Shown here: one piece after another, positions 1 to 22,307 of the stretch | How the letters are laid out: every line of letters begins with the position of its first letter | Position numbering within the stretch: the stretch's first letter is position 1 | Source of the DNA: a virus | Taxonomy: Duplodnaviria; Heunggongvirae; Uroviricota; Caudoviricetes | IMG/VR virus record: IMGVR_UViG_2851949629_000003 | Strand: one strand, 5' to 3' | Length of the DNA: 22,307 nucleotides | Translations under genes and position numbers: made by a program | Notes under the pieces: model-generated | Database searches by the model: none | The model's input: the letters and a program-made list of their open reading frames with translations, nothing else | What the model was told of the DNA's origin: nothing

Positions 1-411
1 ATGCCTGCCCCCGTCGTCCTGATCCTTGCGGCCGGGCGTGGAGAGCGCTTTCTCGCCTCCGGTGGAAATACCCATAAGTGTATCGGCTGGCGTCAGTCCC
101 CGGAGGTTGCGCCTTATCGCTGGCCATTTGAAGAAAACGGGAGAACTTTCGACCTTGCGATTGAACCGCAGATTACGACTAATGATCTGCGTCTGATGTT
201 GAGGCTGGCTCTTGCCGGCGGAGGAATAACAATTGCCACTCAGGAAACTTTCAGGCCATATATTGAAAGCGGTAAGCTTGTATCGCTGCTTGATGACTTT
301 CTTCCACAATTTCCGGGCTTCTATCTGTATTTCCCACAGCGTCGCAATATTGCACCAAAGCTCCGCGCCCTGATTGACTACGTCAAAGAATGGCGGCAGC
401 AATTGGCTTAA
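1..411 (+). CDS. LysR-family transcriptional regulator, C-terminal effector-binding part (5' end lies left of the window)
   Basis: Frame open from base 1 to TAA at 409-411. The tail (...GKLVSLLDDFLPQFPGFYLYFPQRRNIAPKLRALIDYVKEWRQQ) matches the conserved C-terminus of LysR-type regulators from memory. Probably chromosomal flank. Confidence 0.8.
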   Translation: MPAPVVLILAAGRGERFLASGGNTHKCIGWRQSPEVAPYRWPFEENGRTFDLAIEPQITTNDLRLMLRLALAGGGITIATQETFRPYIESGKLVSLLDDFLPQFPGFYLYFPQRRNIAPKLRALIDYVKEWRQQLA

Positions 412-886
412 ATGTCTGCACCTGCACTGCCTGATGTCAGAACAGTATTTTGATGAATTGCCAAGGTTACAATGGCACAAATACGGCACAGGAGGAAACG
501 TGGTGTATTTAAATATGGGGTAACTCTTTGATTTGATAATAGGAACAAAACAAACAATAAAAACACATTGATATATAAAGATATTTTCACGTTACATCTT
601 TGGAGATACCCCCAAAAGTACCCCCAAACAATTTTCTCTCACCACCATTTGCACATAAAGCAGCCATGTACAACTGGTAGTTGAACAGGCGGGTAGACCG
701 TTCGTTCAGTAAATACCTGATATTTCCGCCAACGAGAAATTGCGTTGGCTGGCAGAGTGCAAATTTGCACGATGACCTAACCCATTGATTCTTTCGAAAA
801 CCTGCAATGCAGGAAGCCGGATAACACCATTTTTATAGCTCCGATCCCTTCAAAGTGAGGGGTAATTTGCCAAAACAGAGAGAGCA

Positions 887-1174
887 TTACTGTCTCTGGC
901 AATCTTTATCGCGATAACGCCTGAAGTACCCTCTCGCTTCCTCATCCATACCAAGAGCCGAATGAGTCCGCTTAACTGCCTGTCTTAAATCTCCGAATCT
1001 GTCTGTAGTTGCTGGTGGGCGTGCCGCCTTACGGATACATTCAGAGCGTCTGTTTGCTGCATGTTCACGTTCTTTATCGCCATCTGCCAGCATCATGACT
1101 TCTGCCCATCGTGCGGCAGCTCTCCGGTATAGCCCTTTTGACTCCAGTTCTTCAGCTTTCCTGTCCCTTATCAT
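887..1174 (-). CDS. PerC/Pch-family transcriptional activator-like protein (95 aa)
   Basis: ATG at 1174 with GAGAGG Shine-Dalgarno 5 nt upstream on the minus strand. The motif LESKGLYRRAAARWAEVM matches the PerC-family signature as I recall it. Confidence 0.65.
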   Translation of the reverse strand: MIRDRKAEELESKGLYRRAAARWAEVMMLADGDKEREHAANRRSECIRKAARPPATTDRFGDLRQAVKRTHSALGMDEEARGYFRRYRDKDCQRQ

Positions 1175-1203
1175 TTCTGCCTCTCAGATTATATAGATAA
1201 GCA

Positions 1204-1336
1204 AAAAGGTGTTGGTTCAGTTGGTTCAGTTGGTTCAATTTGTAAAGATCGTTGTTTTTATTGTGTTTTTTCTGAAATATTGAACCAACATCAACTCATT
1301 TTGAACCAACACAGCCCAGCTCTGAACCAACAACAC
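1204..1336. repeat. Iteron cluster A: three tandem GTTGGTTCA units (1211-1237) then three inverted TGAACCAAC units (1281-1334); candidate origin/cis-replication element
   Basis: Read directly. Bases 1204-1248 are a perfect 45-bp reverse complement of 11242-11286, with further imperfect similarity out to about 1336. Confidence 0.75.
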
Positions 1337-1385
1337 AGCGATAGCTTTGTGATTGGTCCGTTATTTTCTGGCTGATATTTGAGCG

Positions 1386-1415
1386 TATAACAGTGTTATA
1401 CAGTGGTATACTGTA
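1386..1415 (+). promoter_or_regulatory. Operator-like overlapping palindromes in the promoter region of the RHH gene
   Basis: TATAACA-G-TGTTATA (1386-1400, 7-bp arms) overlaps TACAGT-ggtat-ACTGTA (1399-1415). Both contain -10-like hexamers (TATAAC, TATACT) about 20-45 bp upstream of the 1434 start. Confidence 0.35.
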
Positions 1416-1433
1416 TGGATATTACTCACTGAT

Positions 1434-1889
1434 ATGGTCTTTGCAATGAGCAAATCTAATCTGGTCGCGTTCCGCATCCCATCTGAATTGCAGGATGAGT
1501 TTAATCGGTCTGTTCTCGCTTCTGGAGGGGATAAAACCTCCTGGCTTGTTGATGCGATTCGCATGAAGCTGGGACAGCCGGAAAAGTCTATTGATTCACG
1601 AATGCTTGGGCTGGTGGAGCGCATGGAAAAAGCCGCTGCGTCGCTTATTGCCGGAAAGCCGAACATCCCACCAAAGCCATATAACGAAACGGCAGTTATA
1701 AAGATCATTGCCGATACCATCCGACAGGGATTTGATAATGGGCGCGTGATAGCTGAACGGATCAATGAAGCAGGCTATCAAACAAAAGCTGGTAAAGCGT
1801 GGGATAAAGATATTTACAGCGCGTGGAAGCGTCAGGGAAGCAATGCTGAAAAGTTAAAAGCGGTGATTGATTGTAAGGTCAGCGTATAA
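1434..1889 (+). CDS. Putative ribbon-helix-helix (Arc/Mnt/CopG-like) DNA-binding protein with C-terminal extension (151 aa; alternative start at 1446)
   Basis: N-terminal pattern VAFRIPSELQDEFNRSVLASGGDKTSWLVDAIRMKL fits a beta-strand/helix/helix RHH layout. Preceded by the palindromic operator. Family not confirmed by search. Confidence 0.55.
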   Translation: MVFAMSKSNLVAFRIPSELQDEFNRSVLASGGDKTSWLVDAIRMKLGQPEKSIDSRMLGLVERMEKAAASLIAGKPNIPPKPYNETAVIKIIADTIRQGFDNGRVIAERINEAGYQTKAGKAWDKDIYSAWKRQGSNAEKLKAVIDCKVSV

Positions 1890-1968
1890 ACATGAGTGCC
1901 CATTGGAAAACTGCTTGGGCCAATACCTTTATACACCAGCAGGTGGTGACGATGGGTGAGGATCAGGC

Positions 1969-2190
1969 ATGAAAGGCAGAACGCCACACATTGAACATCA
2001 AGCCAACCACTTCTCGGATGTTCGCAATGAGATGATTGCCATTCGCGGTGATATGCACGGCTTGGAGCGTCGAATTATTGATAAGATTGATGAAAATAGA
2101 GATAAGGCCAGTGAAAATCAAAAGTGGATCATCGGCCTGTTGATTTTATCAATGCTTATCCCGCTACTTATCGCATTGGTCACAAAATGA
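1969..2190 (+). CDS. Small membrane protein, XhlA-like (73 aa): N-terminal coiled-coil-like region and one C-terminal transmembrane helix
   Basis: ATG at 1969 with GGTGAGGA Shine-Dalgarno. C-terminus NQKWIIGLLILSMLIPLLIALV is a hydrophobic helix. Overall layout resembles the XhlA family as recalled. Confidence 0.5.
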   Translation: MKGRTPHIEHQANHFSDVRNEMIAIRGDMHGLERRIIDKIDENRDKASENQKWIIGLLILSMLIPLLIALVTK

Positions 2191-2218
2191 ATATCCAATG
2201 TGTATGCTGTCGATGCTA

Positions 2219-2597
2219 CGCGCGCGTACTTGTCGCAAAATATCAGACAAAAGCCAGATTCAGAACGTCGTGATAACCACCAGCACAACAGAGAGGTCAT
2301 GTAACGCGATTTATCACACCAGATACATGTGATTGGTGTACCCGCATAAAACATCGTCATAGCGCGTCCTGTGCGCATATACGCCGATAATCAACACATC
2401 ACCACCACTCTGTCTCGTGTAGAAAACAGTTTCATGGTATCCCCCGCCATCGTGTGCGTACTGGTCGGACGCAGTTGCAAAAAATTTTGCAACTGATACC
2501 CCTCGCGCGCGTACTGGTCACGAAATTGGTGTTTTGCTGTGGCAGTGATATCAGAAAAATCTTGCTGTTTCACATAAAGCGGATATGCGCGTACTGT
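2219..2597. repeat. Five dispersed copies of a GCGCGTACTGT-like motif in the gap between the XhlA-like gene and the membrane-protein gene
   Basis: CGCGCGCGTACT at 2219-2230 and 2504-2515; GCGTACTGGTC at 2456-2466 and 2509-2519 (identical 11-mers); GCGCGTACTGT at 2587-2597; GCGCGTCCTGT at 2362-2372. TACGCGCGCGTA (2218-2229) is a perfect palindrome. Confidence 0.4.
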
Positions 2598-2693
2598 AAC
2601 GGCCCCATCAACGGGGATCGGATTTGAAATCCCGACCCAAGCTATGTACCAAATGCCATGTCTTGGATATATGATGATTGCCATTCTAAACAA
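2391..2693 (-). CDS. Doubtful hypothetical ORF (100 aa from a TTG start; 97 aa from ATG at 2684)
   Basis: No convincing Shine-Dalgarno. Its start is only ~26 bp from the divergent 2711 start. The repeated DNA motif falls in three different reading frames of this ORF, which argues it is non-coding. Confidence 0.2.
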   Translation of the reverse strand: MFRMAIIIYPRHGIWYIAWVGISNPIPVDGAVTVRAYPLYVKQQDFSDITATAKHQFRDQYAREGYQLQNFLQLRPTSTHTMAGDTMKLFSTRDRVVVMC

Positions 2694-2710
2694 CGCTAAA
2701 GGGGGTTGGT

Positions 2711-3325
2711 GTGAGCAGAAAAGATACTAAAGAATTGCTAACTATCTGCATGGTGTACTTTTCAATTTATTTTTGTGCATACATGATAGTCCCAGATGAG
2801 TTTGAACATGGCAGTATTATTTATTCCATAACATTCTATTTTTTAGAGCTAACACCAATTTTGGCTATCCTTTTGGCAATACATATTTATTTTTCCTTAA
2901 AAAAAGAATCGACTAATTGGGGGAAGGTATGGAGAGACAGAGGATTTCTAACATCACCTAAAGATGATGCATATGAGAGTGATTTTTCTGACTTTATAAC
3001 AAACTACTACTCCAGCGAACAATTCAAAAATAGACTGTCTGATGTTTGGGAAACAGCAATGTATTCCATAGGGATTATATTATTGATACTTACTGGTATT
3101 GCTCAATATGTTTTTAACATTAACTTATCATTAAATCCTGAAAATTTAATATCGCCATTGATTTTTGGTGAGATATTGATCTTCTCATTCGGAATTTTCT
3201 TGAGTGTTGTTCTCTGCTCATTATGCAAACTACTGACTAACAGGTATCCAGGTGAAGCAAGGAGAGCAAGAAAGGCAAATCCATATTATCTTTTATTTCC
3301 TAATGGAGACAGCAGAGATATCTAA
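2711..3325 (+). CDS. AT-rich integral membrane protein with four predicted transmembrane helices (204 aa); function unknown, candidate exclusion/defence effector
   Basis: GTG at 2711 preceded by AAAGGGGG (2698-2705). Roughly one-third G+C by eye, against ~50% or more in the flanks. Four long hydrophobic segments separated by a charged loop. Convergent with the split gene ending at 3344. Confidence 0.7.
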   Translation: MSRKDTKELLTICMVYFSIYFCAYMIVPDEFEHGSIIYSITFYFLELTPILAILLAIHIYFSLKKESTNWGKVWRDRGFLTSPKDDAYESDFSDFITNYYSSEQFKNRLSDVWETAMYSIGIILLILTGIAQYVFNINLSLNPENLISPLIFGEILIFSFGIFLSVVLCSLCKLLTNRYPGEARRARKANPYYLLFPNGDSRDI

Positions 3326-3343
3326 GCCATCCATGGCTACCAG

Positions 3344-4522
3344 TTATTGAGCTTCTTTTTGTGATGCCTGTGCGACTCTGGTGAGCGATTGTGTGACCGT
3401 ACTGATCGCTCTGTCATATGCTGTGCTACCTTTTGGCGTATTTGCCAAACGTAACAAGGCATTTCGTATAACAGGGCTTTCGTATGCCTTCGCGGCTCCG
3501 CCTACGGCACCAGCAGCAGGAACAACAAACGCAGCCGTTTTTAGCATCCCCGCTAATACTGCTGCGTTTATGATGCCACCACCAACTAACAATCCATAAA
3601 GCTGCTGACCATTTAAGTTTTGAACGTTCGCTTTTGCCGCGTGTCTTGTATCGTTGAGGTATTTAATAACGCCGTCCAGTTCCTTTCCATGTACGCCTTT
3701 AAAGAAAGTTGCTGATTGCTTCCTGTTCCGGTGTAACGCATTAATAAACTTCTCAACACTGATATTTCCAGACGGATCAGTCGCCTTATCTACAGCATTC
3801 TGAACTATGGCTGCTCGTGCGTTTTGCCTACCATTGTCATCCAGAAGCCTGTAAAGCTGAGAACGTTCTGATGGGCTTTGGCTAAAAACGAGTTTTGTTA
3901 CATCCTCAGGCGTGGCCTTGCCGCTGGCTATTGCCTTTTGAACGCGCGTTCTTCCCATCATGTCATTGAATTTAGACCATGAGCGATCAACCCTTGCCAT
4001 ATTAATGGCTTCGTCTGCTCCAAGATTTTTGGCTACGGCTTTTTTCATATCCGCCGTATATGCCTTGTAGATAATATCGCTGGCTTTCTGGAGCGTATCT
4101 TTATCAACAGTGTCAGATGACGCCATAAACCGCTTTCGAAGATCGGTTCTGTTTTCCCTCGCCAGACGCAGGTCATTTGGTCCGCTGGTGATATCGTCTT
4201 TAAATTGCTGCAAGACTTTTACCGCGGCTCTATCCTGAGATTTACCCGGGCGGCTTAACACAGCAATCTGATTGTCGATAGCTTTTACCGTGTTTGAGAG
4301 ATCGACAGGGGTATCCCCCATAGCGTCAATTATGCGGTTATATCGCTTTCCTGCTGCCTCAATGAATTTTTGTTGCCCTTTAGTCGCAGATTCATAAAGC
4401 TGTTTATCAGAAATGCCACCCAGACCATCGCTAAATGTTCTGACTAAATTTTCTCGTGCTTGTTGTTGATTCAGCCGATTCTTACCGGTTCCAAAAAAAG
4501 GAACTCTTTCGCCTAATGTCTG
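3344..4522 (-). pseudogene. 3' portion (392 codons) of a ~701-codon Q/A-rich gene split by IS66 copy 1
   Basis: The track ORF 3344-4321 stays open upstream with no stop to the IS boundary at 4522/4523. It is in frame with 7063-7989 once the IS and one target-duplication copy are removed. Confidence 0.7.
4515..4522. repeat. Left 8-bp target-site duplication AATGTCTG of IS66 copy 1
   Basis: Identical to 7055-7062, immediately outside the element ends. Confidence 0.85.
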
Positions 4523-4552
4523 GTAAGCGTTAACGGAGTGCCGTATTGACGC

Positions 4553-6166
4553 TTATTTATTGGTGAGTACTACGTTCCATGGCAGGAGTTCGTCAACTCG
4601 GTTGGAAGGCCATTCCGGCAGTACGCTCAGGATATGGCGCAGATACGCTTCCGGATCGATACCGTTCAAACGGCAGGTGCCGATCAGCCCGTACAACAGT
4701 GCTCCACGCTCGCCGCCGTGATCGCTGCCAAAGAACATAAAGTTTTTCTTTCCGAGACAGACTGCACGAAGCGCTCTTTCCGCAGCATTATTATCCGCCT
4801 CCGCCAGACCGTCATCACTGTAATAACAGAGGACATCCCACTGATTCAGTACATAGCTGAACGCTTCGCCCAGTCTGGATTTTTTCGACAGCGTACCATT
4901 CTTCTCCACCATCCATTCATGCAGCGACGTCAGTAACACTTTGCTTCGCTGCTGCCTGACCGCCAGGCGTTCAGACACCGGCAACCCGCGTATTTCGTGC
5001 TCAATGGCGTACAGTTCACTGATTCGCTTCAGGGCTTCTTCTGCCGTCGCACTTTTGCTGCTGATGTATACATCGTGGATTTTTCGCCGGGCATGGGCCC
5101 AGCACGCAACTTCTGTCAGTGCACCACCTTCACGTTCTGCACTGAACAACCTGTCGTAACCTGTGAACGCATCCGCCTGCAGGATACCCCGGAAGGGGCG
5201 GAGGTGTTGCTCCGGGTGTTTCCCCTGCCGGTTCGGCGAGTACGCGAACCAGACCGCTGGAGGAGATGACGAACCCACATTGCGATCATCCCGGACATAC
5301 GTCCAGATACGCCCTGTTTTCGCCTTTTTCTGACCCGGTGCCAGTACCTTTACCGGTGTGTCATCAGTGTGAACCTTGCGGGTGTTCATTACATAACGGT
5401 ACAGGGCATCATTCACCGGTGTCATTAACTGGCAGCACGCGTCAACCCAGTTGGAGAGTAAGGCCCGGCTCAGTTCGACACCCTGGCGGGCAAAGATTTC
5501 ACTCTGACGATACAGTGGCAGATGTTCGCAGTATTTTCCCGTTAACACGCGGGCAAGTAATCCGGGGCCCGCGATACCACGCTCTATCGGGCGGGACGGC
5601 GCCGGTGCTTCAACAATACAGTCACATTTTGTACAGGCTTTTTTTACCCGTTCTGTGCGGATCACTTTCAGGGCACTGCTCACCAGTTCCAGCTGTTCAG
5701 CGCTGACTTCCCCCAGATAATCCAGCTCACCGCCACACTCCGGGCAACAGCTTTCTTCTGGCTCCAGGCGGTGTATTTCACGGGGAAGGTGTGCCGGTAA
5801 CGGACGACGATGGCGCGACTGTCGCAACTGGCGGGGAACCTGAGGATCGTCTTCCCGCCCACTGTAACGATCGCTGTCCTGTTCACGTTGTTTCAGCAGA
5901 GCCTCAGCCAGTTCAACTTCACGACGCAGTTTTTCAGAACGGGTACCGAACAGCATCCGGCGCAGTTTTTCTATCTGAGCCCGCAGATGTTCTATTTCCC
6001 GTTCATCTTCTTCGATCTTTTCTTCGGCACGTGTCAGTGCAGAGCGCAGGAAGGCTTCCGTCTCTTCAACCAGACTCAGTTGCTGGTCTTTCTGACGGAG
6101 GGCTTCAGCCTGCTCAGAGAGCAACCTTTCCAGCTCTGCGATGCGAATGAGGTATTTCTGACTCAT
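4553..6166 (-). CDS. tnpC: IS66-family transposase TnpC (537 aa)
   Basis: Long ORF with coiled-coil N-terminus and Cys-rich zinc-finger-like segment (CPECGG...CTKCDC), typical IS66 ORF3 layout. About 90% identical to the second copy. Confidence 0.9.
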   Translation of the reverse strand: MSQKYLIRIAELERLLSEQAEALRQKDQQLSLVEETEAFLRSALTRAEEKIEEDEREIEHLRAQIEKLRRMLFGTRSEKLRREVELAEALLKQREQDSDRYSGREDDPQVPRQLRQSRHRRPLPAHLPREIHRLEPEESCCPECGGELDYLGEVSAEQLELVSSALKVIRTERVKKACTKCDCIVEAPAPSRPIERGIAGPGLLARVLTGKYCEHLPLYRQSEIFARQGVELSRALLSNWVDACCQLMTPVNDALYRYVMNTRKVHTDDTPVKVLAPGQKKAKTGRIWTYVRDDRNVGSSSPPAVWFAYSPNRQGKHPEQHLRPFRGILQADAFTGYDRLFSAEREGGALTEVACWAHARRKIHDVYISSKSATAEEALKRISELYAIEHEIRGLPVSERLAVRQQRSKVLLTSLHEWMVEKNGTLSKKSRLGEAFSYVLNQWDVLCYYSDDGLAEADNNAAERALRAVCLGKKNFMFFGSDHGGERGALLYGLIGTCRLNGIDPEAYLRHILSVLPEWPSNRVDELLPWNVVLTNK

Positions 6167-6196
6167 GACCGTTTTTATAATGCGGTCAGGAGTTTT

Positions 6197-6547
6197 TTAC
6201 AACATTGTCAGTGAGTTACGGCTGGATGTTTTTGGCTGACGCCAGTCCAGCTTATCGAGGAGCATTGCCAGTTGCGAGCGGGTAATGGATACCTTGCCGT
6301 CACGTACCGCAGGCCAGATAAACTGGCCTTCCTCCAGGCGTTTGGTGAACAGGCACAGACCATCAGCATCAGCCCAAAGAATTTTGACGGTGTCACCCCG
6401 TCGGCCACGGAAGATAAACAGGTGACCGGAGAAGGGATTATCATTCAGCACATGTTGTACCTGTTCTCCCAGTCCGTTGAAGGATTTACGCATATCGGTA
6501 ACGCCGGCAACGAGCCAGATACGGGTACCTGATGGGAGTGAGATCAT
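6197..6547 (-). CDS. tnpB: IS66-family TnpB accessory protein (116 aa)
   Basis: Middle ORF of the IS66 triplet. Its start overlaps the tnpA stop (6544-6547). Confidence 0.85.
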   Translation of the reverse strand: MISLPSGTRIWLVAGVTDMRKSFNGLGEQVQHVLNDNPFSGHLFIFRGRRGDTVKILWADADGLCLFTKRLEEGQFIWPAVRDGKVSITRSQLAMLLDKLDWRQPKTSSRNSLTML

Positions 6548-6969
6548 CTTCCCCTCCCGGTCAGTTCACGGATCAACACTGTGAGCAGCTCTGGCGATGG
6601 ATTTTCCAGCGTCATGTTACCGTGACGGAATTCCACCTTGCAGGAACTGGCACTGACTCTGGTCTGAGTGGAAGTGGATAAAGACGGCGCAATGGCCGCC
6701 ACAGGTTCTTTCTGCTCATCCGGCGTTATTTCTACAGGTAATAATTCAACGCCAGTGTCAGAAGAGGTCGTTACCGGAAGACGCCGCGAAACACGCCCTT
6801 CGTTCTGCCAGAGCCTGAGCCATTTGAAAATAACATTATCATTGACGCCATTTTCACGTGCAATCTGTGCAACACAAGCTCCAGGTTGTGATGCCAGTTC
6901 CACCATACGAAGTTTGAATTCATTCGAATAGTTTTTACGAGGTTCTTTTCGCCAGTCCTGTAATTCCAT
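6544..6969 (-). CDS. tnpA: IS66-family TnpA (141 aa, helix-turn-helix)
   Basis: First ORF of the IS66 triplet, with a conserved N-terminal DNA-binding-like segment (FKLRMVELASQPGA...IFKWLRLWQ). Confidence 0.85.
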   Translation of the reverse strand: MELQDWRKEPRKNYSNEFKLRMVELASQPGACVAQIARENGVNDNVIFKWLRLWQNEGRVSRRLPVTTSSDTGVELLPVEITPDEQKEPVAAIAPSLSTSTQTRVSASSCKVEFRHGNMTLENPSPELLTVLIRELTGRGR

Positions 6970-7054
6970 ACTTAGATGTCCGTCTATATCAGATGGGCGT
7001 CTAAGTTACCAATTCTCGTCTGATGGCTACATACGGCGGTCAGTTTACGCTTAC

Positions 7055-7062
7055 AATGTCTG
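7055..7062. repeat. Right 8-bp target-site duplication AATGTCTG of IS66 copy 1
   Basis: Identical to 4515-4522. Confidence 0.85.
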
Positions 7063-7989
7063 AGCCTGACTCTGCATAAAGGTTTTATCTTTCAGCATGT
7101 CACTGGTCATTAACGGCAGATTTCTTTCCGATGCAAAGTCGACAGCAGCCTTTGCTTCAGGCGACATATCACCACGAACAGCCCTCGAAACCGCACTCGC
7201 TGTATTTTCCAGCCCCTTACCAATACCACCAATGCCAGCAGAAATTACCGTTTGTAACGGATCAATATCTTCTCCACCAGCGAGGCTGGTGGCTCCCTGT
7301 AGTGCTAAATCTGTAGCTGCTGATTTCCCTATGGCCCCCAGCACCGTTCCGGCCCTGCCCGCTGGTGTAAACGCCAGCGCATTAGCCAGAAACGATGCCA
7401 CGTCTTGCGGCGATAAACCCGGCTTGTTCAGAGCATAATCACCGGATGGCAGGGAAACGATAGTGTTACCCTTCTCATCCTGCCTTAATTTCGCTCCCAT
7501 GCTCTGAAGAATCTTTTCCTGAGATGCGTCAGAGCCGAAAAGTTGAGACCATCGAGTTTTTAGAGCATCCATGCTGAGTGAGGTTAACTCTGGGGCAAGG
7601 TCGACATTTTGCAGTCTCTCCATCTCTGGAGTCATTCGGCTTTCGCCTGTTATAGCATCGCGCATCGCAGCCCCAAGGCTGGCTCCCTGTTCTGCTGAAC
7701 GCTCAAGCCCCTCTCTTTGCTGAGTAGCTAACTTTGCATACCCTGACGCAAGAGAATTATCAGATGATGTATGTTGAATATTTTGAGTTGCTGATTGGGC
7801 TCGGTCTATTTCATTCGTTGATGGTAGTGGATAGGCAGCATAAAAAGCCTGCTTAGCCTGCTCTACACTTTCTCCGGCTTGCGGGGCAACGACTTCATTG
7901 AAGTATTGCTCCTGAGCCTGCGCTTTTTGTTCTGGTGCTAACGCCTGATACTGTGGAGAAGCGATAACATCTTTCCATGCTTTAGCCAT
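7055..7989 (-). pseudogene. 5' portion (native codons 7063-7989, 309 aa) of the IS-split ~701-codon gene
   Basis: ATG at 7987-7989 overlaps the upstream stop (TAATG). The apparent stop at 7051-7053 lies inside the IS terminus. Frame continues into 4522 when the IS is excised. Confidence 0.7.
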
Positions 7990-9410
7990 TAATCACCCCA
8001 TAGTGAAGAAAAGTTACTGCTGGCTGCTGGCTGTGATACCTGCTCAGATTGCGGCAATGTCTGCGACGAAGAAGAAGTTCCTCTGTCAACTGCTGAAATA
8101 ACCCGCAAAGCATCATAAGCTCGACCAGAAGCAGCTTTCAGCGAATTGAACTGGTTTTCCATCTTCCGGCGCTTGGTATCAATGGTTTTTGTGGAGTCGC
8201 CAGGCTGAGGGAAATACATTTGATAATATTTTGACATTTCAGCAGGTACGATAGCTGCCCCTGTTTCCTGACGGAGTATTGCCATTATTGCGTCATTAGC
8301 ATTAACAACGTATTGCTGCTCTGTTGGGCTGAGCGTTAAGTTAGCCAGCGTCCCATTACCCAAAGCATTATTAATGATCGCCACTCGCTGTGGGCTAAGC
8401 TGGTCTTTCAGTGTATCTATTGAATCAAGAGCATCCCTAACCCTGTATGCAAATCCAGCAGCTTTTTTAGCCCCTTCTGGCGACTTTTCCATGATCTTTT
8501 GGGCTGTTGGCAAAGCTATTGGACGAAACCCATCTCCAGATATTGGCTGGTTTAGTTTTCCCTGCTCTTCACTTCCGTCTGTGTAGTATTTTGTGACAGT
8601 GCCATCATCGTTTTCTCTAACACTCATTAATTTTTTGGCGTTTGTATTAATTCCAGCCGCTGCCGCAAATGCCGCCGCCCCCTCTGGATCCTCCTTTAAC
8701 ATTTGAGCGTACTGATTGTAATTCTGCATTGCTGCTGTTGGTGCATATGCTGACGTTAACGCATTTGCTCGGCTAATATCCTGCCCTCTCGCCTGAAGTG
8801 CTTCGCCAGCCTGATTGCTGCGGATTGTTTCTGCCAACTTGCCACGCTCAATATCCCGACCTTCCATTTGATCTTTGATATCGAAATACTTCTCATGACC
8901 GAGAGAAAACAGTGCCATACTACCAGCAAGCCGCTGGAATCCCTGTGGATCATTAACATGCATTTCGGCAACAGACTCAGGAGAAATTCCCAAGCGACGC
9001 ATTTCATCTTCGTTATCTGCTATGAATTTTCCAAATGCCCCAGTTCCGAGCGAAGATGCGATTTGAGCACTAGTCGCAAGATGACCAATAGAATTTCTCT
9101 GGTCGTCATCAATAAAGCCCATCCCTTTCTGAACGCTTTCAAATTCTTCTGGATACTCAGAAATAAGACTGCGCATTTTGTTTCTGTCTCCAGACTCAAA
9201 AGCCCCGGCATATGCTTTCTGAAACTCTGCTTTACGCTGTTGTTGACGTGCCTGCTGATTAATCTCAGCAACGCCTCTTAGCCCCTGTAGCGCCATTAAA
9301 CCTACGTTTGGCTGCTGCTGATACTGCACAGGCTGAGGAACGGAAGAACGAGGAGCATTATCATTTTGCGGTGCCATGCTAGGCAGCCCGCCAAGTTGCC
9401 ATGTCGCCAT
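7989..9410 (-). CDS. Q-rich low-complexity protein (473 aa); possible phage ejection/DNA-transfer-type protein
   Basis: Coupled to both neighbours by TAATG overlaps at 9410 and 7989. Q/A-rich, coiled-coil-like composition. Family assignment is inference. Confidence 0.75.
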   Translation of the reverse strand: MATWQLGGLPSMAPQNDNAPRSSVPQPVQYQQQPNVGLMALQGLRGVAEINQQARQQQRKAEFQKAYAGAFESGDRNKMRSLISEYPEEFESVQKGMGFIDDDQRNSIGHLATSAQIASSLGTGAFGKFIADNEDEMRRLGISPESVAEMHVNDPQGFQRLAGSMALFSLGHEKYFDIKDQMEGRDIERGKLAETIRSNQAGEALQARGQDISRANALTSAYAPTAAMQNYNQYAQMLKEDPEGAAAFAAAAGINTNAKKLMSVRENDDGTVTKYYTDGSEEQGKLNQPISGDGFRPIALPTAQKIMEKSPEGAKKAAGFAYRVRDALDSIDTLKDQLSPQRVAIINNALGNGTLANLTLSPTEQQYVVNANDAIMAILRQETGAAIVPAEMSKYYQMYFPQPGDSTKTIDTKRRKMENQFNSLKAASGRAYDALRVISAVDRGTSSSSQTLPQSEQVSQPAASSNFSSLWGD

Positions 9411-10087
9411 TAGAATCCAAGCCCCCCAACAAGACCAATAAGCCCACCACCAATAGCCCCGGCGACATTACCTATACCCGGAACAACGGAACCAAGTTGC
9501 GCACCCGCTAAAGCGCCTGATGCCGCCCCACCAATACCACGCGCAAGACTGGATGGCTGCTGCGCCTGACCTGCACGAATAGCGCCAAGCCCCTGCAAGA
9601 GTTGCCCGGTATTATTGGCGTAGTTTTGCCCTGCTGTTGCCTGCCCTGATGCCGCATTCATCCCGACATTTAGCAGGTTTCCATAATTTTGCATTTGCCC
9701 ACTGAGCCAATTGTTATAAAGCATGGGCGCAATGGAAGATAACTGGTTACTGGTAGCTGTTGAGCCAAGCCCCCCGGTAGCTTCTGCTGAGACAAGGTTC
9801 TGATAACGGGCCTGATCTGCCTGTGTTTTATATAAACCAGAACCAAAGAAATCATTCGCGGCTTTATTCTGCCCTTCCAGAGTCATCAGTCCTTGTAGTT
9901 GTTGTAAAGCAGGCAATCCGACTTCTGCATACGGCTTGAGATTATTCATCACCGTATTCCACTGCTCGCGCTGCAAATCAATTGCCTGCTGCTGGGCCTT
10001 CGCCTGAGCTTTAGAGGCACCACCATCACCGCCTTTTTCGTATACGGCACGATTGAGATGTTTATGAGCTATATGGGTAATTAACAT
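9410..10087 (-). CDS. Gly/Gln-rich protein with glycine-zipper-like hydrophobic C-terminus (225 aa); possible ejection-type protein
   Basis: Start overlaps the upstream stop by 7 nt (ATGTTAA). C-terminus GIGGAASGALAGAQLGSVVPGIGNVAGAIGGGLIGLVGGLGF. Confidence 0.75.
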   Translation of the reverse strand: MLITHIAHKHLNRAVYEKGGDGGASKAQAKAQQQAIDLQREQWNTVMNNLKPYAEVGLPALQQLQGLMTLEGQNKAANDFFGSGLYKTQADQARYQNLVSAEATGGLGSTATSNQLSSIAPMLYNNWLSGQMQNYGNLLNVGMNAASGQATAGQNYANNTGQLLQGLGAIRAGQAQQPSSLARGIGGAASGALAGAQLGSVVPGIGNVAGAIGGGLIGLVGGLGF

Positions 10088-10542
10088 TCGCTGAGTTCCT
10101 TATATTGTTGCCGTGTTAACTGATAAAGCGTTACGCCGACGGGTTTACCACATCTGATATATGCATCGGCCAGGTGACCAACACGGGTAGCGCCAAGCAA
10201 ACGGATAATTGCCCGTCCGTATTTCGTGGTGTCAGGAACCATGGTGATGCTGTTAAGGAATGGTGAGTTTTCGAGAAGCCATTTGCAGAACAATCGATGC
10301 CCTTGCAGTGCATATTCACCACGGAATCCGGGGTCGTACACCGCATGGCATTCAACAATGCTATGCCAGAAGTTACGCACTTCATGAACGCCTGTCAGCA
10401 CTAATCCTTCGTAGATGCCGAGATATACCGCATCAGGCTTGATGTAGTACGTGTGCCCCGGCTCAACAATATTTTCGGTATTGCCAGGCTCGTTAAGAAA
10501 GGCCTGTAATCGCACCGGGTTATCAATAAATTTTAGTTCCAT
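10081..10542 (-). CDS. Hypothetical protein (153 aa), first large gene of the cassette
   Basis: ATG at 10542 with weak GGATGG Shine-Dalgarno. Coupled to the downstream gene. Confidence 0.7.
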   Translation of the reverse strand: MELKFIDNPVRLQAFLNEPGNTENIVEPGHTYYIKPDAVYLGIYEGLVLTGVHEVRNFWHSIVECHAVYDPGFRGEYALQGHRLFCKWLLENSPFLNSITMVPDTTKYGRAIIRLLGATRVGHLADAYIRCGKPVGVTLYQLTRQQYKELSEC

Positions 10543-10558
10543 GCGGTGCCATCCGTTT

Positions 10559-10720
10559 TCACATACAGCCTGCCAGCGCCTTATCTATTAACCCTCGTGC
10601 AATTTCATGCAGAGTTGGCGCTACTCCAATTCCTGATTTTTTACGCTGCTCTTCCTGAATTTTCTTTATCGCTTCCATTTGCTTCTCACTTATCAATACC
10701 GGCTTTACTGAAATAGCCAT
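10559..10720 (-). CDS. Small hypothetical protein (53 aa), possible leader or small regulator of the cassette
   Basis: Not in the supplied track (under 60 aa). ATG at 10718-10720 preceded by AAGGGGG. Translates to MAISVKPVLISEKQMEAIKKIQEEQRKKSGIGVAPTLHEIARGLIDKALAGCM. Stop is 17 bp before the 10542 start. Confidence 0.4.
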   Translation of the reverse strand: MAISVKPVLISEKQMEAIKKIQEEQRKKSGIGVAPTLHEIARGLIDKALAGCM

Positions 10721-10738
10721 AACGCCCCCTTAGAACTG

Positions 10739-10790
10739 TATAAAACAACAGTTATTATAGTTTCGCAAATCGCAATATTCATCATCGTAA
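10739..10790 (-). promoter_or_regulatory. Candidate sigma70 promoter for the cassette operon
   Basis: Minus-strand TATAAT (plus 10754-10759) about 34 nt upstream of the 10720 ATG. The -35 is weak, with two TTGCGA repeats nearby. Confidence 0.25.
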
Positions 10791-10813
10791 TTGCAAAATA
10801 TGAAACAAATAGC

Positions 10814-10846
10814 ACAAAAAAACGCCACCGCTCAGTAGCTGGTGGC
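10814..10846 (-). terminator. Rho-independent terminator on the minus strand, downstream of the primase operon and iteron cluster B
   Basis: Minus-strand RNA GCCACCAGCUACUGAGCGGUGGC (GC-rich stem) followed by GUUUUUUUG. Confidence 0.55.
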
Positions 10847-11041
10847 ATCGTTCTGTGTGTCAGGTTTTGACAGGTTTTTTATGGACTCTAAAAACTATAT
10901 TTATGGTGTCGCATTACTCTTCACGGCAGGCGCTTTTCAGTTCTGCCCTTGCTTCTGGCTCCATTGGTAATTTGATTCGCGATCAGCTATGCGGATGGTT
11001 TGCTGAACAGGCATAACAACTTCTCAGGGGCTGTTTTCTGA

Positions 11042-11118
11042 ACTACGAAAATTTCGTAGTGCTCACTTTCAAAAACGTCACGCCCTTGTACACAGGATTT
11101 TACGAAAGTCTCGTAAAA
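11042..11118. promoter_or_regulatory. Two palindromes sharing a TTACGAAA/TTTCGTAA core; candidate protein-binding sites
   Basis: ACTACGAAA-A-TTTCGTAGT (11042-11060, 9-bp arms) and TTTTACGA-aagtc-TCGTAAAA (11098-11118, 8-bp arms). Confidence 0.3.
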
Positions 11119-11160
11119 CACTCTCTGATGCCAGCCAGGTGTTGTGCGCATCAATTCAGT

Positions 11161-11286
11161 CACATTGTGTTGGTTCAAAATACCGTGTTGTTGGTTCAGT
11201 GTTGGTTCAATAAAAAGAATAAAATCATTATAAAACAATACTCTTTACAAATTGAACCAACTGAACCAACTGAACCAACACCTTTT
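11161..11286. repeat. Iteron cluster B: three GTTGGTTCA units (11169-11209) and three tandem TGAACCAAC units (11253-11279); inverted copy of cluster A, directly 3' of the primase gene
   Basis: Read directly. 11242-11286 is the exact reverse complement of 1204-1248. Confidence 0.75.
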
Positions 11287-11304
11287 CTACGCACATGAAG
11301 AAGC

Positions 11305-14064
11305 TCATTCTTCAGATGAGTTATAATCTCCTGGCTGGTAATTGAGTACATAAACGTTTATTTGTCGTCCCTGAATACGTGGTGATTTTCTTTGGTATCC
11401 ACGACCGCTGTTTGGTGGGGTTAGCATCCCGGCTTTTTTCAACACTTCAGCAAACTGTTTTGCGTTGAAACCACATGCGATCTCCTTTTCAAATGTGGCC
11501 GGGAATGTGTAGAAAATCATTGGGCTTTCGTCATGTTCTCCACGCTGACGGTATCCGGCTAAATCTTTGATGGGCAAATCTGCCGGGCTGTATGGAAATG
11601 GTGCAAAACGGCTAAGCCCATAGGCATTAAGAAATGCCTCCGTTTGTTCAATAATCTGCTGATGTTCTTTGTTACCTGTGCCGAACTCGCGCAACCATGC
11701 GTTATAGCTGTGCTGTATCGCATCACGGCATGTCTGAGCATCCCAGCCTGTTACAACCTCGCCTAACAGCAATGCGGCCTCCAGAATGGCAAATCGCGCG
11801 GCTACACGGTGAACCTGCTCACCATAATCGGATGGGATCAGACTTCTCCATCTGCTTTCGCAGTCACGAACAGTTTTAATTGCCTGTTGCTGGTGGTCTG
11901 CCAGCCATTTAATCCACTCACGCCCGGCTGCGCCGTGGTGATGCTGGTAAGCGTCTTTCAGTGCGTCTGCGTGCTGTTTTCCGTTCTGGTAATCGTGAAA
12001 GCGTACTGCTTTACTCAACGGAATATTCAGCAGTCGCACCAGTTGCCCGGCTTTGGTTTTTCGCCCGGAAGTAGCGATAAATGTTTCTAAATCCATTTCT
12101 CCGGTGCTGATTGCCACTGTACGCCAGCGTTTTAGATCCCGGTTTCCACCATCTTTAGCGCCTTGCAGTTTCCCTACACCGTTAAATAACGCATAGGCAG
12201 ACTGTGAAACGCTGACAGGATCTGCGCCCTGACCAACTTCATCAAGCGGCATTAGTCCGTCATTGTGGGCGGCAGCTTCATTTGCCAGCCCCAGCGCGGT
12301 TCCGTACCACGTCAGCCGCAGTAAATCAGGGTTGCCGTATAAGCTGCTCGCCACGTTTGCCGTGGTGGTCTTACCTGCGCTCGACTGCTCATAGAAATGA
12401 ATGCCGAACCCGTCAGCGCCCACCAGCCCAATCAATGGCGCTGCCAGTGCTGCGCCGATCCCGGTCATCATTGAATAGTTACCAAAGGCCAGACGCGCCA
12501 CGCTATCACGCCAGCTTTTCGCGCTCCCTGAGATAGTATATCCGGCTGCGGCTGAGCTTCTCCCGCTGAACAGCACAGGATTTTCAGGTGTTCCGATGAT
12601 TTCCCCATCAGGCATGATGTACGCTCCGCATTGCCAGCCAGTGGCATGAGCAACACGCCACAATTCACGAGAGCCACTGCGTTGTAGCCAGTCTGCCAGT
12701 ATTGCTCTGAGGCTGCTTTTGGTCGTGACATTTACCCCACCAGCTTTAAGTGTGCGCCATCCTTCACGTTCACCAATATCAGCCAGTGGAATGGCAGCGG
12801 TTGTCGGCGTTTCAGAACCAAACGACAGCCAGCGAAGAATGAGATACTGGTCTTTATCGTCTCTGCCAGTACCGATAACGCTTAACGGAGAACATAACCA
12901 GCTTTCGTTATTGATGATTTCTCCACTCTGGCTGTCAGCTCTCGGAGATACCCAATAAATACCATCCTCGCGGCTTTCTATTCTTGGTTTCAGTGGGTCG
13001 GTATCCATAACCTTAAAATCGCTTCCTTCAATGGTCTGTGGCTCCTGTTTCACGCCATTACCCTGTGGTTGGTACATTGATTTATTGAACGCTTCTGTAG
13101 CGCATTTAATGCCGTGTTTTTGGTGGTAATCATTCCAGTCTGCTTTGTGATCTGTCGGGGGTAATGCCACCCATCCAGAAACAGATAAAGCTGCTTTTTC
13201 TGCTGCTATTCTCCCCGTGTTTTGTCTTCCTTCGCTGTGGTCGTTATCCGCAGCAATGATGATTTGTGCTGAAGGAAATTTATCCCGCAGTACCTGGGCG
13301 ACATATAACAGGTTCCCGGCATCAATCGCCGCCACTGTCAGCGCCTCTGGACGAATTAAATGGGCAGATAATGCCGTTGCCAGCCCTTCTGCGATTAAGA
13401 TGCTCTGTGTTGTTTCTGGTGCGTTTATGGCGTGATATGCCCCTCGCTTTGCTGAACCTGTCAGGAGTCTTTTTTCACCATGTGAGGTAATAGTCTGTGC
13501 TGCTGTTACTGCGCCGGATTTATCCACCAGCGCCAGCAACAGAGATCCATCGGGCAACACGGGGAATGTAAAATCACCTACCCCTTTCGCAACCAGATAA
13601 TCAGATTTGCCGTTTACAGCCTTTCTGCGCATGTCATCAAACTGACGGGAAAACGTATCCCGTCTTTGTTGTTCGTCCTTCTCTGCCCTTTTCAGGCGCT
13701 CCTGTTCGCGTCGCTGGCGCTCGGTTTCCAGTTGTTCCCGTTTCTGGCTGGTGGCTTCTGGTGTTTCCGTTGTCCGGTAATCAATACCCAGAACATCAGC
13801 GGCAAGAAGCGCCGCCTCTGTTGTGTCGCAGTTATTTACGCGTTTAATTAAATCCAGCCCATCACCAGCGCCGCACTGATTACAGATGAAGCTACCGCGC
13901 CCGTTGTCATCGAACCGGAATCGATCTTTACCCCCACATGCAGGGCAGGGAGCATGACGGCGTGGAGAGTCAGGGACATTTATGTTCAGGCAGCCCAGCA
14001 CATGAGGCCAGTTGTTTTCAGACGCACTGATAACCTGACGGATAAGATCAATGTTTCGCATCAC
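11305..14064 (-). CDS. Primase-helicase (P4 alpha-like architecture: zinc ribbon + TOPRIM + P-loop NTPase), 919 aa
   Basis: Zinc ribbon CPACGG...CNQCG near the N-terminus, TOPRIM-like acidic motif IIIAADNDH, P-loop-like SAGKTTT. GTG at 14064 or ATG at 14061. Iterons lie immediately downstream. Confidence 0.85.
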   Translation of the reverse strand: MMRNIDLIRQVISASENNWPHVLGCLNINVPDSPRRHAPCPACGGKDRFRFDDNGRGSFICNQCGAGDGLDLIKRVNNCDTTEAALLAADVLGIDYRTTETPEATSQKREQLETERQRREQERLKRAEKDEQQRRDTFSRQFDDMRRKAVNGKSDYLVAKGVGDFTFPVLPDGSLLLALVDKSGAVTAAQTITSHGEKRLLTGSAKRGAYHAINAPETTQSILIAEGLATALSAHLIRPEALTVAAIDAGNLLYVAQVLRDKFPSAQIIIAADNDHSEGRQNTGRIAAEKAALSVSGWVALPPTDHKADWNDYHQKHGIKCATEAFNKSMYQPQGNGVKQEPQTIEGSDFKVMDTDPLKPRIESREDGIYWVSPRADSQSGEIINNESWLCSPLSVIGTGRDDKDQYLILRWLSFGSETPTTAAIPLADIGEREGWRTLKAGGVNVTTKSSLRAILADWLQRSGSRELWRVAHATGWQCGAYIMPDGEIIGTPENPVLFSGRSSAAAGYTISGSAKSWRDSVARLAFGNYSMMTGIGAALAAPLIGLVGADGFGIHFYEQSSAGKTTTANVASSLYGNPDLLRLTWYGTALGLANEAAAHNDGLMPLDEVGQGADPVSVSQSAYALFNGVGKLQGAKDGGNRDLKRWRTVAISTGEMDLETFIATSGRKTKAGQLVRLLNIPLSKAVRFHDYQNGKQHADALKDAYQHHHGAAGREWIKWLADHQQQAIKTVRDCESRWRSLIPSDYGEQVHRVAARFAILEAALLLGEVVTGWDAQTCRDAIQHSYNAWLREFGTGNKEHQQIIEQTEAFLNAYGLSRFAPFPYSPADLPIKDLAGYRQRGEHDESPMIFYTFPATFEKEIACGFNAKQFAEVLKKAGMLTPPNSGRGYQRKSPRIQGRQINVYVLNYQPGDYNSSEE

Positions 14065-14419
14065 CGTACCCCACGTGGTCTATAGCGTTTGCGATATGGC
14101 TAACCAGCATCTGCCACTTGGTTATTCCGTAATCAGTCAGCATGCCATCATTGTTTAGCCACATATCAAATTCAGCGGTTGTCGCAAGTTTCCACTTATC
14201 GCCGTGGACAGTCCTCATTGCTGGGTACATGAATGCGCAAATCAGATCACAAACATCTGACGGCTTCAGAGATGTAGTAATGGTGCGTCCCTCTGGCGTC
14301 TGAATTGCCATTTTCTCTTCACCAGTAGAATGAAGGTTATGAATCCACACAGCACCAGCAATCTTTGCCACCTGCTCTCCGATTGCGGAGCTAAGCGCCA
14401 TTTCTGCATTTTCACGCAT
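14048..14419 (-). CDS. Hypothetical protein (123 aa), replication-module operon
   Basis: ATG at 14419 with GGGAGG Shine-Dalgarno. Overlaps the primase start. Confidence 0.6.
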   Translation of the reverse strand: MRENAEMALSSAIGEQVAKIAGAVWIHNLHSTGEEKMAIQTPEGRTITTSLKPSDVCDLICAFMYPAMRTVHGDKWKLATTAEFDMWLNNDGMLTDYGITKWQMLVSHIANAIDHVGYGDAKH

Positions 14420-14753
14420 GAGAACCTCCCGCTACAGTTGCGCCCATGTCATTAACCATGCTTTGCCATATCTCACGCCCGACGTCAGTCAATCCGTCCT
14501 TAGTGACGCAACGCTCAATAAGCTCGATCCCCACGGTTTCCCACTGCGGGTAGAACACTTTCATGGCTGCCAGTGTGTAGCTATCGATCAGGCTGCGAAC
14601 GCCTTTTACTCCATTGACGATTTCCACACGTACGGCCTCGCCGTCCGCATCAACCATGAAATAGTCCCCTCCGCTGGTGGAGGTAATGTGGTTATACAGT
14701 GCCGACGCATACTTATTTGCCAGCGCATTCAGTCGGAAATTTTTAGTAATCAT
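14412..14753 (-). CDS. Hypothetical protein (113 aa)
   Basis: ATG at 14753 with GAGGATGG Shine-Dalgarno. Stop overlaps the next start. Confidence 0.6.
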   Translation of the reverse strand: MITKNFRLNALANKYASALYNHITSTSGGDYFMVDADGEAVRVEIVNGVKGVRSLIDSYTLAAMKVFYPQWETVGIELIERCVTKDGLTDVGREIWQSMVNDMGATVAGGSHA

Positions 14754-14763
14754 GGTTCCATCC

Positions 14764-15366
14764 TCAGTGCGTCACTGGTTCCGATGGCATGCCGTTTTCA
14801 TTCAGTTCAGCTATAAAGCTGTTGTGAAGTTCAGCAAGCGTTTCACGACCAAATGGAGTCAGTGCTCCTTGTTCCACATCCATCATGGCTCTGTAGAAAA
14901 TGATGGAGCGTTCTGTGCCAGACTCGATGCCAAAACGTTCTATCATCGCTCCCTCAATGTTGTTTGCCATAGCGAGGCGCTCTGCTACTGGATACAGCGG
15001 CATGGCAACGATGCCGTTGGAATAAACAGCCACTTCGGAAGGATTGCCAGTATCATCAATGATGCTGACAGTGCCGTTTTCCTCTCTCATTTCCAGCATG
15101 AATACTGTTGCGATCAGCCATCTCCACATAATGACGTTATGCTGTGATGTGTAATCGAAATATCCCTGGTTGCCGCCATCGGCTATAGCGAGATGTATTG
15201 ACATACCTTCATCTGGTTTATCGTCATAATCCCCGGCATCCAGACGATTTACGGCATCAATATATGAGACGGTCTCAACGCGTTCTGTCATGCCATCGTT
15301 GCTGCGGTGCATGATGTTTACGCCGTCAGGCGTTGCTTCTGCATGGAAAGTTAAGAAATTATTCAT
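14764..15366 (-). CDS. Hypothetical protein (200 aa from MNNFLTF...; the track's longer ORF extends to 15471)
   Basis: ATG at 15364-15366 with GAGG Shine-Dalgarno, in the ATGAATAA overlap with the upstream stop. The longer version would overlap the upstream gene by about 100 nt. Confidence 0.6.
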   Translation of the reverse strand: MNNFLTFHAEATPDGVNIMHRSNDGMTERVETVSYIDAVNRLDAGDYDDKPDEGMSIHLAIADGGNQGYFDYTSQHNVIMWRWLIATVFMLEMREENGTVSIIDDTGNPSEVAVYSNGIVAMPLYPVAERLAMANNIEGAMIERFGIESGTERSIIFYRAMMDVEQGALTPFGRETLAELHNSFIAELNENGMPSEPVTH

Positions 15367-15580
15367 GTTTCGCCTCGCCTGAATGATTCTGTAACTCATA
15401 TTTGCCCAACAATTCGTCTGCTTCCTGAATAGCTTCTGGTACGCCATTGAGCAGTGACATAACCGCGCCAATCATTAACTTGTCTCTGTTGCTTGGGCTG
15501 GCCCCTTCAAGCCAGAACCCTAAAACAGTCTGAACCTGTGCGATGCGACATTGCGCTTCAATGAGCTGGATGTTGGTCAT
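15359..15580 (-). CDS. Hypothetical small protein (73 aa)
   Basis: ATG at 15580 with GGAGAG Shine-Dalgarno. Overlaps the upstream stop. Confidence 0.55.
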   Translation of the reverse strand: MTNIQLIEAQCRIAQVQTVLGFWLEGASPSNRDKLMIGAVMSLLNGVPEAIQEADELLGKYELQNHSGEAKHE

Positions 15581-15840
15581 TTCGCACTCTCCACATCGAT
15601 TAAACTGATATCTATCAGGGAGGTGACTTTTTGTAGCCAGCTATTGATTACTGTCGCCTGTTCCCCTCCCACCGAGGGAATAATCTCATTCATCACATGA
15701 ACCAGACCTGTGCGCGCTCTGGTAAGCCGTTCAGTCGCGCAATCTGCGGGAGTGAATGTGTCTGGATATGGCTCTTCGCGCCCCAGCAATGATTCAATTT
15801 CCAGCTCACACGGATGACGATAAATTAAGTTGATATTCAT
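15577..15840 (-). CDS. Hypothetical small protein (87 aa)
   Basis: ATG at 15840 with GGGGGTG Shine-Dalgarno. ATGA overlap with the upstream gene. Confidence 0.55.
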   Translation of the reverse strand: MNINLIYRHPCELEIESLLGREEPYPDTFTPADCATERLTRARTGLVHVMNEIIPSVGGEQATVINSWLQKVTSLIDISLIDVESAK

Positions 15841-16031
15841 TTTTCACCCCCAAGAATTACCAGCTCTGCACGGGCATCGTTAACCAAAGATGAGCACGCT
15901 TTAATCGCATCCACGACATCAGCAGCGTCCATCTCTTCAGCCGAAAGACTGACAGCAAGCAGGACAGCCGCTGCTTGCTCGATTAATTGAAGTGCGGACG
16001 TAAGGCGAGGGGTATTAATTGAGTTATTCAT
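15837..16031 (-). CDS. Hypothetical small protein (64 aa from MNNSINT...; track ORF extends to 16088)
   Basis: ATG at 16029-16031 with GGGGG Shine-Dalgarno, in the ATGAATAA overlap with the 355-aa gene stop. Confidence 0.55.
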   Translation of the reverse strand: MNNSINTPRLTSALQLIEQAAAVLLAVSLSAEEMDAADVVDAIKACSSLVNDARAELVILGGEK

Positions 16032-17091
16032 TGGTTGCCCCCGTTTTGCATGGCATTTGTCCACCTTCCAGCAGGAAATGAACGTCACGAACGGCGAGAT
16101 CCAATATCGCGAGTAACGCCTTCAGTTTTTCGTCTCGTGAGGGAGAGTTGCTCACCAGAATGTCATTAATCACTTCTGTCAGTGTGATGATCTGGCTTGT
16201 GCGTTCGAGGGGATCCATATGCACATCGTAGGTTTTAATCATGTGCCACCTCCATGCGGATACGACCAGCAAAAAAGCAGACGTGATCGCGCACCAGAGA
16301 ACGGCGAGCATCGCGTTCAGACTCGGCAGCAATATGATGAATTTTGGCGGTAATTGTCGGGCAATCGCGGCGAACTGCGGCGATAATCCAGATAAATTGC
16401 GGTTTTTGGGTAGGGGTAGTAGCCAGCATGTGGCAGCCTCCTTCAGATAGCAGGTTACGCTACCACCGGAAACGCCAATTTCGCTGGTGGTAGCCCAGAC
16501 AGGGTTGGCGTAACCGGCTCTGAAGGATACCGGCGCTTCCGAAGAAGCCCCCGCCTGAGCCACCATTGATTGACAAAGGCGCTGGATTATACACCAACGC
16601 CCAAAAAATGGGTGAGTCAGACCTACGACATAAAAAAAGACGCTCGGCGCGTCATATGTCGCCTTCAGAATTTTCAGGACGCCAATCCCGGCACCCGTTT
16701 TATGAGGTGCCTTATAACCATAAACCGTGTTGCCGCATAACGGCAAGCTCTTTTTTATGGACTCCGAAAACTCGCTATTGGAAGCACCAGATGCACAGTA
16801 CATCGCGCTCATTTCGTTAACGTCACGCGCGTGGACGAATGTTTTTGTGGAGTCACTACACGAGCGGAAGACATCATCTACGACCAGAAATTCTCTGGCG
16901 CAGCCGCTGACCTTCTCAATGCTAATATCATCGCCCGAGATTTCTGGTATGGTTAAGGCATCCGTTCCGACCACCAGCAAATGATAAACTTTGCTTGTAT
17001 CTGCTGTATTAATGCCTGACTTTGCTGTCATATTGCTGTATTTTGGCGACATACCAGCCAGTGAAAATATCTTCTTCTGGGCGGTTAGCAT
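16024..17091 (-). CDS. Hypothetical protein (355 aa), unrecognised; C-terminal half contains hydrophobic stretches
   Basis: ATG at 17091 with GGAGG Shine-Dalgarno. Coupled to both neighbours. No recognised motif. Confidence 0.55.
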
Positions 17092-17267
17092 TTGTTAACC
17101 TCCGCGAACTCCTTCATGAAACGTGCCAGCGGTTGTACGCATGGCGATTGATACCCGTCGCGATAAAACGTCACTCGGTTGTGAGACACGCTTTCGACAG
17201 TAACGAGTGCTCCGTGGGCATCTTTGTAGCGTTTTTGAGGTTGTGGTGTTCCTGTCGGCTTAAACAT
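17085..17267 (-). CDS. Hypothetical small protein (60 aa from MFKPTGT...; track ORF extends to 17354)
   Basis: ATG at 17265-17267 with GGAGG Shine-Dalgarno. Overlaps the upstream stop by 8 nt. Confidence 0.5.
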   Translation of the reverse strand: MFKPTGTPQPQKRYKDAHGALVTVESVSHNRVTFYRDGYQSPCVQPLARFMKEFAEVNKC

Positions 17268-17984
17268 GGACCGCCTCCAGACGCTTGGCGAGCCAGCGTT
17301 GCGACAGGCGGGTGAGTTCTCCTTTGCGCTGCTCATATTCCATGCCCATATCAATTAACGTGATATTGGTGCTTTCGAGATATGAGAGGTGCTCAAGCTG
17401 TTCTGCGTTCATATGGTCGCGAGGTTCGCCAGAATAGCCATTTATCCGCGCCCACTGCTTAGCAGTTAGCCCACCAAGAACGATACGAGAAATCATATTG
17501 CTCTCGTTTGTGTAGTGGTGTTGCTGCGTCGTTTTCCCCATCTCGGCACGGGCCATATTCAGCGCATCGCACATTGGCTTAAAGTTGTTTGCGGCACTGA
17601 TACGGGCTTTTAGCTGGCGACGATAGCGGGCGGCGATTTCAGGCACGCTACGCTGTAATTCTTCCTCGCACTGGATGAAATAACGGCGGATAGCGCGACC
17701 CTGATCATTGCGTTCGATCATTGCCAGTTCTTTTGCCATTCCGACACTTAACAGATAGTCTTTACCGGGTCTGCCAGAGTGCTTAATCTTGCTGTAAGCC
17801 GCGCTATTCGGGCTTTTCCCCAAATTTGGGGAAATAGTTTTATGGACTGAGTAATCGTGCCCAATGGTGAAGTCATATTCAGAGATGCGATCAGTGATCC
17901 ATGTAGAGAAGTCTTTTCCCACGCCCAACGCTTTGTGTAACGCTTTTGCGCTAACAATATTGGTTTCACGCCCACCTATATGAC
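17260..17984 (-). pseudogene. AntA-domain (phage antirepressor-type) gene, 5' end removed by IS66 copy 2
   Basis: Motifs SAKALHKALGVGKDFSTWI and GRPGKDYLLSVGMAKELAMIERNDQGRAIRRYFIQCE fit the AntA-type N-terminal domain as recalled. The frame is open from inside the IS terminus with no ATG or GTG start and no Shine-Dalgarno; the track's start is a TTG. Confidence 0.6.
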
Positions 17985-18014
17985 GTAAGCGTCAACGGAG
18001 CACCGTATTGACGC

Positions 18015-19628
18015 TTATTTATTAGTGAGTACTACGTTCCATGGCAGGAGTTCGTCAACTCGGTTGGAAGGCCATTCCGGCAGTACGCTCAGGATATGGC
18101 GCAGATACGCTTCCGGATCGATACCATTCAACCGGCAGGTGCCGATCAGCCCGTACAACAGTGCACCACGCTCGCCGCCGTGATCGCTACCGAAGAACAC
18201 GTAATTTTTCTTTCCGAGACAGACTGCACGAAGCGCTCTTTCCGCTGTGTTATTGTCCGCCTCCGCCAGACCGTCATCACAGAAGTTGCACAACGCAACC
18301 CAGTGCTTCCTGATATACCGGAACGCATCTCTCAGACGGCATTTTTTCGATAACGTGTGTTCTTTCTCCTGCATCAGCTTATACAGGGAAGTCAGTAGCG
18401 GTTTACTCTGCATTTGCCTGACCGCCAGGCGTTCAGACACCGGCAACCCGCGTATTTCGTGCTCAATGGCGTACAGTTCGCCGATTAGTTTCAGTGCTTC
18501 TTCCGCCGTCGCGCTTTTGGTACTGATATATACATCGTGGATTTTGCGCCGCGCATGAGCCCAGCATCCTGCTTCCGTCAACGCGCCGCCTTCACGTTCG
18601 GCACTGAACAGCCGATCGTAACCTGCGAACGCATCTGCCTGCAGGATACCCCGGAAGGGACGAAGGTGTTGCTCCGGATGTTTACCCTGATGGTCCGGTG
18701 AGTAGGCGAACCAGACCGCCGGAGGTTCTGGCGAACCGGCATTTCGGTCATCCCGGACATACGTCCAGATATATCCTGTTTTCGCCTTCTTCCTGCCCGG
18801 TGCCAGTACTTTTACTGGTGTGTCATCAGTGTGAACCTTGCGGGTGTTCATCACATAACTGTACAGGGCATCATTCAGCGGAGTCATTAACTGGCAGCAC
18901 GCATCAACCCAGTTGGAGAGTAAGGCACGGCTCAGTTCGACACCCTGGCGGGCAAAGATTTCACTCTGACGATACAGTGGCAGGTGTTCGCAGTATTTTC
19001 CCGTTAACACGCGGGCAAGTAACCCCGGGCCCGCGATACCACGCTCTATCGGACGGGATGGTGCCGGTGCTTCAACGATGCAGTCACATTTTGTACAGGC
19101 TTTTTTTACCCGTTCTGTGCGGATCACTTTCAGGGCGCTGCTCACCAGCTCCAGTTGTTCTGCGCTGACTTCCCCCAGATAATCCAGCTCACCGCCACAC
19201 TCCGGGCAACAGCTTTCTTCAGGCTCCAGGCGGTATATTTCACGGGGGAGATGTGCCGGTAACGGACGACGATGGCGCGACTGTCGCAACTGGCGGGGAA
19301 CCAGCGGGTCATCCTCACGCCCACTGTAACGATCGCTTTCCTGCTCGCGTTGTTTCAGCAGGACTTCAGCCTGTTCAACCTCACTACGCAGTTTTTCAGA
19401 ACGGGTTCCGAACAGCATCCGGCGCAGTTTTTCTATCTGAGCCCGCAGATGCTCTATTTCTCGCTCATCTTCTTCGATCTTTTCTTCGGCACGTGCCAGT
19501 GCAGAGCGCAGGAAGGCCTCCGTCTCTTCAACCAGACTCAGTTGCTGGTCTTTCTGACGGAGGGCTTCAGCCTGCTCAGAGAGCAGCCTTTCCAGCTCAG
19601 CGATGCGAATGAGGTATTTCTGACCCAT
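18015..19628 (-). CDS. tnpC: IS66-family transposase TnpC (537 aa), copy 2
   Basis: Collinear with the copy-1 TnpC, about 90% identical by eye. Confidence 0.9.
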   Translation of the reverse strand: MGQKYLIRIAELERLLSEQAEALRQKDQQLSLVEETEAFLRSALARAEEKIEEDEREIEHLRAQIEKLRRMLFGTRSEKLRSEVEQAEVLLKQREQESDRYSGREDDPLVPRQLRQSRHRRPLPAHLPREIYRLEPEESCCPECGGELDYLGEVSAEQLELVSSALKVIRTERVKKACTKCDCIVEAPAPSRPIERGIAGPGLLARVLTGKYCEHLPLYRQSEIFARQGVELSRALLSNWVDACCQLMTPLNDALYSYVMNTRKVHTDDTPVKVLAPGRKKAKTGYIWTYVRDDRNAGSPEPPAVWFAYSPDHQGKHPEQHLRPFRGILQADAFAGYDRLFSAEREGGALTEAGCWAHARRKIHDVYISTKSATAEEALKLIGELYAIEHEIRGLPVSERLAVRQMQSKPLLTSLYKLMQEKEHTLSKKCRLRDAFRYIRKHWVALCNFCDDGLAEADNNTAERALRAVCLGKKNYVFFGSDHGGERGALLYGLIGTCRLNGIDPEAYLRHILSVLPEWPSNRVDELLPWNVVLTNK

Positions 19629-19658
19629 GGCCGTTTTTATAATCCGGCCCGGCGTTTT

Positions 19659-20009
19659 TTACAACATTGTCAGTGCGTTAAGGCGGGATGTTTTTGGCTG
19701 ACGCCAGTCCAGCTTATCGAGGAGCATTGCCAGTTGCGAGCGGGTAATGGATATCTTACCGTCATGCACCGCAGGCCAGATAAACTGACCTTCCTCAAGG
19801 CGTTTGGTGAACAGGCACAGACCATCAGCATCAGCCCACAGGATTTTAATCGTGTCTCCCCGTCGGCCACGGAAGATAAACAGGTGACCGGAGAAGGGGT
19901 TATCATCCAGCACATGCTGTATCTGCTCCCCCAGACCGTTGAAGGATTTACGCATATCAGTAACGCCGGCAACGAGCCAGATACGGGTACCTGATGGGAG
20001 TGAAATCAT
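19659..20009 (-). CDS. tnpB: IS66-family TnpB (116 aa), copy 2
   Basis: Collinear with the copy-1 TnpB. Confidence 0.85.
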   Translation of the reverse strand: MISLPSGTRIWLVAGVTDMRKSFNGLGEQIQHVLDDNPFSGHLFIFRGRRGDTIKILWADADGLCLFTKRLEEGQFIWPAVHDGKISITRSQLAMLLDKLDWRQPKTSRLNALTML

Positions 20010-20443
20010 CGTCCCCTCCCGGTCAGCTCACGGATCAACACCGTGAGCAGCTCTGGTGAAGGATTTTCCAGCATCATTTTACCGTAATGGAATTCCACAT
20101 GGCAGGAAGCTGCACAAGCAACTGATAATGCCTCCGGAGCAGGAGCATCTGTAGCACAGCGCGGGGTGTCGATAAGTTCCACTGGAACCAGAGTCGGAGA
20201 GGCCGGAAAAGATTGTGATACTGTAGGGCCTACAATAGTTGGAGGCATTCTACGAGAAATACGTCCTTCTCTTTGCCAGAGGCGTAGCCATTTAAAAATC
20301 AGGTTGTTATCAACGCCATGTTCCCGGGCCAGTTGTGCAACATTGGCATTTGGTTTCGAAGCCAGTTCAACCATATGAAGTTTAAATTCATTAGAAAATA
20401 TCCGGCGGGTTCCGGAGCGCCAGTCTGTAGGTTTATCCATCAA
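20006..20443 (-). CDS. tnpA: IS66-family TnpA (145 aa), copy 2
   Basis: Conserved N-terminal segment (FKLHMVELASKP...IFKWLRLWQ); middle region diverged from copy 1. Confidence 0.85.
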   Translation of the reverse strand: MMDKPTDWRSGTRRIFSNEFKLHMVELASKPNANVAQLAREHGVDNNLIFKWLRLWQREGRISRRMPPTIVGPTVSQSFPASPTLVPVELIDTPRCATDAPAPEALSVACAASCHVEFHYGKMMLENPSPELLTVLIRELTGRGR

Positions 20444-20521
20444 TAGAACTCCGTCTAATTTAGAAGGAGCTCTAATTTAGTCTGCAAGGAGCAGGTGTTA
20501 CAGACGGCATTGGCTTTACGC

Positions 20522-20665
20522 TTACACAAAAGCAATTGCCCGACTTCCAATTTTTACCTGTTTAGGGAACCTCCCCTGACTAATAAGACGATAAATCCAT
20601 GCTTTGCTATAACCAGTTCGCCTTTGAACTTCAGAGAGACGAATTAATGAATTGTAATTAGCCAT
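20522..20665 (-). pseudogene. alpA: alpA-like (AlpA-family helix-turn-helix regulator) gene, 3' end truncated by IS66 copy 2
   Basis: Not in the track (47 codons). ATG at 20663-20665 with AGGA upstream. Translates to MANYNSLIRLSEVQRRTGYSKAWIYRLISQGRFPKQVKIGSRAIAFV; the stop codon is supplied by the IS terminus. Intact AlpA-family proteins are about 65-70 aa, so roughly 20 codons are missing. Confidence 0.6.
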
Positions 20666-21092
20666 TTATTAATATCCTGTACTAATGACGCAATAACCCC
20701 CTCCTGCAACGAATGGCGAGAGTTTTATTTGCGTCAAATGTCGAATACGCCAAAGACCACAATATGAAAAACATATTGCGGTCTTTTATAAAAGATAGTC
20801 AGATTGTTTTGGTTTGTTTGCTCCACAAGGGTAGAGCTACCCTGCATTTCGGCAGGATCACGCTATTAGGCGTGACATCCAGTAGTTTTAAAGAACAATT
20901 GCGCTTTGTCAGCGCCAAAGCCTGTTAAAGAACATTCCGCTTTTCAGCAGCGTAGAAGGCTCAATACACCTTCGTTTATAAAAGAGCGATTGCCCTTCTC
21001 CAGGGCTAACTGTTAAATAGCAATCCTCTGTGAGTTTTTATCAATCTACTCCCCTATACTTTAGTAAACCTCTGTATACTTGTCCAGTTGTT

Positions 21093-22307
21093 TCATGCGT
21101 GTTTTTCAAACACCATATGCACCACATTTCCGCCATGCTCGAGAGAATCCATATAGTCGGCATACCATTGAAGCATCTCCCGCCGTCCATCCAGATATTG
21201 CGCATGGTTGTATGTGCCACGAATTGAGTTCTTATCAACGTGAGCGAGCTGCGTTTCTATCCACGCGGTGTTATAGCCCTGCTCATGCAAAATCGTGCTC
21301 ATAGTGTGTCGGAACCCATGACCAGTTACACGTCCAGCGTAGCCAATGCGCTTAAACACTTGGTTTATGCTGGCCTCACTCATTGTTTTCCTTGGATCAT
21401 TGCGCCCGGGAAACATAAGAGGGTAATTGCCTGTTATTTCTCTAATCTTCCCAATAAGCGAAAGAGCCTGCTCAGACAATGGCACAATATGAGGCCGCCG
21501 CATTTTCATACGTGAAGCGGGTATCTCCCATATAGCCTTGTTGAAATCAATTTCATCCCATAATGCGCCACGTAGTTCGCCAGTTCGCAAGCCGGTGATA
21601 ATCAGTAGGCGAGCCGCCATAACAACCAATGCGCTTCCTGAGTAACTGGATAATGCCTTGAAAAAATCAGGTAATTCTTTGGTCGTAAGGAAAGGGTAAT
21701 GATTAGATTCATGGCCTTGCATCGCGCTAGTAAGGTCTGGTGCAGGGTTATACTCTGCGCGACCAGTGACTATTGCATAGCGGAAAACTTCCCCGCACCG
21801 CTGCCTCACTTTTTTGGCTTTTTCTGTCGCACCGCGCCCCTCGATGCGCCGCAGCACATTCAGAAGTTCAAGTGGTTTGATTTCGGCGATTGGTTTTTTG
21901 CCAATGTAAGGGAACACATCTTTGTTGAAGGCTTCGAGGATGTCTGAAGCATAACCAGCAGACCATTTTTTTAATTTGCTGCTGTGCCACTCAAGGGCAA
22001 TATCTTTGAAGGTGTTGTTTAACTGCGTTTCCCGGGCAATCTTTTCCTCTCGTTTCGCTTCCATCGGATCGATACCACCAGCGATACCTCTTTTCGCATC
22101 TTCACGTTTTGCCCGAGCATCGGCTAGAGTAACCTCAGGATACACACCTAGTGCCAATAGCTTCTCTTTACCAGCTACACGATATTTAAGTCGCCAGTAT
22201 TTACCTCCATTAGGTTTTACCAAGAGATACAAACCGCCACCATCGGCCAGCTTGTAAGCCTTCTCTTTTGGCTTGGCTGTGTCTATTTGACGGGCATTGA
22301 GTTTCAC
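21093..22307 (-). CDS. int: P4-type tyrosine integrase (404 aa in window; N-terminus at or beyond the right edge)
   Basis: Catalytic-region motifs GLRTGELRGALWDEIDF, GHGFRHTMST and RGTYNHAQYL; N-terminal KPKEKAYKLADGGGLYLLVKPNGGKYWRLKY arm-binding-like segment. Start codon at the window edge is GTG, so the gene may begin outside. Confidence 0.9.
   Translation of the reverse strand: MKLNARQIDTAKPKEKAYKLADGGGLYLLVKPNGGKYWRLKYRVAGKEKLLALGVYPEVTLADARAKREDAKRGIAGGIDPMEAKREEKIARETQLNNTFKDIALEWHSSKLKKWSAGYASDILEAFNKDVFPYIGKKPIAEIKPLELLNVLRRIEGRGATEKAKKVRQRCGEVFRYAIVTGRAEYNPAPDLTSAMQGHESNHYPFLTTKELPDFFKALSSYSGSALVVMAARLLIITGLRTGELRGALWDEIDFNKAIWEIPASRMKMRRPHIVPLSEQALSLIGKIREITGNYPLMFPGRNDPRKTMSEASINQVFKRIGYAGRVTGHGFRHTMSTILHEQGYNTAWIETQLAHVDKNSIRGTYNHAQYLDGRREMLQWYADYMDSLEHGGNVVHMVFEKHA

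Follow-up and report, generated by a model that had tools for sequence, protein, structure and literature searches.

The question raised by this locus is why a putative phage satellite should carry two clusters of one short repeat, in inverted orientation and some 10 kb apart, one beside its primase gene and the other beside a PerC-family regulator gene. The window (the whole stretch of DNA analysed, 22,307 nucleotides) appears from its sequence to belong to the EcCIMP1-type islands of Escherichia coli, satellites that are mobilised by a phage related to P22. EcCIMP1 itself is a PICI of E. coli whose mobilising phage is the P22-like Kapi1; helper-phage-dependent excision, replication and transfer have been demonstrated for it, in a paper with no mention of iterons or an origin (Pick et al. 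2025, PMC11773190). The two islands share the integration region (thrW/proA side), gene order, primase, P22-like ejection genes and PerC, as well as a layout of 6+6 iterons (the units being 8.4 kb apart in EcCIMP1), and their homologous segments are mostly 95-99% identical. The window copy differs in bearing two IS66-family insertions and in having lost part of alpA, truncated by a 616-bp deletion beside IS66 copy 2 and present in intact relatives; an integrase is present at 21093-22307. Related elements have also been deposited as circular 'plasmids' of 12-19 kb, an indirect hint that the pri-rep plus ori segment may replicate autonomously.

Exact copies of GTTGGTTCA number 12 in the window, six in each cluster and none elsewhere, against a mean of 0.12 and a maximum of 1 in 100 shuffles, and both clusters are compact (120-130 bp each). 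A perfect 45-bp inverted match of 1204-1248 with 11242-11286, described in a first-pass annotation, was reproduced by direct reading (45 nt) and lies within an inverted repeat of 55 nt (1204-1258 with 11232-11286, 95% complementary); the further imperfect similarity reported there was recovered as a second arm pair, 1276-1313 with 11166-11203 (38 nt, 82%). Within each cluster, three iterons in tandem are separated by 43 bp of AT-rich DNA from three phased iterons that point the other way, and to judge from this anatomy each is a complete PICI/SaPI-type origin unit.

1204..1374, no strand assigned: predicted origin unit A (far), the same unit being found in EcCIMP1 and eight other genera
11129..11286, no strand assigned: predicted origin unit B (primase-proximal), the mirror image of A

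The tandem copies of GTTGGTTCA in unit A start at 1211, 1220 and 1229 on the plus strand (spanning 1211-1237) and are followed by the spacer at 1238-1280 (43 bp, 79% A+T, the window as a whole having 51%), by phased copies of TGAACCAAC at 1281, 1302 and 1323 on the minus strand (spacing 21/21 bp), and by the unit's own copy of the central box, TTTTCTGGCTG, at 1364-1374. Unit B has its tandem iterons at 11253, 11262 and 11271 on the minus strand (spanning 11253-11279), its spacer at 11210-11252 (43 bp, 86% A+T), phased iterons at 11201, 11190 and 11169 on the plus strand (spacing 11/21 bp) and the central box CCTGGCTGGCA at 11129-11139. Overall identity between the units is only 67%, and the core of the tandem iterons together with ATTTGTAAAG is conserved in other genera too; the idea that the 45-bp identity arose by recent duplication or by gene conversion was therefore rejected. 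Rfam at the gathering score gave no RNA gene in either cluster; permissive searches returned only hairpin-like microRNA models, far under threshold, and an RNA gene was rejected. No terminator was called within either cluster, the one at 10824-10839 lying outside B.

The units are flanked by, and enclose, the following genes and insertions:

887..1174, minus strand: PerC-family regulator gene (Pfam E 2.6e-33), reading outward from unit A
1434..1889, plus strand: o151, the first gene in the bracket on the A side, with an N-terminus of ribbon-helix-helix-like appearance
3344..4321, minus strand: C-terminal part of a gp16-like injection protein gene, severed from its N-terminal part by IS66 copy 1
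4523..7054, minus strand: IS66-family element, copy 1 (three ORFs, 8-bp target duplication), a secondary insertion
7051..10720, minus strand: B-side cargo, comprising o53, P22-like gp14 (DUF2824), gp7, gp20 and the gp16-like N-terminal part (from Pfam and loci L001 and L080)
11305..14064, minus strand: primase-helicase (Pri-Rep), 919 aa, with zinc ribbon, Toprim and SaPI Rep-type DUF927 helicase

The cargo of about 10 kb proposed earlier holds as a distance, there being 9,973 nt between the arms, but 2,532 nt of this is IS66 copy 1; with the insertion counted out, the native A-B spacing is about 7.4 kb, which the insertion widened to 10 kb. Gene o151 has its own operator-like repeats and a -10 element at 1386-1414 and is found without a neighbouring iteron unit in four other loci (L022, L024, L040, L062), and thus is not tied to unit A. 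Its own repeats and its occurrence without iterons in four genera rule out unit A as the o151 control region.

The other end of the bracket is bound up with the primase. Unit B begins 18 nt past the primase stop codon, and iterons lie directly 3' of the primase gene in all 134 related loci in which iterons are recognisable. At least 10 iteron sequence variants occur across the family; the variant is always common to both units of one element, and the C-terminal ~100 aa of Pri-Rep (about 11305-11607) covary with it. The primase segment GYQRKSPRI, as compared with GYQGRV-RE, is a candidate counterpart of the change to AGACAACA iterons. The first-pass annotation named the N-terminal domain of the primase as the part to assay on these repeats, but the specificity signal is C-terminal. 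The helicase of Pri-Rep matches 8tch in sequence and is also matched in fold, and the alignment with P4 alpha covers the N-terminal primase domain only (33% identity over 359 aa), with no alignment of the helicase and C-terminal parts.

A family survey covered 136 loci having a related primase and recognisable iterons. The two units are adjacent in 55, together filling some 300 bp directly 3' of the primase gene; a further 31 have them split by 0.16-9.6 kb of accessory genes, and in the remaining 50 one unit is found in the available DNA. About 30 related loci have a single unit within roughly 9-10 kb of downstream DNA, and a search of single-unit loci for att repeats, aimed at the island ends, found repeats in a few loci only. 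Among far units from eight genera, 43 of 54 iteron columns are invariant as compared with 16 of 102 other columns, the DNA between the iterons having diverged while the iterons stayed nearly constant; in split loci with other variants, the far unit retains the cognate iteron variant. The family is widespread in Enterobacterales, with matching pieces in about 10% of complete E. coli genomes, and the search of phage genomes for this origin gave just one weak match, at 72% in a Klebsiella phage.

From these findings the two clusters are best read, with a probability of roughly 0.7, as two units of one conserved, mirror-symmetric Pri-Rep origin of an EcCIMP1-type phage-inducible chromosomal island, i.e., a bipartite origin that, by comparison of sequences, was pulled apart by a cargo region. 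Direct support extends to the anatomy, the family-wide arrangement, the match in variant between units and primase C-terminus, and the selective conservation of the far-unit iterons. Among three readings offered by the first-pass annotation, cargo inside a duplicated origin is the best fit, with 55 relatives having adjacent units and 31 having units split by variable DNA. In most relatives the units abut with their tandem arrays outermost, and in the E. coli lineage of the window, as in several others, an accessory region of helper-type virion/ejection genes and superinfection/defence genes sits between them, leaving one unit just 3' of the primase and the other at the far end, by the outward-reading PerC gene. 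The winged-helix-like C-terminal domain of Pri-Rep would bind the iterons, the AT-rich spacer would then melt, and the self-loading helicase with its fused primase would begin synthesis there; firing may occur at both units, with or without cooperation between A and B. Given the approximately 30 one-unit loci, the second unit is either not universally needed or located further away. This split architecture has no mention in the literature searched, including PMC6092414, PMC9371898 and PMC11773190.

Several other explanations were weighed against the split origin. Phage P4 requires both ori and crr for replication. The annotated P4 record places type-1 repeats at both sites, those of crr directly after alpha and those of ori at a distance of 4.7 kb. 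An obligatory long-range pair of this kind, in which the primase would bind both clusters in cis (e.g., by looping) and initiate at one, is possible by analogy, if on the unlikely side: both clusters have the same cognate iterons, the far one is long conserved, and the N-terminal primase domain is 33% identical to that of P4 alpha. Against it, either cluster by itself shows all the parts of a self-sufficient SaPI/PICI origin (PMC9371898, PMC6092414), A-B spacing ranges from 0 to about 10 kb, the far cluster is downstream of the near one, unlike the P4 ori upstream of its operon, and the helicase part belongs with SaPI Rep, not with P4 alpha; the many relatives with one unit only argue against a family-wide requirement. 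The earlier suggestion of a P4-like iteron pair is accordingly retained for the shared, primase-matched variant and the far cluster kept across genera, and weakened by the roughly 30 one-unit loci; its placement of the P4 ori 3' of the primase was mistaken, that site in P4 being crr. Unit A might instead be mainly a transcriptional operator, with Pri-Rep on the outer tandem iterons controlling the PerC promoter and A not firing as an origin. Unit A begins 29 nt from the PerC ATG, and TATAAT at 1188-1193 (minus strand) precedes that ATG by 13 nt and stands 17 nt away from the outermost iteron. As the neighbouring upstream gene is divergent, the PerC promoter must lie in or beside unit A, and in every iteron variant inspected a TATA-like box stands outside the outer tandem iterons, at a short and constant distance, and is always followed by an outward-reading gene. 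A consensus scan, however, gave no sigma-70 promoter with both hexamers in the clusters, and an operator would have no use for a conserved AT-rich spacer of 43 bp or for three phased iterons in inverted orientation, so that this account is improbable as a replacement for an origin, while the operator and origin roles of unit A are not mutually exclusive.

A functionless unit A, left by satellite recombination or an old duplication and carried along with PerC, is less probable still. Islands of the L002/L081 type in E. coli have had the helicase, the C-terminal domain and unit B replaced by a different helicase type with its own iterons, and their unit A, now beside a non-cognate helicase, is intact without its cognate protein. 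This counts against the split-origin reading to the extent that unit A and the primase do not travel together as a single block. Around A, however, the sequence of these islands is some 98% identical to that of the window, and little can be concluded from the intactness of A there. Orphan A units also lie by deleted or truncated primases (L082, L083), and mosaic breakpoints among E. coli islands fall at the unit edges (1311 and 11119), all of which would suit a relic. A relic is expected to decay, though, and the near-invariance of far-unit iterons over eight genera amid diverged DNA, with the cognate variant retained in split loci of other variants, argues otherwise. Almost no weight can be given to the idea that the 10-kb segment is invertible, or that the repeats are terminal inverted repeats of a mobile cargo element. 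The 45-bp perfect match would permit homologous inversion in principle, but a synthetic inversion junction (primase 3' end, arm and inner flank of A; coverage of at least 80% needed) had no full-length match when 5,426 complete E. coli genomes were searched, although 552 of them contain pieces of the query, and the earlier suggestion of inversion is set aside; gene order and orientation within the bracket are constant in all islands inspected. Identical repeats bracket differing cargo, the arms are not flanked by a target duplication, and no recombinase or transposase is present except in the IS66 copies, which have their own ends.

The split Pri-Rep origin has some wider implications. PICI-type satellites are described with one origin just after pri-rep; the EcCIMP1-type family has a mirror-image double unit that appears to tolerate, and often to carry, a whole accessory cassette in its middle. 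Cassette content varies between identical units, with P22-type ejection genes in the window and tape measure, Dit and baseplate, SLT, Beta protein or Fic genes elsewhere. It is tentatively suggested, as a rather unlikely extension, that the units form a long-range pair held by Pri-Rep and also supply 'portable homology' at both ends of the helper cassette; the varied cassette content and the mosaic breakpoints at the unit edges (1311 and 11119) are in keeping with this. If true, satellites could swap whole virion-gene/defence cassettes via recombination at origin units, and firing on both sides would raise cassette dosage early after induction. With the promoter region of PerC, a virulence-related regulator, inside an origin unit, replication of the satellite and expression of PerC may be linked. 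The family also provides a natural series, with spacings from 0 to 10 kb and at least 10 iteron variants, that is usable for asking about one versus two helicase loading units, cooperation by looping and iteron-specificity residues. For annotation, a second iteron cluster kilobases from a primase should not be taken for a second element or a transposon end.

Distant iteron sets are familiar from plasmids such as R6K (gamma with alpha/beta), P1 (incC/incA) and F (incB/incC), in which a single initiator binds sets that lie kilobases from each other and are joined by looping or handcuffing; these initiators are Rep_3-type proteins, and none of the distant sets is a full mirror copy of the origin or brackets an accessory cassette. 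The island resembles P4 in having two separated clusters of one iteron, one of them right after the primase gene, and a homologous N-terminal primase domain. It differs in that crr consists of two 120-bp direct repeats whereas the units here are inverted copies, in that the P4 ori lies upstream of the alpha operon whereas unit A lies further downstream, beyond the cargo, and in the helicase and DNA-binding parts, which are of another type in P4 and of the SaPI Rep type here. Closest in plan are the Pri-Rep origins of SaPIs and PICIs (Fillol-Salom et al. 2018, PMC6092414; Qiao et al. 2022, PMC9371898), which have iterons immediately 3' of pri-rep, as in unit B, and opposed iteron sets around an AT-rich region, as in both A and B (each 3+3, 43 bp, 79-86% A+T). 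The helicase there is the self-loading Rep type, as it may also be here given the sequence match to 8tch and the fold match, and specificity resides in the C-terminal domain, as it may here given the sequence covariation. In contrast to these origins, the EcCIMP1-type family has two mirrored units, with about 12 iterons in all, that often lie kilobases apart with accessory genes between them.

The exact iteron GTTGGTTCA occurs 12 times in the window, every copy inside one of two clusters (shuffled window sequence holds a mean of 0.12 copies, maximum 1), and these clusters are best explained as a bipartite origin of Pri-Rep, the 919-aa primase-helicase of the window, with two complete units bracketing an accessory cassette. 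The first-pass annotation had described two inverted iteron clusters around a segment of about 10 kb, sharing a perfect 45-bp inverted match, and both points were borne out, the 45 nt lying within arms that match over 55 nt at 95%; a second arm pair between A and B matches at 82% over 38 nt. The placements it gave also held, with unit B starting 18 nt past the primase-helicase stop codon and unit A 29 nt from the ATG of the PerC-family gene. We infer that Pri-Rep binds the iterons, that both units fire and that the two cooperate; the elements of the arrangement are as follows.

1204-1336, read on +: cluster A; tandem iterons, AT-rich spacer, then opposite-facing copies
1211, 1220, 1229, +: three tandem iterons of A
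43 bp, 79% A+T: spacer of A
1281, 1302, 1323: three opposite-orientation iterons of A
1364-1374: separate copy of the central box TTCTGGCTGGCA in A
11129-11139: central box kept by B
11166-11286, -: cluster B, mirror image of A
11253-11279, -: tandem iterons of B
43 bp, 86% A+T: spacer of B
11201, 11190, 11169: phased iterons of B

Related loci were examined for the same layout, using 77 loci with primase relatives from one genome per species and 80 from IMG/VR; in each, the repeated 8-mer directly 3' of the primase gene was identified and mapped along the locus. In 55 loci both groups are adjacent, with about 12 iterons within some 300 bp 3' of the primase, in the order tandem, AT-rich, phased, conserved central box TTCTGGCTGGCA, phased, spacer and opposite-facing tandem. 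Another 31 loci are split into two groups of six, 0.16 to 9.6 kb apart, and 50 have one group only in the available DNA, many of these ending at contig ends and about 30 having roughly 9-10 kb of downstream DNA. Given the two groups, adjacent or split, and the central box in both window units, the family norm is a mirror-symmetric double origin, and the window has the version whose halves enclose the accessory region. A 12.15-kb circular E. coli record is a mini version (units 1.9 kb apart, only the ORFs o53 and o151 annotated between), and a 19-kb circular Klebsiella record is an adjacent one. In Yersinia pekkanenii (L034) three copies of a 10-12-iteron origin lie within 6 kb (8154-8421, 12736-13003, 13917-14214); the match to the primase there exceeds the usual length by about 1.1 kb, and a related protein (P0099) is annotated as HNH endonuclease domain-containing.

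At least 10 iteron variants occur among the related loci, and the variant is always common to both units of an element, split loci included, as with ACTTATCC in both units of L063, 7.6 kb apart, and AACCGACC in those of L042, 0.4 kb apart. Where primases are 97% identical through most of the protein yet go with different variants, identity falls to 65-68% in the last ~100 residues; among pairs at least 90% identical upstream, mean C-terminal identity is 83% with the same variant versus 67% with different ones. The standout C-terminal segment reads GYQRKSPRI with GTTGGTTCA and GYQGRV-RE with AGACAACA. Far units were aligned from Escherichia, Cedecea, Leclercia, Rosenbergiella, Chimaeribacter, Pantoea, Lonsdalea, Rahnella and an Erwinia MAG, and 43 of 54 iteron columns proved invariant versus 16 of 102 others. 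A far unit is more similar to its counterparts in other genera (up to 81%) than to its own near unit (54-67%), phasing of 21/21 bp is typical of far units versus 11/21 of near units, and the spacer length mode is 43 bp among the 136 units found. Together, these comparisons indicate that the A/B pair is old and differentiated, and that the 45-bp match stems from a conserved functional core, not from recent copying.

The window island belongs to the EcCIMP1 type; EcCIMP1 is a phage-inducible chromosomal island located at thrW, and the P22-like phage Kapi1 induces and transfers it (PMC11773190). That paper makes no mention of iterons or an origin; EcCIMP1 has the same six-plus-six iteron layout, with units 8.4 kb apart. 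Of 5,426 complete E. coli genomes, some 550-660 contain pieces of the window island. Read on the - strand, its gene order is:

21093-22307, -: integrase
17985-20525: IS66-family copy, 90% identical to the other IS66 copy
then antA, DUF4222 and 'Ash'
then several small ORFs
then primase-helicase (zinc ribbon, Toprim, DUF927), followed by unit B
then P22-like gp14 (DUF2824), gp7, gp20 and gp16-like injection protein
then a few small genes, unit A, PerC and a chromosomal LysR pseudogene

The other IS66-family element (4523-7054; three ORFs, 8-bp target duplication) cuts the gp16-like gene in two (3344-4321 and 7051-7989), the gene being unbroken in the related islands L001 and L080. Since this copy makes up 2.5 kb of the 10 kb separating the arms, the native A-B distance in the window is 7.4 kb, compared with 6.6 kb for L001 and 8.4 kb for L080. 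Rfam matches to C4 antisense RNA (79.9 bits) and IsrK (67.8 bits) at 16483-16710 (-), inside the 'Ash' ORF (16024-17091), suggest a P1-like c4/icd/ant immunity module, and Icd-like genes are annotated at this position in L085 and L087. A weak PHROG match links o204 (2711-3325) to SieA-like superinfection exclusion (E 3.5e-4), consistent with the reported superinfection immunity of EcCIMP1.

Between the units lie helper-type virion genes, which vary with the lineage: P22-type gp14/gp7/gp20/gp16 in the window (7051-10720), a tape measure protein in L055, a Dit-like protein and baseplate hub in L035, and SLT-domain proteins in L060 and L020, which also hold a P4 Beta protein and Fic, respectively. 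The o151 region (1386-1889) has a ribbon-helix-helix-like N-terminus by appearance and its own operator-like repeats GTATAACAGTGTTATACAGTGGTATACTG, at the position of which other genera have TGTCTTAC repeats and TAAAAT; o151 is probably an autoregulated DNA-binding protein. Repeats of CGCGCGCGTACTKGTC lie at 2219-2241, 2447-2466 and 2500-2526; L002 has three copies, and in L061 they occur upstream of o151. The non-coding stretch that separates unit B from o53 (10824-11120) is conserved, contains a strong terminator (10824-10839, -) as well as two short palindromes, and is similar to 16751-16846, which lies upstream of IsrK; it could be a small RNA locus or a regulatory region.

The earlier suggestion that the inverted repeats allow the segment to invert was not supported: none of 5,426 complete E. 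coli genomes contains the inversion junction, and the genes within the bracket keep the same order in the islands compared. Reading the arms as transposon ends fails, since their iterons match the primase and different cargo lies between identical copies of them; Rfam gave no match to either cluster. In every variant inspected, a TATA-like box stands a short, constant distance beyond the outer tandem iterons, the outward gene always next, and in the window TATAAT lies 13 nt ahead of the PerC ATG; a consensus scan called no full promoter, so Pri-Rep might control PerC.

In L002 and L081, E. coli islands at the yicC site, a DUF5906-type helicase has taken the place of the stretch from 13227 (inside the primase gene) to 11119 (the inner edge of B); it brings iterons of its own, in two inverted clusters that flank two small genes, and unit A is left intact beside PerC with no cognate protein. 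Since L002 and L081 are nearly identical to the window around unit A, the replacement shows modular exchange rather than long-term orphan retention. Mosaic breakpoints between E. coli islands recur at two places, 1311 within A and 11119 at the edge of B. The DUF5906-type iterons (L002 27547-27661 and 28660-28770) are CCTGTACCACCTATACCA-like, with central box TTCTGGCTGGC as in the window family, so the split-origin theme recurs with another helicase type. Taken together, L002/L081 and the single-unit relatives argue that two units are not strictly required throughout the family.

An obligatory P4-like pair of A and B is possible. In the P4 record, type-1 repeats occur in crr, immediately 3' of alpha, and again in ori at a distance of 4.7 kb, and the N-terminal primase domain of alpha is 33% identical to that of the window protein; however, the helicase and binding parts are unlike, and P4 has direct 120-bp repeats and an ori upstream, on the opposite side of the alpha operon from crr, whereas the window has mirror copies downstream of its primase. 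The papers searched make no mention of the split origin architecture of this family, and the split bipartite origin is new as a variant of the known PICI/SaPI origin type.

What the first reader, a model, noticed from the sequence alone, without database searches (positions are those of the whole stretch)
1380..2190. RHH regulator with palindromic operator followed by an XhlA-like small membrane protein
A 151-aa protein with an RHH-like N-terminus is preceded by two overlapping palindromes (1386-1415) and followed by a 73-aa protein with a coiled-coil-like region and one C-terminal membrane helix. A small membrane protein under tight repressor control looks like a lysis, toxin or exclusion module. 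If the P22 analogy holds, it may be an immunity-region (mnt/arc-like) remnant.
Basis: inference. Interest (0 to 1): 0.5.

Follow-up and report, generated by a model that had tools for sequence, protein, structure and literature searches.

The report
Self-regulating satellite repressor plus swappable membrane-protein gene
The first gene encodes a probably self-repressing DNA-binding protein that is a conserved end gene of a family of phage-parasitic islands in enteric bacteria, and the small membrane protein after it is a swappable cargo gene shared with P22-like prophages, not its dedicated target.

Summary
Both ORFs, both palindromes and the C-terminal membrane helix are present, though the regulator probably starts at 1446 (147 aa, not 151).

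The window is an E. coli phage-satellite island of the Gram-negative PICI / P4-like kind, cut by two IS66 copies. The 147-aa protein belongs to an unnamed Enterobacterales family with an N-terminal ribbon-helix-helix (RHH) and a nearly invariant C-terminal recombinase-like HTH domain.

In 46 loci from more than 20 genera, an extended -10 promoter overlapped by two 10-bp-spaced repeats precedes the gene. The repeat type (GTATAAC/GTTATAC or GTCTTAC x2) matches the RHH beta-strand type (SNL[VI]AFR or S[LI]SVTFR) in 46 of 46 loci. The site occurs once per element, so autoregulation is the best reading.

The 73-aa protein is one long helix with a C-terminal anchor and is distantly XhlA-like, below the Pfam threshold. 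It is not a conserved partner. It lies in a swappable cassette (1845-2209) that holds an Abi gene in a sister E. coli element. Close relatives lie downstream of mnt in E. coli P22-like prophages.

The P22 analogy is therefore right for synteny and for the cargo's origin. It is wrong for the regulator's identity and for "tight control of a lysis or toxin gene". Ordinary to moderately interesting.

The parts
1385..1416 (+). Operator. It overlaps the -35/spacer/-10 region of the regulator's promoter.
   Evidence: One copy per element, at a fixed position. The arms are conserved and the spacer varies across genera. The site type matches the beta-strand type of the protein.
1404..1412 (+). Extended -10 promoter element TGgTATACT with no -35 consensus. 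It lies 33 nt upstream of the ATG at 1446.
   Evidence: Read directly from the sequence. TGnTA(T/A)A(A/C)T is conserved at the same place in nearly all 46 loci, weakened in a few such as Serratia and Buttiauxella izardii. The sigma-70 consensus scan finds nothing because the -35 element is missing. No transcript data.
1446..1889 (+). Gene for a 147-aa two-domain DNA-binding protein. Residues ~5-45 form the RHH, 49-68 a linker helix, and ~75-143 a recombinase-like HTH domain.
1845..2209 (+). Swappable cargo cassette. It comprises the last 15 codons of the regulator gene, a 79-nt spacer and the 73-aa gene. A sister E. coli element has 1.4 kb carrying an Abi-family gene here.
   Evidence: Searches give the breakpoints 1844/1845 and 2209/2210. 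E. coli 042 also resumes homology at 2210.
1969..2190 (+). Gene for a 73-aa tail-anchored, all-helical membrane protein, distantly XhlA-like. A GAGGA ribosome-binding site lies at 1956-1960.
2711..3325 (+). SieA-like (superinfection exclusion) multi-pass membrane protein of 204 aa. Co-oriented neighbouring cargo, convergent with the gp16-like ejection gene.
   Evidence: phrog_7745 at 3.5e-4. BLASTP to P22 SieA gives 7e-8, including the shared RYPGEA motif.
1211..1331 (.). Iteron array: 3 direct GTTGGTTCA at 9-bp spacing plus 3 inverted TGAACCAAC at 21-bp spacing. It lies between perC and the regulator's promoter. This is context, not the regulator's operator.
   Evidence: A twin array lies at 11169-11279, just after the primase stop codon.
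887..1174 (-). PerC-family gene, divergent from the regulator gene. This neighbour varies between genera.
   Evidence: Pfam PerC at 2.6e-33. Neighbours in other genera are AlpA, DUF1233 or others.

Best explanation
The window carries an integrative phage satellite of the Gram-negative PICI / P4-like kind. At the end far from the integrase, pointing inward, is a core gene for a 147-aa protein with two DNA-binding-type domains.

1. Its N-terminal RHH domain probably dimerises and binds two or three 10-bp-spaced subsites. These cover the -35/spacer/-10 region of its own -35-less, extended -10 promoter, so the protein represses its own synthesis (negative autoregulation).

2. Its nearly invariant C-terminal recombinase-like HTH domain carries the protein's real, still unknown, task. 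That task is not binding the adjacent iterons.

3. Just downstream lies a cargo slot that turns over by cassette exchange. In this element it holds a 73-aa tail-anchored, XhlA-like membrane protein gene. That gene is shared with the mnt-side immI region of E. coli P22-like prophages. A SieA-like exclusion gene follows it.

4. The 73-aa gene has a ribosome-binding site but no recognisable promoter or upstream terminator. It is therefore most likely read through from the autoregulated promoter at a low, steady level in the integrated state. It would be a lysogen-expressed accessory gene, possibly for exclusion or defence, rather than a lysis or toxin gene held off by a repressor.

Shown here: the gene models, domain assignment by distant homology, conservation and single copy of the operator, the match between operator type and strand type, the cassette boundaries, and the shared origin with P22-like prophages. 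Inferred: actual binding, repression, co-transcription, and the function of the 73-aa protein.
For: Element type:
- int, AlpA-type HTH, AntA/Bro, Ash and a Toprim-DUF927 primase all point one way, followed by captured P22 gp7/gp20/gp16 genes.
- C4 and isrK RNAs are present.
- This matches the four-zone layout described in PMC10111431.

RHH domain:
- hhalign to Mnt aligns strand, helix A, the G-x-[ST] turn and helix B in register.
- A PDB profile search lists CopG (0.16), Mnt (0.22), a CopG-family RHH (0.34) and VapB26 (0.56), all over residues 5-48.
- Distant full-length relatives hit TacA1 (1.1e-5, above the cut-off), RHH_1 and NikA-like.
- AF2 places helices at 13-25 and 30-41.

C-terminal domain: pLDDT above 90. 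Pfam Recombinase and HTH_62 are hit by relatives, down to 2.5e-11.

Operator and promoter:
- 25 of 25 type-A loci pair GTATAAC-N3-GTTATAC with SNL[VI]AFR.
- 21 of 21 type-B loci pair GTCTTAC x2 with S[LI]SVTFR.
- The differences include positions 6 and 8, the alternate, DNA-facing strand positions when aligned to Arc and Mnt.
- The site occurs once per locus, 45-62 nt before the start codon.

Cargo status:
- 371 versus 23 clusters. The 73-aa gene is absent from 49 other loci. Downstream content varies.
- Abi replaces the cassette in strain E70, with breakpoints at 1844/1845 and 2209/2210.
- 81% nt identity over window 1931-2188 with P22-like prophages, where the gene follows mnt and orf123.

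No terminator lies between the two genes.
Against: - No Pfam, NCBIfam or PADLOC model hits the window's 147-aa protein directly. Every RHH match in the PDB is individually non-significant. The AF2 monomer models the RHH part at low confidence.
- The strand/operator match can be explained by a single ancestral switch. Type-A proteins of Enterobacteriaceae are closer to type B outside the strand than to Morganellaceae type A. It therefore counts as one coordinated change, not 46 independent ones.
- Type A reads as an inverted repeat and type B as a direct repeat, which needs the assumption that each subsite is bound by one symmetric dimer.
- Co-transcription is inferred only from the absence of promoter-like and terminator-like signals.
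- Across the family, cargo next to the gene lies on the opposite strand more often than on the same strand. The promoter is therefore not generally a cargo driver.
- Nothing tested here shows what the 73-aa protein does.
Confidence: 0.6

Rival explanations
1. Repressor-guarded lysis, toxin or exclusion module. The RHH protein exists to keep the small membrane protein off, and derepression releases a lytic or toxic activity.
For: The genes are co-oriented and 79 nt apart with no terminator between them. The small protein resembles XhlA, a membrane protein needed together with the holin XhlB and the endolysin XlyA for PBSX lysis (PMC5589764). There is a weak PHROG holin hit at 0.014.
Against: The pair is not conserved and the cassette is exchangeable with Abi. 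No holin or endolysin lies nearby. In phages, relatives of this gene sit downstream of mnt or among tail genes, not in lysis cassettes. An autorepressed promoter gives steady low expression, not an off state.
Confidence: 0.1
2. Degenerate P22 immI region. The RHH gene is a diverged mnt captured together with sieA and the ejection genes from a P22-like helper.
For: The gene order and orientation match P22 16 | sieA-orf59a-mnt. Mnt is among the weak PDB matches. The adjacent 73-aa and SieA-like genes do have P22-like relatives.
Against: The same RHH-HTH gene, with the same promoter and operator, ends satellites whose captured genes are not P22-like. Klebsiella elements carry TMP_3, Erwinia elements carry E217_gp41, and some Serratia elements carry none. 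DNA homology with P22-like prophages starts only at 1931, after the RHH gene. The protein lacks Mnt's C-terminal coiled coil and has an HTH domain instead. tblastn against 50,697 phage records found no match.
Confidence: 0.05
3. The repeats are bound by another factor, such as the neighbouring PerC/AlpA-type regulator, a helper-phage activator or the primase. They would act as an activator site for a -35-less promoter, switching the gene on during helper infection.
For: The promoter lacks a -35 element and the site lies where class II activators bind. A replication iteron array lies only about 50 bp upstream.
Against: The upstream neighbour differs between genera while the site persists. The site type changes together with the RHH strand residues. 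The iterons are a different sequence and are absent in Morganellaceae loci that keep the operator. The extended -10 TG motif makes an activator unnecessary.
Confidence: 0.15
4. Type II toxin-antitoxin pair: an RHH antitoxin followed by a membrane toxin.
For: RHH N-terminal domains with an operator over the promoter are typical of antitoxins. Distant relatives hit TacA1, HicB-like and VapB models weakly.
Against: The pairing is not conserved. The 79-nt gap and the cassette boundary inside the 3' end of the RHH gene argue against a coupled unit. The C-terminal part is a folded, invariant HTH-like domain, not a toxin-wrapping tail. There are no PADLOC or TA-family hits.
Confidence: 0.03

Closest known systems
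P22 Mnt repressor and its operon (mnt-orf59a, then sieA) in the immI region
   Same: Both are RHH repressor genes whose operator overlaps promoter elements. In both, a small ORF and a sieA gene follow, convergent with ejection gene 16. Relatives of the 73-aa gene occupy the post-mnt position in E. coli P22-like prophages.
   Different: There is no significant sequence homology (hhalign probability 9%). The C-terminal domain is a recombinase-like HTH rather than a tetramerisation coiled coil. There is no divergent arc-ant operon. The gene belongs to satellites, not phages.
Autoregulated RHH repressors binding tandem subsites (CopG of pMV158, Arc, MetJ, omega, and antitoxins such as TacA, VapB and FitA)
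   Same: The strand-helix-helix pattern, the G-x-[ST] turn, repeated 10-bp-spaced subsites over the gene's own promoter, and weak profile matches.
   Different: No curated model reaches threshold on this protein. It carries an extra folded HTH-like domain that is more conserved than the RHH itself.
XhlA of Bacillus prophage PBSX (Pfam PF10779)
   Same: Size, an N-terminal helical region plus one C-terminal membrane helix, and XhlA as the top Pfam hit for relatives with E down to 8e-7. NCBI names some relatives 'hemolysin XhlA family protein'.
   Different: Scores are 21-30 bits against a gathering cut-off of 34.7, and the window protein itself has no hit. It is not next to a holin or endolysin. 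It lies in lysogeny-side or tail-region accessory-gene positions of Gram-negative prophages and in a satellite.
Gram-negative PICIs and P4-like satellites and their accessory or defence hotspots
   Same: Integration, Bro, replication and late zones with captured helper late genes (PMC10111431). C4/isrK RNAs are present. Paired iteron arrays resemble P4 ori/crr (the comparison with P4 is from my own knowledge). The variable slot holds Abi, PemK, SieA-like and similar genes.
   Different: I found no description of the inward-facing RHH-HTH end gene in the one paper I read on these elements, PMC10111431. Two searches for literature on satellites carrying phage ejection-protein genes also turned up nothing relevant. 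The captured genes here are podovirus ejection proteins rather than capsid genes.

Membership tests
Ribbon-helix-helix (CopG/Arc/MetJ) superfamily | An N-terminal beta-strand with alternating polar and hydrophobic residues, then helix A, a G-x-[STN] turn and helix B, within about 45 residues | tested here: met
   LVAFRIPSELQDEFNRSVLASGGDKTSWLVDAIRMKL aligns in register with Mnt, CopG, VapB26 and Arc. AF2 places helices at 13-25 and 30-41.
Ribbon-helix-helix (CopG/Arc/MetJ) superfamily | A statistically significant match to a curated RHH model or to a solved RHH protein | tested here: inconclusive
   The window protein has no Pfam hit at E<=1. PDB matches lie at E 0.16-0.56. Distant full-length relatives do better: P0222 hits TacA1 at 25.8 bits, above the cut-off of 21. 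RHH_1 is hit below cut-off by 4 of 12 members.
Ribbon-helix-helix (CopG/Arc/MetJ) superfamily | An intertwined dimer whose two strands form the DNA-reading ribbon | not testable with these tools
   Only monomer prediction was available. The N-terminal 47 residues have pLDDT 42-61, as would be expected for an obligate dimer (this expectation is my inference).
Ribbon-helix-helix (CopG/Arc/MetJ) superfamily | Binds repeated operator subsites through strand residues | tested here: inconclusive
   Operator type matches strand type in 46 of 46 loci, but this is compatible with a single evolutionary switch. No binding experiment.
P22 immI Mnt/Arc repressors | Sequence homology to Mnt or Arc | tested here: not met
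   hhalign gives probability 9% to Mnt and 6% to Arc. No Pfam Arc hit. tblastn against phage records finds nothing.
P22 immI Mnt/Arc repressors | Divergent arc-ant (antirepressor) operon controlled from the shared operator region | tested here: not met
   The divergent gene is PerC, with an iteron array in between. The AntA-like gene lies about 16 kb away in the Bro zone.
P22 immI Mnt/Arc repressors | Position: gene 16 | sieA <- small ORF <- RHH gene | tested here: met
   Searches show the same order and orientations.
XhlA (Pfam PF10779) | Score at or above the Pfam gathering threshold of 34.7 bits | tested here: not met
   The window protein has no hit at E<=10. Relatives score 16-30 bits, best E 7.8e-7. 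A precomputed 'weak' PF10779 flag and an NCBI name exist for relatives at 48-51% identity.
XhlA (Pfam PF10779) | A protein of about 70-100 aa with an N-terminal helical or coiled region and a single C-terminal membrane helix | tested here: met
   Hydrophobic segment at 53-71. AF2 predicts a single helix over 6-72.
XhlA (Pfam PF10779) | Encoded in a lysis cassette with a holin and an endolysin (xhlA-xhlB-xlyA) | tested here: not met
   No holin or endolysin lies in the element. Relatives lie after mnt or among tail genes. The PBSX role is taken from PMC5589764.
Type II toxin-antitoxin operon | Conserved, tightly linked antitoxin-toxin gene pair | tested here: not met
   The partner is absent in 49 loci of other species and is replaced by Abi in E. 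coli E70.
Gram-negative PICI / P4-like satellite (context of the finding) | int, an AlpA-type regulator and a primase co-oriented, in a small island at a chromosomal att site | tested here: met
   The same element lies between yicC and dinD in UMNK88 and next to paoD in Res13-Lact-EA06-22, the strain whose sequence is 100% identical to the window over 1150-2400.
Gram-negative PICI / P4-like satellite (context of the finding) | P4-type immunity RNA (C4/isrK) and a late zone with captured helper genes | tested here: met
   Rfam C4 scores 79.9 bits and isrK 67.8 bits. P22_gp7, Inj_translocase and a gp16-like gene are present. The definition is taken from PMC10111431.
Gram-negative PICI / P4-like satellite (context of the finding) | Helper-phage-dependent induction and packaging | not testable with these tools
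   Needs experiments. This copy is also interrupted by two IS66 elements.

The most novel reading that the evidence does not exclude
The 147-aa protein may be a satellite-specific two-headed factor. Its RHH would only set its own dose. Its invariant C-terminal domain would engage a target that is conserved across all Enterobacterales. That domain is recombinase/AsiA-like, with about 35 residues identical from Escherichia to Providencia. The target could be a host protein such as sigma-70 region 4 (the gene's own promoter is -35-independent), a replication factor, or a universal helper-phage component. Through that target the satellite would reprogram transcription, replication or interference in the lysogen. 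In parallel, the 73-aa XhlA-like protein could be a new membrane-anchored superinfection-exclusion factor that moves as a cassette between P22-like immI regions and satellite defence hotspots.
Probability: 0.12. Interest if true: 0.65.

Novelty: new member of a known kind. Interest (0 to 1): 0.35.

Why it matters
It gives a name and a testable mechanism to a "hypothetical protein" found in many Enterobacterales (at least 371 clusters at 90% identity). The protein marks the distal end of a widespread class of phage satellites.

It offers a natural pair of matched operator and strand variants for studying RHH specificity.

It defines a precise cargo-exchange slot (1845-2209) where Abi, toxin, SieA-like and XhlA-like genes alternate. 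That slot is a place to look for new anti-phage genes.

It also shows direct gene traffic between the lysogeny-side immI region of P22-like phages and satellites that have captured P22-type ejection proteins.

None of this overturns current understanding. The regulatory logic is textbook RHH autoregulation.

Tried and rejected
- Direct Pfam, NCBIfam and PADLOC scans of both proteins gave nothing useful. PHROGs gave only unknown-function families and a weak holin hit.
- Megablast and tblastn of the regulator against 50,697 phage records found no match.
- The sigma-70 consensus scan found no promoter, because the promoter has no -35 element. The only terminator-like site is on the opposite strand inside the gene.
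- P22 orf59a, in the equivalent position, is not related to the 73-aa protein. The orf123 next to mnt in E. coli P22-like prophages is a zinc-finger-type protein, not the source of the C-terminal domain.
- I considered that the C-terminal domain binds the neighbouring TGAACCAAC iterons. I rejected this because the Morganellaceae loci keep an identical domain core and lack those iterons upstream.
- I looked for extra operator copies that would define a regulon. None exist within 3 mismatches.
- Literature searches for satellites carrying ejection proteins found nothing specific.
- The 1361-1765 minus-strand ORF (134 aa, TTG start) overlapping the gene is treated as spurious.
Full report
**1. 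What is there**

The window is E. coli chromosome. Positions 1150-2400 are 100% identical to strain Res13-Lact-EA06-22 and occur in 557 of 5,426 complete genomes.

The ORFs at 1434-1889 (151 aa) and 1969-2190 (73 aa) exist. RefSeq and all homologs start the first protein at MSKS, position 1446, giving 147 aa.

The two palindromes are real: 1385-1401 (perfect 8+1+8) and 1398-1416 (perfect 7+5+7). This is more than chance gives: 3 such repeats against 0.12 in shuffles, p = 0.003.

The 73-aa protein has one hydrophobic stretch at residues 53-71, followed only by TK. AlphaFold2 models it as a single helix over 6-72 with pLDDT 81.

**2. Genomic setting**

The genes lie at one end of a roughly 16-kb integrative element. 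In order, it carries:
- a tyrosine integrase and an AlpA-type HTH;
- AntA/Bro, DUF4222 and Ash;
- a Zn-ribbon/Toprim/DUF927 primase;
- P22-type ejection proteins (DUF2824, gp7, gp20/Inj_translocase, gp16-like);
- a SieA-like gene, the 73-aa gene, the 147-aa gene and PerC.

The same element sits at different chromosomal sites in different strains. In this window two IS66 copies interrupt it.

Rfam finds a C4 antisense RNA and isrK at 16483-16710. This is the four-zone layout of Gram-negative PICIs and P4-like satellites, including a late zone that captures helper late genes (PMC10111431). Immunity in such elements is RNA-based, so the RHH protein is unlikely to be the master repressor.

**3. 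The 147-aa protein**

It belongs to a family of at least 371 clusters at 90% identity, all from Enterobacterales where an organism is named, about 143 aa long. Annotations read "hypothetical", "prophage protein" or, once, "Arc-like DNA binding domain protein". An exhaustive HMMER search of 1.84 billion representatives finds only 85 relatives, so the family is compact.

No curated model hits the window protein. Several weak lines nevertheless agree on an N-terminal RHH:
- hhalign puts residues 6-50 in register with Mnt 7-51.
- A PDB profile search lists CopG, Mnt, another CopG-family protein and VapB26, all over residues 5-48, at E 0.16-0.56.
- Distant full-length relatives hit TacA1 (above its cut-off), RHH_1 and NikA-like at their N-termini.
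- AF2 places helices at 13-25 and 30-41, at the low confidence I would expect for a monomer of an obligate dimer.

The C-terminal 70 residues are modelled at pLDDT above 90 as a small helical HTH-like domain. Relatives hit Pfam Recombinase and HTH_62 ("recombinase-like HTH"), down to 2.5e-11. Structure searches give only generic HTH matches. The core DNGR[IV]IAER[IL]NEAGYQTK[AG]GKAWDKDIYSAWKR is essentially invariant from Escherichia to Providencia. It is more conserved than the RHH.

**4. Operator and promoter**

I read the upstream DNA in 46 loci from more than 20 genera. Every locus has the same block ending about 30-35 nt before the start codon: two 10-bp-spaced repeats, then TGn and a -10 hexamer. 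That is an extended -10 promoter with no -35 consensus, which explains why the consensus scan found nothing.

There are two types:
- Type A: GTATAAC-N3-GTTATAC. The arms are fixed and the spacer varies. It occurs in Escherichia, Klebsiella, Serratia, Providencia, Morganella, Photorhabdus and others.
- Type B: GTCTTAC-N3-GTCTTAC. It occurs in Erwinia, Pantoea, Tatumella, Rosenbergiella and others.

The type matches the predicted beta-strand without exception. Type A pairs with S-N-L-[VI]-A-F-R in 25 of 25 loci. Type B pairs with S-[LI]-S-V-T-F-R in 21 of 21 loci. The differences fall at positions 5, 6 and 8. When aligned to Arc and Mnt, positions 6 and 8 are the alternate, DNA-facing positions. 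That assignment is my inference from known RHH-DNA complexes.

One caveat applies. Outside the strand, the Enterobacteriaceae type-A proteins are closer to type B than to the Morganellaceae type-A proteins. One switch on the type-B branch therefore explains the pattern. It is one coordinated change plus deep conservation, not many independent events.

The site occurs exactly once per element, even allowing three mismatches. It is therefore an autoregulatory site, not part of a regulon. In the E. coli/Klebsiella/Serratia subgroup, a third related subsite (GGTATAC) covers the -10 hexamer and creates the second palindrome.

**5. The 73-aa protein**

A single-sequence search finds only 23 clusters, all from E. 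coli where the source names an organism. It is absent from the 49 loci of other species that carry the regulator.

A profile search extends the family to 175 proteins in Klebsiella, Serratia, Citrobacter, Yersinia and others. Many carry a precomputed PF10779 (XhlA) flag and the NCBI name "hemolysin XhlA family protein". My own scans give XhlA as top hit for 8 of 10 members. The scores are only 16-30 bits against a cut-off of 34.7, and the window protein has no hit. The window protein has a 4-residue deletion and a 7-residue insertion relative to the family.

So "XhlA-like" is fair as architecture and distant homology, but formal membership is not met.

**6. Cargo status and origin of the 73-aa gene**

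The space after the regulator gene varies across the family. It holds a PemK toxin, Abi-like proteins, lipoproteins, membrane proteins or a conserved convergent 62-aa gene.

Within E. coli, strain E70 is 99% identical to the window at 1150-1844 and at 2210-3400. Between those points it carries 1.4 kb with an Abi-family gene on the opposite strand. E. coli 042 also resumes homology at 2210. The cassette is therefore 1845-2209.

A 77-aa relative (82% identity) lies in genuine E. coli P22-like prophages. The order there is tailspike <- ant <- arc | mnt-like -> orf123 -> XhlA-like -> small membrane ORF | <- gp16 <- gp20 <- gp7. DNA identity between satellite and prophage is 81% and confined to window 1931-2188. 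That span is the gene plus its ribosome-binding site, with no shared promoter.

P22 itself has the unrelated orf59a in that position. The 204-aa neighbour is a true SieA homolog.

**7. Mechanism**

Most likely the RHH domain binds the repeats and represses its own extended -10 promoter. The 73-aa gene, and perhaps the SieA-like gene, are read through at a low steady level in the integrated state. The prophage arrangement is analogous, with the same gene following mnt. Neither a promoter nor a terminator is detectable between the two genes.

The function of the invariant C-terminal domain is open. It is not binding of the nearby TGAACCAAC iterons. Those iterons form a pair of arrays, at 1211-1331 and 11169-11279, that looks like P4 ori/crr. 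They are missing upstream of the gene in Morganellaceae loci that keep the same domain.

A lysis role for the 73-aa protein has no contextual support. An exclusion or defence role is suggested only by its neighbours and by what replaces it (SieA-like, Abi).

**8. Verdict**

It is partly wrong: the regulator is not an Mnt/Arc remnant, the two genes are not a dedicated repressor-effector module, and there is no evidence for lysis or toxin activity.

This is a new, uncharacterised member of a well-known regulatory kind, sitting next to a cargo hotspot of a phage satellite.

Noticed in passing
window 1211-1331 and 11169-11279: There are two mirror-image iteron arrays, each with 3+3 copies of TGAACCAAC/GTTGGTTCA. 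One lies between perC and the RHH gene. The other lies immediately after the primase stop codon at 11305. I counted 12 exact copies and 20 matches within one mismatch, against 5.1 such matches expected by chance. This looks like the ori/crr pair of satellite P4 and is conserved in many genera. Morganellaceae loci lack these iterons.
   Followed up: partly
window 16483-16570 (-) and 16633-16710 (-): Rfam finds a C4 antisense RNA (79.9 bits) and isrK (67.8 bits) in the Bro zone, next to the Ash-family gene. This indicates P4-type RNA immunity in the element.
   Followed up: no
window 7051-10542 (-) and 3344-4321 (-): The satellite carries a block of P22-type DNA-ejection genes: DUF2824, gp7, gp20/Inj_translocase and a gp16-like gene. 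The gp16-like gene appears to be split by an IS66 insertion. Other members of the same satellite family carry a tape-measure gene (TMP_3) or E217_gp41 instead. Why a satellite keeps ejection proteins is unexplained.
   Followed up: partly
window ~4480-7040 and ~17950-20500: There are two IS66-family copies, each with ORFs of 537, 116 and 141/145 aa, inside the element. This copy of the satellite is therefore probably defective.
   Followed up: no
window 2711-3325 (+): A 204-aa multi-pass membrane protein is homologous to P22 SieA (BLASTP 7e-8, shared RYPGEA motif). In sister E. coli elements this position holds ImmA/IrrE or other genes.
   Followed up: partly
L003 10440-10631, L006 10511-10699, L007 ~11145-11333 and many other loci: A conserved convergent gene of about 62 aa ends in ...ERHRQRMSAPAYQWKKPAPRR. 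It is usually followed by a conserved gene of about 209 aa (MREQTRVYTSALPRINL...). In many genera it lies just downstream of the RHH gene. It is missing from that position in the E. coli element.
   Followed up: no
L002 19290-19311 and 35558-35578 (UMNK88): A doubled motif, TTATGTACAC x2 at 12-bp spacing, occurs near both ends of the element. These are candidate att arm or core sites. The motif is not present in the part of the window I read (380-900), where the element sits at a different chromosomal site.
   Followed up: no
L071 (E. coli 042) 2901-3386: In some E. coli elements the RHH gene is itself replaced by a 45-aa ORF and a 61-aa HTH regulator, while perC and the region from window 2210 onward are kept. 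The end regulator is therefore also exchangeable.
   Followed up: no
L062 7001-9416 (Klebsiella prophage): An XhlA-like gene lies in the tail-gene region close to a second immI-like set: a 119-aa Arc-domain protein, a 56-aa Arc and a Bro-N/P22_AR_C antirepressor. This repeats the association of XhlA-like genes with RHH/antirepressor modules.
   Followed up: no
window 1-411 (+): The ORF at the left edge is a LysR-type substrate-binding-domain remnant. RefSeq marks it as a pseudogene lacking its N-terminus, next to paoD. The satellite or an earlier event seems to have truncated it.
   Followed up: no

Follow-up and report, generated by a model that had tools for sequence, protein, structure and literature searches.

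A gap of about 500 bp between an XhlA-like gene and a membrane-protein gene carries one short motif five times in the viral DNA analysed here (IMG/VR record IMGVR_UViG_2851949629_000003; 22,307 nucleotides, the whole of which is hereafter referred to as the window), and the question raised by this locus is what, if anything, such an array of repeats contributes to the element that carries it. The initial annotation placed the gap at 2191-2710, regarded it as probably non-coding and proposed that the repeats form either an array of regulator-binding sites or a structured RNA controlling the adjacent membrane protein. The most informative result of the present analysis is an unexpected relation of the repeats to the small-terminase gene (terS) of the helper phage. 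The evidence for this relation, the fate of the reading frame that overlaps the repeats and the explanations that may account for the array are examined below.

The island and its conserved block

The window can be recognised, from its gene layout and its sequence, as an EcCIMP1-type phage-inducible chromosomal island of E. coli, a terminase-less and phage-parasitic element. Both layout and sequence agree with those of EcCIMP1 (L153 in our set of loci), which is alignable over most of the length of the window. E. coli MP1 harbours EcCIMP1 as a phage-inducible chromosomal island; the P22-like phage Kapi1 mobilises it, and neither terminase nor packaging genes were identified there (PMC11773190). 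The parts of the island in the window and the block under study are as follows.

887-1174, minus strand: PerC-family gene
plus strand: genes for a 151-aa protein and for an XhlA-like 73-aa protein
2210-2713, no strand assigned: backbone block of EcCIMP1-type islands, 504 bp, between two variable cargo slots
2698-2713, plus strand: Shine-Dalgarno-like AAAGGGGG and GTG start, common to different right-hand cargo genes
2711-3325, plus strand: right-hand cargo gene, encoding a 204-aa membrane protein with a weak SieA-like match
minus strand: P22-type ejection-protein genes, interrupted by an IS66 element
11305-14064: TOPRIM/DUF927 primase gene
other island parts: C4 and isrK RNAs, an antA-DUF4222 pair, a second IS66 element and a P4-type integrase

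The 204-aa cargo protein matches phrog_7745 (superinfection exclusion, SieA-like) with an E-value of 3.5e-4. In Kapi1, the homologue of gp16 is followed by small secreted proteins, an XhlA-domain gene and Arc-family regulators, a comparable layout from which we infer that the 151-aa, XhlA-like and cargo genes of the island resemble the mnt-sieA region of P22.

The conserved unit extends from 2210 to 2713, so that the limits first given to the gap stand with a slight adjustment. Identical homology edges of the block were found in more than 20 loci, and the block is present in 544 of the 5426 complete E. coli genomes (~10%), mostly at 95-99% identity. Some Salmonella also carry it, and EcCIMP1 itself possesses both the block and a paralogous repeat, copy B, described in the next section. 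In the record NZ_CP139039, where EcCIMP1 spans about 3,566,000-3,586,000, the block is located at 3,569,098-3,569,529. The GTDB species representatives yielded no block, its distribution being E. coli and Salmonella only, and BLASTN and TBLASTN searches against 50,697 phage records yielded no match to it. The left-hand neighbours of the block vary between an XhlA-like module, an Abi gene and a small HTH gene, while the right-hand slot is occupied in other islands by differing small membrane or secreted proteins. The homology of the block stops precisely at the GTG (2711-2713) and the cargo sequences diverge from the following base, so that the right end of the block, separately from any role of the repeats, supplies a shared ribosome-binding site and start codon to swappable cargo of the superinfection-exclusion type.

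The divergence of the block is 2.25% (1.7% in its right part) as compared with 4.2% at the four-fold sites of the adjacent gene, and it is devoid of codon periodicity. A rate of about half that of the neighbouring four-fold sites lends weak support to the initial proposal that conservation acts at the level of DNA. The best-conserved portion of the block is its right 190 nt, retained even in the deletion variant L029, where a deletion of 285 nt between the first and the fourth repeat removes most of the array. Variable columns make up 7 of the 50 positions in the repeat cores and 43 of the 454 positions in the rest of the block, the cores being no better conserved than their surroundings.

The repeat family and the small-terminase gene of the helper

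On the plus strand the motif GCGCGTACTG, with one mismatch at most allowed, is found at five positions: 2222-2231, 2362-2371, 2454-2463, 2507-2516 and 2587-2596. These five copies form the largest same-strand 10-mer family in 2191-2710; more than three copies were obtained in none of 300 dinucleotide-preserving shuffles, nor are they found in any other 520-nt stretch of the window except the overlapping 2341-2860. The cluster noticed initially is thus real. The positions given for its first, third and fourth copies were off by 2-3 nt, and the two 11-mers described as identical are identical as 10-mers (at 2507 and 2587), with G in one and T in the other as the eleventh base. The individual elements, with the strand on which the family is read below, are as follows.

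2214-2241, minus strand: repeat unit 1, with its core at 2222-2231 (plus-strand reading); the minus strand from 2240 to 2223 reads TTTTGCGACAAGTACGCG
2217-2228: perfect 12-bp palindrome TACGCGCGCGTA, part of unit 1
2362-2371, minus strand: repeat core 2, core only; plus strand GCGCGTCCTG
2454-2463, minus strand: repeat core 3; plus strand GTGCGTACTG; left direct repeat of a 53-nt segment
2501-2537, minus strand: repeat unit 4, with its core at 2507-2516; the minus strand from 2525 to 2508 reads TTTCGTGACCAGTACGCG
2587-2596, minus strand: repeat core 5, core only; plus strand GCGCGTACTG; overlaps a weak -10-like hexamer TACTGT

All five cores lie on one strand and consist of alternating purine-pyrimidine tracts, and copies 1 and 4 have a unit of 23 nt in common. 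The spacings between successive copies are 140, 92, 53 and 80 nt, with no helical phasing. An origin by decayed tandem duplication was rejected, as TRF detected nothing and the segments between the motifs are unrelated; the resemblance of the 53-nt segment to its neighbour is marginal (p ~0.03). A Chi site is located in the block at 2277-2284. The family extends beyond the block, with the paralogous copy B 3' of PerC in 253 genomes and a further related unit, copy C/D, close to the island end. In other islands, copies B and C/D lie on the same strand as the five cores relative to the island backbone.

Sequence comparison relates the repeat family, in its minus-strand reading, to the segment of terS that encodes the conserved peptide FRD(K/Q)YA, and this terS-like piece recurs, always in one orientation, at several loci of the accessory arm of these islands. 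An 18-mer of Kapi1 terS, TTTCGCGACAAGTACGCG (18875-18892, within codons 56-63 of the gene), agrees with the minus strand of unit 1 (2240 to 2223) at 17 of 18 positions, with that of unit 4 (2525 to 2508) at 16, with copy B at 17 and with copy C at 14; copy B can additionally be aligned to Kapi1 terS over 43 nt, with gaps, in a stretch covering the RWLA codons. The agreement is 11/18 for core 2, 11/18 for core 3 and 9/18 for core 5. Just 8-10 nt are shared by these three cores, and the elements which are clearly terS-like are units 1 and 4 in the window and copies B and C elsewhere. The terS 18-mer is the sole match of at least 15/18 in the 39-kb genome of Kapi1, while a single match of this quality arose among 30 shuffled genomes taken together. 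An E-value of 0.25 belongs to the 17/18 match, and the DNA around it is unalignable.

The likeness extends to the encoded peptides. The TerS of Kapi1 belongs to the family PF20901 (Sf6_terminase; E=7.8e-45) and contains RWLAKHEDFRDKYAKATE (peptide FRDKYA), while the minus strand encodes AKHQFRDQYAR over a wider stretch at unit 4 and FCDKYAR at unit 1; the peptides of both units correspond to the signature (E/D)FRD(K/Q)YA(K/R)A of Sf6-type TerS. A BLASTP comparison of the intact version of the overlapping minus-strand reading frame with Kapi1 TerS aligned AKHQ-FRDQYAH with AKHEDFRDKYAK, 8 of 12 residues being identical (E=0.012). A scan of IMG/VR with a degenerate 22-mer of the unit recovered the islands and about 20 unrelated viral contigs, and among the unrelated contigs examined, 11 matches fall within Sf6-type TerS genes at the peptide EFR(D/E)QYARARE. 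The pattern searched at the peptide level added at least 120 further stretches, with a TerS-like RW just upstream in 94 of the 109 matches examined, and the unit 4 peptide represents the Sf6-type TerS signature in more than 100 viral contigs. Across 80 Sf6-type terS loci, GACAAGTACGCG is invariant, and codons 61-68 rank with those that vary least at synonymous positions.

The PF20901 profile gave no match to the intact versions of the reading frame at E<=1, and a home-made TerS HMM, built from sequences chosen by the motif itself, matched the frame at positions 45-77 only, with scores of at most 5.8. The units carry YAR (codon CGC) where Kapi1 has YAK and are thus not copied from Kapi1 itself, deriving instead from another terS lineage; the collection of 50,697 phage records yielded no closer match to the units than Kapi1. 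The 22-bp pac sequence of P22 is absent from the window, from EcCIMP1 and from another locus of the set (L027).

The minus-strand reading frame

The repeats overlap a minus-strand open reading frame of 100 aa, which exists as annotated initially, together with a second frame and a short segment that separates the two.

2391-2693, minus strand: N-terminal half of an orphan ORF (the 100-aa ORF), running out of frame into a stop codon
2317-2466, minus strand: C-terminal half of the orphan ORF in another frame (DQYAHDGGGYHETVFY...HMYLV), with the stop codon at 2314-2316
2454-2506, no strand assigned: 53-nt segment between 13-nt direct repeats (cores 3 and 4)
2472-2495, no strand assigned: perfect 11-bp inverted repeat CAGTTGCAAAA/TTTTGCAACTG, its two central bases being AA or TT depending on the copy

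No convincing ribosome-binding site was found for the frame at 2391-2693, again in agreement with the initial annotation, and a hand check confirmed that the repeat copies fall in three codon phases of this frame. In the window, as in most copies of the block, the ORF is interrupted by the 53-nt segment and continues in another frame, an intact ORF being present in 5 of the 21 unique copies. The longer ORFs of the other copies measure 105 aa (no insert), 123-126 aa (insert of 54 nt) or 122 aa (insert of 51 nt). About 6% of the block copies are without the 53-nt segment, the divergence of which (4.4%) equals the neutral rate.

The ratios of synonymous to non-synonymous changes are 3:10 in the N-terminal half and 4:14 in the C-terminal half, taken in its true frame, and the other five frames score as well. 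In three flanking genes the same test returned 12:4, 9:8 and 80:39, and in PerC a weaker 7:10. Searches with the ORF protein against Pfam, NCBIfam, PHROG and PDB, as also against the phage records, yielded no match. A search of 5.8 billion clusters recovered only near-identical fragments, and an exhaustive HMMER search of 1.84 billion representative proteins gave 15 matches, all of them near-identical or short fragments of the ORF. The AlphaFold model of the protein has a pLDDT of 37. From the broken frame, the neutral counts, the lack of relatives and the low model confidence we conclude that the minus-strand ORF does not work as a gene here, and the initial view of the gap as probably non-coding is supported by the split frame, the missing synonymous excess and the failure to find homologues or a family match.

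Three further identities were considered for parts of this region and rejected. A ParE/RelE-like toxin, the first impression given by the C-terminus of the ORF, found no support in Pfam, NCBIfam or PDB, nor in the structural model (pLDDT 37). A remnant of a DUF4222 gene was suggested by a protein (P0035) that carries this domain; the protein is a chimera created by a deletion of 14.5 kb, which joined the true DUF4222 gene (17085-17266 of the window) to the block at 2585 via a TATC microhomology. A mobile mini-element was considered for the 43 nt that bear the hairpin; these occur at 542 places (517 genomes) as compared with 577 places for the block, and there is thus no sign of hairpin-bearing copies outside the block.

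Proposed packaging site, gene relic and other possible explanations

In P22-like phages the pac site is located inside terS (PMC8022706), and the TerS of Sf6 recognises a specific pac site (PMC7672466). Since the islands are terminase-less, a repeated piece of terS makes the array the best candidate for their packaging site, and it is plausible, though tentative, that the block repeats represent a terminase-derived packaging-recognition array. Leavitt et al. in 2013 reportedly placed the pac site of Sf6 within the portion of the gene specifying the DNA-binding domain, which would be close to the FRD(K/Q)YA segment. According to the proposed scheme, the small terminase of the helper would recognise island DNA at the array, acting in cis as a site or a cluster of sites, and headful packaging would start there and run to decreasing coordinates, towards PerC and the island end. 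A pac site would be asymmetric and set the direction of packaging by its orientation, and the five cores as well as copies B and C/D are indeed asymmetric and in a single orientation. EcCIMP1, a carrier which is mobilised by Kapi1 and is without identifiable terminase genes (PMC11773190), bears both the block and copy B. The low divergence of the block, about half the neutral proxy, adds mild support.

A more specific version, in which the islands are packaged through a multi-copy mimic of pac made of Sf6-type terS fragments (the five cores of the block and the copies near PerC), is put forward with some reserve. Such a mimic would account for the hijacking of P22-like phages by these satellites, and the islands might even out-compete the helper, which has a single site. 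The description of EcCIMP1 in 2025 left its packaging by a P22-like helper unexplained, and the array offers a concrete candidate for the cis signal that would likewise give a lead on the sequence which Sf6-type small terminases recognise.

The units may be compared with known packaging signals. Like the pac sites of P22-like phages (gene 3 in P22, gene 1 in Sf6), they correspond to a segment of an Sf6-type terS, asymmetric and in one orientation, and Kapi1, the known helper of the island family, has an Sf6-type TerS. Unlike these, they reside in the non-coding DNA of a satellite without terS and in several copies instead of one, and they are known as matches to a terS segment, the P22 pac sequence itself being absent. 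Staphylococcal pathogenicity islands (SaPIs) have pac sites used with a SaPI-encoded TerS, and EcCICFT073 has a cos site used with Rpp, these proteins redirecting the specificity of packaging. The EcCIMP1-type islands have in common with them that a satellite must offer a cis signal acceptable to the packaging machinery, but differ in that no redirecting protein has been recognised in them (PMC11773190), and a mimic of the helper's own site would thus be needed. The presence of several elements over a few hundred base pairs recalls the SPP1-type pac regions, where the small terminase has multiple contact points, and spread recognition elements would suit a ring of helix-turn-helix motifs (PMC9611059). 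This likeness is of arrangement only, as the sequences are unrelated and the TerS family is different.

The main rival of the packaging reading is that the repeats are an inert relic, the debris of one or more decayed small-terminase-like genes combined with duplication by slippage, which has no present function and persists only owing to the youth of the island family and to the use of the block as a homology arm when cargo is exchanged. This is a serious explanation, since a terS pseudogene in decay would also keep its most conserved motif longest, a consideration which counts against the packaging reading. The block resembles the gene remnants found in hotspots of mobile elements in its broken orphan ORF, its deletions between direct repeats and its variable neighbours. 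In the intact ORF, FRDQYA begins at residue 54, as compared with residue 58 in TerS, a similar distance from the N-terminus, and copy C/D, read manually, keeps more terS-like pieces in another frame. The frame-broken ORF with its neutral codon statistics, and the narrow distribution in E. coli and Salmonella with no GTDB species representative, also favour a relic. The failure of the cores to be better conserved than their flanks and the tolerance of deletions between repeats (the 53-nt indel, and the 285-nt deletion that removes most of the array in L029) favour it as well and weigh against a packaging function. It is rated somewhat below the packaging reading. At least four separate loci keep the same piece of 18-45 nt from a gene of ~430 nt, with nothing else recognisable and in one orientation, which ordinary gene remnants do not share; the near-identity to the helper's terS is at the level of DNA and lies within otherwise unalignable sequence; and the rate of evolution of the block is roughly half that of the neutral proxy. 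Even if the array were inert, the 'hypothetical protein' annotated here is shown not to be a gene, and the block would still constitute the fixed arm of a slot for superinfection-exclusion-like cargo, to which it lends a shared ribosome-binding site and start codon.

The regulator-binding array proposed initially, in which the five motifs would bind a regulator of the island, the helper or the host and control the adjacent cargo gene, is possible but unlikely. It would be in keeping with direct repeats upstream of a conserved Shine-Dalgarno sequence and GTG, and with the strong conservation of the right 190 nt and their retention in L029. The best promoter-like site found with a weight matrix, TTCACA-17-TACTGT at 2569-2597, has its -10 hexamer inside copy 5, but its score equals the background mean, and a consensus scan of the block detected no promoter. 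The binder proposed for the array (1434-1889) is missing from several of the sampled islands that bear the block, including EcCIMP1. The irregular spacings do not follow the helical repeat, the related units 3' of PerC and near the island end are not at promoters, and the match to terS would be left unexplained.

Short conserved units at module borders could alternatively act as recombination linkers that channel the exchange of cargo cassettes between islands, an explanation we regard as distinctly unlikely. About 5 nt separate unit 1 from the left border of the block, two islands diverge directly after copy C, deletions have removed DNA between units 3 and 4 as well as between units 1 and 4, and the 14.5-kb deletion has one end abutting core 5; the alternating purine-pyrimidine cores and the Chi site would also be compatible with such a role. 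Any direct repeat causes deletions, however, and no special function is therefore needed to explain the deletion junctions. Units are absent from the right-hand borders at 2713, 2638 and 2627, as also from the point of truncation in one locus (L030), and the association was noticed post hoc.

A real minus-strand gene for a small protein of 105-126 aa, perhaps toxin-like or TerS-like and inactivated in the window, is highly improbable: a minority of copies are intact through three different lengths (no insert, 54 nt and 51 nt) and PGAP annotates the ORF in some genomes, but 5 intact copies of 21 do not exceed the expectation for random indels on a rough estimate, and the neutral substitution counts, the want of homologues and of family or PDB matches, and the pLDDT of 37 all oppose it. 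The structured RNA of the initial annotation, or a small RNA transcribed from the block, would suit a conserved non-coding stretch that adjoins a gene and contains a perfect hairpin (2472-2495) but is hardly credible, as the fold z-scores of the block are -0.58, +1.08 and -0.01, Rfam yielded no match within the block even at E<=1, and the hairpin belongs to the 53-nt segment, which is dispensable and evolves fastest. No compensatory pairs were seen among the copies of the block, all of which are at least 93% identical apart from indels.

Several other kinds of cis-acting element were also considered for the motif and rejected. Arm-type sites of the integrase were rejected as the motif is absent at the integrase end of the window and of L023, and at the left end of the island. 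Hand inspection revealed no XerD arm for a XerCD/dif-like site, no -12 GC for a sigma-54 promoter and, for a LexA box, half-sites in the wrong order. Replication-origin iterons resembling the P4 ori/crr were rejected since GCGCGTACTG forms no cluster in the vicinity of the primase gene. Another 9-mer, GTTGGTTCA, occurs in six exact copies at 11169-11279, beside the primase gene, and in six at 1211-1331, between PerC and the 151-aa gene; these clusters resemble the P4 ori/crr and account for the replication iterons of the island.

Candidate replication and operator sequences

The 9-mer GTTGGTTCA forms two clusters in the window, each with six exact copies, three direct and three inverted:

1211-1331, GTTGGTTCA cluster in the interval between the PerC gene and the gene for the 151-aa protein
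11169-11279, GTTGGTTCA cluster directly downstream of the primase gene

With up to one mismatch allowed, 20 matches to the 9-mer were found in the whole window against 5.5 expected, and the clusters look like a P4-style origin together with a second cis replication region. Directly upstream of the 151-aa protein gene, at 1385-1415, lie three decamers containing ACAGT/ACTGT, namely TATAACAGTG, TTATACAGTG and GTATACTGTA, which are a likelier candidate operator for the 151-aa protein than the 10-mer repeated in the non-coding block.

Rearrangement and sequence features of the block

Comparison with the window at 2585 and 17150 identified positions 4001-4285 of the metagenome contig L023 as a deletion derivative of the island, in which TATC microhomology mediated the loss of 14.5 kb lying between the block and the DUF4222 gene. 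This deletion has produced a chimeric 94-aa ORF (P0035), which carries the database label DUF4222. Within the block, one further element is located between repeat units 1 and 2:

2277-2284, minus strand, Chi site GCTGGTGG

The centre of the 11-bp inverted repeat (window 2483-2484; columns 306-307 of A1, the alignment of block copies) reads AA or TT depending on the copy while the arms are unchanged, a swap that would fit an inversion of the hairpin's central bases through template switching.

terS and terS-like sequences at other island loci

Copy C, a terS-like repeat unit near the island end (about 800-950 in locus L005 and about 1470-1555 in L002), encodes RYWVQQFHEQYARA and, in another frame, RQWLLTKAPEK, similar to the TerS motif RKW..K..PKKYG; as judged from its sequence, copy C may be the remnant of a larger terS pseudogene. 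On the 25-kb viral contig IMGVR_UViG_3300045988_004969 (L116, L010/L060), the island block is accompanied by a Kapi1-like terS gene of the Sf6 type, a combination that could represent either adjacent helper and island or a mis-assembly.

Immunity region and state of the island copy

The following features were also located in the window:

4553-6969, first IS66-family insertion
16483-16570, minus strand, C4 antisense RNA (79.9 bits)
16633-16710, minus strand, isrK RNA (67.8 bits)
18015-20443, second IS66-family insertion

The two RNAs adjoin the antirepressor module, and this stretch is a P1/P7-type immunity region within the island. The island copy in the window is probably defective, because its gp16-like injection-protein gene is broken by the first IS66-family insertion into fragments at 3344-4321 and 7051-7989.

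What the first reader, a model, noticed from the sequence alone, without database searches (positions are those of the whole stretch)
2711..3325. AT-rich four-helix membrane protein, a likely recently acquired exclusion or defence effector
This 204-aa ORF has a good ribosome-binding site (AAAGGGGG, then GTG) and stands out by composition: roughly one-third G+C against ~50% or more around it. It has four long hydrophobic helices and no recognisable enzymatic motif. It sits convergent to the last gene of the ejection-protein-like cassette. From memory of P22 gene order (14-7-20-16-sieA-...-mnt-arc-ant-9), that is where P22 carries sieA, a membrane superinfection-exclusion protein, so the placement may be analogous. 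I could not assign a family from the sequence, so it may be an undescribed exclusion or abortive-infection effector.
Basis: partly seen in the sequence, partly recalled or inferred. Interest (0 to 1): 0.75.

Follow-up and report, generated by a model that had tools for sequence, protein, structure and literature searches.

The report
Divergent SieA-type phage exclusion gene
The AT-rich four-helix membrane ORF is a distant, so far unannotated relative of phage P22's SieA superinfection-exclusion protein, so it belongs to a known kind of prophage defence and is not a new one.

Summary
The ORF is real: 2711-3325, + strand, 204 aa, GTG start after a Shine-Dalgarno site. It has four hydrophobic helices and 32.8% G+C, the lowest 615-bp stretch in the window. 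It lies convergent to, and 18 bp from, a gp16-type ejection gene.

It is a divergent member of the SieA family. A clade profile matches experimentally validated type B SieA at 99% HHalign probability over nearly the full length. It keeps both superfamily motifs (YSSEQFKNRLSD, NRYPGEARRARK). Relatives in Citrobacter and two viral contigs occupy the P22 sieA slot (mnt > sieA, convergent with gene 16) in complete P22-like prophages.

The clade (E. coli, Citrobacter, Serratia, Providencia/Proteus) lies outside published types A and B and probably C. It is annotated only as "hypothetical protein".

The likely function is inferred, not shown: an inner-membrane block of DNA injection by P22-like phages. 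Low G+C is a family trait, not evidence of recent acquisition.

In E. coli the gene sits on a ~16-kb integrase/primase/ejection-protein/PerC element. There it is one of three ORF-precise alternative cassettes behind a shared RBS and start codon.

This is a new member of a known kind, of modest interest.

The parts
2400..2715 (+). Conserved upstream flank, presumed to hold the expression signals. It is shared by all three alternative cassettes and runs through the RBS and the GTG start.
   Evidence: It is present in 535 E. coli genomes. Identity with L098 and L099 ends one base after the GTG. The consensus scan finds no sigma-70 match here, but the same scan also misses the annotated P22 PsieA promoter.
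2698..2705 (+). Shine-Dalgarno-like AAAGGGGG. The other cassette versions have AAAGGGAGGG.
2711..3325 (+). sieA-like CDS, 204 aa: a divergent SieA-superfamily inner-membrane protein.
2735..2791 (+). Predicted TM1 (aa ~9-27). This is the extra N-terminal helix, as in SieA types B and C.
   Evidence: paper section read.
2825..2893 (+). Predicted TM2 (aa ~39-61).
3008..3043 (+). Superfamily motif 1, YSSEQFKNRLSD (aa 100-111), at the cytoplasmic end of TM3. N107 and R108 are invariant in 47 sequences.
3044..3121 (+). Predicted TM3 (aa ~112-137).
3152..3235 (+). Predicted TM4 (aa ~148-175).
3236..3274 (+). Superfamily motif 2, TNRYPGEARRARK (aa 176-188). It corresponds to the published SieA motif FxRYPxEAxxFNK and is predicted to be cytoplasmic. 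R178 is invariant and P180 is 98% conserved.
3325..3338 (.). Palindrome AGCCATCCATGGCT immediately after the stop codon. It marks the 3' boundary where homology among the alternative cassettes resumes.
3344..4321 (-). C-terminal fragment of the gp16-type injection protein, convergent neighbour of the ORF. The gene is split by an IS66-family element at about 4553-6969.
7051..7989 (-). N-terminal fragment of the same gp16-type injection protein.
7989..9410 (-). gp20-type ejection protein (Pfam Inj_translocase).

Best explanation
The ORF encodes a four-pass inner-membrane protein of the SieA superinfection-exclusion superfamily. Positive-inside charge distribution predicts both termini in the cytoplasm. 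The protein belongs to a divergent clade found in E. coli, Citrobacter, Serratia and Providencia/Proteus.

By homology with P22 SieA (type A) and E. coli HS1 SieA (type B), it most likely sits in the inner membrane of the cell carrying it. [quoted passage not shown]

Shown here:
- homology
- retention of every superfamily-conserved residue
- hydrophobic architecture
- conserved synteny with gene 16 and mnt in relatives
- purifying selection

Inferred:
- expression
- inner-membrane localisation and topology
- the exclusion phenotype and its target range

A further inference concerns the site of action. The only strongly conserved parts of the superfamily are two short motifs at the cytoplasmic ends of the TM3-TM4 hairpin. 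The critical contact is therefore probably made at the cytoplasmic face of the membrane, not in the periplasm.
For: Homology:
- The clade profile against the type B SieA profile gives 99.0% probability, E=5.7e-18, over 189 aligned columns covering all four TM helices.
- Against P22 SieA it gives 95.5%, E=1.6e-8.
- Pairwise BLASTP gives 33% over 118 aa to HS1 (E=7e-9) and 29% over 108 aa to P22 (E=7e-8).
- Scores against PHROG 7745 'SieA-like' form a graded series: P22 2e-108, HS1 6e-21, the Citrobacter homologue 2e-6 (near full length), the window protein 3.5e-4.

Motifs:
- The published SieA signature is FxRYPxEAxxFNK; the window protein has TNRYPGEARRARK.
- Across 47 superfamily sequences N107, R108 and R178 are 100% conserved, P180 98%, D111 94%, and C172 and A183 91%. 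The window protein has all of them.

Synteny:
- The 49%-identical Citrobacter copy and the 33-34%-identical copies in L012 and L014 lie in complete P22-like prophages, in the order tailspike-ant-arc | mnt > (orf) > gene, convergent with gp16-gp20-gp7. P22 has the same order, 16 > < sieA < orf59a < mnt.
- Two other clade members lie 13 bp downstream of a CI-type repressor, which is another lysogen-expressed slot.

Function of the family: P22 SieA and HS1 SieA are inner-membrane proteins that are sufficient to block DNA injection by P22-like phages. Escape mutations map to gp16 and gp20 (PMC10883804).

Gene integrity and selection.
Against: - No experiment addresses this clade.
- Global identity to the tested proteins is only 13-16%.
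- The flanks of motif 2 differ from the published consensus: T replaces F, and ARK replaces FNK.
- The precomputed Pfam family PF26849, which marks type B and the Morganella/Proteus clade, is not recorded for this protein's cluster.
- No consensus promoter was found, although the scan also misses P22's own PsieA.
- The AlphaFold2 model was too poor (pLDDT 56) for a fold comparison.
- In this window the carrier is not a P22-like prophage. Its own gp16 gene is broken by an IS, so the selective context may differ.
Confidence: 0.7

Rival explanations
1. The protein is a SieA-superfamily member whose specificity or role has diverged. It might exclude a different set of phages. Or it might serve the ~16-kb integrative element, for example by controlling entry of, or competition with, a P22-like helper phage, instead of acting as a classical prophage self-exclusion function.
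For: - The clade is the most divergent branch of the family: 100% bootstrap, outside the A+B+C? group.
- In E. coli it is carried by an integrase/P4-type primase/E-protein/PerC element with no head, portal, terminase or tailspike genes.
- It is interchangeable with two unrelated small envelope proteins at the same slot.
- Some clade members sit after cI instead of in the sieA slot.
Against: - Types A and B are only 21-24% identical, yet they gave indistinguishable exclusion spectra, so divergence alone does not predict a new specificity.
- All superfamily-conserved residues are retained.
- The tight linkage to gene 16 is kept in every context that has E-protein genes.
Confidence: 0.2
2. The gene is a silent or decaying passenger in a degraded island. 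It is intact by chance and has no current function in this strain.
For: - This copy of the element carries two IS66-family insertions, one of which splits the adjacent gp16 gene.
- No promoter or terminator consensus was found.
- A truncated 105-aa variant exists in the databases (P0018).
Against: - The ORF is intact in 102 of 103 E. coli genomes at 95% identity or more, and in every copy examined.
- dN/dS is below 1 (0.08 for L012 vs L014).
- The RBS and start codon are conserved across the alternative cassettes.
- The promoter scan is uninformative, because it misses the known PsieA.
Confidence: 0.06
3. The protein is an abortive-infection or toxic membrane effector that kills or depolarises the infected cell, without blocking DNA entry.
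For: It is a small multi-pass membrane protein in a defence-type slot. Overproduced P22 SieA was reported to slow growth (supplement).
Against: - Single-copy P22 sieA has minimal effect on growth.
- The exclusion phenotype mimics virions that lack E-proteins, which means failure of DNA entry.
- There is no match to any PADLOC model, although PADLOC has no SieA model either.
Confidence: 0.04

Closest known systems
E. coli prophage HS1 SieA (type B; EcHS_A0321 = ECHS_RS01600, 212 aa), shown experimentally to exclude P22-like phages (PMC10883804)
   Same: - Four predicted TM helices, including the extra N-terminal one.
- Both cytoplasmic motifs (YSxExxxNRLSD and NRYPGEAR).
- AT-rich gene.
- Convergent with, and immediately downstream of, gene 16.
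- The HS1 prophage is integrated at thrW, as the window's element is.
- Profile-profile match of 99.0% over 189 columns.
   Different: - Only 16% global identity, or 33% local identity over 118 aa.
- It falls in a separate clade.
- Motif 2 has the flanks T...ARK instead of F...FNK.
- The C-terminal tail is different (PYYLLFPNGD).
- No PF26849 annotation is recorded.
- The carrier is a ~16-kb integrase/primase element, not a full P22-like prophage.
Phage P22 SieA (type A, 162-164 aa)
   Same: - Same slot relative to gene 16, and relative to mnt in the clade's prophage copies.
- RYPGEA is identical.
- The motif FSPERFENRITD corresponds to YSSEQFKNRLSD.
- The TM3-TM4 hairpin aligns.
- G+C is low: 0.337 vs 0.328.
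   Different: - P22 SieA has three TM helices and no cytoplasmic N-terminus.
- Global identity is 13%.
- The window protein is 40 aa longer: about 31 aa at the N-terminus and about 9 aa at the C-terminus.
Morganella / Proteus penneri clade (P0032, P0090), probably the published type C
   Same: About 203 aa with four TM helices, both motifs, and membership of the same superfamily.
   Different: - It groups with types A and B (95% bootstrap), not with the window clade.
- It carries PF26849.
- Motif 2 is F-N-RYPGEA-RV-YNK.
- Global identity to the window protein is 18%.
- Its identity with 'type C' is inferred, not verified.
Lambda RexAB / P22 SieB-type genes downstream of the repressor (positional analogy only)
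   Same: Two clade members (L011, L013) sit 13 bp after a CI-type repressor on the same strand. This is the position of classic lysogen-expressed exclusion genes (the lambda rexAB position is from established knowledge).
   Different: There is no sequence relationship. Rex and SieB act by abortive infection, not by blocking injection.

Membership tests
SieA superinfection-exclusion family (P22 SieA; Leavitt et al. 2024, PMC10883804) | Detectable sequence homology to an experimentally characterised SieA | tested here: met
   HHalign gives 99.0% (E=5.7e-18, 189 columns) to the type B profile and 95.5% to P22 SieA. Pairwise BLASTP gives E=7e-9 and 7e-8. PHROG 7745 gives E=3.5e-4 for the window protein and 2e-6 for its Citrobacter homologue.
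SieA superinfection-exclusion family | Conserved motif FxRYPxEAxxFNK just after the last TM helix, on the cytoplasmic side | tested here: met
   The core RYPGEA is identical and in the same position (aa 178-183, right after TM4). The flanks differ: T176 replaces F, and A186-R187-K188 replaces FNK. Positive-inside charge counts place it in the cytoplasm.
SieA superinfection-exclusion family | Small integral membrane protein with three TM helices (type A), or four with an added N-terminal TM and a cytoplasmic N-terminus (types B and C) | tested here: met
   Four hydrophobic segments. The AlphaFold2 model has helices at 3-26, 33-68, 102-133 and 147-176. The alignment with type B covers all four.
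SieA superinfection-exclusion family | The gene lies between the gene 16 and gene 9 homologues of a P22-like prophage, convergent with gene 16 | tested here: inconclusive
   Met for the clade: the Citrobacter loci L002-L005 and IMG/VR loci L012 and L014 are complete P22-like prophages with the order mnt > gene, convergent with gp16. In the window the gene is convergent with a gp16 homologue, but there is no mnt, ant or tailspike, and the carrier is not a P22-like prophage. Two clade members sit after cI instead.
SieA superinfection-exclusion family | Exclusive inner-membrane localisation | not testable with these tools
   This needs cell fractionation of a tagged protein, as was done for P22 SieA.
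SieA superinfection-exclusion family | Sufficient to block DNA injection by P22-like phages; escape maps to the C-terminal regions of gp16 and gp20 | not testable with these tools
   This is known only for P22 (type A) and HS1 (type B) SieA.
Published SieA sequence types A, B or C | Clusters with the type A (P22) or type B (HS1) reference sequences | tested here: not met
   In the neighbour-joining tree the window clade has 100% bootstrap and lies outside the A+B+C?+Vibrio group (95%). Global identity is 13% to P22 and 16% to HS1. The paper states that E. coli SieA proteins are type A or B.
Published SieA sequence types A, B or C | Clusters with the type C references (M. morganii KT MU9_2893, P. 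alcalifaciens 205/92 HMPREF1563_1315) | tested here: inconclusive
   The reference sequences could not be retrieved; the genome scan found only Arsenophonus. Indirect criteria favour the Morganella/P. penneri clade as type C: the motif is F.RYPGEA..YNK, the N-terminal extension is about 42 aa, and identity to A and B is 19-31%. If type C is instead the Providencia/Proteus branch (P0019), the window protein would be a 28-33%-identical relative of it.
Pfam PF26849 (precomputed on type B and Morganella-clade proteins; name not available here) | A hit to the family model | tested here: not met
   The precomputed Pfam field is '-' for P0001-P0003, but PF26849.1 for all type B and Morganella-clade hits. 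The local Pfam copy lacks this model, since HS1 SieA itself gives no hit, so it could not be rescored.
MnhB/MrpB cation antiporter subunit (housekeeping transporter rival) | Score above the curated threshold | tested here: not met
   Pfam MnhB scores 16.3 bits against a cut-off of 22.5. TIGR00943 scores 14.9 bits against 139.75. These are low-complexity TM matches.
Known anti-phage defence systems (PADLOC-DB v2) | A match to any model | tested here: not met
   There are no hits. This is uninformative for SieA, because P22 and HS1 SieA also give no hits.

The most novel reading that the evidence does not exclude
The gene may be one allele of an ORF-precise, swappable 'exclusion cassette' on a P4-type satellite-like element. 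That element carries P22-type ejection-protein genes but no capsid genes.

On this reading, the element uses SieA-like and alternative small envelope proteins to control entry of P22-like helper or competitor phages. The deep conservation of two cytoplasmic-face motifs would point to a conserved contact at the cytoplasmic exit of the injection conduit. The existence of Aeromonas proteins that fuse the conserved gp16 N-terminal module to a SieA-like module would point to a direct contact between SieA and gp16.
Probability: 0.15. Interest if true: 0.6.

Novelty: new member of a known kind. Interest (0 to 1): 0.3.

Why it matters
- It gives a name and a testable function to a protein that is annotated 'hypothetical' in about 2% of complete E. 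coli genomes. Its relatives in Citrobacter, Serratia, Providencia and Proteus gain the same assignment.
- It extends the SieA family beyond the three published types. BLAST-level searches and the current Pfam family appear to miss this clade.
- The superfamily-wide conservation map shows two cytoplasmic juxtamembrane motifs flanking a variable TM hairpin. This narrows where to look for the unresolved SieA mechanism, and it supplies obvious residues to mutate.
- The three-allele cassette behind a shared RBS and start codon gives a natural isogenic series for comparing exclusion functions.

Tried and rejected
- **Pfam, NCBIfam and PADLOC scans of the ORF.** They returned only sub-threshold TM-type noise (MnhB, DUF1634). 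The negatives are uninformative, because the local Pfam copy lacks PF26849 and PADLOC has no SieA model.
- **tblastn against 50,697 phage genomes at E<=1.** No match, so this clade is absent from sequenced phage isolates.
- **AlphaFold2 with a 20-sequence alignment.** The model had pLDDT 56 and pTM 0.29, too poor for a fold search. I ran no fold search and used only the secondary structure.
- **PDB profile search.** Nothing relevant was found.
- **Two scans of species-representative genomes.** The first found nothing. The second found one Arsenophonus fragment, so the identity of type C could not be settled.
- **Promoter and terminator scan.** It found nothing upstream. Calibration on P22 showed that the scan misses the annotated PsieA promoter, so I drew no conclusion.
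- **Literature searches for a satellite carrying P22-type ejection proteins, and for later SieA typing.** Nothing relevant was found.
- **'Housekeeping transporter' and 'holin' readings.** I rejected both. There is no supra-threshold family hit, and the holin-like PHROG hit belongs to the neighbouring 73-aa ORF, not to this gene.

Full report
**1. Observation**

The ORF at 2711-3325 (+) is real. It has a GTG start, 204 codons and a TAA stop, and it is preceded by AAAGGGGG five bases upstream.

Its G+C is 0.328, against 0.486 for the window. It is the lowest of all 615-bp windows in the 22.3 kb, and all three codon positions are low.

Hydropathy analysis gives four TM-length segments at about aa 9-27, 39-57, 116-137 and 148-172. 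K+R counts are 3 in the N-terminus, 8 in the 62-115 loop and 6 in the C-terminus, and 0 in each of the two short loops. This predicts an N-in/C-in topology.

The gene is convergent with, and 18 bp from, the C-terminal fragment of a gp16-type injection protein (3344-4321, -). That gene is split by an IS66-family element. Its N-terminal fragment (7051-7989) and a gp20-type gene (7989-9410) follow.

The window is identical to E. coli 214-4 (NZ_CP025840), between yagP/paoD and thrW-proA.

**2. What it is**

Standard libraries give nothing significant. The exception is a weak PHROG hit to phrog_7745, 'superinfection exclusion SieA-like' (E=3.5e-4, aa 91-186).

The protein family is narrow. It comprises E. 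coli copies, one 49%-identical Citrobacter freundii protein, and, from an exhaustive profile search, Serratia fonticola (P0017) and Providencia/Proteus (P0019) proteins aligned over their full length.

The Citrobacter copy sits in an intact P22-like prophage. The order is integrase, tailspike, ant, arc | mnt > orf105 > gene, convergent with gp16, then gp20, gp7, needle, gp10, gp4 and coat. Two IMG/VR contigs (L012, L014) with 33-34%-identical copies show the same arrangement.

P22 itself has the order 16 > < sieA < orf59a < mnt | arc > ant > 9. The slot and the orientation are therefore those of sieA.

**3. Homology to SieA**

Leavitt et al. 2024 (PMC10883804) made four points relevant here:

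[quoted passage not shown] Types B and C have an extra N-terminal TM helix.
- The types share a cytoplasmic motif, FxRYPxEAxxFNK, after the last TM helix.

The window protein has TNRYPGEARRARK directly after TM4. It also has YSSEQFKNRLSD before TM3, where P22 has FSPERFENRITD and HS1 has YSNELLANRLSD.

| Comparison | Result |
|---|---|
| BLASTP vs P22 SieA | 29% over 108 aa, E=7e-8 |
| BLASTP vs HS1 SieA (type B, tested experimentally) | 33% over 118 aa, E=7e-9 |
| HHalign, nine-sequence clade profile vs type B profile | 99.0%, E=5.7e-18, 189 columns, spanning all four helices |
| HHalign, clade profile vs P22 SieA alone | 95.5%, E=1.6e-8 |

PHROG 7745 scores fall in a graded series: P22 2e-108, HS1 6e-21, Citrobacter 2e-6, window 3.5e-4. 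Homology is therefore well established.

**4. Position within the family**

A neighbour-joining tree of 25 sequences puts the window clade at 100% bootstrap, outside a group (95%) that contains type A, type B, a Morganella/Proteus penneri clade and a Vibrio protein. The window clade comprises E. coli, Citrobacter, Serratia, Providencia/Proteus, L012 and L013. Global identity of the window protein is 13% to P22, 16% to HS1 and 18% to the Morganella protein. For comparison, A vs B is 21%.

The type B and Morganella-clade proteins carry a precomputed PF26849 annotation. The window protein's cluster does not. The local Pfam copy lacks that model.

I could not retrieve the two type C reference sequences. 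The published description covers the motif, a ~40-aa N-terminal extension and ~25% identity to types A and B. It fits the Morganella clade better than the Providencia branch of the window clade, but this is an inference.

Either way, the paper reports only types A and B in E. coli. All 103 E. coli copies are annotated 'hypothetical protein'.

**5. Mechanism**

The best-supported reading is that the protein inserts in the inner membrane and blocks DNA delivery by superinfecting P22-like phages, by interfering with the gp20/gp16 conduit. This rests on homology to two tested proteins that are themselves only 21-24% identical yet behave identically.

A conservation map over 47 superfamily members adds one inference.

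| Segment | Mean top-residue frequency |
|---|---|
| Motif 1 (aa 100-111) | 0.71 |
| Motif 2 (aa 176-188) | 0.71 |
| TM helices, loops and tails | 0.11-0.39 |

N107, R108 and R178 are invariant. P180, D111, A183 and C172 are at least 91% conserved.

Both motifs lie at the cytoplasmic ends of the TM3-TM4 hairpin, and the periplasmic loop between those helices is short and variable. The conserved contact is therefore probably at the cytoplasmic face, with the membrane-embedded end of the conduit or with a host factor, and not in the periplasm. Expression, localisation and phenotype remain untested.

**6.

- **Low G+C is not evidence of recent acquisition here.** Every sieA-type gene examined is 7-16 points below its flanks: P22 0.337 vs 0.473, HS1 0.363 vs 0.469, Citrobacter 0.380 vs 0.463.
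- **The gene is a stable allele.** It is present in 103 of 5,426 complete E. coli genomes at 95% identity or more. It is intact in all copies examined, with dN/dS of 0.08-0.5 in related pairs, though substitution counts are small.
- **Abortive infection is unlikely.** Single-copy sieA barely affects growth, and the phenotype mimics virions without E-proteins.

**7. Context beyond the finding**

In E. coli the carrier is not a decayed P22 prophage. It is a compact ~16-kb element with the same order at two or more att sites: thrW/yagP in 214-4 and in an O112ab strain, and yicC-dinD in UMNK88. The order is integrase, AlpA-like HTH, AntA/B, DUF4222, ash, TOPRIM-DUF927 primase, gp20-like, gp16-like, then the cassette, two or three small ORFs and PerC.

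The slot itself is a swappable cassette. The upstream flank 2400-2710 occurs in 535 genomes, 450 of them at 80% coverage or more.

| Cassette in the slot | E. coli genomes |
|---|---|
| sieA-like ORF (204 aa) | 103 |
| Unrelated four-TM protein, ~116 aa from the shared GTG | 229 |
| Signal-peptide protein, ~132 aa from the shared GTG (phrog_2651, unknown function) | 126 |

The alignments show identity through the RBS and GTG, divergence from the next base, and rejoining right after the stop codon at the palindrome AGCCATCCATGGCT. This supports the GTG start. It also implies shared expression signals, and it is typical of an arms-race locus.

**8. Other leads**

- Two clade members lie 13 bp downstream of a CI-type repressor, between cI and N.
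- Aeromonas proteins (P0047, 430 aa; also P0037) fuse a segment that is 63% identical (E=1e-20) to the first 54 residues of this window's gp16-type protein onto a SieA-like module. That N-terminal module is conserved in 308 P22-like viral contigs.
- The upstream same-strand orf151 has an N-terminus that aligns weakly with the ribbon-helix-helix domain of P22 Mnt (E=0.001 for the single comparison).

**9. Verdict**

Novelty is that of a new member, possibly a fourth sequence type, of a known exclusion family. Interest is modest. The cassette architecture, the unusual carrier element and the gp16N-SieA fusions are the parts most worth following up.

Noticed in passing
window 887-22307 (whole element); L015 18176-33936; L016 18178-34431: The carrier is a recurrent ~16-kb integrative element found at two or more att sites. 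Its order is integrase, AlpA-like HTH, AntA/B, ash, P4-type TOPRIM-DUF927 primase, P22-type gp20 and gp16 (plus gp7 and a DUF2824 protein in this window), the cassette, then PerC. It has no capsid, portal, terminase or tailspike genes. It may be a satellite-like element associated with P22-like phages. I found no description of such an element in the searchable literature.
   Followed up: partly
window 2400-3345; L098 1700-2260; L099 1700-2350: The slot is an ORF-precise swappable cassette. The flanks are identical up to RBS+GTG and resume from the palindrome AGCCATCCATGGCT after the stop codon. There are three alternative ORFs: sieA-like in 103 genomes, a ~116-aa four-TM protein in 229, and a ~132-aa signal-peptide protein (phrog_2651) in 126. 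The conserved flank occurs in 535 of 5,426 E. coli genomes.
   Followed up: yes
P0047 aa 152-205 vs window 7051-7989 (-) aa 1-54; also P0037: Aeromonas salmonicida proteins fuse a copy of the conserved gp16 N-terminal module to a C-terminal SieA-like membrane module. The shared segment is 63% identical (E=1e-20) and includes the sequence ...AQEQYFNEVVAPQAG.... This is a domain-fusion link between SieA and its presumed target. The N-terminal module alone is present in 308 P22-like viral contigs.
   Followed up: partly
L013 9266-10594; L011 40-1173: Two members of the window clade (199 aa) sit 13 bp downstream of a CI-type repressor on the same strand, between cI and an N-like antiterminator. 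This differs from the gene-16 slot and is the rexAB-like lysogen-expressed position.
   Followed up: partly
window 1434-1889 (+): orf151 lies upstream on the same strand as the sieA-like gene. Its N-terminus (FRIPSELQDEFNRSV...WLVDAIRMKLG) aligns with the ribbon-helix-helix domain of P22 Mnt (27% over 37 aa, E=0.001 for the single comparison). It may be an Mnt/Arc-type regulator. The evidence is weak.
   Followed up: partly
window 2698-2710 vs L098 and L099: This copy has AAAGG--GGG where the other cassette versions have AAAGGGAGGG. The 2-nt difference weakens the Shine-Dalgarno match. It also puts the upstream ATG (2673) out of frame, whereas RefSeq calls that ATG as the start of the other two cassettes (MIAILN.AKGRVGV leader).
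   Followed up: partly
window 4553-6969, and a second copy further downstream (L001 35616-38041): There are two IS66-family insertions (ISEc23-like and ISEc43-like). One splits the gp16-type gene and the other splits the AntA/B gene, so this particular copy of the element is damaged.
   Followed up: no
P0021-P0058 (profile search hits): There is a wider, unannotated superfamily of proteins, mostly 160-180 aa with three TM helices, carrying YSSE..xNRLSD and LT[GN]RYPGEA..xRK. It includes Vibrio proteins and many metagenomic sequences, well beyond the enterobacterial hosts reported for SieA. Their genomic contexts were not examined.
   Followed up: no
window 1969-2190 (+): The 73-aa ORF has a C-terminal TM segment and weak matches to a holin PHROG (E=0.014) and to a SLATT domain (E=0.066). 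Its function is unknown, and it is conserved in the element.
   Followed up: no

Follow-up and report, generated by a model that had tools for sequence, protein, structure and literature searches.

The genes between positions 3,344 and 10,720 of the window (the whole stretch of viral DNA that was analysed, 22,307 nucleotides long) include homologs of the DNA-ejection proteins of P22. The element that carries them is almost certainly a broken copy of an EcCIMP1-like phage-inducible chromosomal island, which occupies the thrW site and is a satellite of P22-like podoviruses. This host element has already been published (Pick et al. 2025, PMC11773190) and hence is not new. What is new is the recognition of the module as a full 14-7-20-16-sieA block, the retention of the block in islands of Escherichia, Citrobacter and (gp20 and gp16 only) Serratia under purifying selection and with a conserved promoter carrying a LexA-box-like site, and the joint exchange, between two E. 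coli island types, of the C-terminus of gp20 together with gp16 and the envelope gene that follows. The chances are about even that identity and function hold jointly, i.e. that the region is a P22-type DNA-delivery module in an EcCIMP1-family island and serves as a satellite kit with linked exclusion. The features of the window are, in order of position:

535..544, no strand: attR core GATAATAGGA, the reverse complement of the published TCCTATTATC; distal island end (att core from PMC11773190)
2711..3325, plus strand: SieA-like inner-membrane superinfection-exclusion protein, 204 aa (similarity, motif, position)
3344..4522, minus strand: P22 gp16 homolog, 3' part, codons 310-701 and stop (reconstruction; phrog_770; intact orthologs)
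4523..7054, minus strand: IS66-family element (tnpA/tnpB/tnpC) inside the gp16 homolog (three ORFs match IS66 Pfam families)
7063..7989, minus strand: P22 gp16 homolog, 5' part, upstream of the IS, codons 1-309 (reconstruction; phrog_770)
7989..9410, minus strand: P22 gp20 homolog, periplasmic tunnel ejection protein, 473 aa (PF16928, E 5.7e-58; phrog_917, E 1e-111)
9410..10087, minus strand: P22 gp7 homolog, outer-membrane ejection protein, 225 aa (PF25688, E 1.9e-72; phrog_598)
10081..10542, minus strand: P22 gp14 homolog, DUF2824 'head assembly' protein, 153 aa (PF11039, E 1.7e-60; phrog_651, E 2e-65)
10559..10720, minus strand: 53-aa leader ORF, part of the island family's backbone and not of P22 origin
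10736..10759, minus strand: putative module promoter core, read from sequence, with a perfect -10 TATAAT (10754-10759) and then a LexA-box-like CTGT-N8-ACAG (10736-10751)
10771..10795, minus strand: conserved inverted repeat TGCAAT-N13-ATTGCG at the -35 position
10824..10839, minus strand: intrinsic-terminator-like hairpin with T-run, separating the primase/ori region from the module promoter
11166..11286, no strand: iteron cluster (GGTTCA repeats around an AT-rich stretch), lying close to the 3' end of the primase gene; presumed origin of the island
11305..14064, minus strand: island primase (Zn-ribbon/Toprim/DUF927), 919 aa (99.5% identity to the EcCIMP1 primase)
17985..20525, minus strand: second IS66-family copy, lacking a target duplication (sequence, Pfam, comparison with intact islands)
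20522..20665, minus strand: truncated alpA, a 47-aa ORF left of the 67-aa master regulator (PF05930, E 2e-13; comparison with intact islands)
21093..22307, minus strand: P4-type tyrosine integrase, 404 aa, running to the window edge (99.8% identity to the EcCIMP1 integrase)

The four proteins that a first-pass annotation had likened to P22 gp14, gp7, gp20 and gp16 are all homologs of these by Pfam, PHROG and alignment to P22. The 153-aa protein scores 204 bits against Pfam DUF2824, the P22 gp14 family (gathering cut-off 25), the 225-aa protein 244 bits against PF25688 P22_gp7 (cut-off 28), and the 473-aa protein 197 bits against PF16928 Inj_translocase, the gp20 family (cut-off 29.7). The reconstructed 701-aa protein matches PHROG 770 'DNA transfer protein' (E 1.5e-161) and is 30% identical to P22 gp16 over 482 residues (E 7e-52); PF26808 Phage_P22_gp16 is recorded on an identical intact protein elsewhere. 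The five minus-strand genes (53, 153, 225, 473 and about 701 aa) lie where they had been placed, the last as 701 codons after IS removal. The P22 sizes given for comparison (229, 471 and 609 aa) are correct, the 225-aa protein does end in a Gly/Ala-rich, hydrophobic C-terminus, and the resemblance in gene order turns out to be exact, convergent sieA included. Stop and start codons overlap as ATGTTAA at the 153/225 junction and as TAATG at 225/473 and 473/701, but the 53- and 153-aa genes, which had also been described as overlapping, are separated by a 16-nt gap.

The same five families occur in the same order and orientation, and with the same translational coupling, in P22 genes 14-7-20-16-sieA and their equivalents in Sf6 and HK620. 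Ejection-protein alleles are mosaic and exchangeable in P22-like phages, as they are in the island module. The setting is quite different, however. The module is not in a late virion operon: gp26, gp10, gp4, coat, portal and terminase genes are missing upstream and the tailspike is missing downstream, and it lies behind a satellite primase and has a promoter and leader ORF of its own. No capsid, portal or terminase turned up when the remaining ORFs of appreciable size were scanned with Pfam, as had been remarked at first pass. The DNA similarity to P22-like phages stops at the gp14 start codon. The gp14 homolog is 83% identical to that of Kapi1 and 24% to that of P22, and gp7 is 56-57% identical to both. 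For gp20 and gp16, no sequenced phage has a close allele: the top matches are 53% (APSE P33) and 67% (phage N7), respectively.

A sixth P22-type gene, missed at first pass, encodes the SieA-like protein. It is convergent with the gp16 homolog, with 18 bp between the stop codons, and has the position and orientation of P22 sieA. The protein shares 33% identity with type B SieA from prophage HS1 (E 7e-8) and 29% with P22 SieA, matches phrog_7745 (E 3.5e-4) and has PF26849 SIEA recorded on it as a weak match. Its motif NRYPGEA can be compared with the published FxRYPxEAxxFNK. A small envelope-protein gene directly follows gp16 in every island variant: its product is SieA-like in the window, whereas MP1 and Citrobacter have a 232-aa lipoprotein there, locus L055 has a 74-aa lipoprotein and Serratia has a 91-aa membrane protein.

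The gp16 homolog is split by an IS66-family element with terminal repeats GTAAGCG...CGCTTAC and, on either side (4515-4522 and 7055-7062), a perfect 8-bp target duplication, AATGTCTG. Removal of the IS and one copy of the duplication joins 7063-7989 to 3344-4522 and yields an uninterrupted ORF of 701 codons. Orthologs of this length are intact in loci L001, L006-L011, L013 and L014, and the gp16/IS junction of the window was found in none of the 5,426 complete E. coli genomes searched. The second IS66 replaces 616 bp of the island: alpA has lost its 3' end, antA its 5' end, and a 143-aa gene is gone entirely. Because gp16 is split and part of alpA, which is required for EcCIMP1 excision, has been lost, the delivery system is dead in the window copy. 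Such decay recurs: gp16 is broken also in L005 and L012, and gp14 in L005.

At the protein level, the backbone shares about 99% identity with EcCIMP1 from E. coli MP1 (Pick, Stadel & Raivio, ISME J 2025; PMC11773190), and the window has in common with this island the thrW site, the att core and the gene order int, alpA, antA, DUF4222, ash, primase, 53-aa ORF, gp14, gp7 ... perC. The thrW tRNA itself lies beyond the window; its context is visible in loci L001 and L002. The 53-aa ORF, gp7 and gp14 are 100%, 99.6% and 96.7% identical to their EcCIMP1 counterparts. The distal modules differ: the 473-aa gp20, 701-aa gp16 and SieA-like gene of the window correspond in MP1 to a 439-aa gp20, a 906-aa gp16 whose N-terminal part is a lytic transglycosylase, and the 232-aa lipoprotein. 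Furthermore, the two IS66 elements, the truncated alpA and the split gp16 distinguish the window copy from EcCIMP1. The initial description as a P4-type island was right about the satellite context, but EcCIMP1-like phage-inducible chromosomal island is the better name. A P4-type integrase, AlpA, an Ash-family protein and a large primase are shared with P4-like satellites, and two separated iteron clusters recall P4 ori and crr; however, psu, sid and delta were not found in Pfam scans of the window ORFs, and the helper of P4-like satellites is a P2-like myovirus, whereas that of EcCIMP1-type islands is a P22-like podovirus.

EcCIMP1 is mobilized by the P22-like phage Kapi1, and its excision and transduction occur only with Kapi1 as the helper (PMC11773190). 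Transduction is very inefficient, and titers of induced Kapi1 are the same with or without the island (PMC11773190). The authors noted "DNA transfer/DUF2824" genes and guessed a packaging role, without recognizing the 14-7-20-16 set or reporting a SieA homolog (PMC11773190). An ejection set is indeed carried by a satellite, but as the element and these genes were already in print, the window is less unprecedented than was assumed at first pass. Intact islands measure 18.5-20.0 kb and the Kapi1 genome 39.4 kb; an island of about half the Kapi1 genome would fill a headful with about two copies.

Across 13 E. coli island loci the leader ORF shows 100% identity, and in islands of Citrobacter, Serratia and Klebsiella the same operon begins with a homolog (70-87% identity). 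It has no match in Pfam, PHROG or NCBIfam; its AF2 model, an extended N-terminus and two helices, gave no fold match. The leader and ejection-gene operon follows the primase with the full set in Citrobacter islands and with gp20 and gp16 only in Serratia islands. The CTGT-N8-ACAG site occurs once in the 22.3-kb window. Both it and the -10 hexamer are kept in Citrobacter and Serratia islands, whereas in Klebsiella the site is one base off and the hexamer is TAAAAT. The site agrees with the 20-nt LexA consensus at 14/20 positions in E. coli and 17/20 in Serratia. No consensus -35 hexamer was found at the module promoter; the inverted repeat in its place is possibly a regulator site. Judging from the position of the hairpin upstream, the module probably forms a transcription unit of its own, consisting of terminator, promoter with LexA-box-like site, leader ORF, gp14, gp7, gp20 and gp16. 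SaPI operon I of staphylococcal PICIs is likewise an accessory satellite operon after the replication module, with helper-related morphogenesis genes. This packaging/interference operon is described as LexA-controlled (Ubeda et al. 2007, pmid 17581119), whereas LexA control of the window's apparent SOS box is a prediction from sequence; and operon I carries terS, cpm and pti, whereas the module carries ejection proteins.

The functions suggested at first pass, modification of helper particles and interference with injection, are also the two main readings here. A tentative mechanism, to which we give somewhat less than even chances as a whole, is as follows. DNA damage would induce the helper prophage, and LexA cleavage would derepress the module. 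The satellite's ejection proteins would enter helper procapsids, alongside or replacing the helper's own, and particles with island DNA (about two copies per headful) would therefore open the recipient's envelope with the satellite's own matched gp20/gp16 pair, which would be the target of SieA-type exclusion. In the integrated state, the SieA-like protein would bar DNA entry by other P22-like phages. In P22, complete foreign ejection-protein sets assemble and function, gp16 and gp20 need to be a matched pair, and SieA escape mutations are located in these two genes (PMC10883804). The HK620 set confers partial escape, but most foreign sets tested are excluded by both type A and type B SieA (PMC10883804), so evasion by choice of allele is not guaranteed. 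Nor does the satellite strictly need its own set, because helper procapsids already hold the helper's proteins. Further points against this mechanism are the very inefficient transduction of EcCIMP1 with unchanged Kapi1 titers, the imperfect LexA-like box (14/20 in E. coli, one base off in Klebsiella) and the recurrent decay.

In EcCIMP1, gp20 and gp16 share just 26% and 24% identity with the Kapi1 proteins, and mixed sets could harm rather than help, which likewise speaks against the mechanism above. The satellite might instead flood helper procapsids with mismatched gp20/gp16, so that helper virions assemble but fail to deliver DNA and the helper is parasitized or restrained. P22 with a single foreign gp16 or gp20 forms normal numbers of non-infectious particles, foreign gp16 being incorporated (PMC10883804), and interference with the helper is typical of satellites (discussed in PMC11773190). 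However, we consider this unlikely: EcCIMP1 does not lower Kapi1 titers after induction (PMC11773190), such poisoning would cripple the satellite's own particles too, and it would have no need of gp14 or gp7, nor of a matched pair that stayed together when the module was swapped.

Alternatively, the block may be a defense cargo that provides superinfection exclusion from the resident island through the SieA or lipoprotein genes, with the ejection proteins possibly acting as envelope decoys and virion incorporation being irrelevant. EcCIMP1 does add superinfection immunity against Kapi1, and no known defense system was found in it (PMC11773190), SieA acts on gp16 and gp20 (PMC10883804), and the envelope-protein gene is present in each variant. 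But SieA alone suffices for exclusion in P22 (PMC10883804), which leaves four large linked genes unexplained; judging by the LexA-type box, the operon would be silent without induction, when exclusion is needed; and blocking of entry by cytoplasmically made ejection proteins has no known precedent. We consider this explanation improbable.

The exact gp20 protein was found on at least 847 contigs. All 10 of the distinct contexts shown are islands, with three or more integration sites and two primase types, and the 701-aa gp16 is intact in 8 of them. Comparison of the island copy of E. coli MP1 with that of Citrobacter gives a dN/dS of 0.04-0.09 at dS >1 for gp14, gp7, gp20, gp16 and the downstream lipoprotein, although this signal of purifying selection could stem partly from evolution in phages before capture. 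A clean, single-unit swap (window 2639-9249), running from the C-terminus of gp20 through gp16 to the envelope-protein gene, sets window-type and MP1-type islands apart. That the block is an inert, hitch-hiking leftover of a P22-like prophage, fused to the island by deletion in a tandem array at thrW, is distinctly improbable: P22-like prophages do share the site and orientation, in tandem with P4-integrase islands (E. coli HS), 28 of 29 enterobacterial gp7 loci in species-representative genomes lie in full prophages, and the window's module is broken, but such a remnant is at odds with the low dN/dS between two genera, the dedicated conserved promoter and leader gene, the intactness of most copies across several integration sites and the complete replacement set re-acquired by the MP1-type island.

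On this account, the block came into the island from a P22-like phage and has since had its distal part exchanged again. Its likely role in these islands is that of a satellite-supplied DNA-delivery kit with linked exclusion.

The minus-strand genes at 3344-10720 constitute an ejection-protein module of the P22 type. The ORFs of 53, 153, 225 and 473 aa that the first-pass annotation had listed are all present there, and the block has a sixth member, which by its sequence is a gene for a homolog of SieA, the superinfection-exclusion protein of P22-like phages. The arrangement is as follows.

Ejection module, SieA-like gene and interrupting element
10559-10720, minus strand: 53-aa leader ORF (ORF read)
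10081-10542, minus strand: 153-aa gp14 homologue (PF11039/DUF2824, 204 bits)
9410-10087, minus strand: 225-aa gp7 homologue (PF25688 P22_gp7, 244 bits)
7989-9410, minus strand: 473-aa gp20 homologue (PF16928 Inj_translocase, 197 bits)
7051-7989 and 3344-4321, minus strand: gp16 homologue, two ORF fragments with IS66 between them
4523-7054, minus strand: first IS66-family element, 2,532 bp, splitting the gp16 homologue
2711-3325, plus strand: SieA-like membrane protein, 204 aa (SieA similarity, motif and position)

The proposed homology to P22 gp14, gp7, gp20 and gp16 is borne out by Pfam for the first three proteins and by PHROG 770 and blastp for gp16. The DUF2824, P22_gp7 and Inj_translocase scores of the 153-, 225- and 473-aa proteins all far exceed the Pfam gathering cut-offs (28 bits for PF25688 and 29.7 bits for PF16928). 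The gp7 homologue is 56% identical to P22 gp7 and 57% to that of phage Kapi1, and the gp20 homologue also matches phrog_917 (E 1e-111). The 701-aa gp16 homologue matches phrog_770, 'DNA transfer protein' (E 1.5e-161), and aligns with P22 gp16 in blastp at 30% over 482 aa (E 7e-52). A Pfam search of this protein itself gave no match; PF26808 Phage_P22_gp16 is recorded on an intact orthologue that is identical to it. An NCBIfam search of the six module proteins found no matches. The literature assigns gp7 to the outer-membrane part of the ejection conduit, gp20 to the periplasmic tunnel and gp16 to the inner-membrane part (PMC8954989).

The gene order is the 14-7-20-16 order of P22, as had been suggested, with the gp14-family gene directly upstream of gp7, and the stop/start overlaps (ATGTTAA once, TAATG twice) match P22 as well. 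The described coupling of all five genes holds for these overlaps and fails for the 53-aa ORF, which is separated from the 153-aa gene by a 16-nt gap. An identity of this ORF as an Arc/Mnt-like ribbon-helix-helix regulator was considered and dropped. Its AF2 model has the succession of strand-region, helix and helix expected for such a layout; nothing in the PDB was matched by Foldseek, hhalign against P22 Arc and Mnt gave nothing, and there was no match in Pfam, PHROG or NCBIfam.

The SieA-like gene is convergent with the gp16 homologue, the two stop codons being 18 bp apart, and in P22 sieA is placed after gene 16 in exactly this way. The 204-aa protein shares 33% identity with the type B SieA of HS1, a P22-like prophage of E. 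coli HS (E 7e-8), and 29% with P22 SieA (E 4e-6). It matches the SieA PHROG, phrog_7745 (E 3.5e-4), and weakly PF26849. Its motif reads NRYPGEARRARK, including NRYPGEA, and the published conserved cytoplasmic motif of SieA is FxRYPxEAxxFNK. Because the identity to known SieAs is only about 30%, the protein may represent a further SieA type. In an integrated island it would shield the host from P22-like phages.

The element that carries the module is an EcCIMP1-like island, a kind published in 2025, of which this member is degraded. EcCIMP1 is a 19,963-bp phage-inducible chromosomal island (PICI) that is excised and transduced only with the P22-like podovirus vB_EcoP_Kapi1 and confers added superinfection immunity (PMC11773190). 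That paper labels EcCIMP1 genes 'DNA transfer', without naming a 14-7-20-16 set or a SieA homologue, and ties the island's regulators to repression of the LEE pathogenicity island. The backbone of the window has 99.5-99.8% protein identity to EcCIMP1 of E. coli MP1, and intact relatives measure 18,521 and 19,963 bp, within the 10-20 kb range of PICIs. The remaining features of the island, in the order of its backbone, are these.

Island features outside the module
21093-22307: P4-type integrase (Pfam)
17985-20525: second IS66-family copy (alignment with intact islands)
Between truncated alpA and primase: AntA, DUF4222 and Ash genes, then small ORFs (Pfam)
11305-14064: primase, Zn-ribbon/Toprim/DUF927 (Pfam)
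10839-10824: terminator-like hairpin dividing the primase/ori region from the module
10759-10754: perfect -10 hexamer TATAAT, upstream of the leader ORF
10751-10736: LexA-box core CTGT-N8-ACAG, CTGTTGTTTTATACAG, directly after the -10
887-1174: PerC-family regulator gene, at the island's distal end
535-544: attR core
After the attR core, last in window order: LysR-family gene fragment

The int, alpA and primase backbone runs in one orientation beside a tRNA attachment site. AttL and thrW lie beyond the window, but are seen in near-identical loci; in complete E. coli genomes the island is located at tRNA-Thr (thrW), with proA on one side and the pao/yagU region on the other. The designation of a P4-type island stands as far as the satellite context and the P4-type integrase are concerned. 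Unlike P4-like satellites, however, which carry the capsid-hijacking genes psu, sid and delta, the window has no Pfam match to these among the ORFs scanned, which took in only part of those under ~70 aa, and its likeness is to EcCIMP1. As the first reading had it, capsid, portal and terminase genes are absent from the window by Pfam scans, as are lysis genes and the portal, coat, gp4, gp10 and gp26 genes of the virion late operon. The same late-operon genes are missing from all 10 contexts listed for an identical gp20 and present at 28/29 prophage loci.

Two clusters of GGTTCA/TGAACC iterons occur at 1204-1313 and 11166-11286, inverted and ~10 kb apart, with complementarity of 95% over 55 nt and 82% over 38 nt. 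The second of these closely follows the primase stop codon on its 3' side and the first is beside perC, so that the ejection module and the cargo lie between them, a layout reminiscent of P4 with its two sites, ori and crr. The perC-side cluster is kept in EcCIMP1 (1091-1311 of the window versus 10616-10836 of the MP1 locus L002, 89.6%). A short variable stretch separates the module from the PerC gene. There, 365 bp (1845-2209) stand where E. coli EC38 and locus L006 have a 1.4-kb segment with an Abi_2 abortive-infection gene; this sieA-perC slot is a variable cargo site, occupied in other islands by Abi_2, RnlAB or a Schlafen-like gene.

The window copy is decayed and immobilised, and is of no special interest by itself. 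The first IS66 element has GTAAGCG...CGCTTAC terminal repeats, three transposition ORFs (HTH_Tnp_1, TnpB_IS66 and DDE_Tnp_IS66) and a perfect 8-bp target duplication, AATGTCTG, on both sides. Removal of the element and one copy of the duplication restores the 701-codon gp16 ORF, which is intact in other genomes, so that the ~701-aa gene reconstructed earlier was correct. The gp16/IS junction occurs in 0 of 5,426 complete E. coli genomes and is thus a private, recent event. The second IS66 copy, ~94% identical to the first over 300 nt compared, lacks a target duplication and, in alignment with intact islands, adjoins a 616-bp deletion that took out a complete gene of 143 aa together with the 3' end of alpA and the 5' end of antA, which suggests an IS-mediated adjacent deletion. 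Since EcCIMP1 needs alpA for excision, helper-dependent excision and transfer of the window copy are unlikely. The PGAP/RefSeq pseudogene label 'missing C-terminus' for the gp16 homologue of EC38 (L001, 13112-14927) is not supported; that gene has 701 codons, no internal stop and 2 nucleotide differences from the window.

The region upstream of the leader ORF points to a dedicated promoter. A consensus sigma-70 scan upstream of the module returned no promoter and there is no consensus -35, its place being occupied by a conserved inverted repeat, TGCAAT-N13-ATTGCG. The -10 hexamer and the LexA-like box were read by eye, and their support is a cross-genus alignment: the Citrobacter and Serratia islands both retain the box, the Serratia copy matching 17/20 positions of the 20-nt E. 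coli consensus, and the Klebsiella copy is one base off. CTGT-N8-ACAG occurs once in the 22.3-kb window. We infer from these motifs a putative SOS control of the module, analogous to that of SaPI operon I, which is under LexA control (Ubeda 2007). A transcriptome study reports EcCIMP1 genes, not named individually, as up-regulated in Kapi1 lysogens (PMC12922286). Matches of the promoter 31-mer in IMG/VR are prophage calls from isolate genomes and are uninformative on packaging.

The identical gp20 protein is found on at least 847 contigs. All 10 distinct contexts among the exact matches listed are islands, with at least three integration sites and two different primase types, and gp16 is intact at 701 aa in 8 of them. 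Island carriage is nevertheless the exception for the gene family, since 28 of 29 enterobacterial gp7 loci in GTDB species representatives are in complete P22-like prophages and 1 is in an island. That scan, made with gp7 peptide patterns, gave nearly only full prophages, and the islands of other genera were found through the 53-aa leader, which is the best tracer of related islands. In Citrobacter islands the primase is followed by the leader, gp14, gp7, gp20, gp16(SLT) and a lipoprotein gene. The Serratia island (L048-L050, 10001-14653) has the leader, gp20 and gp16(SLT) only, without gp14 and gp7; a 91-aa membrane-anchored protein is encoded next on the opposite strand. In Klebsiella michiganensis (L051-L053, 10001-12649) the leader is followed by a 605-aa protein (phrog_7694), parts of which are tape-measure-like and injection-transglycosylase/lysin-like, and then by a TerS-like protein of 168 aa; the operon slot of this branch is occupied by a different kind of injection- and packaging-type genes.

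When the MP1 island copies are compared with those of Citrobacter, every module gene has a dN/dS of 0.04-0.09 at dS >1; within E. coli the ratio is ~0.07-0.1, from few substitutions. The comparison shows that purifying selection conserves the module in islands from at least three genera. Islands of the window type and of the MP1 type are almost the same outside 2639-9249. There one unit has been cleanly replaced, made up of gp20 (its C-terminal three-quarters), gp16 and the envelope-protein gene that comes next. Taken together, the contexts, the leader-traced islands, the dN/dS values and the unit swap identify the module as a maintained component of a satellite family, exchanged at least once, and not inert debris, though single copies decay. 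In the MP1-type module SieA is replaced by a 232-aa predicted lipoprotein with an LAGC lipobox (L002, 12632-13330; Citrobacter L054, 15353-16171), 88% conserved between E. coli and Citrobacter with a dN/dS of 0.04. It is a candidate for the superinfection immunity of EcCIMP1.

Our preferred reading, in which every step from module expression to particle incorporation and benefit is inferred, is as follows. On SOS induction the satellite would produce its own matched conduit set, which would be co-assembled into helper procapsids and would decide how island-carrying particles cross the recipient's envelope, possibly changing how sensitive they are to exclusion of the SieA type. [quoted passage not shown] At 18.5-20 kb, an intact island has roughly half the length of the 39.4-kb helper genome. 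The chief weakness of this reading is that helper procapsids already carry ejection proteins, so the advantage of a second set is argued and not read from data. In addition, EcCIMP1 transfer is very low and the helper titre is unaffected (Pick et al., PMC11773190).

Among the other explanations, poisoning of helper virions by mismatched gp20/gp16 pairs stays in contention: gp16 and gp20 assemble independently, yet an unmatched pair results in particles that form but are non-infectious (PMC10883804), and EcCIMP1 and Kapi1 share only 26% identity in gp20 and 24% in gp16. A purely defensive role of the module likewise stands as an alternative, with the SieA-like gene on its side. An origin as hitch-hiking debris of a tandem thrW array is still a rival, made plausible by the tandem arrangement at thrW in E. 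coli HS, and it has the purifying selection across genera against it. In that strain (L046, 6742-48341) prophage HS1, with 14-7-20-16 and a convergent sieA, occupies the island's thrW site in the same orientation, in tandem with a P4-integrase BREX island, and a deletion there could yield island/prophage chimeras. This second P4-integrase island was examined as an EcCIMP1 relative and is not one.

The broadest form of the conduit proposal is that an entire family of enterobacterial podovirus satellites carries its own SOS-controlled ejectosome, delivers DNA through a conduit of the satellite's choosing and enters SieA-protected cells, after which the linked envelope gene excludes others. We consider it rather unlikely as a whole. 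The minimum ejectosome would then be a matched gp20/gp16 pair, as in Serratia. If the proposal is true, the helper-type SieA-protected cells entered would be lysogens hosting future helpers, and satellites would have a strategy of a new class, in which the entry step is hijacked as opposed to capsid size or packaging.

Known satellites alter the capsid size, packaging specificity or tails of their helpers; to our knowledge, no satellite has been demonstrated to supply DNA-ejection machinery of its own. EcCIMP1 is the single published case in which such genes were seen, their role not being understood (PMC11773190). Four points are new with respect to the searchable literature: the module is explicitly identified as 14-7-20-16-sieA, it is conserved across genera, the gp20/gp16/envelope-gene unit has been swapped, and the promoter has a predicted SOS box. 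The gp20/gp16 pair, the target of SieA, is what the two types of E. coli island have exchanged, and Serratia keeps this part alone. With this exchange, the complete set with its exclusion gene and the conservation, DNA entry becomes a specific point at which conflict between satellite and helper can be tested. The comparison of modules also yields candidate explanations for the superinfection immunity of EcCIMP1, and the function of a satellite-borne ejectosome is now a well-posed experimental question.

Follow-up and report, generated by a model that had tools for sequence, protein, structure and literature searches.

An ISEc23-like insertion sequence of the IS66 family almost certainly disrupts a P22-gp16-family gene of an EcCIMP1-like phage-inducible chromosomal island (PICI), as a recent knockout. 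The insertion itself is real and clean, nothing contradicts it, and it is probably recent. The window, meaning the whole stretch of 22,307 nucleotides that was analysed, holds the features collected in Table 1.

Table 1. Features in the window (positions counted from its first letter)
Feature	Position	Strand	Basis or description
Distal core att TCCTATTATC of EcCIMP1-type islands, island end	535..544	-	sequence; PMC11773190
3' part of gp16-family gene	3344..4522	-	codons 310-701 and stop, left duplication counted as native
Target site duplication, left copy AATGTCTG	4515..4522	.	sequence
ISEc23-like IS66-family insertion sequence (copy 1), 2532 bp	4523..7054	-	ends GTAAGCGT, tnpA/tnpB/tnpC
IS66 tnpC transposase, 537 aa	4553..6166	-	NF033517, E 8.4e-135, 449.7 bits, cutoff 180
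IS66 tnpB, 116 aa	6197..6547	-	NF033819, E 1.6e-35, 120.9 bits, cutoff 50
IS66 tnpA, 141 aa	6544..6969	-	ISRel24-type model NF047595, 83 bits, cutoff 74
Target site duplication, right copy AATGTCTG	7055..7062	.	sequence
5' part of putative P22-gp16-family ejection protein gene	7055..7989	-	codons 1-311 and two bases of codon 312
gp20-type ejection protein gene, 473 aa	7989..9410	-	PF16928, E 5.7e-58; directly upstream, same operon
gp7-type ejection protein gene, 225 aa	9410..10087	-	PF25688, E 1.9e-72
gp14-type DUF2824 gene, 153 aa, opens the block	10081..10542	-	PF11039, E 1.7e-60
Second IS66-family copy, 85% identical to copy 1	17985..20525	-	without target duplication

Removal of positions 4523-7062 in silico leaves one ORF of 2106 nt on the minus strand, running from 7989 to 3344. 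It has 701 codons plus a stop and zero internal stops, just as an earlier note on this DNA had claimed. The called 312-aa ORF (7051-7989) corresponds exactly to native residues 1-312 and carries no foreign residues. In the disrupted gene, codon 312 consists of TT from the gene and G from the IS, and the stop that follows is the TAA within the IS terminus GTAAGCG. The called 325-aa ORF (3344-4321) begins at the internal Met377, which is why codons 313-376 (4322-4513) appear in neither ORF call. The strongest hydrophobic, Gly/Ala-rich segment of the reconstructed protein, at about residues 617-650, lies within the 3' part. The earlier note had also described the gene as split "exactly in frame". 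This is correct in the sense that excision restores the frame, but not in the sense of translational read-through: together, IS and duplication measure 2540 bp, a length not divisible by 3, so that the ribosome could not read across the element in frame.

The uninterrupted form of the gene is common. The reconstructed 2106-nt sequence was found as one aligned piece in 398 of the 5426 complete E. coli genomes, and an exact 80-mer spanning the intact insertion site was present in 293 of 329 records. The best intact alleles differ at 2 of the 2106 bases (99.9% identical) and by one amino-acid change; the nearest ones checked, in EC5502 and EC38, are one residue off the reconstructed protein. For one intact allele the annotation gives a single CDS of 701 aa (WP_001399942.1), and a newer annotation of the intact allele reads "P22-gp16 family phage DNA ejection protein". 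The exact reconstructed 701-aa protein was absent from a collection of 15 billion proteins.

The claim that the 312-aa and 325-aa ORFs are two parts of a single gene is thus borne out by the intact alleles, and by the end-to-end family matches described below. The competing idea, that they are naturally separate genes with an IS merely lying between them, could draw on their separate database entries, with the 325-aa product named "injection domain protein" and present on 70 contigs, and on PHROG families that match one half only (phrog_29864 over residues 65-411, phrog_29117 over residues 377-701). Yet the uninterrupted 701-codon ORF is the norm among genomes, and phage homologues are single ORFs over residues 1-700. 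The other contigs with the 325-aa ORF carry the same gene broken in other ways, by 1-nt deletions or by Mu-like genes abutting the C-terminal fragment. With the intact alleles and the phage homologues, this idea is already refuted, and we leave it virtually no probability.

The earlier note had suggested using the reconstructed protein as a homology query. This query returned the PHROGs family phrog_770, "DNA transfer protein", end to end (residues 19-700). By tblastn, residues 1-700 aligned at 31-33% identity to ST104, over gene 16, and to Sf6, and residues 210-683 aligned to P22 gene 16 (E 4e-39). The reconstructed protein had no Pfam or NCBIfam match at default thresholds and none among solved structures, and a precomputed match of the gene to PF26808 (Phage_P22_gp16) is recorded merely as "faint". 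The family placement is therefore based on the PHROGs and tblastn matches, from which the predicted product of the broken gene is a DNA-ejection protein of the P22 gp16 family. The order of the block is gp14-gp7-gp20-gp16, with the broken gene as the last of the operon.

The interrupting element is a member of the IS66 family, as had been proposed for 4523-7054. Its gene assignments rest on NCBIfam models with their own bit-score cutoffs, which matched TnpA, TnpB and TnpC. The element is 98.9-99.3% identical to copies labelled "ISEc23 family" by NCBI annotation. The three genes are consecutive, all three ORFs are intact, and they are oriented as the interrupted gene. The inverted ends are imperfect: both begin with GTAAGCGT and agree at 20 of their first 24 bases. 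GTAAGCG, a terminal motif typical of the IS66 family, opens the terminal inverted repeats of this copy and of three other ISEc23 copies. A right boundary lying further out was considered, as plasmid matches seemingly continued 11-25 bases past the end, and was rejected as chance similarity of the flanks; the plasmid IS copies that were inspected each have the identical 2532-bp ends.

Both ends of the element are directly abutted by AATGTCTG, so the claim that the flanking 8-mers are identical is confirmed without a mismatch. Two flanking 8-mers would be identical by chance with a probability of 4^-8, or about 1.5e-5. The 8-mer occurs four times in the window, against 0.95 expected, and the remaining two sites, at 411 and 8056, bear no relation to the IS. 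A T7 run sits 10 bases downstream of the duplication. We rejected this run as a slippery or programmed frameshift site and as a common point of decay. Frameshift alleles are rare, because probes at the run counted 293 exact T7, no exact T6 and one CT7 among complete genomes; some of the frameshift alleles may be homopolymer sequencing errors.

Repeated elements are a classic cause of misassembly, and IS66 elements are present in most of these genomes, with 3 matching places per genome as the median and two copies in the window. In principle, the assembly could have misplaced a copy of the repeated IS into the gene, which would make the junction an artefact. A misassembly, however, is not expected to yield a perfect 8-bp duplication, of a length typical of this IS. 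Furthermore, the right-hand junction between gene and IS recurs, up to 30 bp into the IS, in two independent short-read assemblies. We consider an artefact extremely improbable. These two assemblies, from sequencing runs ERR1937317 and ERR1937320, were the only other places where the truncated 312-aa product was found; their contigs match the window at 100% identity and end 30 bp into the IS. A 300-nt probe of the gene-IS junction had no match in any of the 5426 complete E. coli genomes, and the exact 29-nt junction pattern was absent from the GTDB species representatives.

In the sequence of events that we propose, an ISEc23-like element transposed into the gp16-family gene and duplicated the 8-bp target AATGTCTG. 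The protein is cut short after residue 312 of 701 by the stop from the IS terminus, and the C-terminal 389 codons, with the main hydrophobic segment, have no start signal of their own. Because of this truncation and the missing start signal, the gene would be knocked out, and a loss of function of its product can be predicted from the sequence. Other genes are not expected to suffer polar effects, because the gp16-family gene is the last in the operon. The insertion is in this sense a clean knockout of the ejection gene and an ordinary event.

The event is probably recent and restricted to a narrow lineage. Only 2 of 2106 bases separate the two parts from intact alleles, and neither a secondary stop nor an indel has arisen; the two duplication copies match perfectly, and the IS retains its three ORFs. 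The junction is missing from all complete genomes searched, and the truncated product was seen in only two other sequencing runs. The earlier note had argued for recency from the intact duplication and from the preserved frame. Its conclusion stands and so does the first argument, but the second falls away, since any clean insertion with a target duplication restores the frame and frame restoration thus says nothing on age. "Recent" is meant here in a relative sense and not as a date, because the nearest island (best complete-genome match 99.0% identical over 10.9 kb) and the closest IS copy (99.3%) indicate that neither the immediate ancestor nor the donor copy is among the genomes searched.

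An old insertion in a decaying pseudogene, within an island that is generally degrading, would be in line with the second IS66 and its 616-bp loss in the same island copy, and with the frameshifts and insertions that other islands carry in this gene or in gp20. We regard it as very improbable, because neither half contains a stop or an indel and both are closer to intact alleles (99.9%) than the rest of the island is to its best match (about 99.0%), while the duplication is perfect and the insertion absent from the 5426 complete genomes.

The disrupted gene belongs to an EcCIMP1-like PICI located at tRNA-Thr, between the proA and pao genes. The island extends from position 535 beyond the right end of the window, and its tRNA end lies just outside. 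Gene order and flanks of EC38, EC5502 and MP1 match the window, and in all three TCCTATTATC is found at both island ends. The gene content includes int, alpA, antA, ash and a primase, without capsid, terminase, tail or lysis genes. We also considered a degraded P22-like prophage, and rejected this identity on account of an architecture that is conserved in many genomes and matches an experimentally described PICI. EcCIMP1 is a PICI of E. coli MP1 (Pick, Stadel and Raivio 2025, PMC11773190), and its mobilisation by the helper phage Kapi1 was shown experimentally (PMC11773190). In that work the genes of the ejection block are listed only as packaging candidates (PMC11773190).

The second IS66 replaces 616 bp that are present in intact islands: antA lacks its 5' end, alpA lacks its 3' end, and a gene of 143 aa is missing altogether, so that alpA and antA are both truncated. 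As the end of alpA has been removed, this island copy is probably immobile, and helper-dependent excision and transfer have probably been lost. This one island has two distinct IS66-associated lesions, of which one hits the master regulator alpA, and independent knockouts of the gp16-type gene occur elsewhere. Both observations could suggest that the disruption was selected and is no neutral accident, for example if the host or a helper phage gained from silencing a satellite ejection protein. The gp16-type gene is nevertheless intact in the great majority of genomes, and the other knockouts were found by a biased route, through exact matches to the 325-aa fragment. Selection is therefore very improbable, and we retain the ordinary, recent IS knockout as the explanation.

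Gene-splitting IS insertions with a target duplication are routine, and the IS, gene and island families are already described. In itself, one more ordinary IS knockout, in an element already known, matters little. It does correct the annotation, as a single pseudogene underlies the 312-aa and 325-aa "genes". Moreover, it provides a natural pair of alleles, intact and IS-disrupted, for testing the role of the ejection block in EcCIMP1-like satellites. A complete P22-type ejection set (gp14, gp7, gp20 and gp16) is intact in hundreds of E. coli genomes, on a satellite without capsid or packaging genes. One tentative and rather doubtful idea is that such satellites equip hijacked helper virions with DNA-delivery proteins of their own, or use these proteins to poison the helper virions. 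If ejection proteins do enter helper virions, the IS66 insertion would be a natural knockout of that function.

Compared with known systems, the element shares with ISEc23 its length of 2532 bp, the gene order tnpA-tnpB-tnpC, the GTAAGCGT termini and the duplication of an 8-bp target. The same length and termini recur in three independent ISEc23 copies, each with an 8-bp duplication of its own (GCTGATAT, TATTTATC and GAAATCTG). Among the known ISEc23 copies searched none was identical to the one described here, which deviates at about 0.7% of its positions, including a few in the left terminus, and its insertion site is new.

Among the gene 16 proteins of P22-type phages, those of Sf6 and ST104 are homologous to the broken gene over its full length, and in these phages gene 16 stands after the homologues of gp14, gp7 and gp20, as it does in the island. 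The likeness may continue further, as a weak SieA-like gene follows the gp16-type gene of the island and sieA follows gene 16 in the P22 gene order. The island protein is, however, only about 30% identical to P22 gp16 and 67% identical to the closest phage protein, from phage N7, and at 701 aa it is longer than the 609 aa of P22 gp16. Furthermore, P22-type gp16 genes are borne by phages, whereas this homologue sits on a satellite that lacks capsid, portal, terminase and tail genes.

EcCIMP1 occupies the same tRNA-Thr site next to proA with an identical core att. Both islands contain, in the same order, int, alpA, antA, ash, a TOPRIM-DUF927 primase, the DUF2824, gp7-type and gp20-type genes, a third ejection gene and perC. 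As its third ejection gene, EcCIMP1 has another allele, of 906 aa and with a lytic transglycosylase domain. The island in the window has another cargo region and differs from EcCIMP1 by its two IS66 elements, one of which truncates alpA.

The 312-aa and 325-aa ORFs of this virus stretch are the two halves of one gene, split by an insertion sequence. The 8-mer AATGTCTG was found at both 4515-4522 and 7055-7062, directly abutting a 2532-bp IS66-family element (copy 1, 4523-7054). Identity of two given 8-mers by chance has a probability of approximately 1.5e-5. The motif occurs four times in the window (0.95 expected), and its two further sites (411 and 8056) are unrelated to copy 1. Both ends of the element start with GTAAGCGT, and the inverted repeats match at 20 of the first 24 bases. 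In silico removal of 4523-7062 gave a single minus-strand ORF of 701 codons plus stop, from 7989 to 3344. Thus, the identical flanking 8-mers and the restored ORF claimed in the earlier note were both recovered, and its coordinates were all right. The 312-aa ORF corresponds exactly to native residues 1-312, with the first G of copy 1 completing codon 312 and the TAA that follows it in the IS terminus serving as the stop. The 325-aa ORF starts at the internal Met377, and therefore codons 313-376 lie outside both called ORFs.

Copy 1 is ISEc23-like. Each of its three ORFs, all on the minus strand, has a match among IS66-family models, and the element is 98.9-99.3% identical to annotated ISEc23 copies from plasmids and chromosomes. 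Three ISEc23 copies from unrelated plasmids, each of 2532 bp and with the same termini, have their own 8-bp duplications (GCTGATAT, TATTTATC, and GAAATCTG), which independently confirms the boundaries of copy 1 and the 8-bp rule. Some matches suggested an element extending past the right end of copy 1, but this was merely a chance likeness of the flanks.

Features of the island and of copy 1 (window coordinates)
Feature	Position	Strand	Remarks
Integrase	21093-22307	minus	first in island order
alpA, antA, DUF4222 gene, ash, several small genes		minus	after integrase
TOPRIM-DUF927 primase	11305-14064	minus	
Four ejection-related genes		minus	after primase
perC	887-1174		in cargo region following ejection genes
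TnpA, copy 1		minus	141 aa; NF047595, 83 bits (cutoff 74)
TnpB, copy 1		minus	116 aa; 120.9 bits (cutoff 50)
TnpC, copy 1		minus	537 aa; 449.7 bits (cutoff 180)

That the two ORFs belong together, as the earlier note proposed, is borne out by the uninterrupted, one-piece gene in 398 of 5426 complete Escherichia coli genomes, the best intact matches being 99.9% identical across all 2106 bases. Compared with the EC5502 and EC38 reference islands, two bases differ, resulting in one amino-acid change (T145A). EC5502 is annotated with a single 701-aa CDS, and the newer annotation name of the intact allele is P22-gp16 family phage DNA ejection protein. Residues 19-700 of the reconstructed protein match phrog_770 (DNA transfer protein); searches of Pfam, NCBIfam, and solved structures gave no match. 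Other labels attach to parts of this protein: phrog_29117 (“head morphogenesis”) matches only the C-terminal residues 377-701, phrog_29864 (“transglycosylase”) only the N-terminal and central residues 65-411, and NC_002371.2 labels P22 gene 16 as “head morphogenesis”. These misleading annotations seem to have been seeded by split or mislabelled copies of the gp16-type gene.

We infer that the insertion truncates the product and removes its C-terminal part. The protein would end at residue 312 of 701, and the C-terminal 389 residues would be lost, including the strongest hydrophobic Gly/Ala-rich segment (approximately 617-650). The element plus its duplication add 2540 bp, therefore without read-through. 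A polar effect on other genes is not expected, because the gp16-type gene is the last in its operon. The TnpC frame of copy 1 is also that of the downstream gp16 fragment (4523-4555), with the TnpC stop codon and 11 sense codons lying between them. That the frame is shared is probably a coincidence, with a one-in-three chance; stop read-through, if it occurs, would fuse TnpC and the fragment. For annotation, the 312-aa and 325-aa ORFs should be treated as one pseudogene, which is also of use as a naturally occurring knockout in work on the ejection-protein block of these satellites.

The insertion was absent from the 5426 complete E. coli genomes, as searched with a probe of 300 nt that spanned the left junction, and the junction was not found in GTDB representatives. 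The exact 312-aa truncated product was present in two Logan assemblies (ERR1937317 and ERR1937320), with contigs 100% identical to window 7025-10747 and stopping 30 bp inside the IS; short-read assemblies break at repeats. These contigs rule out that the junction is a misassembly of the window only. Secondary damage is absent from both gene halves, which are 99.9% identical to intact alleles, versus 99.0% over 10.9 kb for the rest of the island and its best match. The undamaged halves, their closeness to intact alleles, and the rarity of the junction argue that the insertion is recent in relative terms and confined to a narrow lineage. To this extent the recent insertion suggested by the earlier note stands; its preserved-frame argument carries no weight alone, because any clean insertion is restorable.

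The 325-aa C-terminal ORF was found on 70 contigs, and in the examples examined the gene was broken in other ways: by Mu-like genes abutting coding-sequence position 1073, by assembly gaps, or by loss of a single nucleotide from the CCTTTTTTTGG run. This run (4490-4500, coding strand; coding-sequence positions 943-953) lies 10 bases downstream of the insertion-site duplication, and its 1-nt deletions, of two independent forms (T6 and CT7), split the gene into 325-aa and 325-aa ORFs in other assemblies. Probes of the complete genomes gave exact T7 in 293, CT7 in one, and exact T6 in none, out of about 329 records; therefore, the large majority of genomes have the gene intact. The frameshifts are rare, and represent sporadic mutations or, partly, homopolymer sequencing errors. 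Different lesions of the same block occur in other EcCIMP1-like islands (L013, 1-5945; L015, 3133-4360), where Mu-like early genes (transposase, AAA_22 ATPase, Gam, GemA, Mor) abut a gp16-type C-terminal fragment, and an IS3-family element lies inside the gp20-type gene.

Comparison with the EC38, EC5502, and MP1 islands ruled out a P22-like prophage and revealed an island of approximately 18.5 kb, integrated at the tRNA-Thr adjoining proA. A gene-content search found no capsid, portal, terminase, tail, or lysis genes. Two inverted copies of one ~130-nt block (1204-1336 and 11166-11286) are separated by 10 kb; in the block, three GTTGGTTCA repeats and three TGAACCAAC repeats flank an AT-rich spacer. 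Immediately 3' of the primase gene, the usual place of origins in phage-inducible chromosomal islands (PICIs), is one of these copies, and the other adjoins perC; two blocks of genes converge here, and each has a copy upstream of it. The repeated block looks regulatory or origin-like. In EC5502 the primase module is replaced by a DUF5906 type, yet the perC-side block is kept. The cargo region between perC and a SieA-like gene is variable (1845-2209, versus 12462-13866 in the EC38 locus, L001). In EC38 the region contains an Abi family gene, and in the window it is a shorter unrelated stretch, whose small ORFs gave no family match. Such variability fits a defence or cargo hotspot of the satellite.

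A second IS66-family element (17985-20525), merely 85% identical to copy 1, stands in place of 616 bp that the EC38, EC5502, and MP1 islands all have. No target duplication was found in its flanks (17260-17984 and 20526-20665), and the lesion resembles an adjacent deletion or a rearrangement mediated by the IS. The missing stretch covers the 5' end of antA, an entire 143-aa gene, and the final 20 codons of the master regulator gene alpA, whose product has 47 instead of 67 aa; its AlpA domain breaks off at position 43 of the 51-position model. EcCIMP1, the PICI of E. coli MP1, cannot be mobilised without alpA, and this copy of the island has therefore probably lost its mobility.

Overall, an ordinary IS66-family insertion has hit a known gene family in a known type of satellite island, and the event is not novel. 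The three genes upstream of the gp16-type gene are of the gp20, gp7, and gp14 (DUF2824) types, and the gene after it, on the opposite strand, has a weak SieA-like match. In P22 the gene order is 14-7-20-16, the same as in this block. The closest phage relative is a protein of phage N7 (67% identity); the homologues of Sf6 and ST104 (gene 16 in the latter) align over residues 1-700 with 31-33% identity, and P22 gene 16 aligns with residues 210-683 of the 701-aa protein (E 4e-39). By its gene layout, the island has the architecture of EcCIMP1; in experiments, EcCIMP1 needed the P22-like helper phage Kapi1 for excision and transduction, and also its own alpA and integrase (PMC11773190). The EcCIMP1 core att, TCCTATTATC (PMC11773190), is found at window 535, and the EC38, EC5502, and MP1 islands have it at both ends. 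The EcCIMP1 authors list the ejection block merely as a candidate packaging module (PMC11773190), and as its third ejection gene EcCIMP1 has another allele, of 906 aa and containing a transglycosylase domain.

Follow-up and report, generated by a model that had tools for sequence, protein, structure and literature searches.

EcCIMP1 is an E. coli PICI for which excision, dependence on alpA and transduction by Kapi1, the P22-like phage that mobilises it, have been described (PMC11773190). The superinfection immunity against Kapi1 that EcCIMP1 provides was left unexplained, known defence systems were not detected, and RNA immunity is absent from the account given in that paper (PMC11773190). The eta/kil/CI mechanism of P4 has been summarised elsewhere, where C4 and isrK models were used to detect relatives of CI and seqA in the Bro-network genes of Gram-negative PICIs (PMC10111431).

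The DNA considered here is a viral stretch of 22,307 nucleotides (hereafter, the window), of which positions 9250-17984 are 97.5% identical to EcCIMP1 of E. coli MP1, the encoded proteins being 92-100% identical with gene order kept. At least 80% of the region is present in 353 of 5426 complete E. coli genomes, and the same operon is found in about 250-350. Intact relatives share the order int, alpA, PM1773-family gene, antA, DUF4222, eta-type ORF, small genes, primase-helicase and iteron origin. We consider the region likely to represent the early ('Bro' plus replication) operon of an EcCIMP1-type PICI, a satellite of P22-like phages, with regulation resembling that of the left operon in P4. 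The central feature of the region is an RNA-based immunity/regulation module with a nested icd gene, the elements of which are as follows:

16717-16746, minus strand: putative constitutive promoter, analogue of P4 P_LE (-35 TTGCCG at 16741-16746, -10 TATGGT at 16717-16722)
16633-16710, minus strand: isrK, P4 seqA-type RNA (Rfam RF01394, 67.8 bits, gathering score 50)
16483-16570, minus strand: C4, P4 CI-type antisense immunity RNA (Rfam RF01695, 79.9 bits, gathering score 45, full length)
16437-16478, minus strand: seqC-type downstream target (b2 TTGGCGT at 16472-16478, a2 TCTGAAGGA at 16440-16448)
16235-16429, minus strand: icd/kil-type gene, 64 aa, host cell division inhibitor Icd-like (NCBIfam NF033153, 71.7 bits versus 25)

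The isrK RNA carries two target boxes, b1 (TTGGCGT, 16679-16685) and a1 (TCTGAAGG, 16662-16669), followed by an intrinsic terminator, found by terminator scan as a hairpin at 16639-16653 and a T run, and this layout of boxes and terminator is alike in relatives. The complementary loops lie in C4, with a' (UCCUUCAGA) at 16519-16527 and b' (ACGCCAA) at 16505-16511, while the a2 box of seqC overlaps the Shine-Dalgarno sequence of icd (GGAGG, 16437-16441). The composite b...a pattern occurs only in seqA, in seqC and, as the complement, in C4, with 0 occurrences expected by chance. Covariation in C4 can be seen directly in an alignment of 14 sequences, where 99.2% of cells were paired and 12 pairs showed compensatory changes; none of 500 shuffles reached as high a value, and slid controls gave at most 51% pairing. 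Moreover, a1/a'/a2 and b1/b'/b2 co-vary three ways over six specificities, and in each of the 12 rows the cognate C4-target duplex was more stable than any other (mean -30 to -32 versus -20 to -21 kcal/mol). The order isrK-C4-icd is shared by 5 E. coli/P4-like loci and by 13 of the 25 Enterobacterales loci that were scanned.

The promoter is assigned more cautiously, from its position and hexamers. The putative -10 lies about 7 nt ahead of the isrK 5' end, the hexamers align with the annotated P4 -10 (TATAGT), and CTTGCC is kept in all six elements compared; it should be noted that the site matches the consensus at only 4/6 and 4/6 positions and was not called by a consensus scanner. As for icd, it also matches phrog_1743 and phrog_6928, is annotated by PGAP in three related loci (L001, L003 and L041), and its product is 100% identical to EcCIMP1 Icd. 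This gene was overlooked in the original prediction, being nested in a different frame within the 355-aa ORF discussed below.

From P4, P1 and Gifsy-1 we infer how such a module would work, promoter use, RNA processing and the termination mechanism included. In the resting island, the internal promoter would give short transcripts that are processed to the stable C4/CI RNA; as the isrK terminator lies between promoter and C4, production of C4 would require read-through. The a' and b' loops would pair with seqA and seqC of nascent transcripts, and icd, the small genes and the primase would stay off because this pairing blocks icd translation and causes premature termination. When the helper induces the island, AlpA-driven transcripts from upstream would be translated in the eta frame, and this translation would override the RNA block and switch replication on.

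The copy at hand is damaged at its upstream end, where the following are found:

17985-20525, minus strand: IS66-family element, copy B (Pfam DDE_Tnp_IS66 on a 537-aa ORF), co-oriented with the operon
17260-17984, minus strand: antA', AntA/AntB family (Pfam AntA, 76.9 bits)

The IS66-family element has GTAAGCG inverted repeats at its termini, where no duplication of the target was found. Comparison with an intact island (L002) revealed that 616 bp of island DNA, corresponding to L002 11385-12000, are missing beside it. Insertion and deletion together removed the 3' end of alpA, the whole PM1773-family gene and the 5' end of antA, which is cut at 17984/17985 and retains 241 of 277 codons with no start codon; the intact 277-aa homologue is found in L002, L001 and L041. 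The 'AntA-like' first gene of the original prediction is thus a 5'-truncated pseudogene. As a second IS interrupts the gp16-like gene, and as the IS66-family insertion and the deletion separate the operon from its upstream promoter, the copy is probably locked off and defective.

This raises the possibility that, in the source strain, the region as a whole no longer has a function and is an inert remnant of a prophage, an explanation that we regard as a serious one, if still the less probable. Truncation of alpA and antA and the separation of the upstream promoter by an IS speak for it. Against it, every ORF from DUF4222 through the primase is complete and matches its counterpart in the functional EcCIMP1 at the level given above, and neither the internal promoter-like site nor either RNA is disrupted; the damage thus seems to be of recent date. 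Moreover, a related island that enters the cell could still be subject to the RNA immunity module, acting in trans.

The chain of co-directional ORFs that had been described is real and occupies the minus strand between 17984 and 11305. Its members downstream of antA', with the putative origin that follows, are:

17085-17267, minus strand: DUF4222 gene, 60 aa (Pfam PF13973, 87 bits), with GGAGG
16024-17091, minus strand: P4 eta-type frame, the '355-aa ORF' (Phage_ASH at aa 124-232, nt 16396-16722, 117 bits)
16024-16242, minus strand: orf72, probable separate 72-aa gene with its own GGAGG, its ATG overlapping the icd stop (ATGATTAA)
15837-16031, minus strand: orf64, in Escherichia and one Enterobacter locus (dN/dS 0.16-0.22)
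15577-15840, minus strand: orf87, conserved family, 12 related loci
15359-15580, minus strand: orf73, conserved family, 10 loci (phrog_20558, E 4e-9; dN/dS 0.13-0.26)
14764-15366, minus strand: orf200 (phrog_1515, E 1.5e-47; 124 representatives at 50% identity)
14412-14753, minus strand: orf113 (phrog_37628), family from Yersinia to E. coli
14048-14419, minus strand: orf123, narrow family of 21 homologues, only with TOPRIM/DUF927 primase
11305-14061, minus strand: primase-helicase, 918 aa (Pfam Zn-ribbon, Toprim, DUF927; PGAP start ATG 14061)
11169-11279, no strand assigned: putative replication origin, with three direct GTTGGTTCA iterons and three inverted copies on either side of a 41-bp AT-rich spacer

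The count of nine genes and the '355-aa protein' given earlier are artefacts of considering ORFs only. Read mechanically, the ORFs do have the stated sizes of 60, 355, 64, 87, 73, 200, 113 and 123 aa, except that the 355-aa ORF is composite. Starts do overlap the preceding stops, by 8 (antA'/DUF4222), 7, 8, 4, 4, 8, 8 and 14 nt (the last becoming 17 nt with GTG 14064 as the primase start), but orf200 and orf113 are separated by a 10-nt gap. Both identical ATGAATAA junctions, 16024-16031 and 15359-15366, were confirmed, and the protein begins with MNN... at each. A GGAGG-like site had been described for every gene; a true GGAGG is present at DUF4222, the 355-aa ORF and orf123, as well as at the unlisted icd and orf72, but not at the remaining starts, where weaker purine-rich stretches such as GGGGG, GGAGAG, GAGG or GAGGA are found. 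The statement that no product carries a recognisable motif fails for the DUF4222 and Phage_ASH matches and holds for six small products (72, 64, 87, 73, 113 and 123 aa), for which nothing significant was found in Pfam, NCBIfam or PADLOC; in PHROGs, only the 73- and 113-aa products matched, to families of unknown function, and neither orf64 nor orf72 matched any family. The products are thus not all well-characterised housekeeping families, these six being uncharacterised. The orf87 product shares 55% amino acid identity with its LP5-1 homologue.

The small genes downstream of icd are a variable accessory zone, with at least eight interchangeable small-protein families between icd and orf200. 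The earlier recognition of a satellite-type island's early operon, with the primase at its end, was correct; for the helper-interference or anti-defence role suggested for its products, we found no support. One may nonetheless suspect that at least one small product (72, 64, 87, 73, 200, 113 or 123 aa) is a helper-interference, derepression or anti-defence factor, since their place, between kil/icd and the primase, is that of P4 epsilon (helper derepression), since the zone is variable, and since the Kapi1 immunity of EcCIMP1 has been left unexplained. We consider this unlikely, as the operon products gave no PADLOC match to a known defence family and no homology to P4 epsilon or PF25738, as structure searches with orf200 (against the PDB) and orf113 gave no match, as orf200 and orf113 track the primase and not late or helper-specific genes, and as the superinfection phenotype could equally well be due to the ejection-protein homologues downstream.

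Among the small proteins, a functional lead was obtained for one alone, and it points to control of replication. The C-terminal half of orf200 (aa 76-186) resembles P4 ORF106/DUF5375, which we take to be cnr, in a single profile-to-sequence hhalign match (probability 91.4%, E 9e-7), whereas the Pfam DUF5375 model did not match orf200 at E values up to 10. The gene lies directly ahead of the primase, alone or with orf113 between, in 23 of 27 loci, and shows a third-position bias (33 versus 12 and 12; 79 versus 32 and 26). Its AF2 model has a pLDDT of 94.4, and that of orf113 (pLDDT 91.6) has a predicted topology like the orf200 C-terminal half. By hhalign, orf113 aligns with orf123 at 76% (E 2e-5) and with orf200 at 25%; orf123 is possibly a distant paralogue of orf113, which is found ahead of several different primase types. 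No similarity of orf113 or orf123 to P4 ORF106 was detectable. In P4, cnr is placed between epsilon and alpha (PMC8628076). Judged from these likenesses, orf200, and possibly orf113 and orf123, would most likely be Cnr-like modulators of the primase/initiator. The primase-helicase is 99.5% identical to its EcCIMP1 counterpart, and the segment directly 3' of it is a putative origin by position and architecture.

The 355-aa ORF is a reading frame superimposed on a P4/P1-type antisense-RNA immunity switch. It overlies the promoter-like site, both RNAs and icd, and its Phage_ASH match sits exactly on the isrK and C4 genes; the same Pfam domain is found in the P4 eta frame and in the historical P4 'ash/cI' ORF, both of which align with the window. 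A genuine 355-aa 'Ash family' protein, acting by its amino acid sequence (e.g. as a Bro/antirepressor-type regulator) and with the RNA matches secondary, would account for the PGAP name 'ash family protein' given to it in many genomes, for the good GGAGG and coupling to DUF4222, and for a frame that is open from isrK to C4 in all 17 elements. This explanation is, however, improbable. The bases that encode the Ash domain are exactly those of two covarying RNA genes, and substitutions from 16746 to 16430 fall evenly over codon positions (35/27/30). Codons 1-115 show a dN/dS of 0.5-1.0, versus 0.1-0.3 in neighboring genes. Out-of-frame icd sequence makes up codons 233-283, and orf72 (dN/dS 0.3-0.5, on few changes) makes up codons 284-355; orf72 is a separate gene (WP_000598361.1) in LWY24, a strain with the same immunity allele as the window but an in-frame Ash+Icd ORF of 240 aa. 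In further annotations of this sequence, PGAP itself marks the ORF as 'incomplete'. A -1 ribosomal frameshift programmed at the start of icd, fusing the Ash part to Icd and restoring full-length Eta, would fit the -1 frame of icd, the consecutive matches of phrog_6928 and phrog_29966 to the two frames and the in-frame fusion of the majority (13 of 17 relatives, as in P4), but is hardly credible, as the junction (G GAG GCU GCC ACA UGC UGG) lacks a slippery heptamer of the form X XXY YYZ, as icd has a strong Shine-Dalgarno sequence and ATG of its own, and as three independent out-of-frame lineages end the eta frame at differing places, which argues that the fusion is dispensable.

In P4, eta and the icd-type gene are in frame. 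In the lineage of the window, the spacer between Shine-Dalgarno and ATG is 2 nt longer, which puts icd out of frame with the eta-type ORF; the 'nested genes' layout of P4 is therefore not exactly matched. With P4 eta as tblastn query, the matching frame changes where icd begins, and the eta-type ORF terminates in the orf72 frame. The element is of an already known kind, and its central switch is also of the known P4/P1/Gifsy-1 type.

The operon is encoded entirely on the minus strand (17984 to 11305), and the open reading frames of the original prediction were borne out by a junction script, as listed below. The small genes are named by their length in amino acids, and ORF355 refers to the 355-aa frame that is annotated 'ash'.

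Junctions between consecutive genes (junction script)
minus strand, antA/DUF4222: 8-nt overlap
minus strand, DUF4222/ORF355: 7-nt overlap, the ORF355 ATG overlapping the DUF4222 stop
16024-16031, minus strand, ORF355/orf64: 8-nt overlap, ATGAATAA
minus strand, orf64/orf87: 4-nt overlap
minus strand, orf87/orf73: 4-nt overlap
15359-15366, minus strand, orf73/orf200: 8-nt overlap, ATGAATAA
minus strand, orf200/orf113: 10-nt gap, no overlap
minus strand, orf113/orf123: 8-nt overlap
minus strand, orf123/primase: 14-nt overlap (17 nt with a GTG start)

Coupling of each start to the preceding stop, which had been proposed throughout, is seen at most junctions and fails at orf200/orf113, and the identical overlap claimed for two junctions is indeed present at both. 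The GGAGG-like ribosome-binding site proposed for every gene did not hold, as a canonical GGAGG was found at some starts only. The products had also been described as lacking any recognised motif; this stands for six small products, which are uncharacterised, and not for the 60-aa product, which belongs to DUF4222, a recognised Pfam family of unknown function, nor for ORF355, which matches Phage_ASH. Plus-strand ORFs across the operon (e.g., 14418-14816 and 14677-15147) are assumed to be shadow ORFs of the minus-strand genes.

The operon region is partly present in 1427, and at least 80% present in 353, of 5426 complete E. coli genomes (megablast). In two intact copies of the island (L001 and L002), tRNA-Thr (adjoining proA) or yicC is followed by int, an AlpA-family HTH gene and a 143-aa PM1773-family gene; the middle part holds antA (277 aa), DUF4222, 'ash', sometimes Icd, and six hypothetical genes, and the 3' part holds a TOPRIM/DUF927 primase, a 53-aa gene, DUF2824, P22 gp7-like, gp20-like and gp16-like genes and PerC. 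In the window, Pfam supports the primase domains and late genes of the P22 gp14/gp7/gp20 type. L002 occupies the thrW/proA integration site, as does EcCIMP1, a PICI of E. coli MP1 that lies between proA and yagU and is excised, alpA-dependent and transduced by phage Kapi1 (vB_EcoP_Kapi1) (PMC11773190). Over 9250-17984, the window shares 97.5% nucleotide identity with the EcCIMP1 locus (L041), the operon proteins are 92-100% identical and gene order is equal; judged by this order and identity, the window carries an EcCIMP1-family PICI. The Gram-negative PICI layout is likewise found, with int, alpA, primase and phage-derived late genes in order over about 15-20 kb. Helper-dependent excision and transfer are experimental results for EcCIMP1, to which the window is 97.5% identical (PMC11773190). 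An Rfam int-alpA RNA motif (RF02996) lies just past int in one relative (L014, 1471-1538) and in 13 others; the window has the int-alpA spacer, yet its scan at E <= 1 reported no such motif.

Underneath the 'ash' annotation lies an RNA immunity module, the parts of which are as follows.

Features of the module in the window
16396-16722, minus strand: Phage_ASH match (PF10554), aa 124-232 of ORF355
16633-16710, minus strand: isrK (RF01394)
16679-16685, minus strand: box b1 of seqA
16662-16669, minus strand: box a1 of seqA
16639-16653, minus strand: hairpin at the isrK 3' end, with a T run
16483-16570, minus strand: C4 (RF01695)
16519-16527, minus strand: C4 loop a'
16505-16511, minus strand: C4 loop b'
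16472-16478, minus strand: box b2 of seqC
16440-16448, minus strand: box a2 of seqC, overlapping the icd Shine-Dalgarno GGAGG
16235-16429, minus strand: Icd-like 64-aa ORF, in the -1 frame of ORF355

In the Rfam scan, C4 scored 79.9 bits (gathering threshold 45) over model positions 1-87 of 87 and isrK 67.8 bits (gathering threshold 50) over its full length; both lie exactly beneath the Phage_ASH match, which itself scores 117.4 bits against a gathering threshold of 26. The hairpin and T run closing isrK form the operon's only strong minus-strand terminator, and the Icd-like ORF matches NCBIfam NF033153 with 71.7 bits (cut-off 25). The a' and b' loops of C4 are matched perfectly over 7-9 nt at 16662-16685 and at 16440-16478. 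In 22 kb there are three instances of the composite pattern TTGGCGT-N(5-35)-CTGAAGG, exactly at seqA, C4 and seqC, with 0 expected by chance. Pairing was assessed by this exact pattern together with loop-restricted matrices of cognate and non-cognate duplexes, in which the cognate seqA/seqC gave the lowest duplex energy for the C4 core in 12/12 rows. When the entire C4 was slid along the region with duplexfold, the long-range pairings that resulted were uninterpretable.

An alignment of C4 from 14 sources, ranging from E. coli to Symbiopectobacterium, has 99.2% of cells paired over 27 pairs, 12 of which show compensatory changes; none of 500 shuffles reached the observed values, and slid controls were 34-51% paired. 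In a six-element alignment that includes P4 and the window, the terminator is invariant and the target boxes co-vary three ways, as listed below for the b boxes; the a boxes behave likewise. The same alignment conserves a promoter-like pair, CTTGCC/TAT(G/A)GT, aligned with the annotated -10 of P4, although the putative window promoter (TTGCCG-18-TATGGT) was not called by a consensus scan.

Boxes b1 / b' / b2 in three elements
Window: TTGGCGT / ACGCCAA / TTGGCGT
APEC strain: TTCGCAG / CTGCGAA / TTCGCAG
P4: GTGAGAA / TTCTCAC / GTGAGAA

The order isrK-C4-icd is kept in 5/5 of the E. coli/P4-like loci scanned and in 13/25 Enterobacterales loci. IsrK has been described as a structural homologue of P4 seqA (PMC4825925), and the C4 and isrK models detect relatives of CI and seqA within Bro-network genes of Gram-negative PICIs (PMC10111431). 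Two islands that are 90% identical to the window diverge from it by 29% in the segment 16746-16430, while its flanks show 1 change in 187 nt (icd) and 6 in 211 nt (orf72); 16430-16746 is a swapped immunity cassette. The elements compared have at least six distinct a/b specificities, a diversity from which hetero-immune groups among EcCIMP1- and P4-type satellites are to be expected. When L004, a close relative, and L041 are set against the window at 16430-16746, the islands are otherwise near-identical and the flanks are less than 3% divergent.

The Phage_ASH domain is the translation of isrK-C4 DNA, and the eta frame of P4 matches it too; in P4 records, the homologous ORF was named 'put. ash gene' before it became 'cI gene product (137 aa)'. 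The amino-acid sequence of the ORF355 frame does not look selected: substitutions in 16746-16430 number 35/27/30 by codon position, and dN/dS is 0.5-1.0 in ORF355 codons 1-115, as compared to 0.1-0.35 in neighbouring genes. One frame is open across isrK to C4 in 17/17 elements, in line with reports that P4 requires eta to be translated. In 13 of the 17, as in P4, this frame is in phase with icd and shares its stop, and it is out of phase in the window, in L004, in E. coli NDM2 (L007) and in a K. michiganensis element (L024). In the window, the phase is lost because the spacer between Shine-Dalgarno and ATG is 2 nt longer (GGAGGCTGCCACATGCTGGCT, as compared to GGAGGCTGCCATCATGGCT in P4).

The Ash frame and then the Icd frame are matched consecutively by two PHROG families. 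A programmed frameshift that would join the two is unlikely, since no slippery heptamer is present. LWY24, which carries the immunity allele of the window, has an in-phase 240-aa Ash+Icd ORF followed by a 72-aa gene that is annotated separately, and orf72 in the window has its own GGAGG and an ATG that overlaps the icd stop. The 355 codons of the window accordingly comprise an N-terminal part of eta type, an out-of-frame reading of icd DNA (about codons 233-283) and orf72 (codons 284-355). In public annotation, this very sequence appears either as a 355-aa 'ash family protein' or as 'ash, incomplete' with Icd. In the P4-like element of NDM2, an out-of-phase eta-type frame (1333-2907) stays open for 524 codons and extends into a second tyrosine-recombinase gene, which directly follows icd.

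The profile searches and structure prediction suggested for the unrecognised products returned matches to DUF4222, Phage_ASH and NF033153 and allowed orf200 and orf113 to be modelled; for the small ORFs, Pfam at E values up to 10 gave only sub-threshold noise. The orf87 and orf73 families are conserved, in 12 and 10 related loci, respectively, and orf73 matches phrog_20558; orf64 and orf72 are almost confined to Escherichia. For all four genes, dN/dS is below 0.5, with few changes. A paralogous origin of orf72, orf64 and orf73 as helical hairpins was rejected, as hhalign of eight small-protein families (these three and five others) gave no relationship above 25% probability. Interference or anti-defence functions, which had been raised as a possibility, gained no support: PADLOC-DB 2.0 gave no match for nine small proteins and just a 14-bit DRT-primase-like match for the primase, and no homologue of epsilon (PF25738) was found. 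The stretch from icd to the orf200 homologue is a hot spot in L015-L037, with at least eight interchangeable families of 55-90-aa proteins without known function; one 66-aa family occurs there in 8 loci and is absent from the window.

The product of orf200 (phrog_1515, 124 representatives at the 50% identity level) shows clear third-position bias, and its AlphaFold2 model (pLDDT 94.4, pTM 0.89) has no PDB match. Its profile resembles P4 ORF106 (hhalign 91.4%, E 9e-7, aa 76-186), which lies directly upstream of alpha and which we take to be cnr, a copy-number regulator acting on alpha (PF17345, DUF5375). P4 ORF106 itself scores 210.9 bits on PF17345, and no Pfam match to this family was found for orf200, orf113, orf123 or two orf200 homologues at E values up to 10; hhalign of orf113 and orf123 with ORF106 found no similarity. 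In 90% of P4-like elements, the cnr family has been located between epsilon and alpha (PMC8628076). Across Enterobacterales, orf200 stands directly before the primase, or before orf113 and the primase, in 23/27 loci, and the E. coli block orf72-64-87-73-200 is joined to orf113, orf123 and a DUF927 primase, to orf113 and a DUF5906 primase, or to a DUF5906 primase directly; relatives of orf200 and orf113 also precede P4-family primases. For orf113 (phrog_37628, AF2 pLDDT 91.6), the modelled topology of helix, beta-hairpin, helix, helix, beta-hairpin, helix is that of the C-terminal half of the orf200 model; a BFVD structure search gave no match for orf113, which is weakly related to orf123 (hhalign 76%, E 2e-5) and barely to orf200 (25%). 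Taken together, the resemblance to ORF106, the primase adjacency and the range of primase contexts lead us to favour, with moderate confidence, replication control for orf200 as a Cnr-like candidate. A bolder proposal, to which we give little credence, is that orf200, orf113 and orf123 form an unrecognised Cnr-like family docking on satellite primase-helicases (for copy number or replication timing), or else that one of the seven small proteins is the helper-dependent superinfection-immunity factor of EcCIMP1 against Kapi1.

Immediately 3' of the primase stop lies an origin-like structure of iterons and an AT-rich spacer, likely a replication origin.

Features of the origin-like structure
11169-11279: whole structure
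11253-11279: three direct GTTGGTTCA iterons
11210-11252: 41-bp AT-rich spacer
11169-11209: three inverted iteron copies

After the origin region, the minus strand carries a strong hairpin and T-run terminator (10815-10850) and then, ahead of the 53-aa gene, an AT-rich stretch (10735-10800) with TATAAT (in ctataataac), an order which suggests that the late genes are a separate transcription unit. The late zone itself (7051-10542, minus strand) is a P22-type gene 14/7/20/16 cluster of DUF2824, P22_gp7, Inj_translocase and a truncated gp16-like ORF. These homologues of P22-type ejection proteins are candidates for the reported superinfection immunity of EcCIMP1.

In P4, a constitutive promoter lies inside eta and CI RNA is processed out of short transcripts; CI pairs with target sequences, leading to early termination; kil is a truncated eta, and eta translation from the upstream late promoter prevents termination (PMC10111431). 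By analogy with P4, P1 and Gifsy-1, the internal promoter of the island would give short transcripts from which C4/CI RNA, freed by RNase P processing, would accumulate and pair with seqA and seqC, so that icd translation would be blocked, transcription would end early and the primase operon would stay silent. Helper induction would bring AlpA-dependent upstream transcription that, being translated through the eta frame, would override the block.

In the window copy, 11385-12000 of L002 is absent and an IS66-family element (copy B, 17985-20525) stands in its place. This 616-bp deletion removed the last 21 alpA codons, the whole PM1773-family gene and the first 109 nt of antA; the 'AntA-like' first gene of the original prediction, which does belong to the AntA family, is thus a pseudogene with its 5' end deleted. 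The lack of a target-site duplication at copy B is consistent with an adjacent deletion. A second IS66-family element (copy A, 4523-7054), 90% identical and in the same orientation, is a simple insertion that duplicated 8 bp, CAGACATT, within the P22 gp16-like gene. The operon is cut off from its upstream promoter by the IS and, with this upstream route destroyed, the immunity module is probably frozen in the immune state.

For a common island, these results correct the reading of 'ash', an annotation that a P4-type RNA immunity switch underlies. The switch predicts that EcCIMP1-type islands fall into homo-immunity groups, that the primase operon is under its control and that the IS-damaged copy is silent. 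The uncharacterised cargo is narrowed to six small proteins and one Cnr-like candidate, which should be useful for tracing the superinfection immunity of EcCIMP1. No new kind of system is present, and the additions are modest: the RNA switch is recognised in EcCIMP1-type islands, several immunity alleles are described, the unstable 'ash' annotation is explained and orf200 provides a Cnr-like lead.

Of the closest known systems, EcCIMP1 belongs to the element family of the window, the P4 left operon shares its regulatory design and P1 immI its RNA and icd; the fourth is Gifsy-1 isrK. Gene order in EcCIMP1 is that of the window all the way from int to the cluster of ejection proteins. The window copy differs in its two IS66-family insertions and the 616-bp deletion (alpA', antA'). 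Their immunity alleles also differ, a/b being CUGAAGG and UUGGCGU in the window and of the APEC type in EcCIMP1; the published EcCIMP1 description does not mention the C4/isrK/icd module (PMC11773190).

The P4 left operon runs through vis/alpA, eta with P_LE, seqA, cI, seqC and kil, then epsilon, orf151, ORF106 and alpha. Shared with the window are a Phage_ASH eta-type frame over a promoter (putative in the window), seqA/isrK, CI/C4, seqC on the kil/icd ribosome-binding site and a nested kil/icd, followed by small genes and a primase-helicase, with orf200, a possible remote homologue of ORF106, in the equivalent position. Unlike in P4, icd in the window is out of frame with eta, the PM1773 family, antA and DUF4222 lie between alpA and eta, and the primase is of the Zn-ribbon/Toprim/DUF927 rather than the P4 alpha type. 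The operon proteins include no epsilon homologue (Derepression, PF25738), a model on which P4 epsilon itself scores 170 bits. The core set of P4-like satellites is psu, delta, sid, epsilon and alpha. Where P4 has the capsid-size genes psu, sid and delta, for which the annotations of the intact relatives L001, L002 and L041 show no counterpart, the late zone of the window has P22-type ejection proteins.

In P1/P7 immI (c4, icd, ant), as in the window, the a'/b' loops of C4 pair upstream and on the icd ribosome-binding site, and an Icd-like product comes next. The regulated cargo of P1 is the antirepressor ant, downstream of icd, whereas in the window antA lies upstream and the cargo consists of replication genes. 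With isrK-orf45-anrP of Salmonella Gifsy-1 (PMC4825925), the window shares a full-length isrK match including the terminator, a downstream RNA (the processing of which in the window would follow by analogy) and a translationally coupled chain of ORFs after isrK; in Gifsy-1, IsrK is a trans activator of orf45/anrP translation (PMC4825925). Finally, the four-zone layout of Gram-negative PICIs (Integration, Bro, Replication, Late; PMC10111431) is recognisable as int/alpA, Bro with C4/isrK, primase and captured late genes, the latter being of the P22 gp14/gp7/gp20/gp16 type rather than capsid or packaging-redirection genes.

Follow-up and report, generated by a model that had tools for sequence, protein, structure and literature searches.

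The question raised by this locus is why a complete insertion sequence (IS) of the IS66 family lies between two unrelated 8-mers, with a shortened gene on either side of it. In the 22,307-nt stretch analysed here (hereafter the window), the element occupies positions 17985..20525, on the minus strand. It is a complete ISEc43 of 2541 bp, with the same ends and length as eight other copies, and it is 100% identical to RefSeq-annotated ISEc43 in other E. coli over exactly this span; its limits are set by this identity and by its terminal sequences (GTAAGCGTCAACGG...TTTACGCTTAC). The terminal inverted repeats are imperfect and begin with GTAAGCG: both ends start with GTAAGCGT and share further positions. 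As expected of an IS66-family member, three consecutive genes are found, all on the minus strand: tnpA (20006..20443), which codes for an accessory protein with a helix-turn-helix domain (Pfam HTH_Tnp_1, E=1.9e-10), tnpB (19659..20009; IS66 Orf2-like, Pfam TnpB_IS66, E=3.1e-36) and tnpC (18015..19628), which codes for an IS66-type DDE transposase of 537 amino acids (Pfam DDE_Tnp_IS66, E=7.9e-96) where Pfam also recognizes zf-IS66, LZ_Tnp_IS66 and the IS66 C-terminal element DDE_Tnp_IS66_C. A preliminary description of the window had treated this element as the second copy of another one located further to the left. The two are in fact different members of the family, about 84% identical over the IS: the left one (4523..7054, minus strand) is an ISEc23 of 2532 bp, which has 99.3% identity to the ISEc23 annotated in TW10690. 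It is a simple insertion, flanked by a perfect 8-bp duplication, AATGTCTG, at 4515-4522 and 7055-7062, and it interrupts a P22 gp16-like injection-protein gene.

No such duplication surrounds ISEc43, as the preliminary description had noticed. The flanking 8-mers are those given there, TATATGAC on the left (17977..17984) and ACAAAAGC on the right (20526..20533). Each occurs once in intact relatives, the former in FMU073332, where it continues into CAGGAATAACC..., and the latter after ...TTTCAGACTCA. The same description had pointed to a repeat at slightly shifted boundaries as a possible objection; the ends are fixed by the 100% identity to other copies, and there is no direct repeat of at least 5 bp within 20 bp of either boundary. 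The absence of a duplication reflects the history of this insertion, not the ISEc43 element itself: perfect 8-bp duplications are found at six of the eight other copies sampled, the two without one both being in IS-rich settings. A published copy, in SGI1-B-Ec1, is flanked by an 8-bp repeat (PMC6531882), and the one present in the fliD-fliC spacer of ATCC 8739 by 8-bp direct repeats CGAACAGC; both are the same 2541-bp element, with tnpA, tnpB, tnpC and terminal repeats GTAAGCGT..., and are 99.4-100% identical to ours, but the window copy, unlike these two, is devoid of direct repeats. BLAST matches running 10 bp into the right flank had suggested a longer IS or a common target. This was rejected, the extension being due to a chance likeness of the ATCC 8739 duplication, CGAACAGC, to ACAAAAGC.

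Judged by its gene order and similarities, the DNA carrying ISEc43 is an EcCIMP1-like phage-inducible chromosomal island (PICI), probably at thrW/proA. EcCIMP1 is the PICI of E. coli MP1 (NZ_CP139039, 3557883-3585854), whose induction, excision and packaging by a helper phage were shown with Kapi1 (Pick, Stadel & Raivio, ISME J 2025; PMC11773190). It lies at tRNA-Thr thrW beside proA, probably also the locus of the window island, and shares with the latter the gene order int, alpA, a gene for a 143-amino-acid protein, antA, DUF4222, ash, small ORFs and a TOPRIM/DUF927 primase, and further genes (DUF2824, P22-like ejection-protein homologues and a PerC/ANR-like regulator); AlpA residues 1-47 are identical and the DNA is 97.5-99% identical over the shared parts. 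At one end of the window, a full-length tyrosine integrase gene (21093..22307, minus strand; 404 amino acids, as in ABU 83972; Pfam Arm-DNA-bind_3, Phage_int_M and Phage_integrase) is followed, in the same direction, by a truncated alpA. The intergenic region between them (20666..21092, minus strand) is intact, 100% identical to that of ABU 83972, and putatively contains the helper-inducible alpA promoter; the alpA promoter reporter used for EcCIMP1 spanned -449 to +50 (PMC11773190). On the other side of the IS, the co-directional genes (11305..17267, minus strand) for a DUF4222 protein, an Ash family protein, six small ORFs and a 919-amino-acid primase-helicase with Zn-ribbon, TOPRIM and DUF927 domains are seemingly all intact and collinear with those of ABU 83972 (89.6-100% identity). 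Capsid, tail and lysis genes are missing, and only homologues of P22 ejection proteins are found, as in EcCIMP1. As for the location, islands adjoining tRNA-Thr and proA match the int-alpA flank at 100% identity, the tRNA itself being outside the window, and one contig that shares the alpA-IS junction also carries proA, proB and phoE; a search of the left-hand portion of the window gave no att repeat of at least 12 bp. The window island differs from EcCIMP1 by ISEc43 and a 616-bp deletion in the alpA-antA segment, by ISEc23 in the injection-protein gene, by the lack of alpA_1 and by a dissimilar left-end cargo; furthermore, EcCIMP1 is mobile whereas the window copy is predicted to be immobile.

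The extent of the deletion was established by the alignment with intact relatives that the preliminary description had called for. On both sides of the IS the window is collinear with the intact islands of ABU 83972, MP1 and FMU073332: position 17984 corresponds to 11383 in the ABU 83972 record L002 and position 20526 to 12000, so that exactly 616 bp (11384-11999) are absent at the very place occupied by ISEc43. They comprise the end of alpA (20 codons), the entire gene for the 143-amino-acid protein and the first 36 codons of antA. Both flanks are found together in one place in 255 complete genomes. Of the 25 records listed, 22 have the flanks at precisely the query spacing plus 616 bp, and the remaining three additionally have an IS1B insertion. 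FMU073332 has the exact TATATGAC allele, the 616-bp gap and the same far-end chromosomal flank, a LysR remnant.

The truncated alpA (20522..20665, minus strand), the master regulator gene of the island, consists of 47 codons and a TAA stop. It retains 46 native codons plus two nucleotides; the third base of codon 47 (GTG) is supplied by the IS end, and the TAA lies wholly inside it, in agreement with the earlier claim of a cut after codon 46 with a stop contributed by the IS. The predicted product, a fragment of an AlpA family member, equals residues 1-47 of the 67-amino-acid AlpA of ABU 83972 and MP1 and thus lacks residues 48-67, i.e. the last 20 of 67 codons. Its Phage_AlpA domain (PF05930) is incomplete, since it covers positions 3-43 of the 51-position Pfam model, compared to 3-51 for the intact homologue. 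On the left, the remnant of antA, a gene of the AntA/AntB antirepressor family (17260..17984, minus strand; Pfam AntA, PF08346; PHROG anti-repressor Ant), keeps 725 of 834 nt. As had been proposed, its start is gone: codons 1-36 plus one nucleotide are missing, the remnant begins at residue 38 of a 277-amino-acid product, and what is left, although it contains the AntA domain sequence, is not a complete ORF, the ATG start being absent. There is no ATG near its 5′ end, the earliest possible in-frame start being a TTG at 17928. Intact homologues as short as the forms seen in the window would have spoken against a truncation; those that we found are longer, for AlpA as well as for AntA. One point of the preliminary description has to be corrected: antA is not the head of the operon, since intact relatives have int, alpA, the 143-amino-acid protein gene and antA in this order, all on a single strand, with alpA as the first gene of the unit. 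The deleted 143-amino-acid protein has no family match in Pfam, NCBIfam or PHROGs. Some of its orthologues are labelled ‘PM1773 family’ in RefSeq.

Taken as a whole, the best explanation is an ISEc43 insertion into an EcCIMP1-like island, accompanied by loss of the adjacent 616 bp and by loss of mobility, to which we assign a probability of about 0.85; taken by itself, the claim that such an island has lost 616 bp in association with ISEc43 is very probable. ISEc43 would first have transposed into the control region of the island, and the 616 bp adjoining it, from inside alpA via the 143-amino-acid protein gene into the 5′ end of antA, would then have been lost. The likeliest route would be an adjacent deletion mediated by an IS end (intramolecular transposition) after one insertion, a process which would remove one copy of the duplication and leave the IS between unrelated 8-mers. 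We favour this single-IS route, if only slightly. Because descriptions of the transposition chemistry of IS66-family elements are scanty, the argument for it is drawn by analogy from other DDE insertion sequences: adjacent deletions or intramolecular transposition are known for IS1 and IS10, and have reportedly been described for IS26. In those cases too the IS is kept, flanking DNA is lost on one side and the IS is left without target duplication, but for the window ISEc43 the mechanism is deduced from the product only, and our literature search found no paper specifically on adjacent deletions by IS66-family elements.

The preliminary description had concluded from the missing duplication that an adjacent deletion took place. 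The alignment bears out a deletion next to the IS; adjacent deletion is, however, one of two IS-based routes to the same product, and sequence alone does not discriminate it from recombination between two IS copies. In the latter scenario, two ISEc43 elements would have inserted independently in the same orientation, one in antA (at TATATGAC) and one in alpA (at ACAAAAGC), and homologous recombination between them would have dropped one IS together with the 616 bp. This would yield exactly the product seen, and it would be in keeping with the repeated IS hits observed in this short region in other strains (ISEc23 in TW10690, IS1B upstream of antA in the UTME strains) and with the absence of duplication at the two other ISEc43 copies in IS-rich settings. 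But it takes three events against two and requires that the same IS inserted twice in a stretch of 616 bp; nor is there a chimeric signature in the IS, although none would be expected from identical copies. Moreover, genomes carrying just one of the two insertions were sought in vain: neither site holds a simple ISEc43 insertion, the expected intermediate, in 5426 complete E. coli genomes, in GTDB representatives or in metagenome contigs. We thus see the two-insertion route as possible but rather doubtful. A collapse of repeats during assembly could also have misjoined the flanks, the true structure being two ISEc43 copies around the 616-bp segment or a simple insertion. A 2.5-kb IS with a median of three matching places per E. 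coli genome is a classic site for such misjoins, and the short-read contigs containing the right junction all end inside the IS. The left junction was not confirmed in the read sets carrying the right one by exact look-up of possible antA-remnant products, one look-up matching unrelated split-antA alleles. However, the alpA-ISEc43 right junction, shared by the read sets ERR1937342, ERR862921 and SRR15732122, recurs in several independent read-set assemblies, where it adjoins proA and int, and therefore alpA does carry an insertion; the window also traverses the related ISEc23 cleanly, with the duplication that a proper insertion should have; and even if the assembly were wrong, IS insertions would disrupt both alpA and antA. 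An artefact is therefore very improbable.

Just as improbable is a larger rearrangement, in which ISEc43-mediated recombination between islands or loci (e.g. the thrW and yicC islands) would have fused int-alpA to a foreign antA-primase module. What suggests it is the drop in identity to ABU 83972 from 100% right of the IS to 97-98% immediately left of it and 89.6% in ash, and the fact that the best matches to the left flank alone are in yicC-adjoining islands, those of TCM3e1 and TW10690. It is nevertheless largely refuted, because the island is collinear at its two ends: in FMU073332, and in more than 250 genomes besides, these flanks are contiguous, 616 bp apart, at up to 99.5% identity, including the TATATGAC allele; the far end of the island adjoins a LysR remnant, as does the thrW island of FMU073332; and the primase region is again 99-100% ABU-like. 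The mosaic is therefore attributable to ordinary island recombination, not to a break at the IS. Finally, a simple insertion without any deletion, with a duplication at shifted boundaries or with natively short alpA and antA, finds no supporting evidence and can be regarded as already refuted, given the fixed IS ends without a nearby repeat, the lengths of the intact homologues (67 and 277 amino acids) and the gene for the 143-amino-acid protein lying between them.

What would the insertion with its adjacent deletion entail for the island? AlpA would lose its conserved C-terminal ESEIDEWIE segment, which aligns to the conserved SEVEEWIE segment of the solved AlpA-family structure 8c3t, and the 47-amino-acid product is inferred to have lost its function; with its helix-turn-helix kept, it might retain some DNA binding. 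The 143-amino-acid protein would be gone, AntA would be left without start codon, and 2.5 kb of IS would lie between the alpA promoter and the operon leading to the primase. Low-level read-through from the IS, whose genes are co-oriented with the island operon, would be possible; a hairpin at the IS end (-27.2 kcal/mol, z = -2.96) is not a canonical terminator because it has no U-tract, and promoter and terminator scans gave no signal above that of shuffled sequence. In EcCIMP1, alpA is induced by the helper phage Kapi1 and autoregulates, and when it is deleted, excision, circularisation and transfer are lost (PMC11773190). Intact AlpA from this type of island has the same protein accession as the AlpA of EcCIMP1, WP_000035054.1, and because of the effect of that deletion on excision and transfer the window copy is very probably immobile: it would, we predict, no longer excise, replicate or transfer upon helper-phage induction. 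The earlier suggestion of a defective element is thus supported through this comparison with EcCIMP1.

Three cases of IS elements in the alpA-antA segment are now at hand: ISEc43 with the 616-bp deletion in the window, ISEc23 in TW10690 and IS1B in the UTME strains. The EcCIMP1-like island of TW10690 (yicC-dinD) has, like that of the window, a same-orientation IS66-family element in antA, 4 bp from the left junction of the window; it differs in that the element is ISEc23, in a simple insertion with the duplication CACCGATG, and the DNA to its right retains the 5′ fragment of antA, the 143-amino-acid protein gene and alpA. One could imagine that the segment is a recurrent IS target, that hosts benefit when the satellite is thereby immobilised with its cargo kept, that the co-oriented IS provides constitutive read-through into the replication operon, and that all this reflects selected domestication instead of neutral decay, but we hold this to be improbable. 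The cargo named in such a scenario is superinfection immunity and the PerC/ANR-like regulator. Should IS hits in the alpA-antA segment prove to be enriched, this would be relevant to the taming of phage satellites by hosts. An ordinary ISEc43 in a known, EcCIMP1-like type of satellite is routine mobile-element decay and not a new system, and its importance beyond annotation is slight: the window island is a decayed, probably immobile satellite, not to be included in counts of functional PICIs. The alpA-IS junction, present in several read sets and absent from the 5426 complete E. coli genomes, is usable as a lineage marker. The locus also adds a natural alpA-truncation allele in a family where dependence on AlpA has been shown only with engineered deletions.

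Two elements of the IS66 family lie in the window, each with its genes on the minus strand; they are different insertion sequences, not copies of the same IS as assumed in the preliminary description. The element at the site under study (copy 2) is ISEc43: it occupies 17985-20525 (2541 bp), starts with GTAAGCGTCAACGG and ends with TTTACGCTTAC, and carries tnpA, tnpB and tnpC (a 537 amino-acid DDE transposase), all with the expected Pfam domains. The RefSeq-annotated ISEc43 of several E. coli chromosomes and plasmids shows 100% identity to exactly this segment. The other element (copy 1, at 4523-7054, 2532 bp) is ISEc23, 99.3% identical to that of strain TW10690, and is bordered by a perfect 8-bp duplication, AATGTCTG, at 4515-4522 and 7055-7062. 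Identity between the two is about 84% over the IS, going from 62% to 95% by region.

The flanks of ISEc43 are part of an island found widely in E. coli. On the right side (5′ part of alpA, intergenic region and int) the window matches many genomes, including ABU 83972, at 100% identity. In ABU 83972 the island adjoins tRNA-Thr and proA and has the following order on one strand: int, a 67-aa AlpA-family gene, a 143-aa gene, antA/AntB (277 aa), DUF4222, ash, small ORFs, a TOPRIM/DUF927 primase, DUF2824 and P22-like ejection-protein genes. Given this order, alpA heads the unit, and not antA as proposed initially. The same arrangement is found in EcCIMP1 of E. coli MP1, a phage-inducible chromosomal island that has been characterised by experiment and is mobilised by Kapi1, a P22-like phage (PMC11773190); the AlpA of ABU 83972, FMU073332 and MP1 has one and the same accession, WP_000035054.1. 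The alpA_1 of EcCIMP1 is absent from the island studied here.

When the window was BLASTed against the ABU 83972 island locus, three collinear blocks were obtained: window 4038-4522 with locus 1-485, 7055-17984 with 478-11383 (the 8-bp overlap with the preceding block being the ISEc23 duplication) and 20526-22307 with 12000-13781. Locus positions 11384-11999 are therefore absent from the window, and the segment whose deletion had been postulated is thus identified, with a length of 616 bp. A query made of the two fused flanks found both of them in one place in 255 complete genomes; in 22 of the 25 records listed, the span exceeds the query length by 616 bp; the remaining three, from UTME strains, are longer through an IS1B insertion. 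In the best match, FMU073332 (99.5%), the exact TATATGAC allele is followed by CAGGAATAACC..., the 616-bp gap, and ...TTTCAGACTCA preceding ACAAAAGC. What was lost comprises the last 20 alpA codons (ESEIDEWIEKCILESRDEVA), the entire 143-aa gene, a 12-bp spacer and antA codons 1-36 plus 1 nt. As described earlier, alpA is cut by the IS, which also supplies the stop: the last base of codon 47 (GTG) belongs to the IS end, in which a TAA also lies, and the product corresponds to residues 1-47 of the AlpA of ABU 83972, FMU073332 and MP1. The removal of the 5′ end of antA is likewise confirmed; there is no ATG near the 5′ end of the remnant, the first possible in-frame start being a TTG at 17928. 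Both truncated homologues are thus shorter than their intact counterparts, and the loss of the whole 143-aa gene had escaped notice.

The 8-mers flanking ISEc43 do differ (TATATGAC at 17977-17984 and ACAAAAGC at 20526-20533), and no direct repeat of at least 5 bp was found within 20 bp of either end, which leaves no room for an 8-bp repeat at shifted boundaries. Eight other ISEc43 copies were extracted and their ends, length and flanks compared: all are 2541 bp long with the same ends, and six have perfect 8-bp duplications, as does a published insertion (PMC6531882). Absence of the duplication is therefore an exception for ISEc43 and signals a secondary event. Such rearrangements are not rare, since two of the eight sampled copies have no duplication, both in IS-rich contexts. 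These two, in plasmid NZ_CP024248 and in NZ_CM128582, adjoin other transposase genes.

The missing 616 bp bear out the proposal of a deletion beside the IS, but two IS-based routes yield the observed product, and the sequence cannot separate the single-IS route from recombination between two ISs. In the former, a single ISEc43 would have inserted in alpA or antA, and one of its ends would have attacked a nearby target intramolecularly, with loss of the intervening DNA and of one duplication copy. This route is drawn by analogy from other DDE elements, because a literature search for IS66-family transposition chemistry or IS66-mediated adjacent deletions found no paper describing them. Alternatively, two co-oriented ISEc43 insertions, one in alpA and one in antA, would have recombined, in which case the crossover would leave no trace because copy 2 is identical to canonical ISEc43 copies. 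On parsimony we favour the single insertion (two events against three), but recombination is kept alive by the repeated IS hits in the alpA-antA region. In TW10690 an ISEc23 (9882-12413 of the island locus) lies in antA with the duplication CACCGATG, 4 bp from the left junction of the window, and is clearly an independent simple insertion; in UTME strains IS1B is located directly upstream of antA (1454-2151 of the UTME-9 locus). These hits hint weakly that antA was the original ISEc43 target. With three cases seen, the segment may be a hot spot for insertion, or immobilised satellites may have been selected.

Because islands at the yicC locus give the best matches to the left flank taken alone, a fusion of two different islands at the IS was also considered. 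Right of the IS the window is 100% identical to ABU 83972, directly left of it 97-98%, and the ash gene diverges (89.6%). Three results speak against such a fusion. Intact thrW islands, e.g. FMU073332, have the left-flank allele of the window contiguous with its right flank; window 1-1844 corresponds to the far end of the thrW island in FMU073332 together with the chromosomal flank there, a LysR-type remnant adjoining paoD; and the primase region is 99-100% ABU-like. The mosaic of left and right identities is the product of ordinary recombination among related islands, and the loss at the IS is local rather than part of a larger rearrangement. Positions 1-411 encode a C-terminal fragment of a LysR-type regulator and represent the chromosomal flank also seen in FMU073332.

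Deleting alpA of EcCIMP1 abolishes excision, circularisation and transfer, and alpA_1, its second AlpA-like gene, is no substitute (PMC11773190). In an alignment with the solved AlpA-family protein 8c3t, the segment lost from the truncated AlpA falls on the conserved SEVEEWIE stretch, and the remainder covers only positions 3-43 of the 51 of the Pfam model, which makes loss of function likely. The alpA promoter region is intact, and the antA-to-primase genes are now 2.5 kb of IS away from it. The proposed loss of native control of the replication operon is supported. Since ISEc43 is co-oriented with the operon and the hairpin at its end (-27.2 kcal/mol) lacks a U-tract, read-through from the IS into the antA-to-primase genes is possible; promoter and terminator scans were uninformative. 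The island has also taken a second inactivating IS hit, the ISEc23 that splits a P22 gp16-like injection-protein gene (flanking ORFs 3344-4321 and 7051-7989), which fits the picture of decay. The ISEc43-linked loss is ordinary decay, driven by an IS, in a satellite family already known.

P22 ejection-protein homologues, Inj_translocase (PF16928) and DUF2824, are encoded by the satellite at 7989-10542; EcCIMP1 also has such homologues, for which roles in packaging or superinfection immunity are discussed (PMC11773190). Iteron-like repeat clusters (GTTGGTTCA/TGAACCAAC) occur twice, at 11166-11286 and 1204-1336, some 10 kb from each other and inverted relative to one another, and both are conserved in ABU 83972, MP1 (EcCIMP1) and FMU073332. 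One is directly downstream of the primase gene and is a likely origin of replication; the other is beside a PerC/ANR-like gene. ORF 887-1174 has an ANR/PerC-like small regulator score (E=5.5e-6) below the curated cut-off.

Neither ISEc43 junction was found among 5426 complete E. coli genomes, nor in GTDB species representatives or metagenome contigs. An exact look-up of the 47-aa AlpA product returned 22 contigs. In several read sets, ERR1937342, ERR862921 and SRR15732122 among them, contigs carry this same alpA-ISEc43 junction next to int, proA and proB, and all of them end within the IS, as expected of short-read assemblies; the allele is therefore real and common to a lineage. Other matches of the look-up, such as contig L019, were rejected as intact alleles cut by the contig end. 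In some related islands (contigs L022-L027, from metagenomes and read sets), antA is called as two genes, of about 112-114 aa and 159 aa, which points to an antA allele with an internal stop or a frameshift in other lineages.
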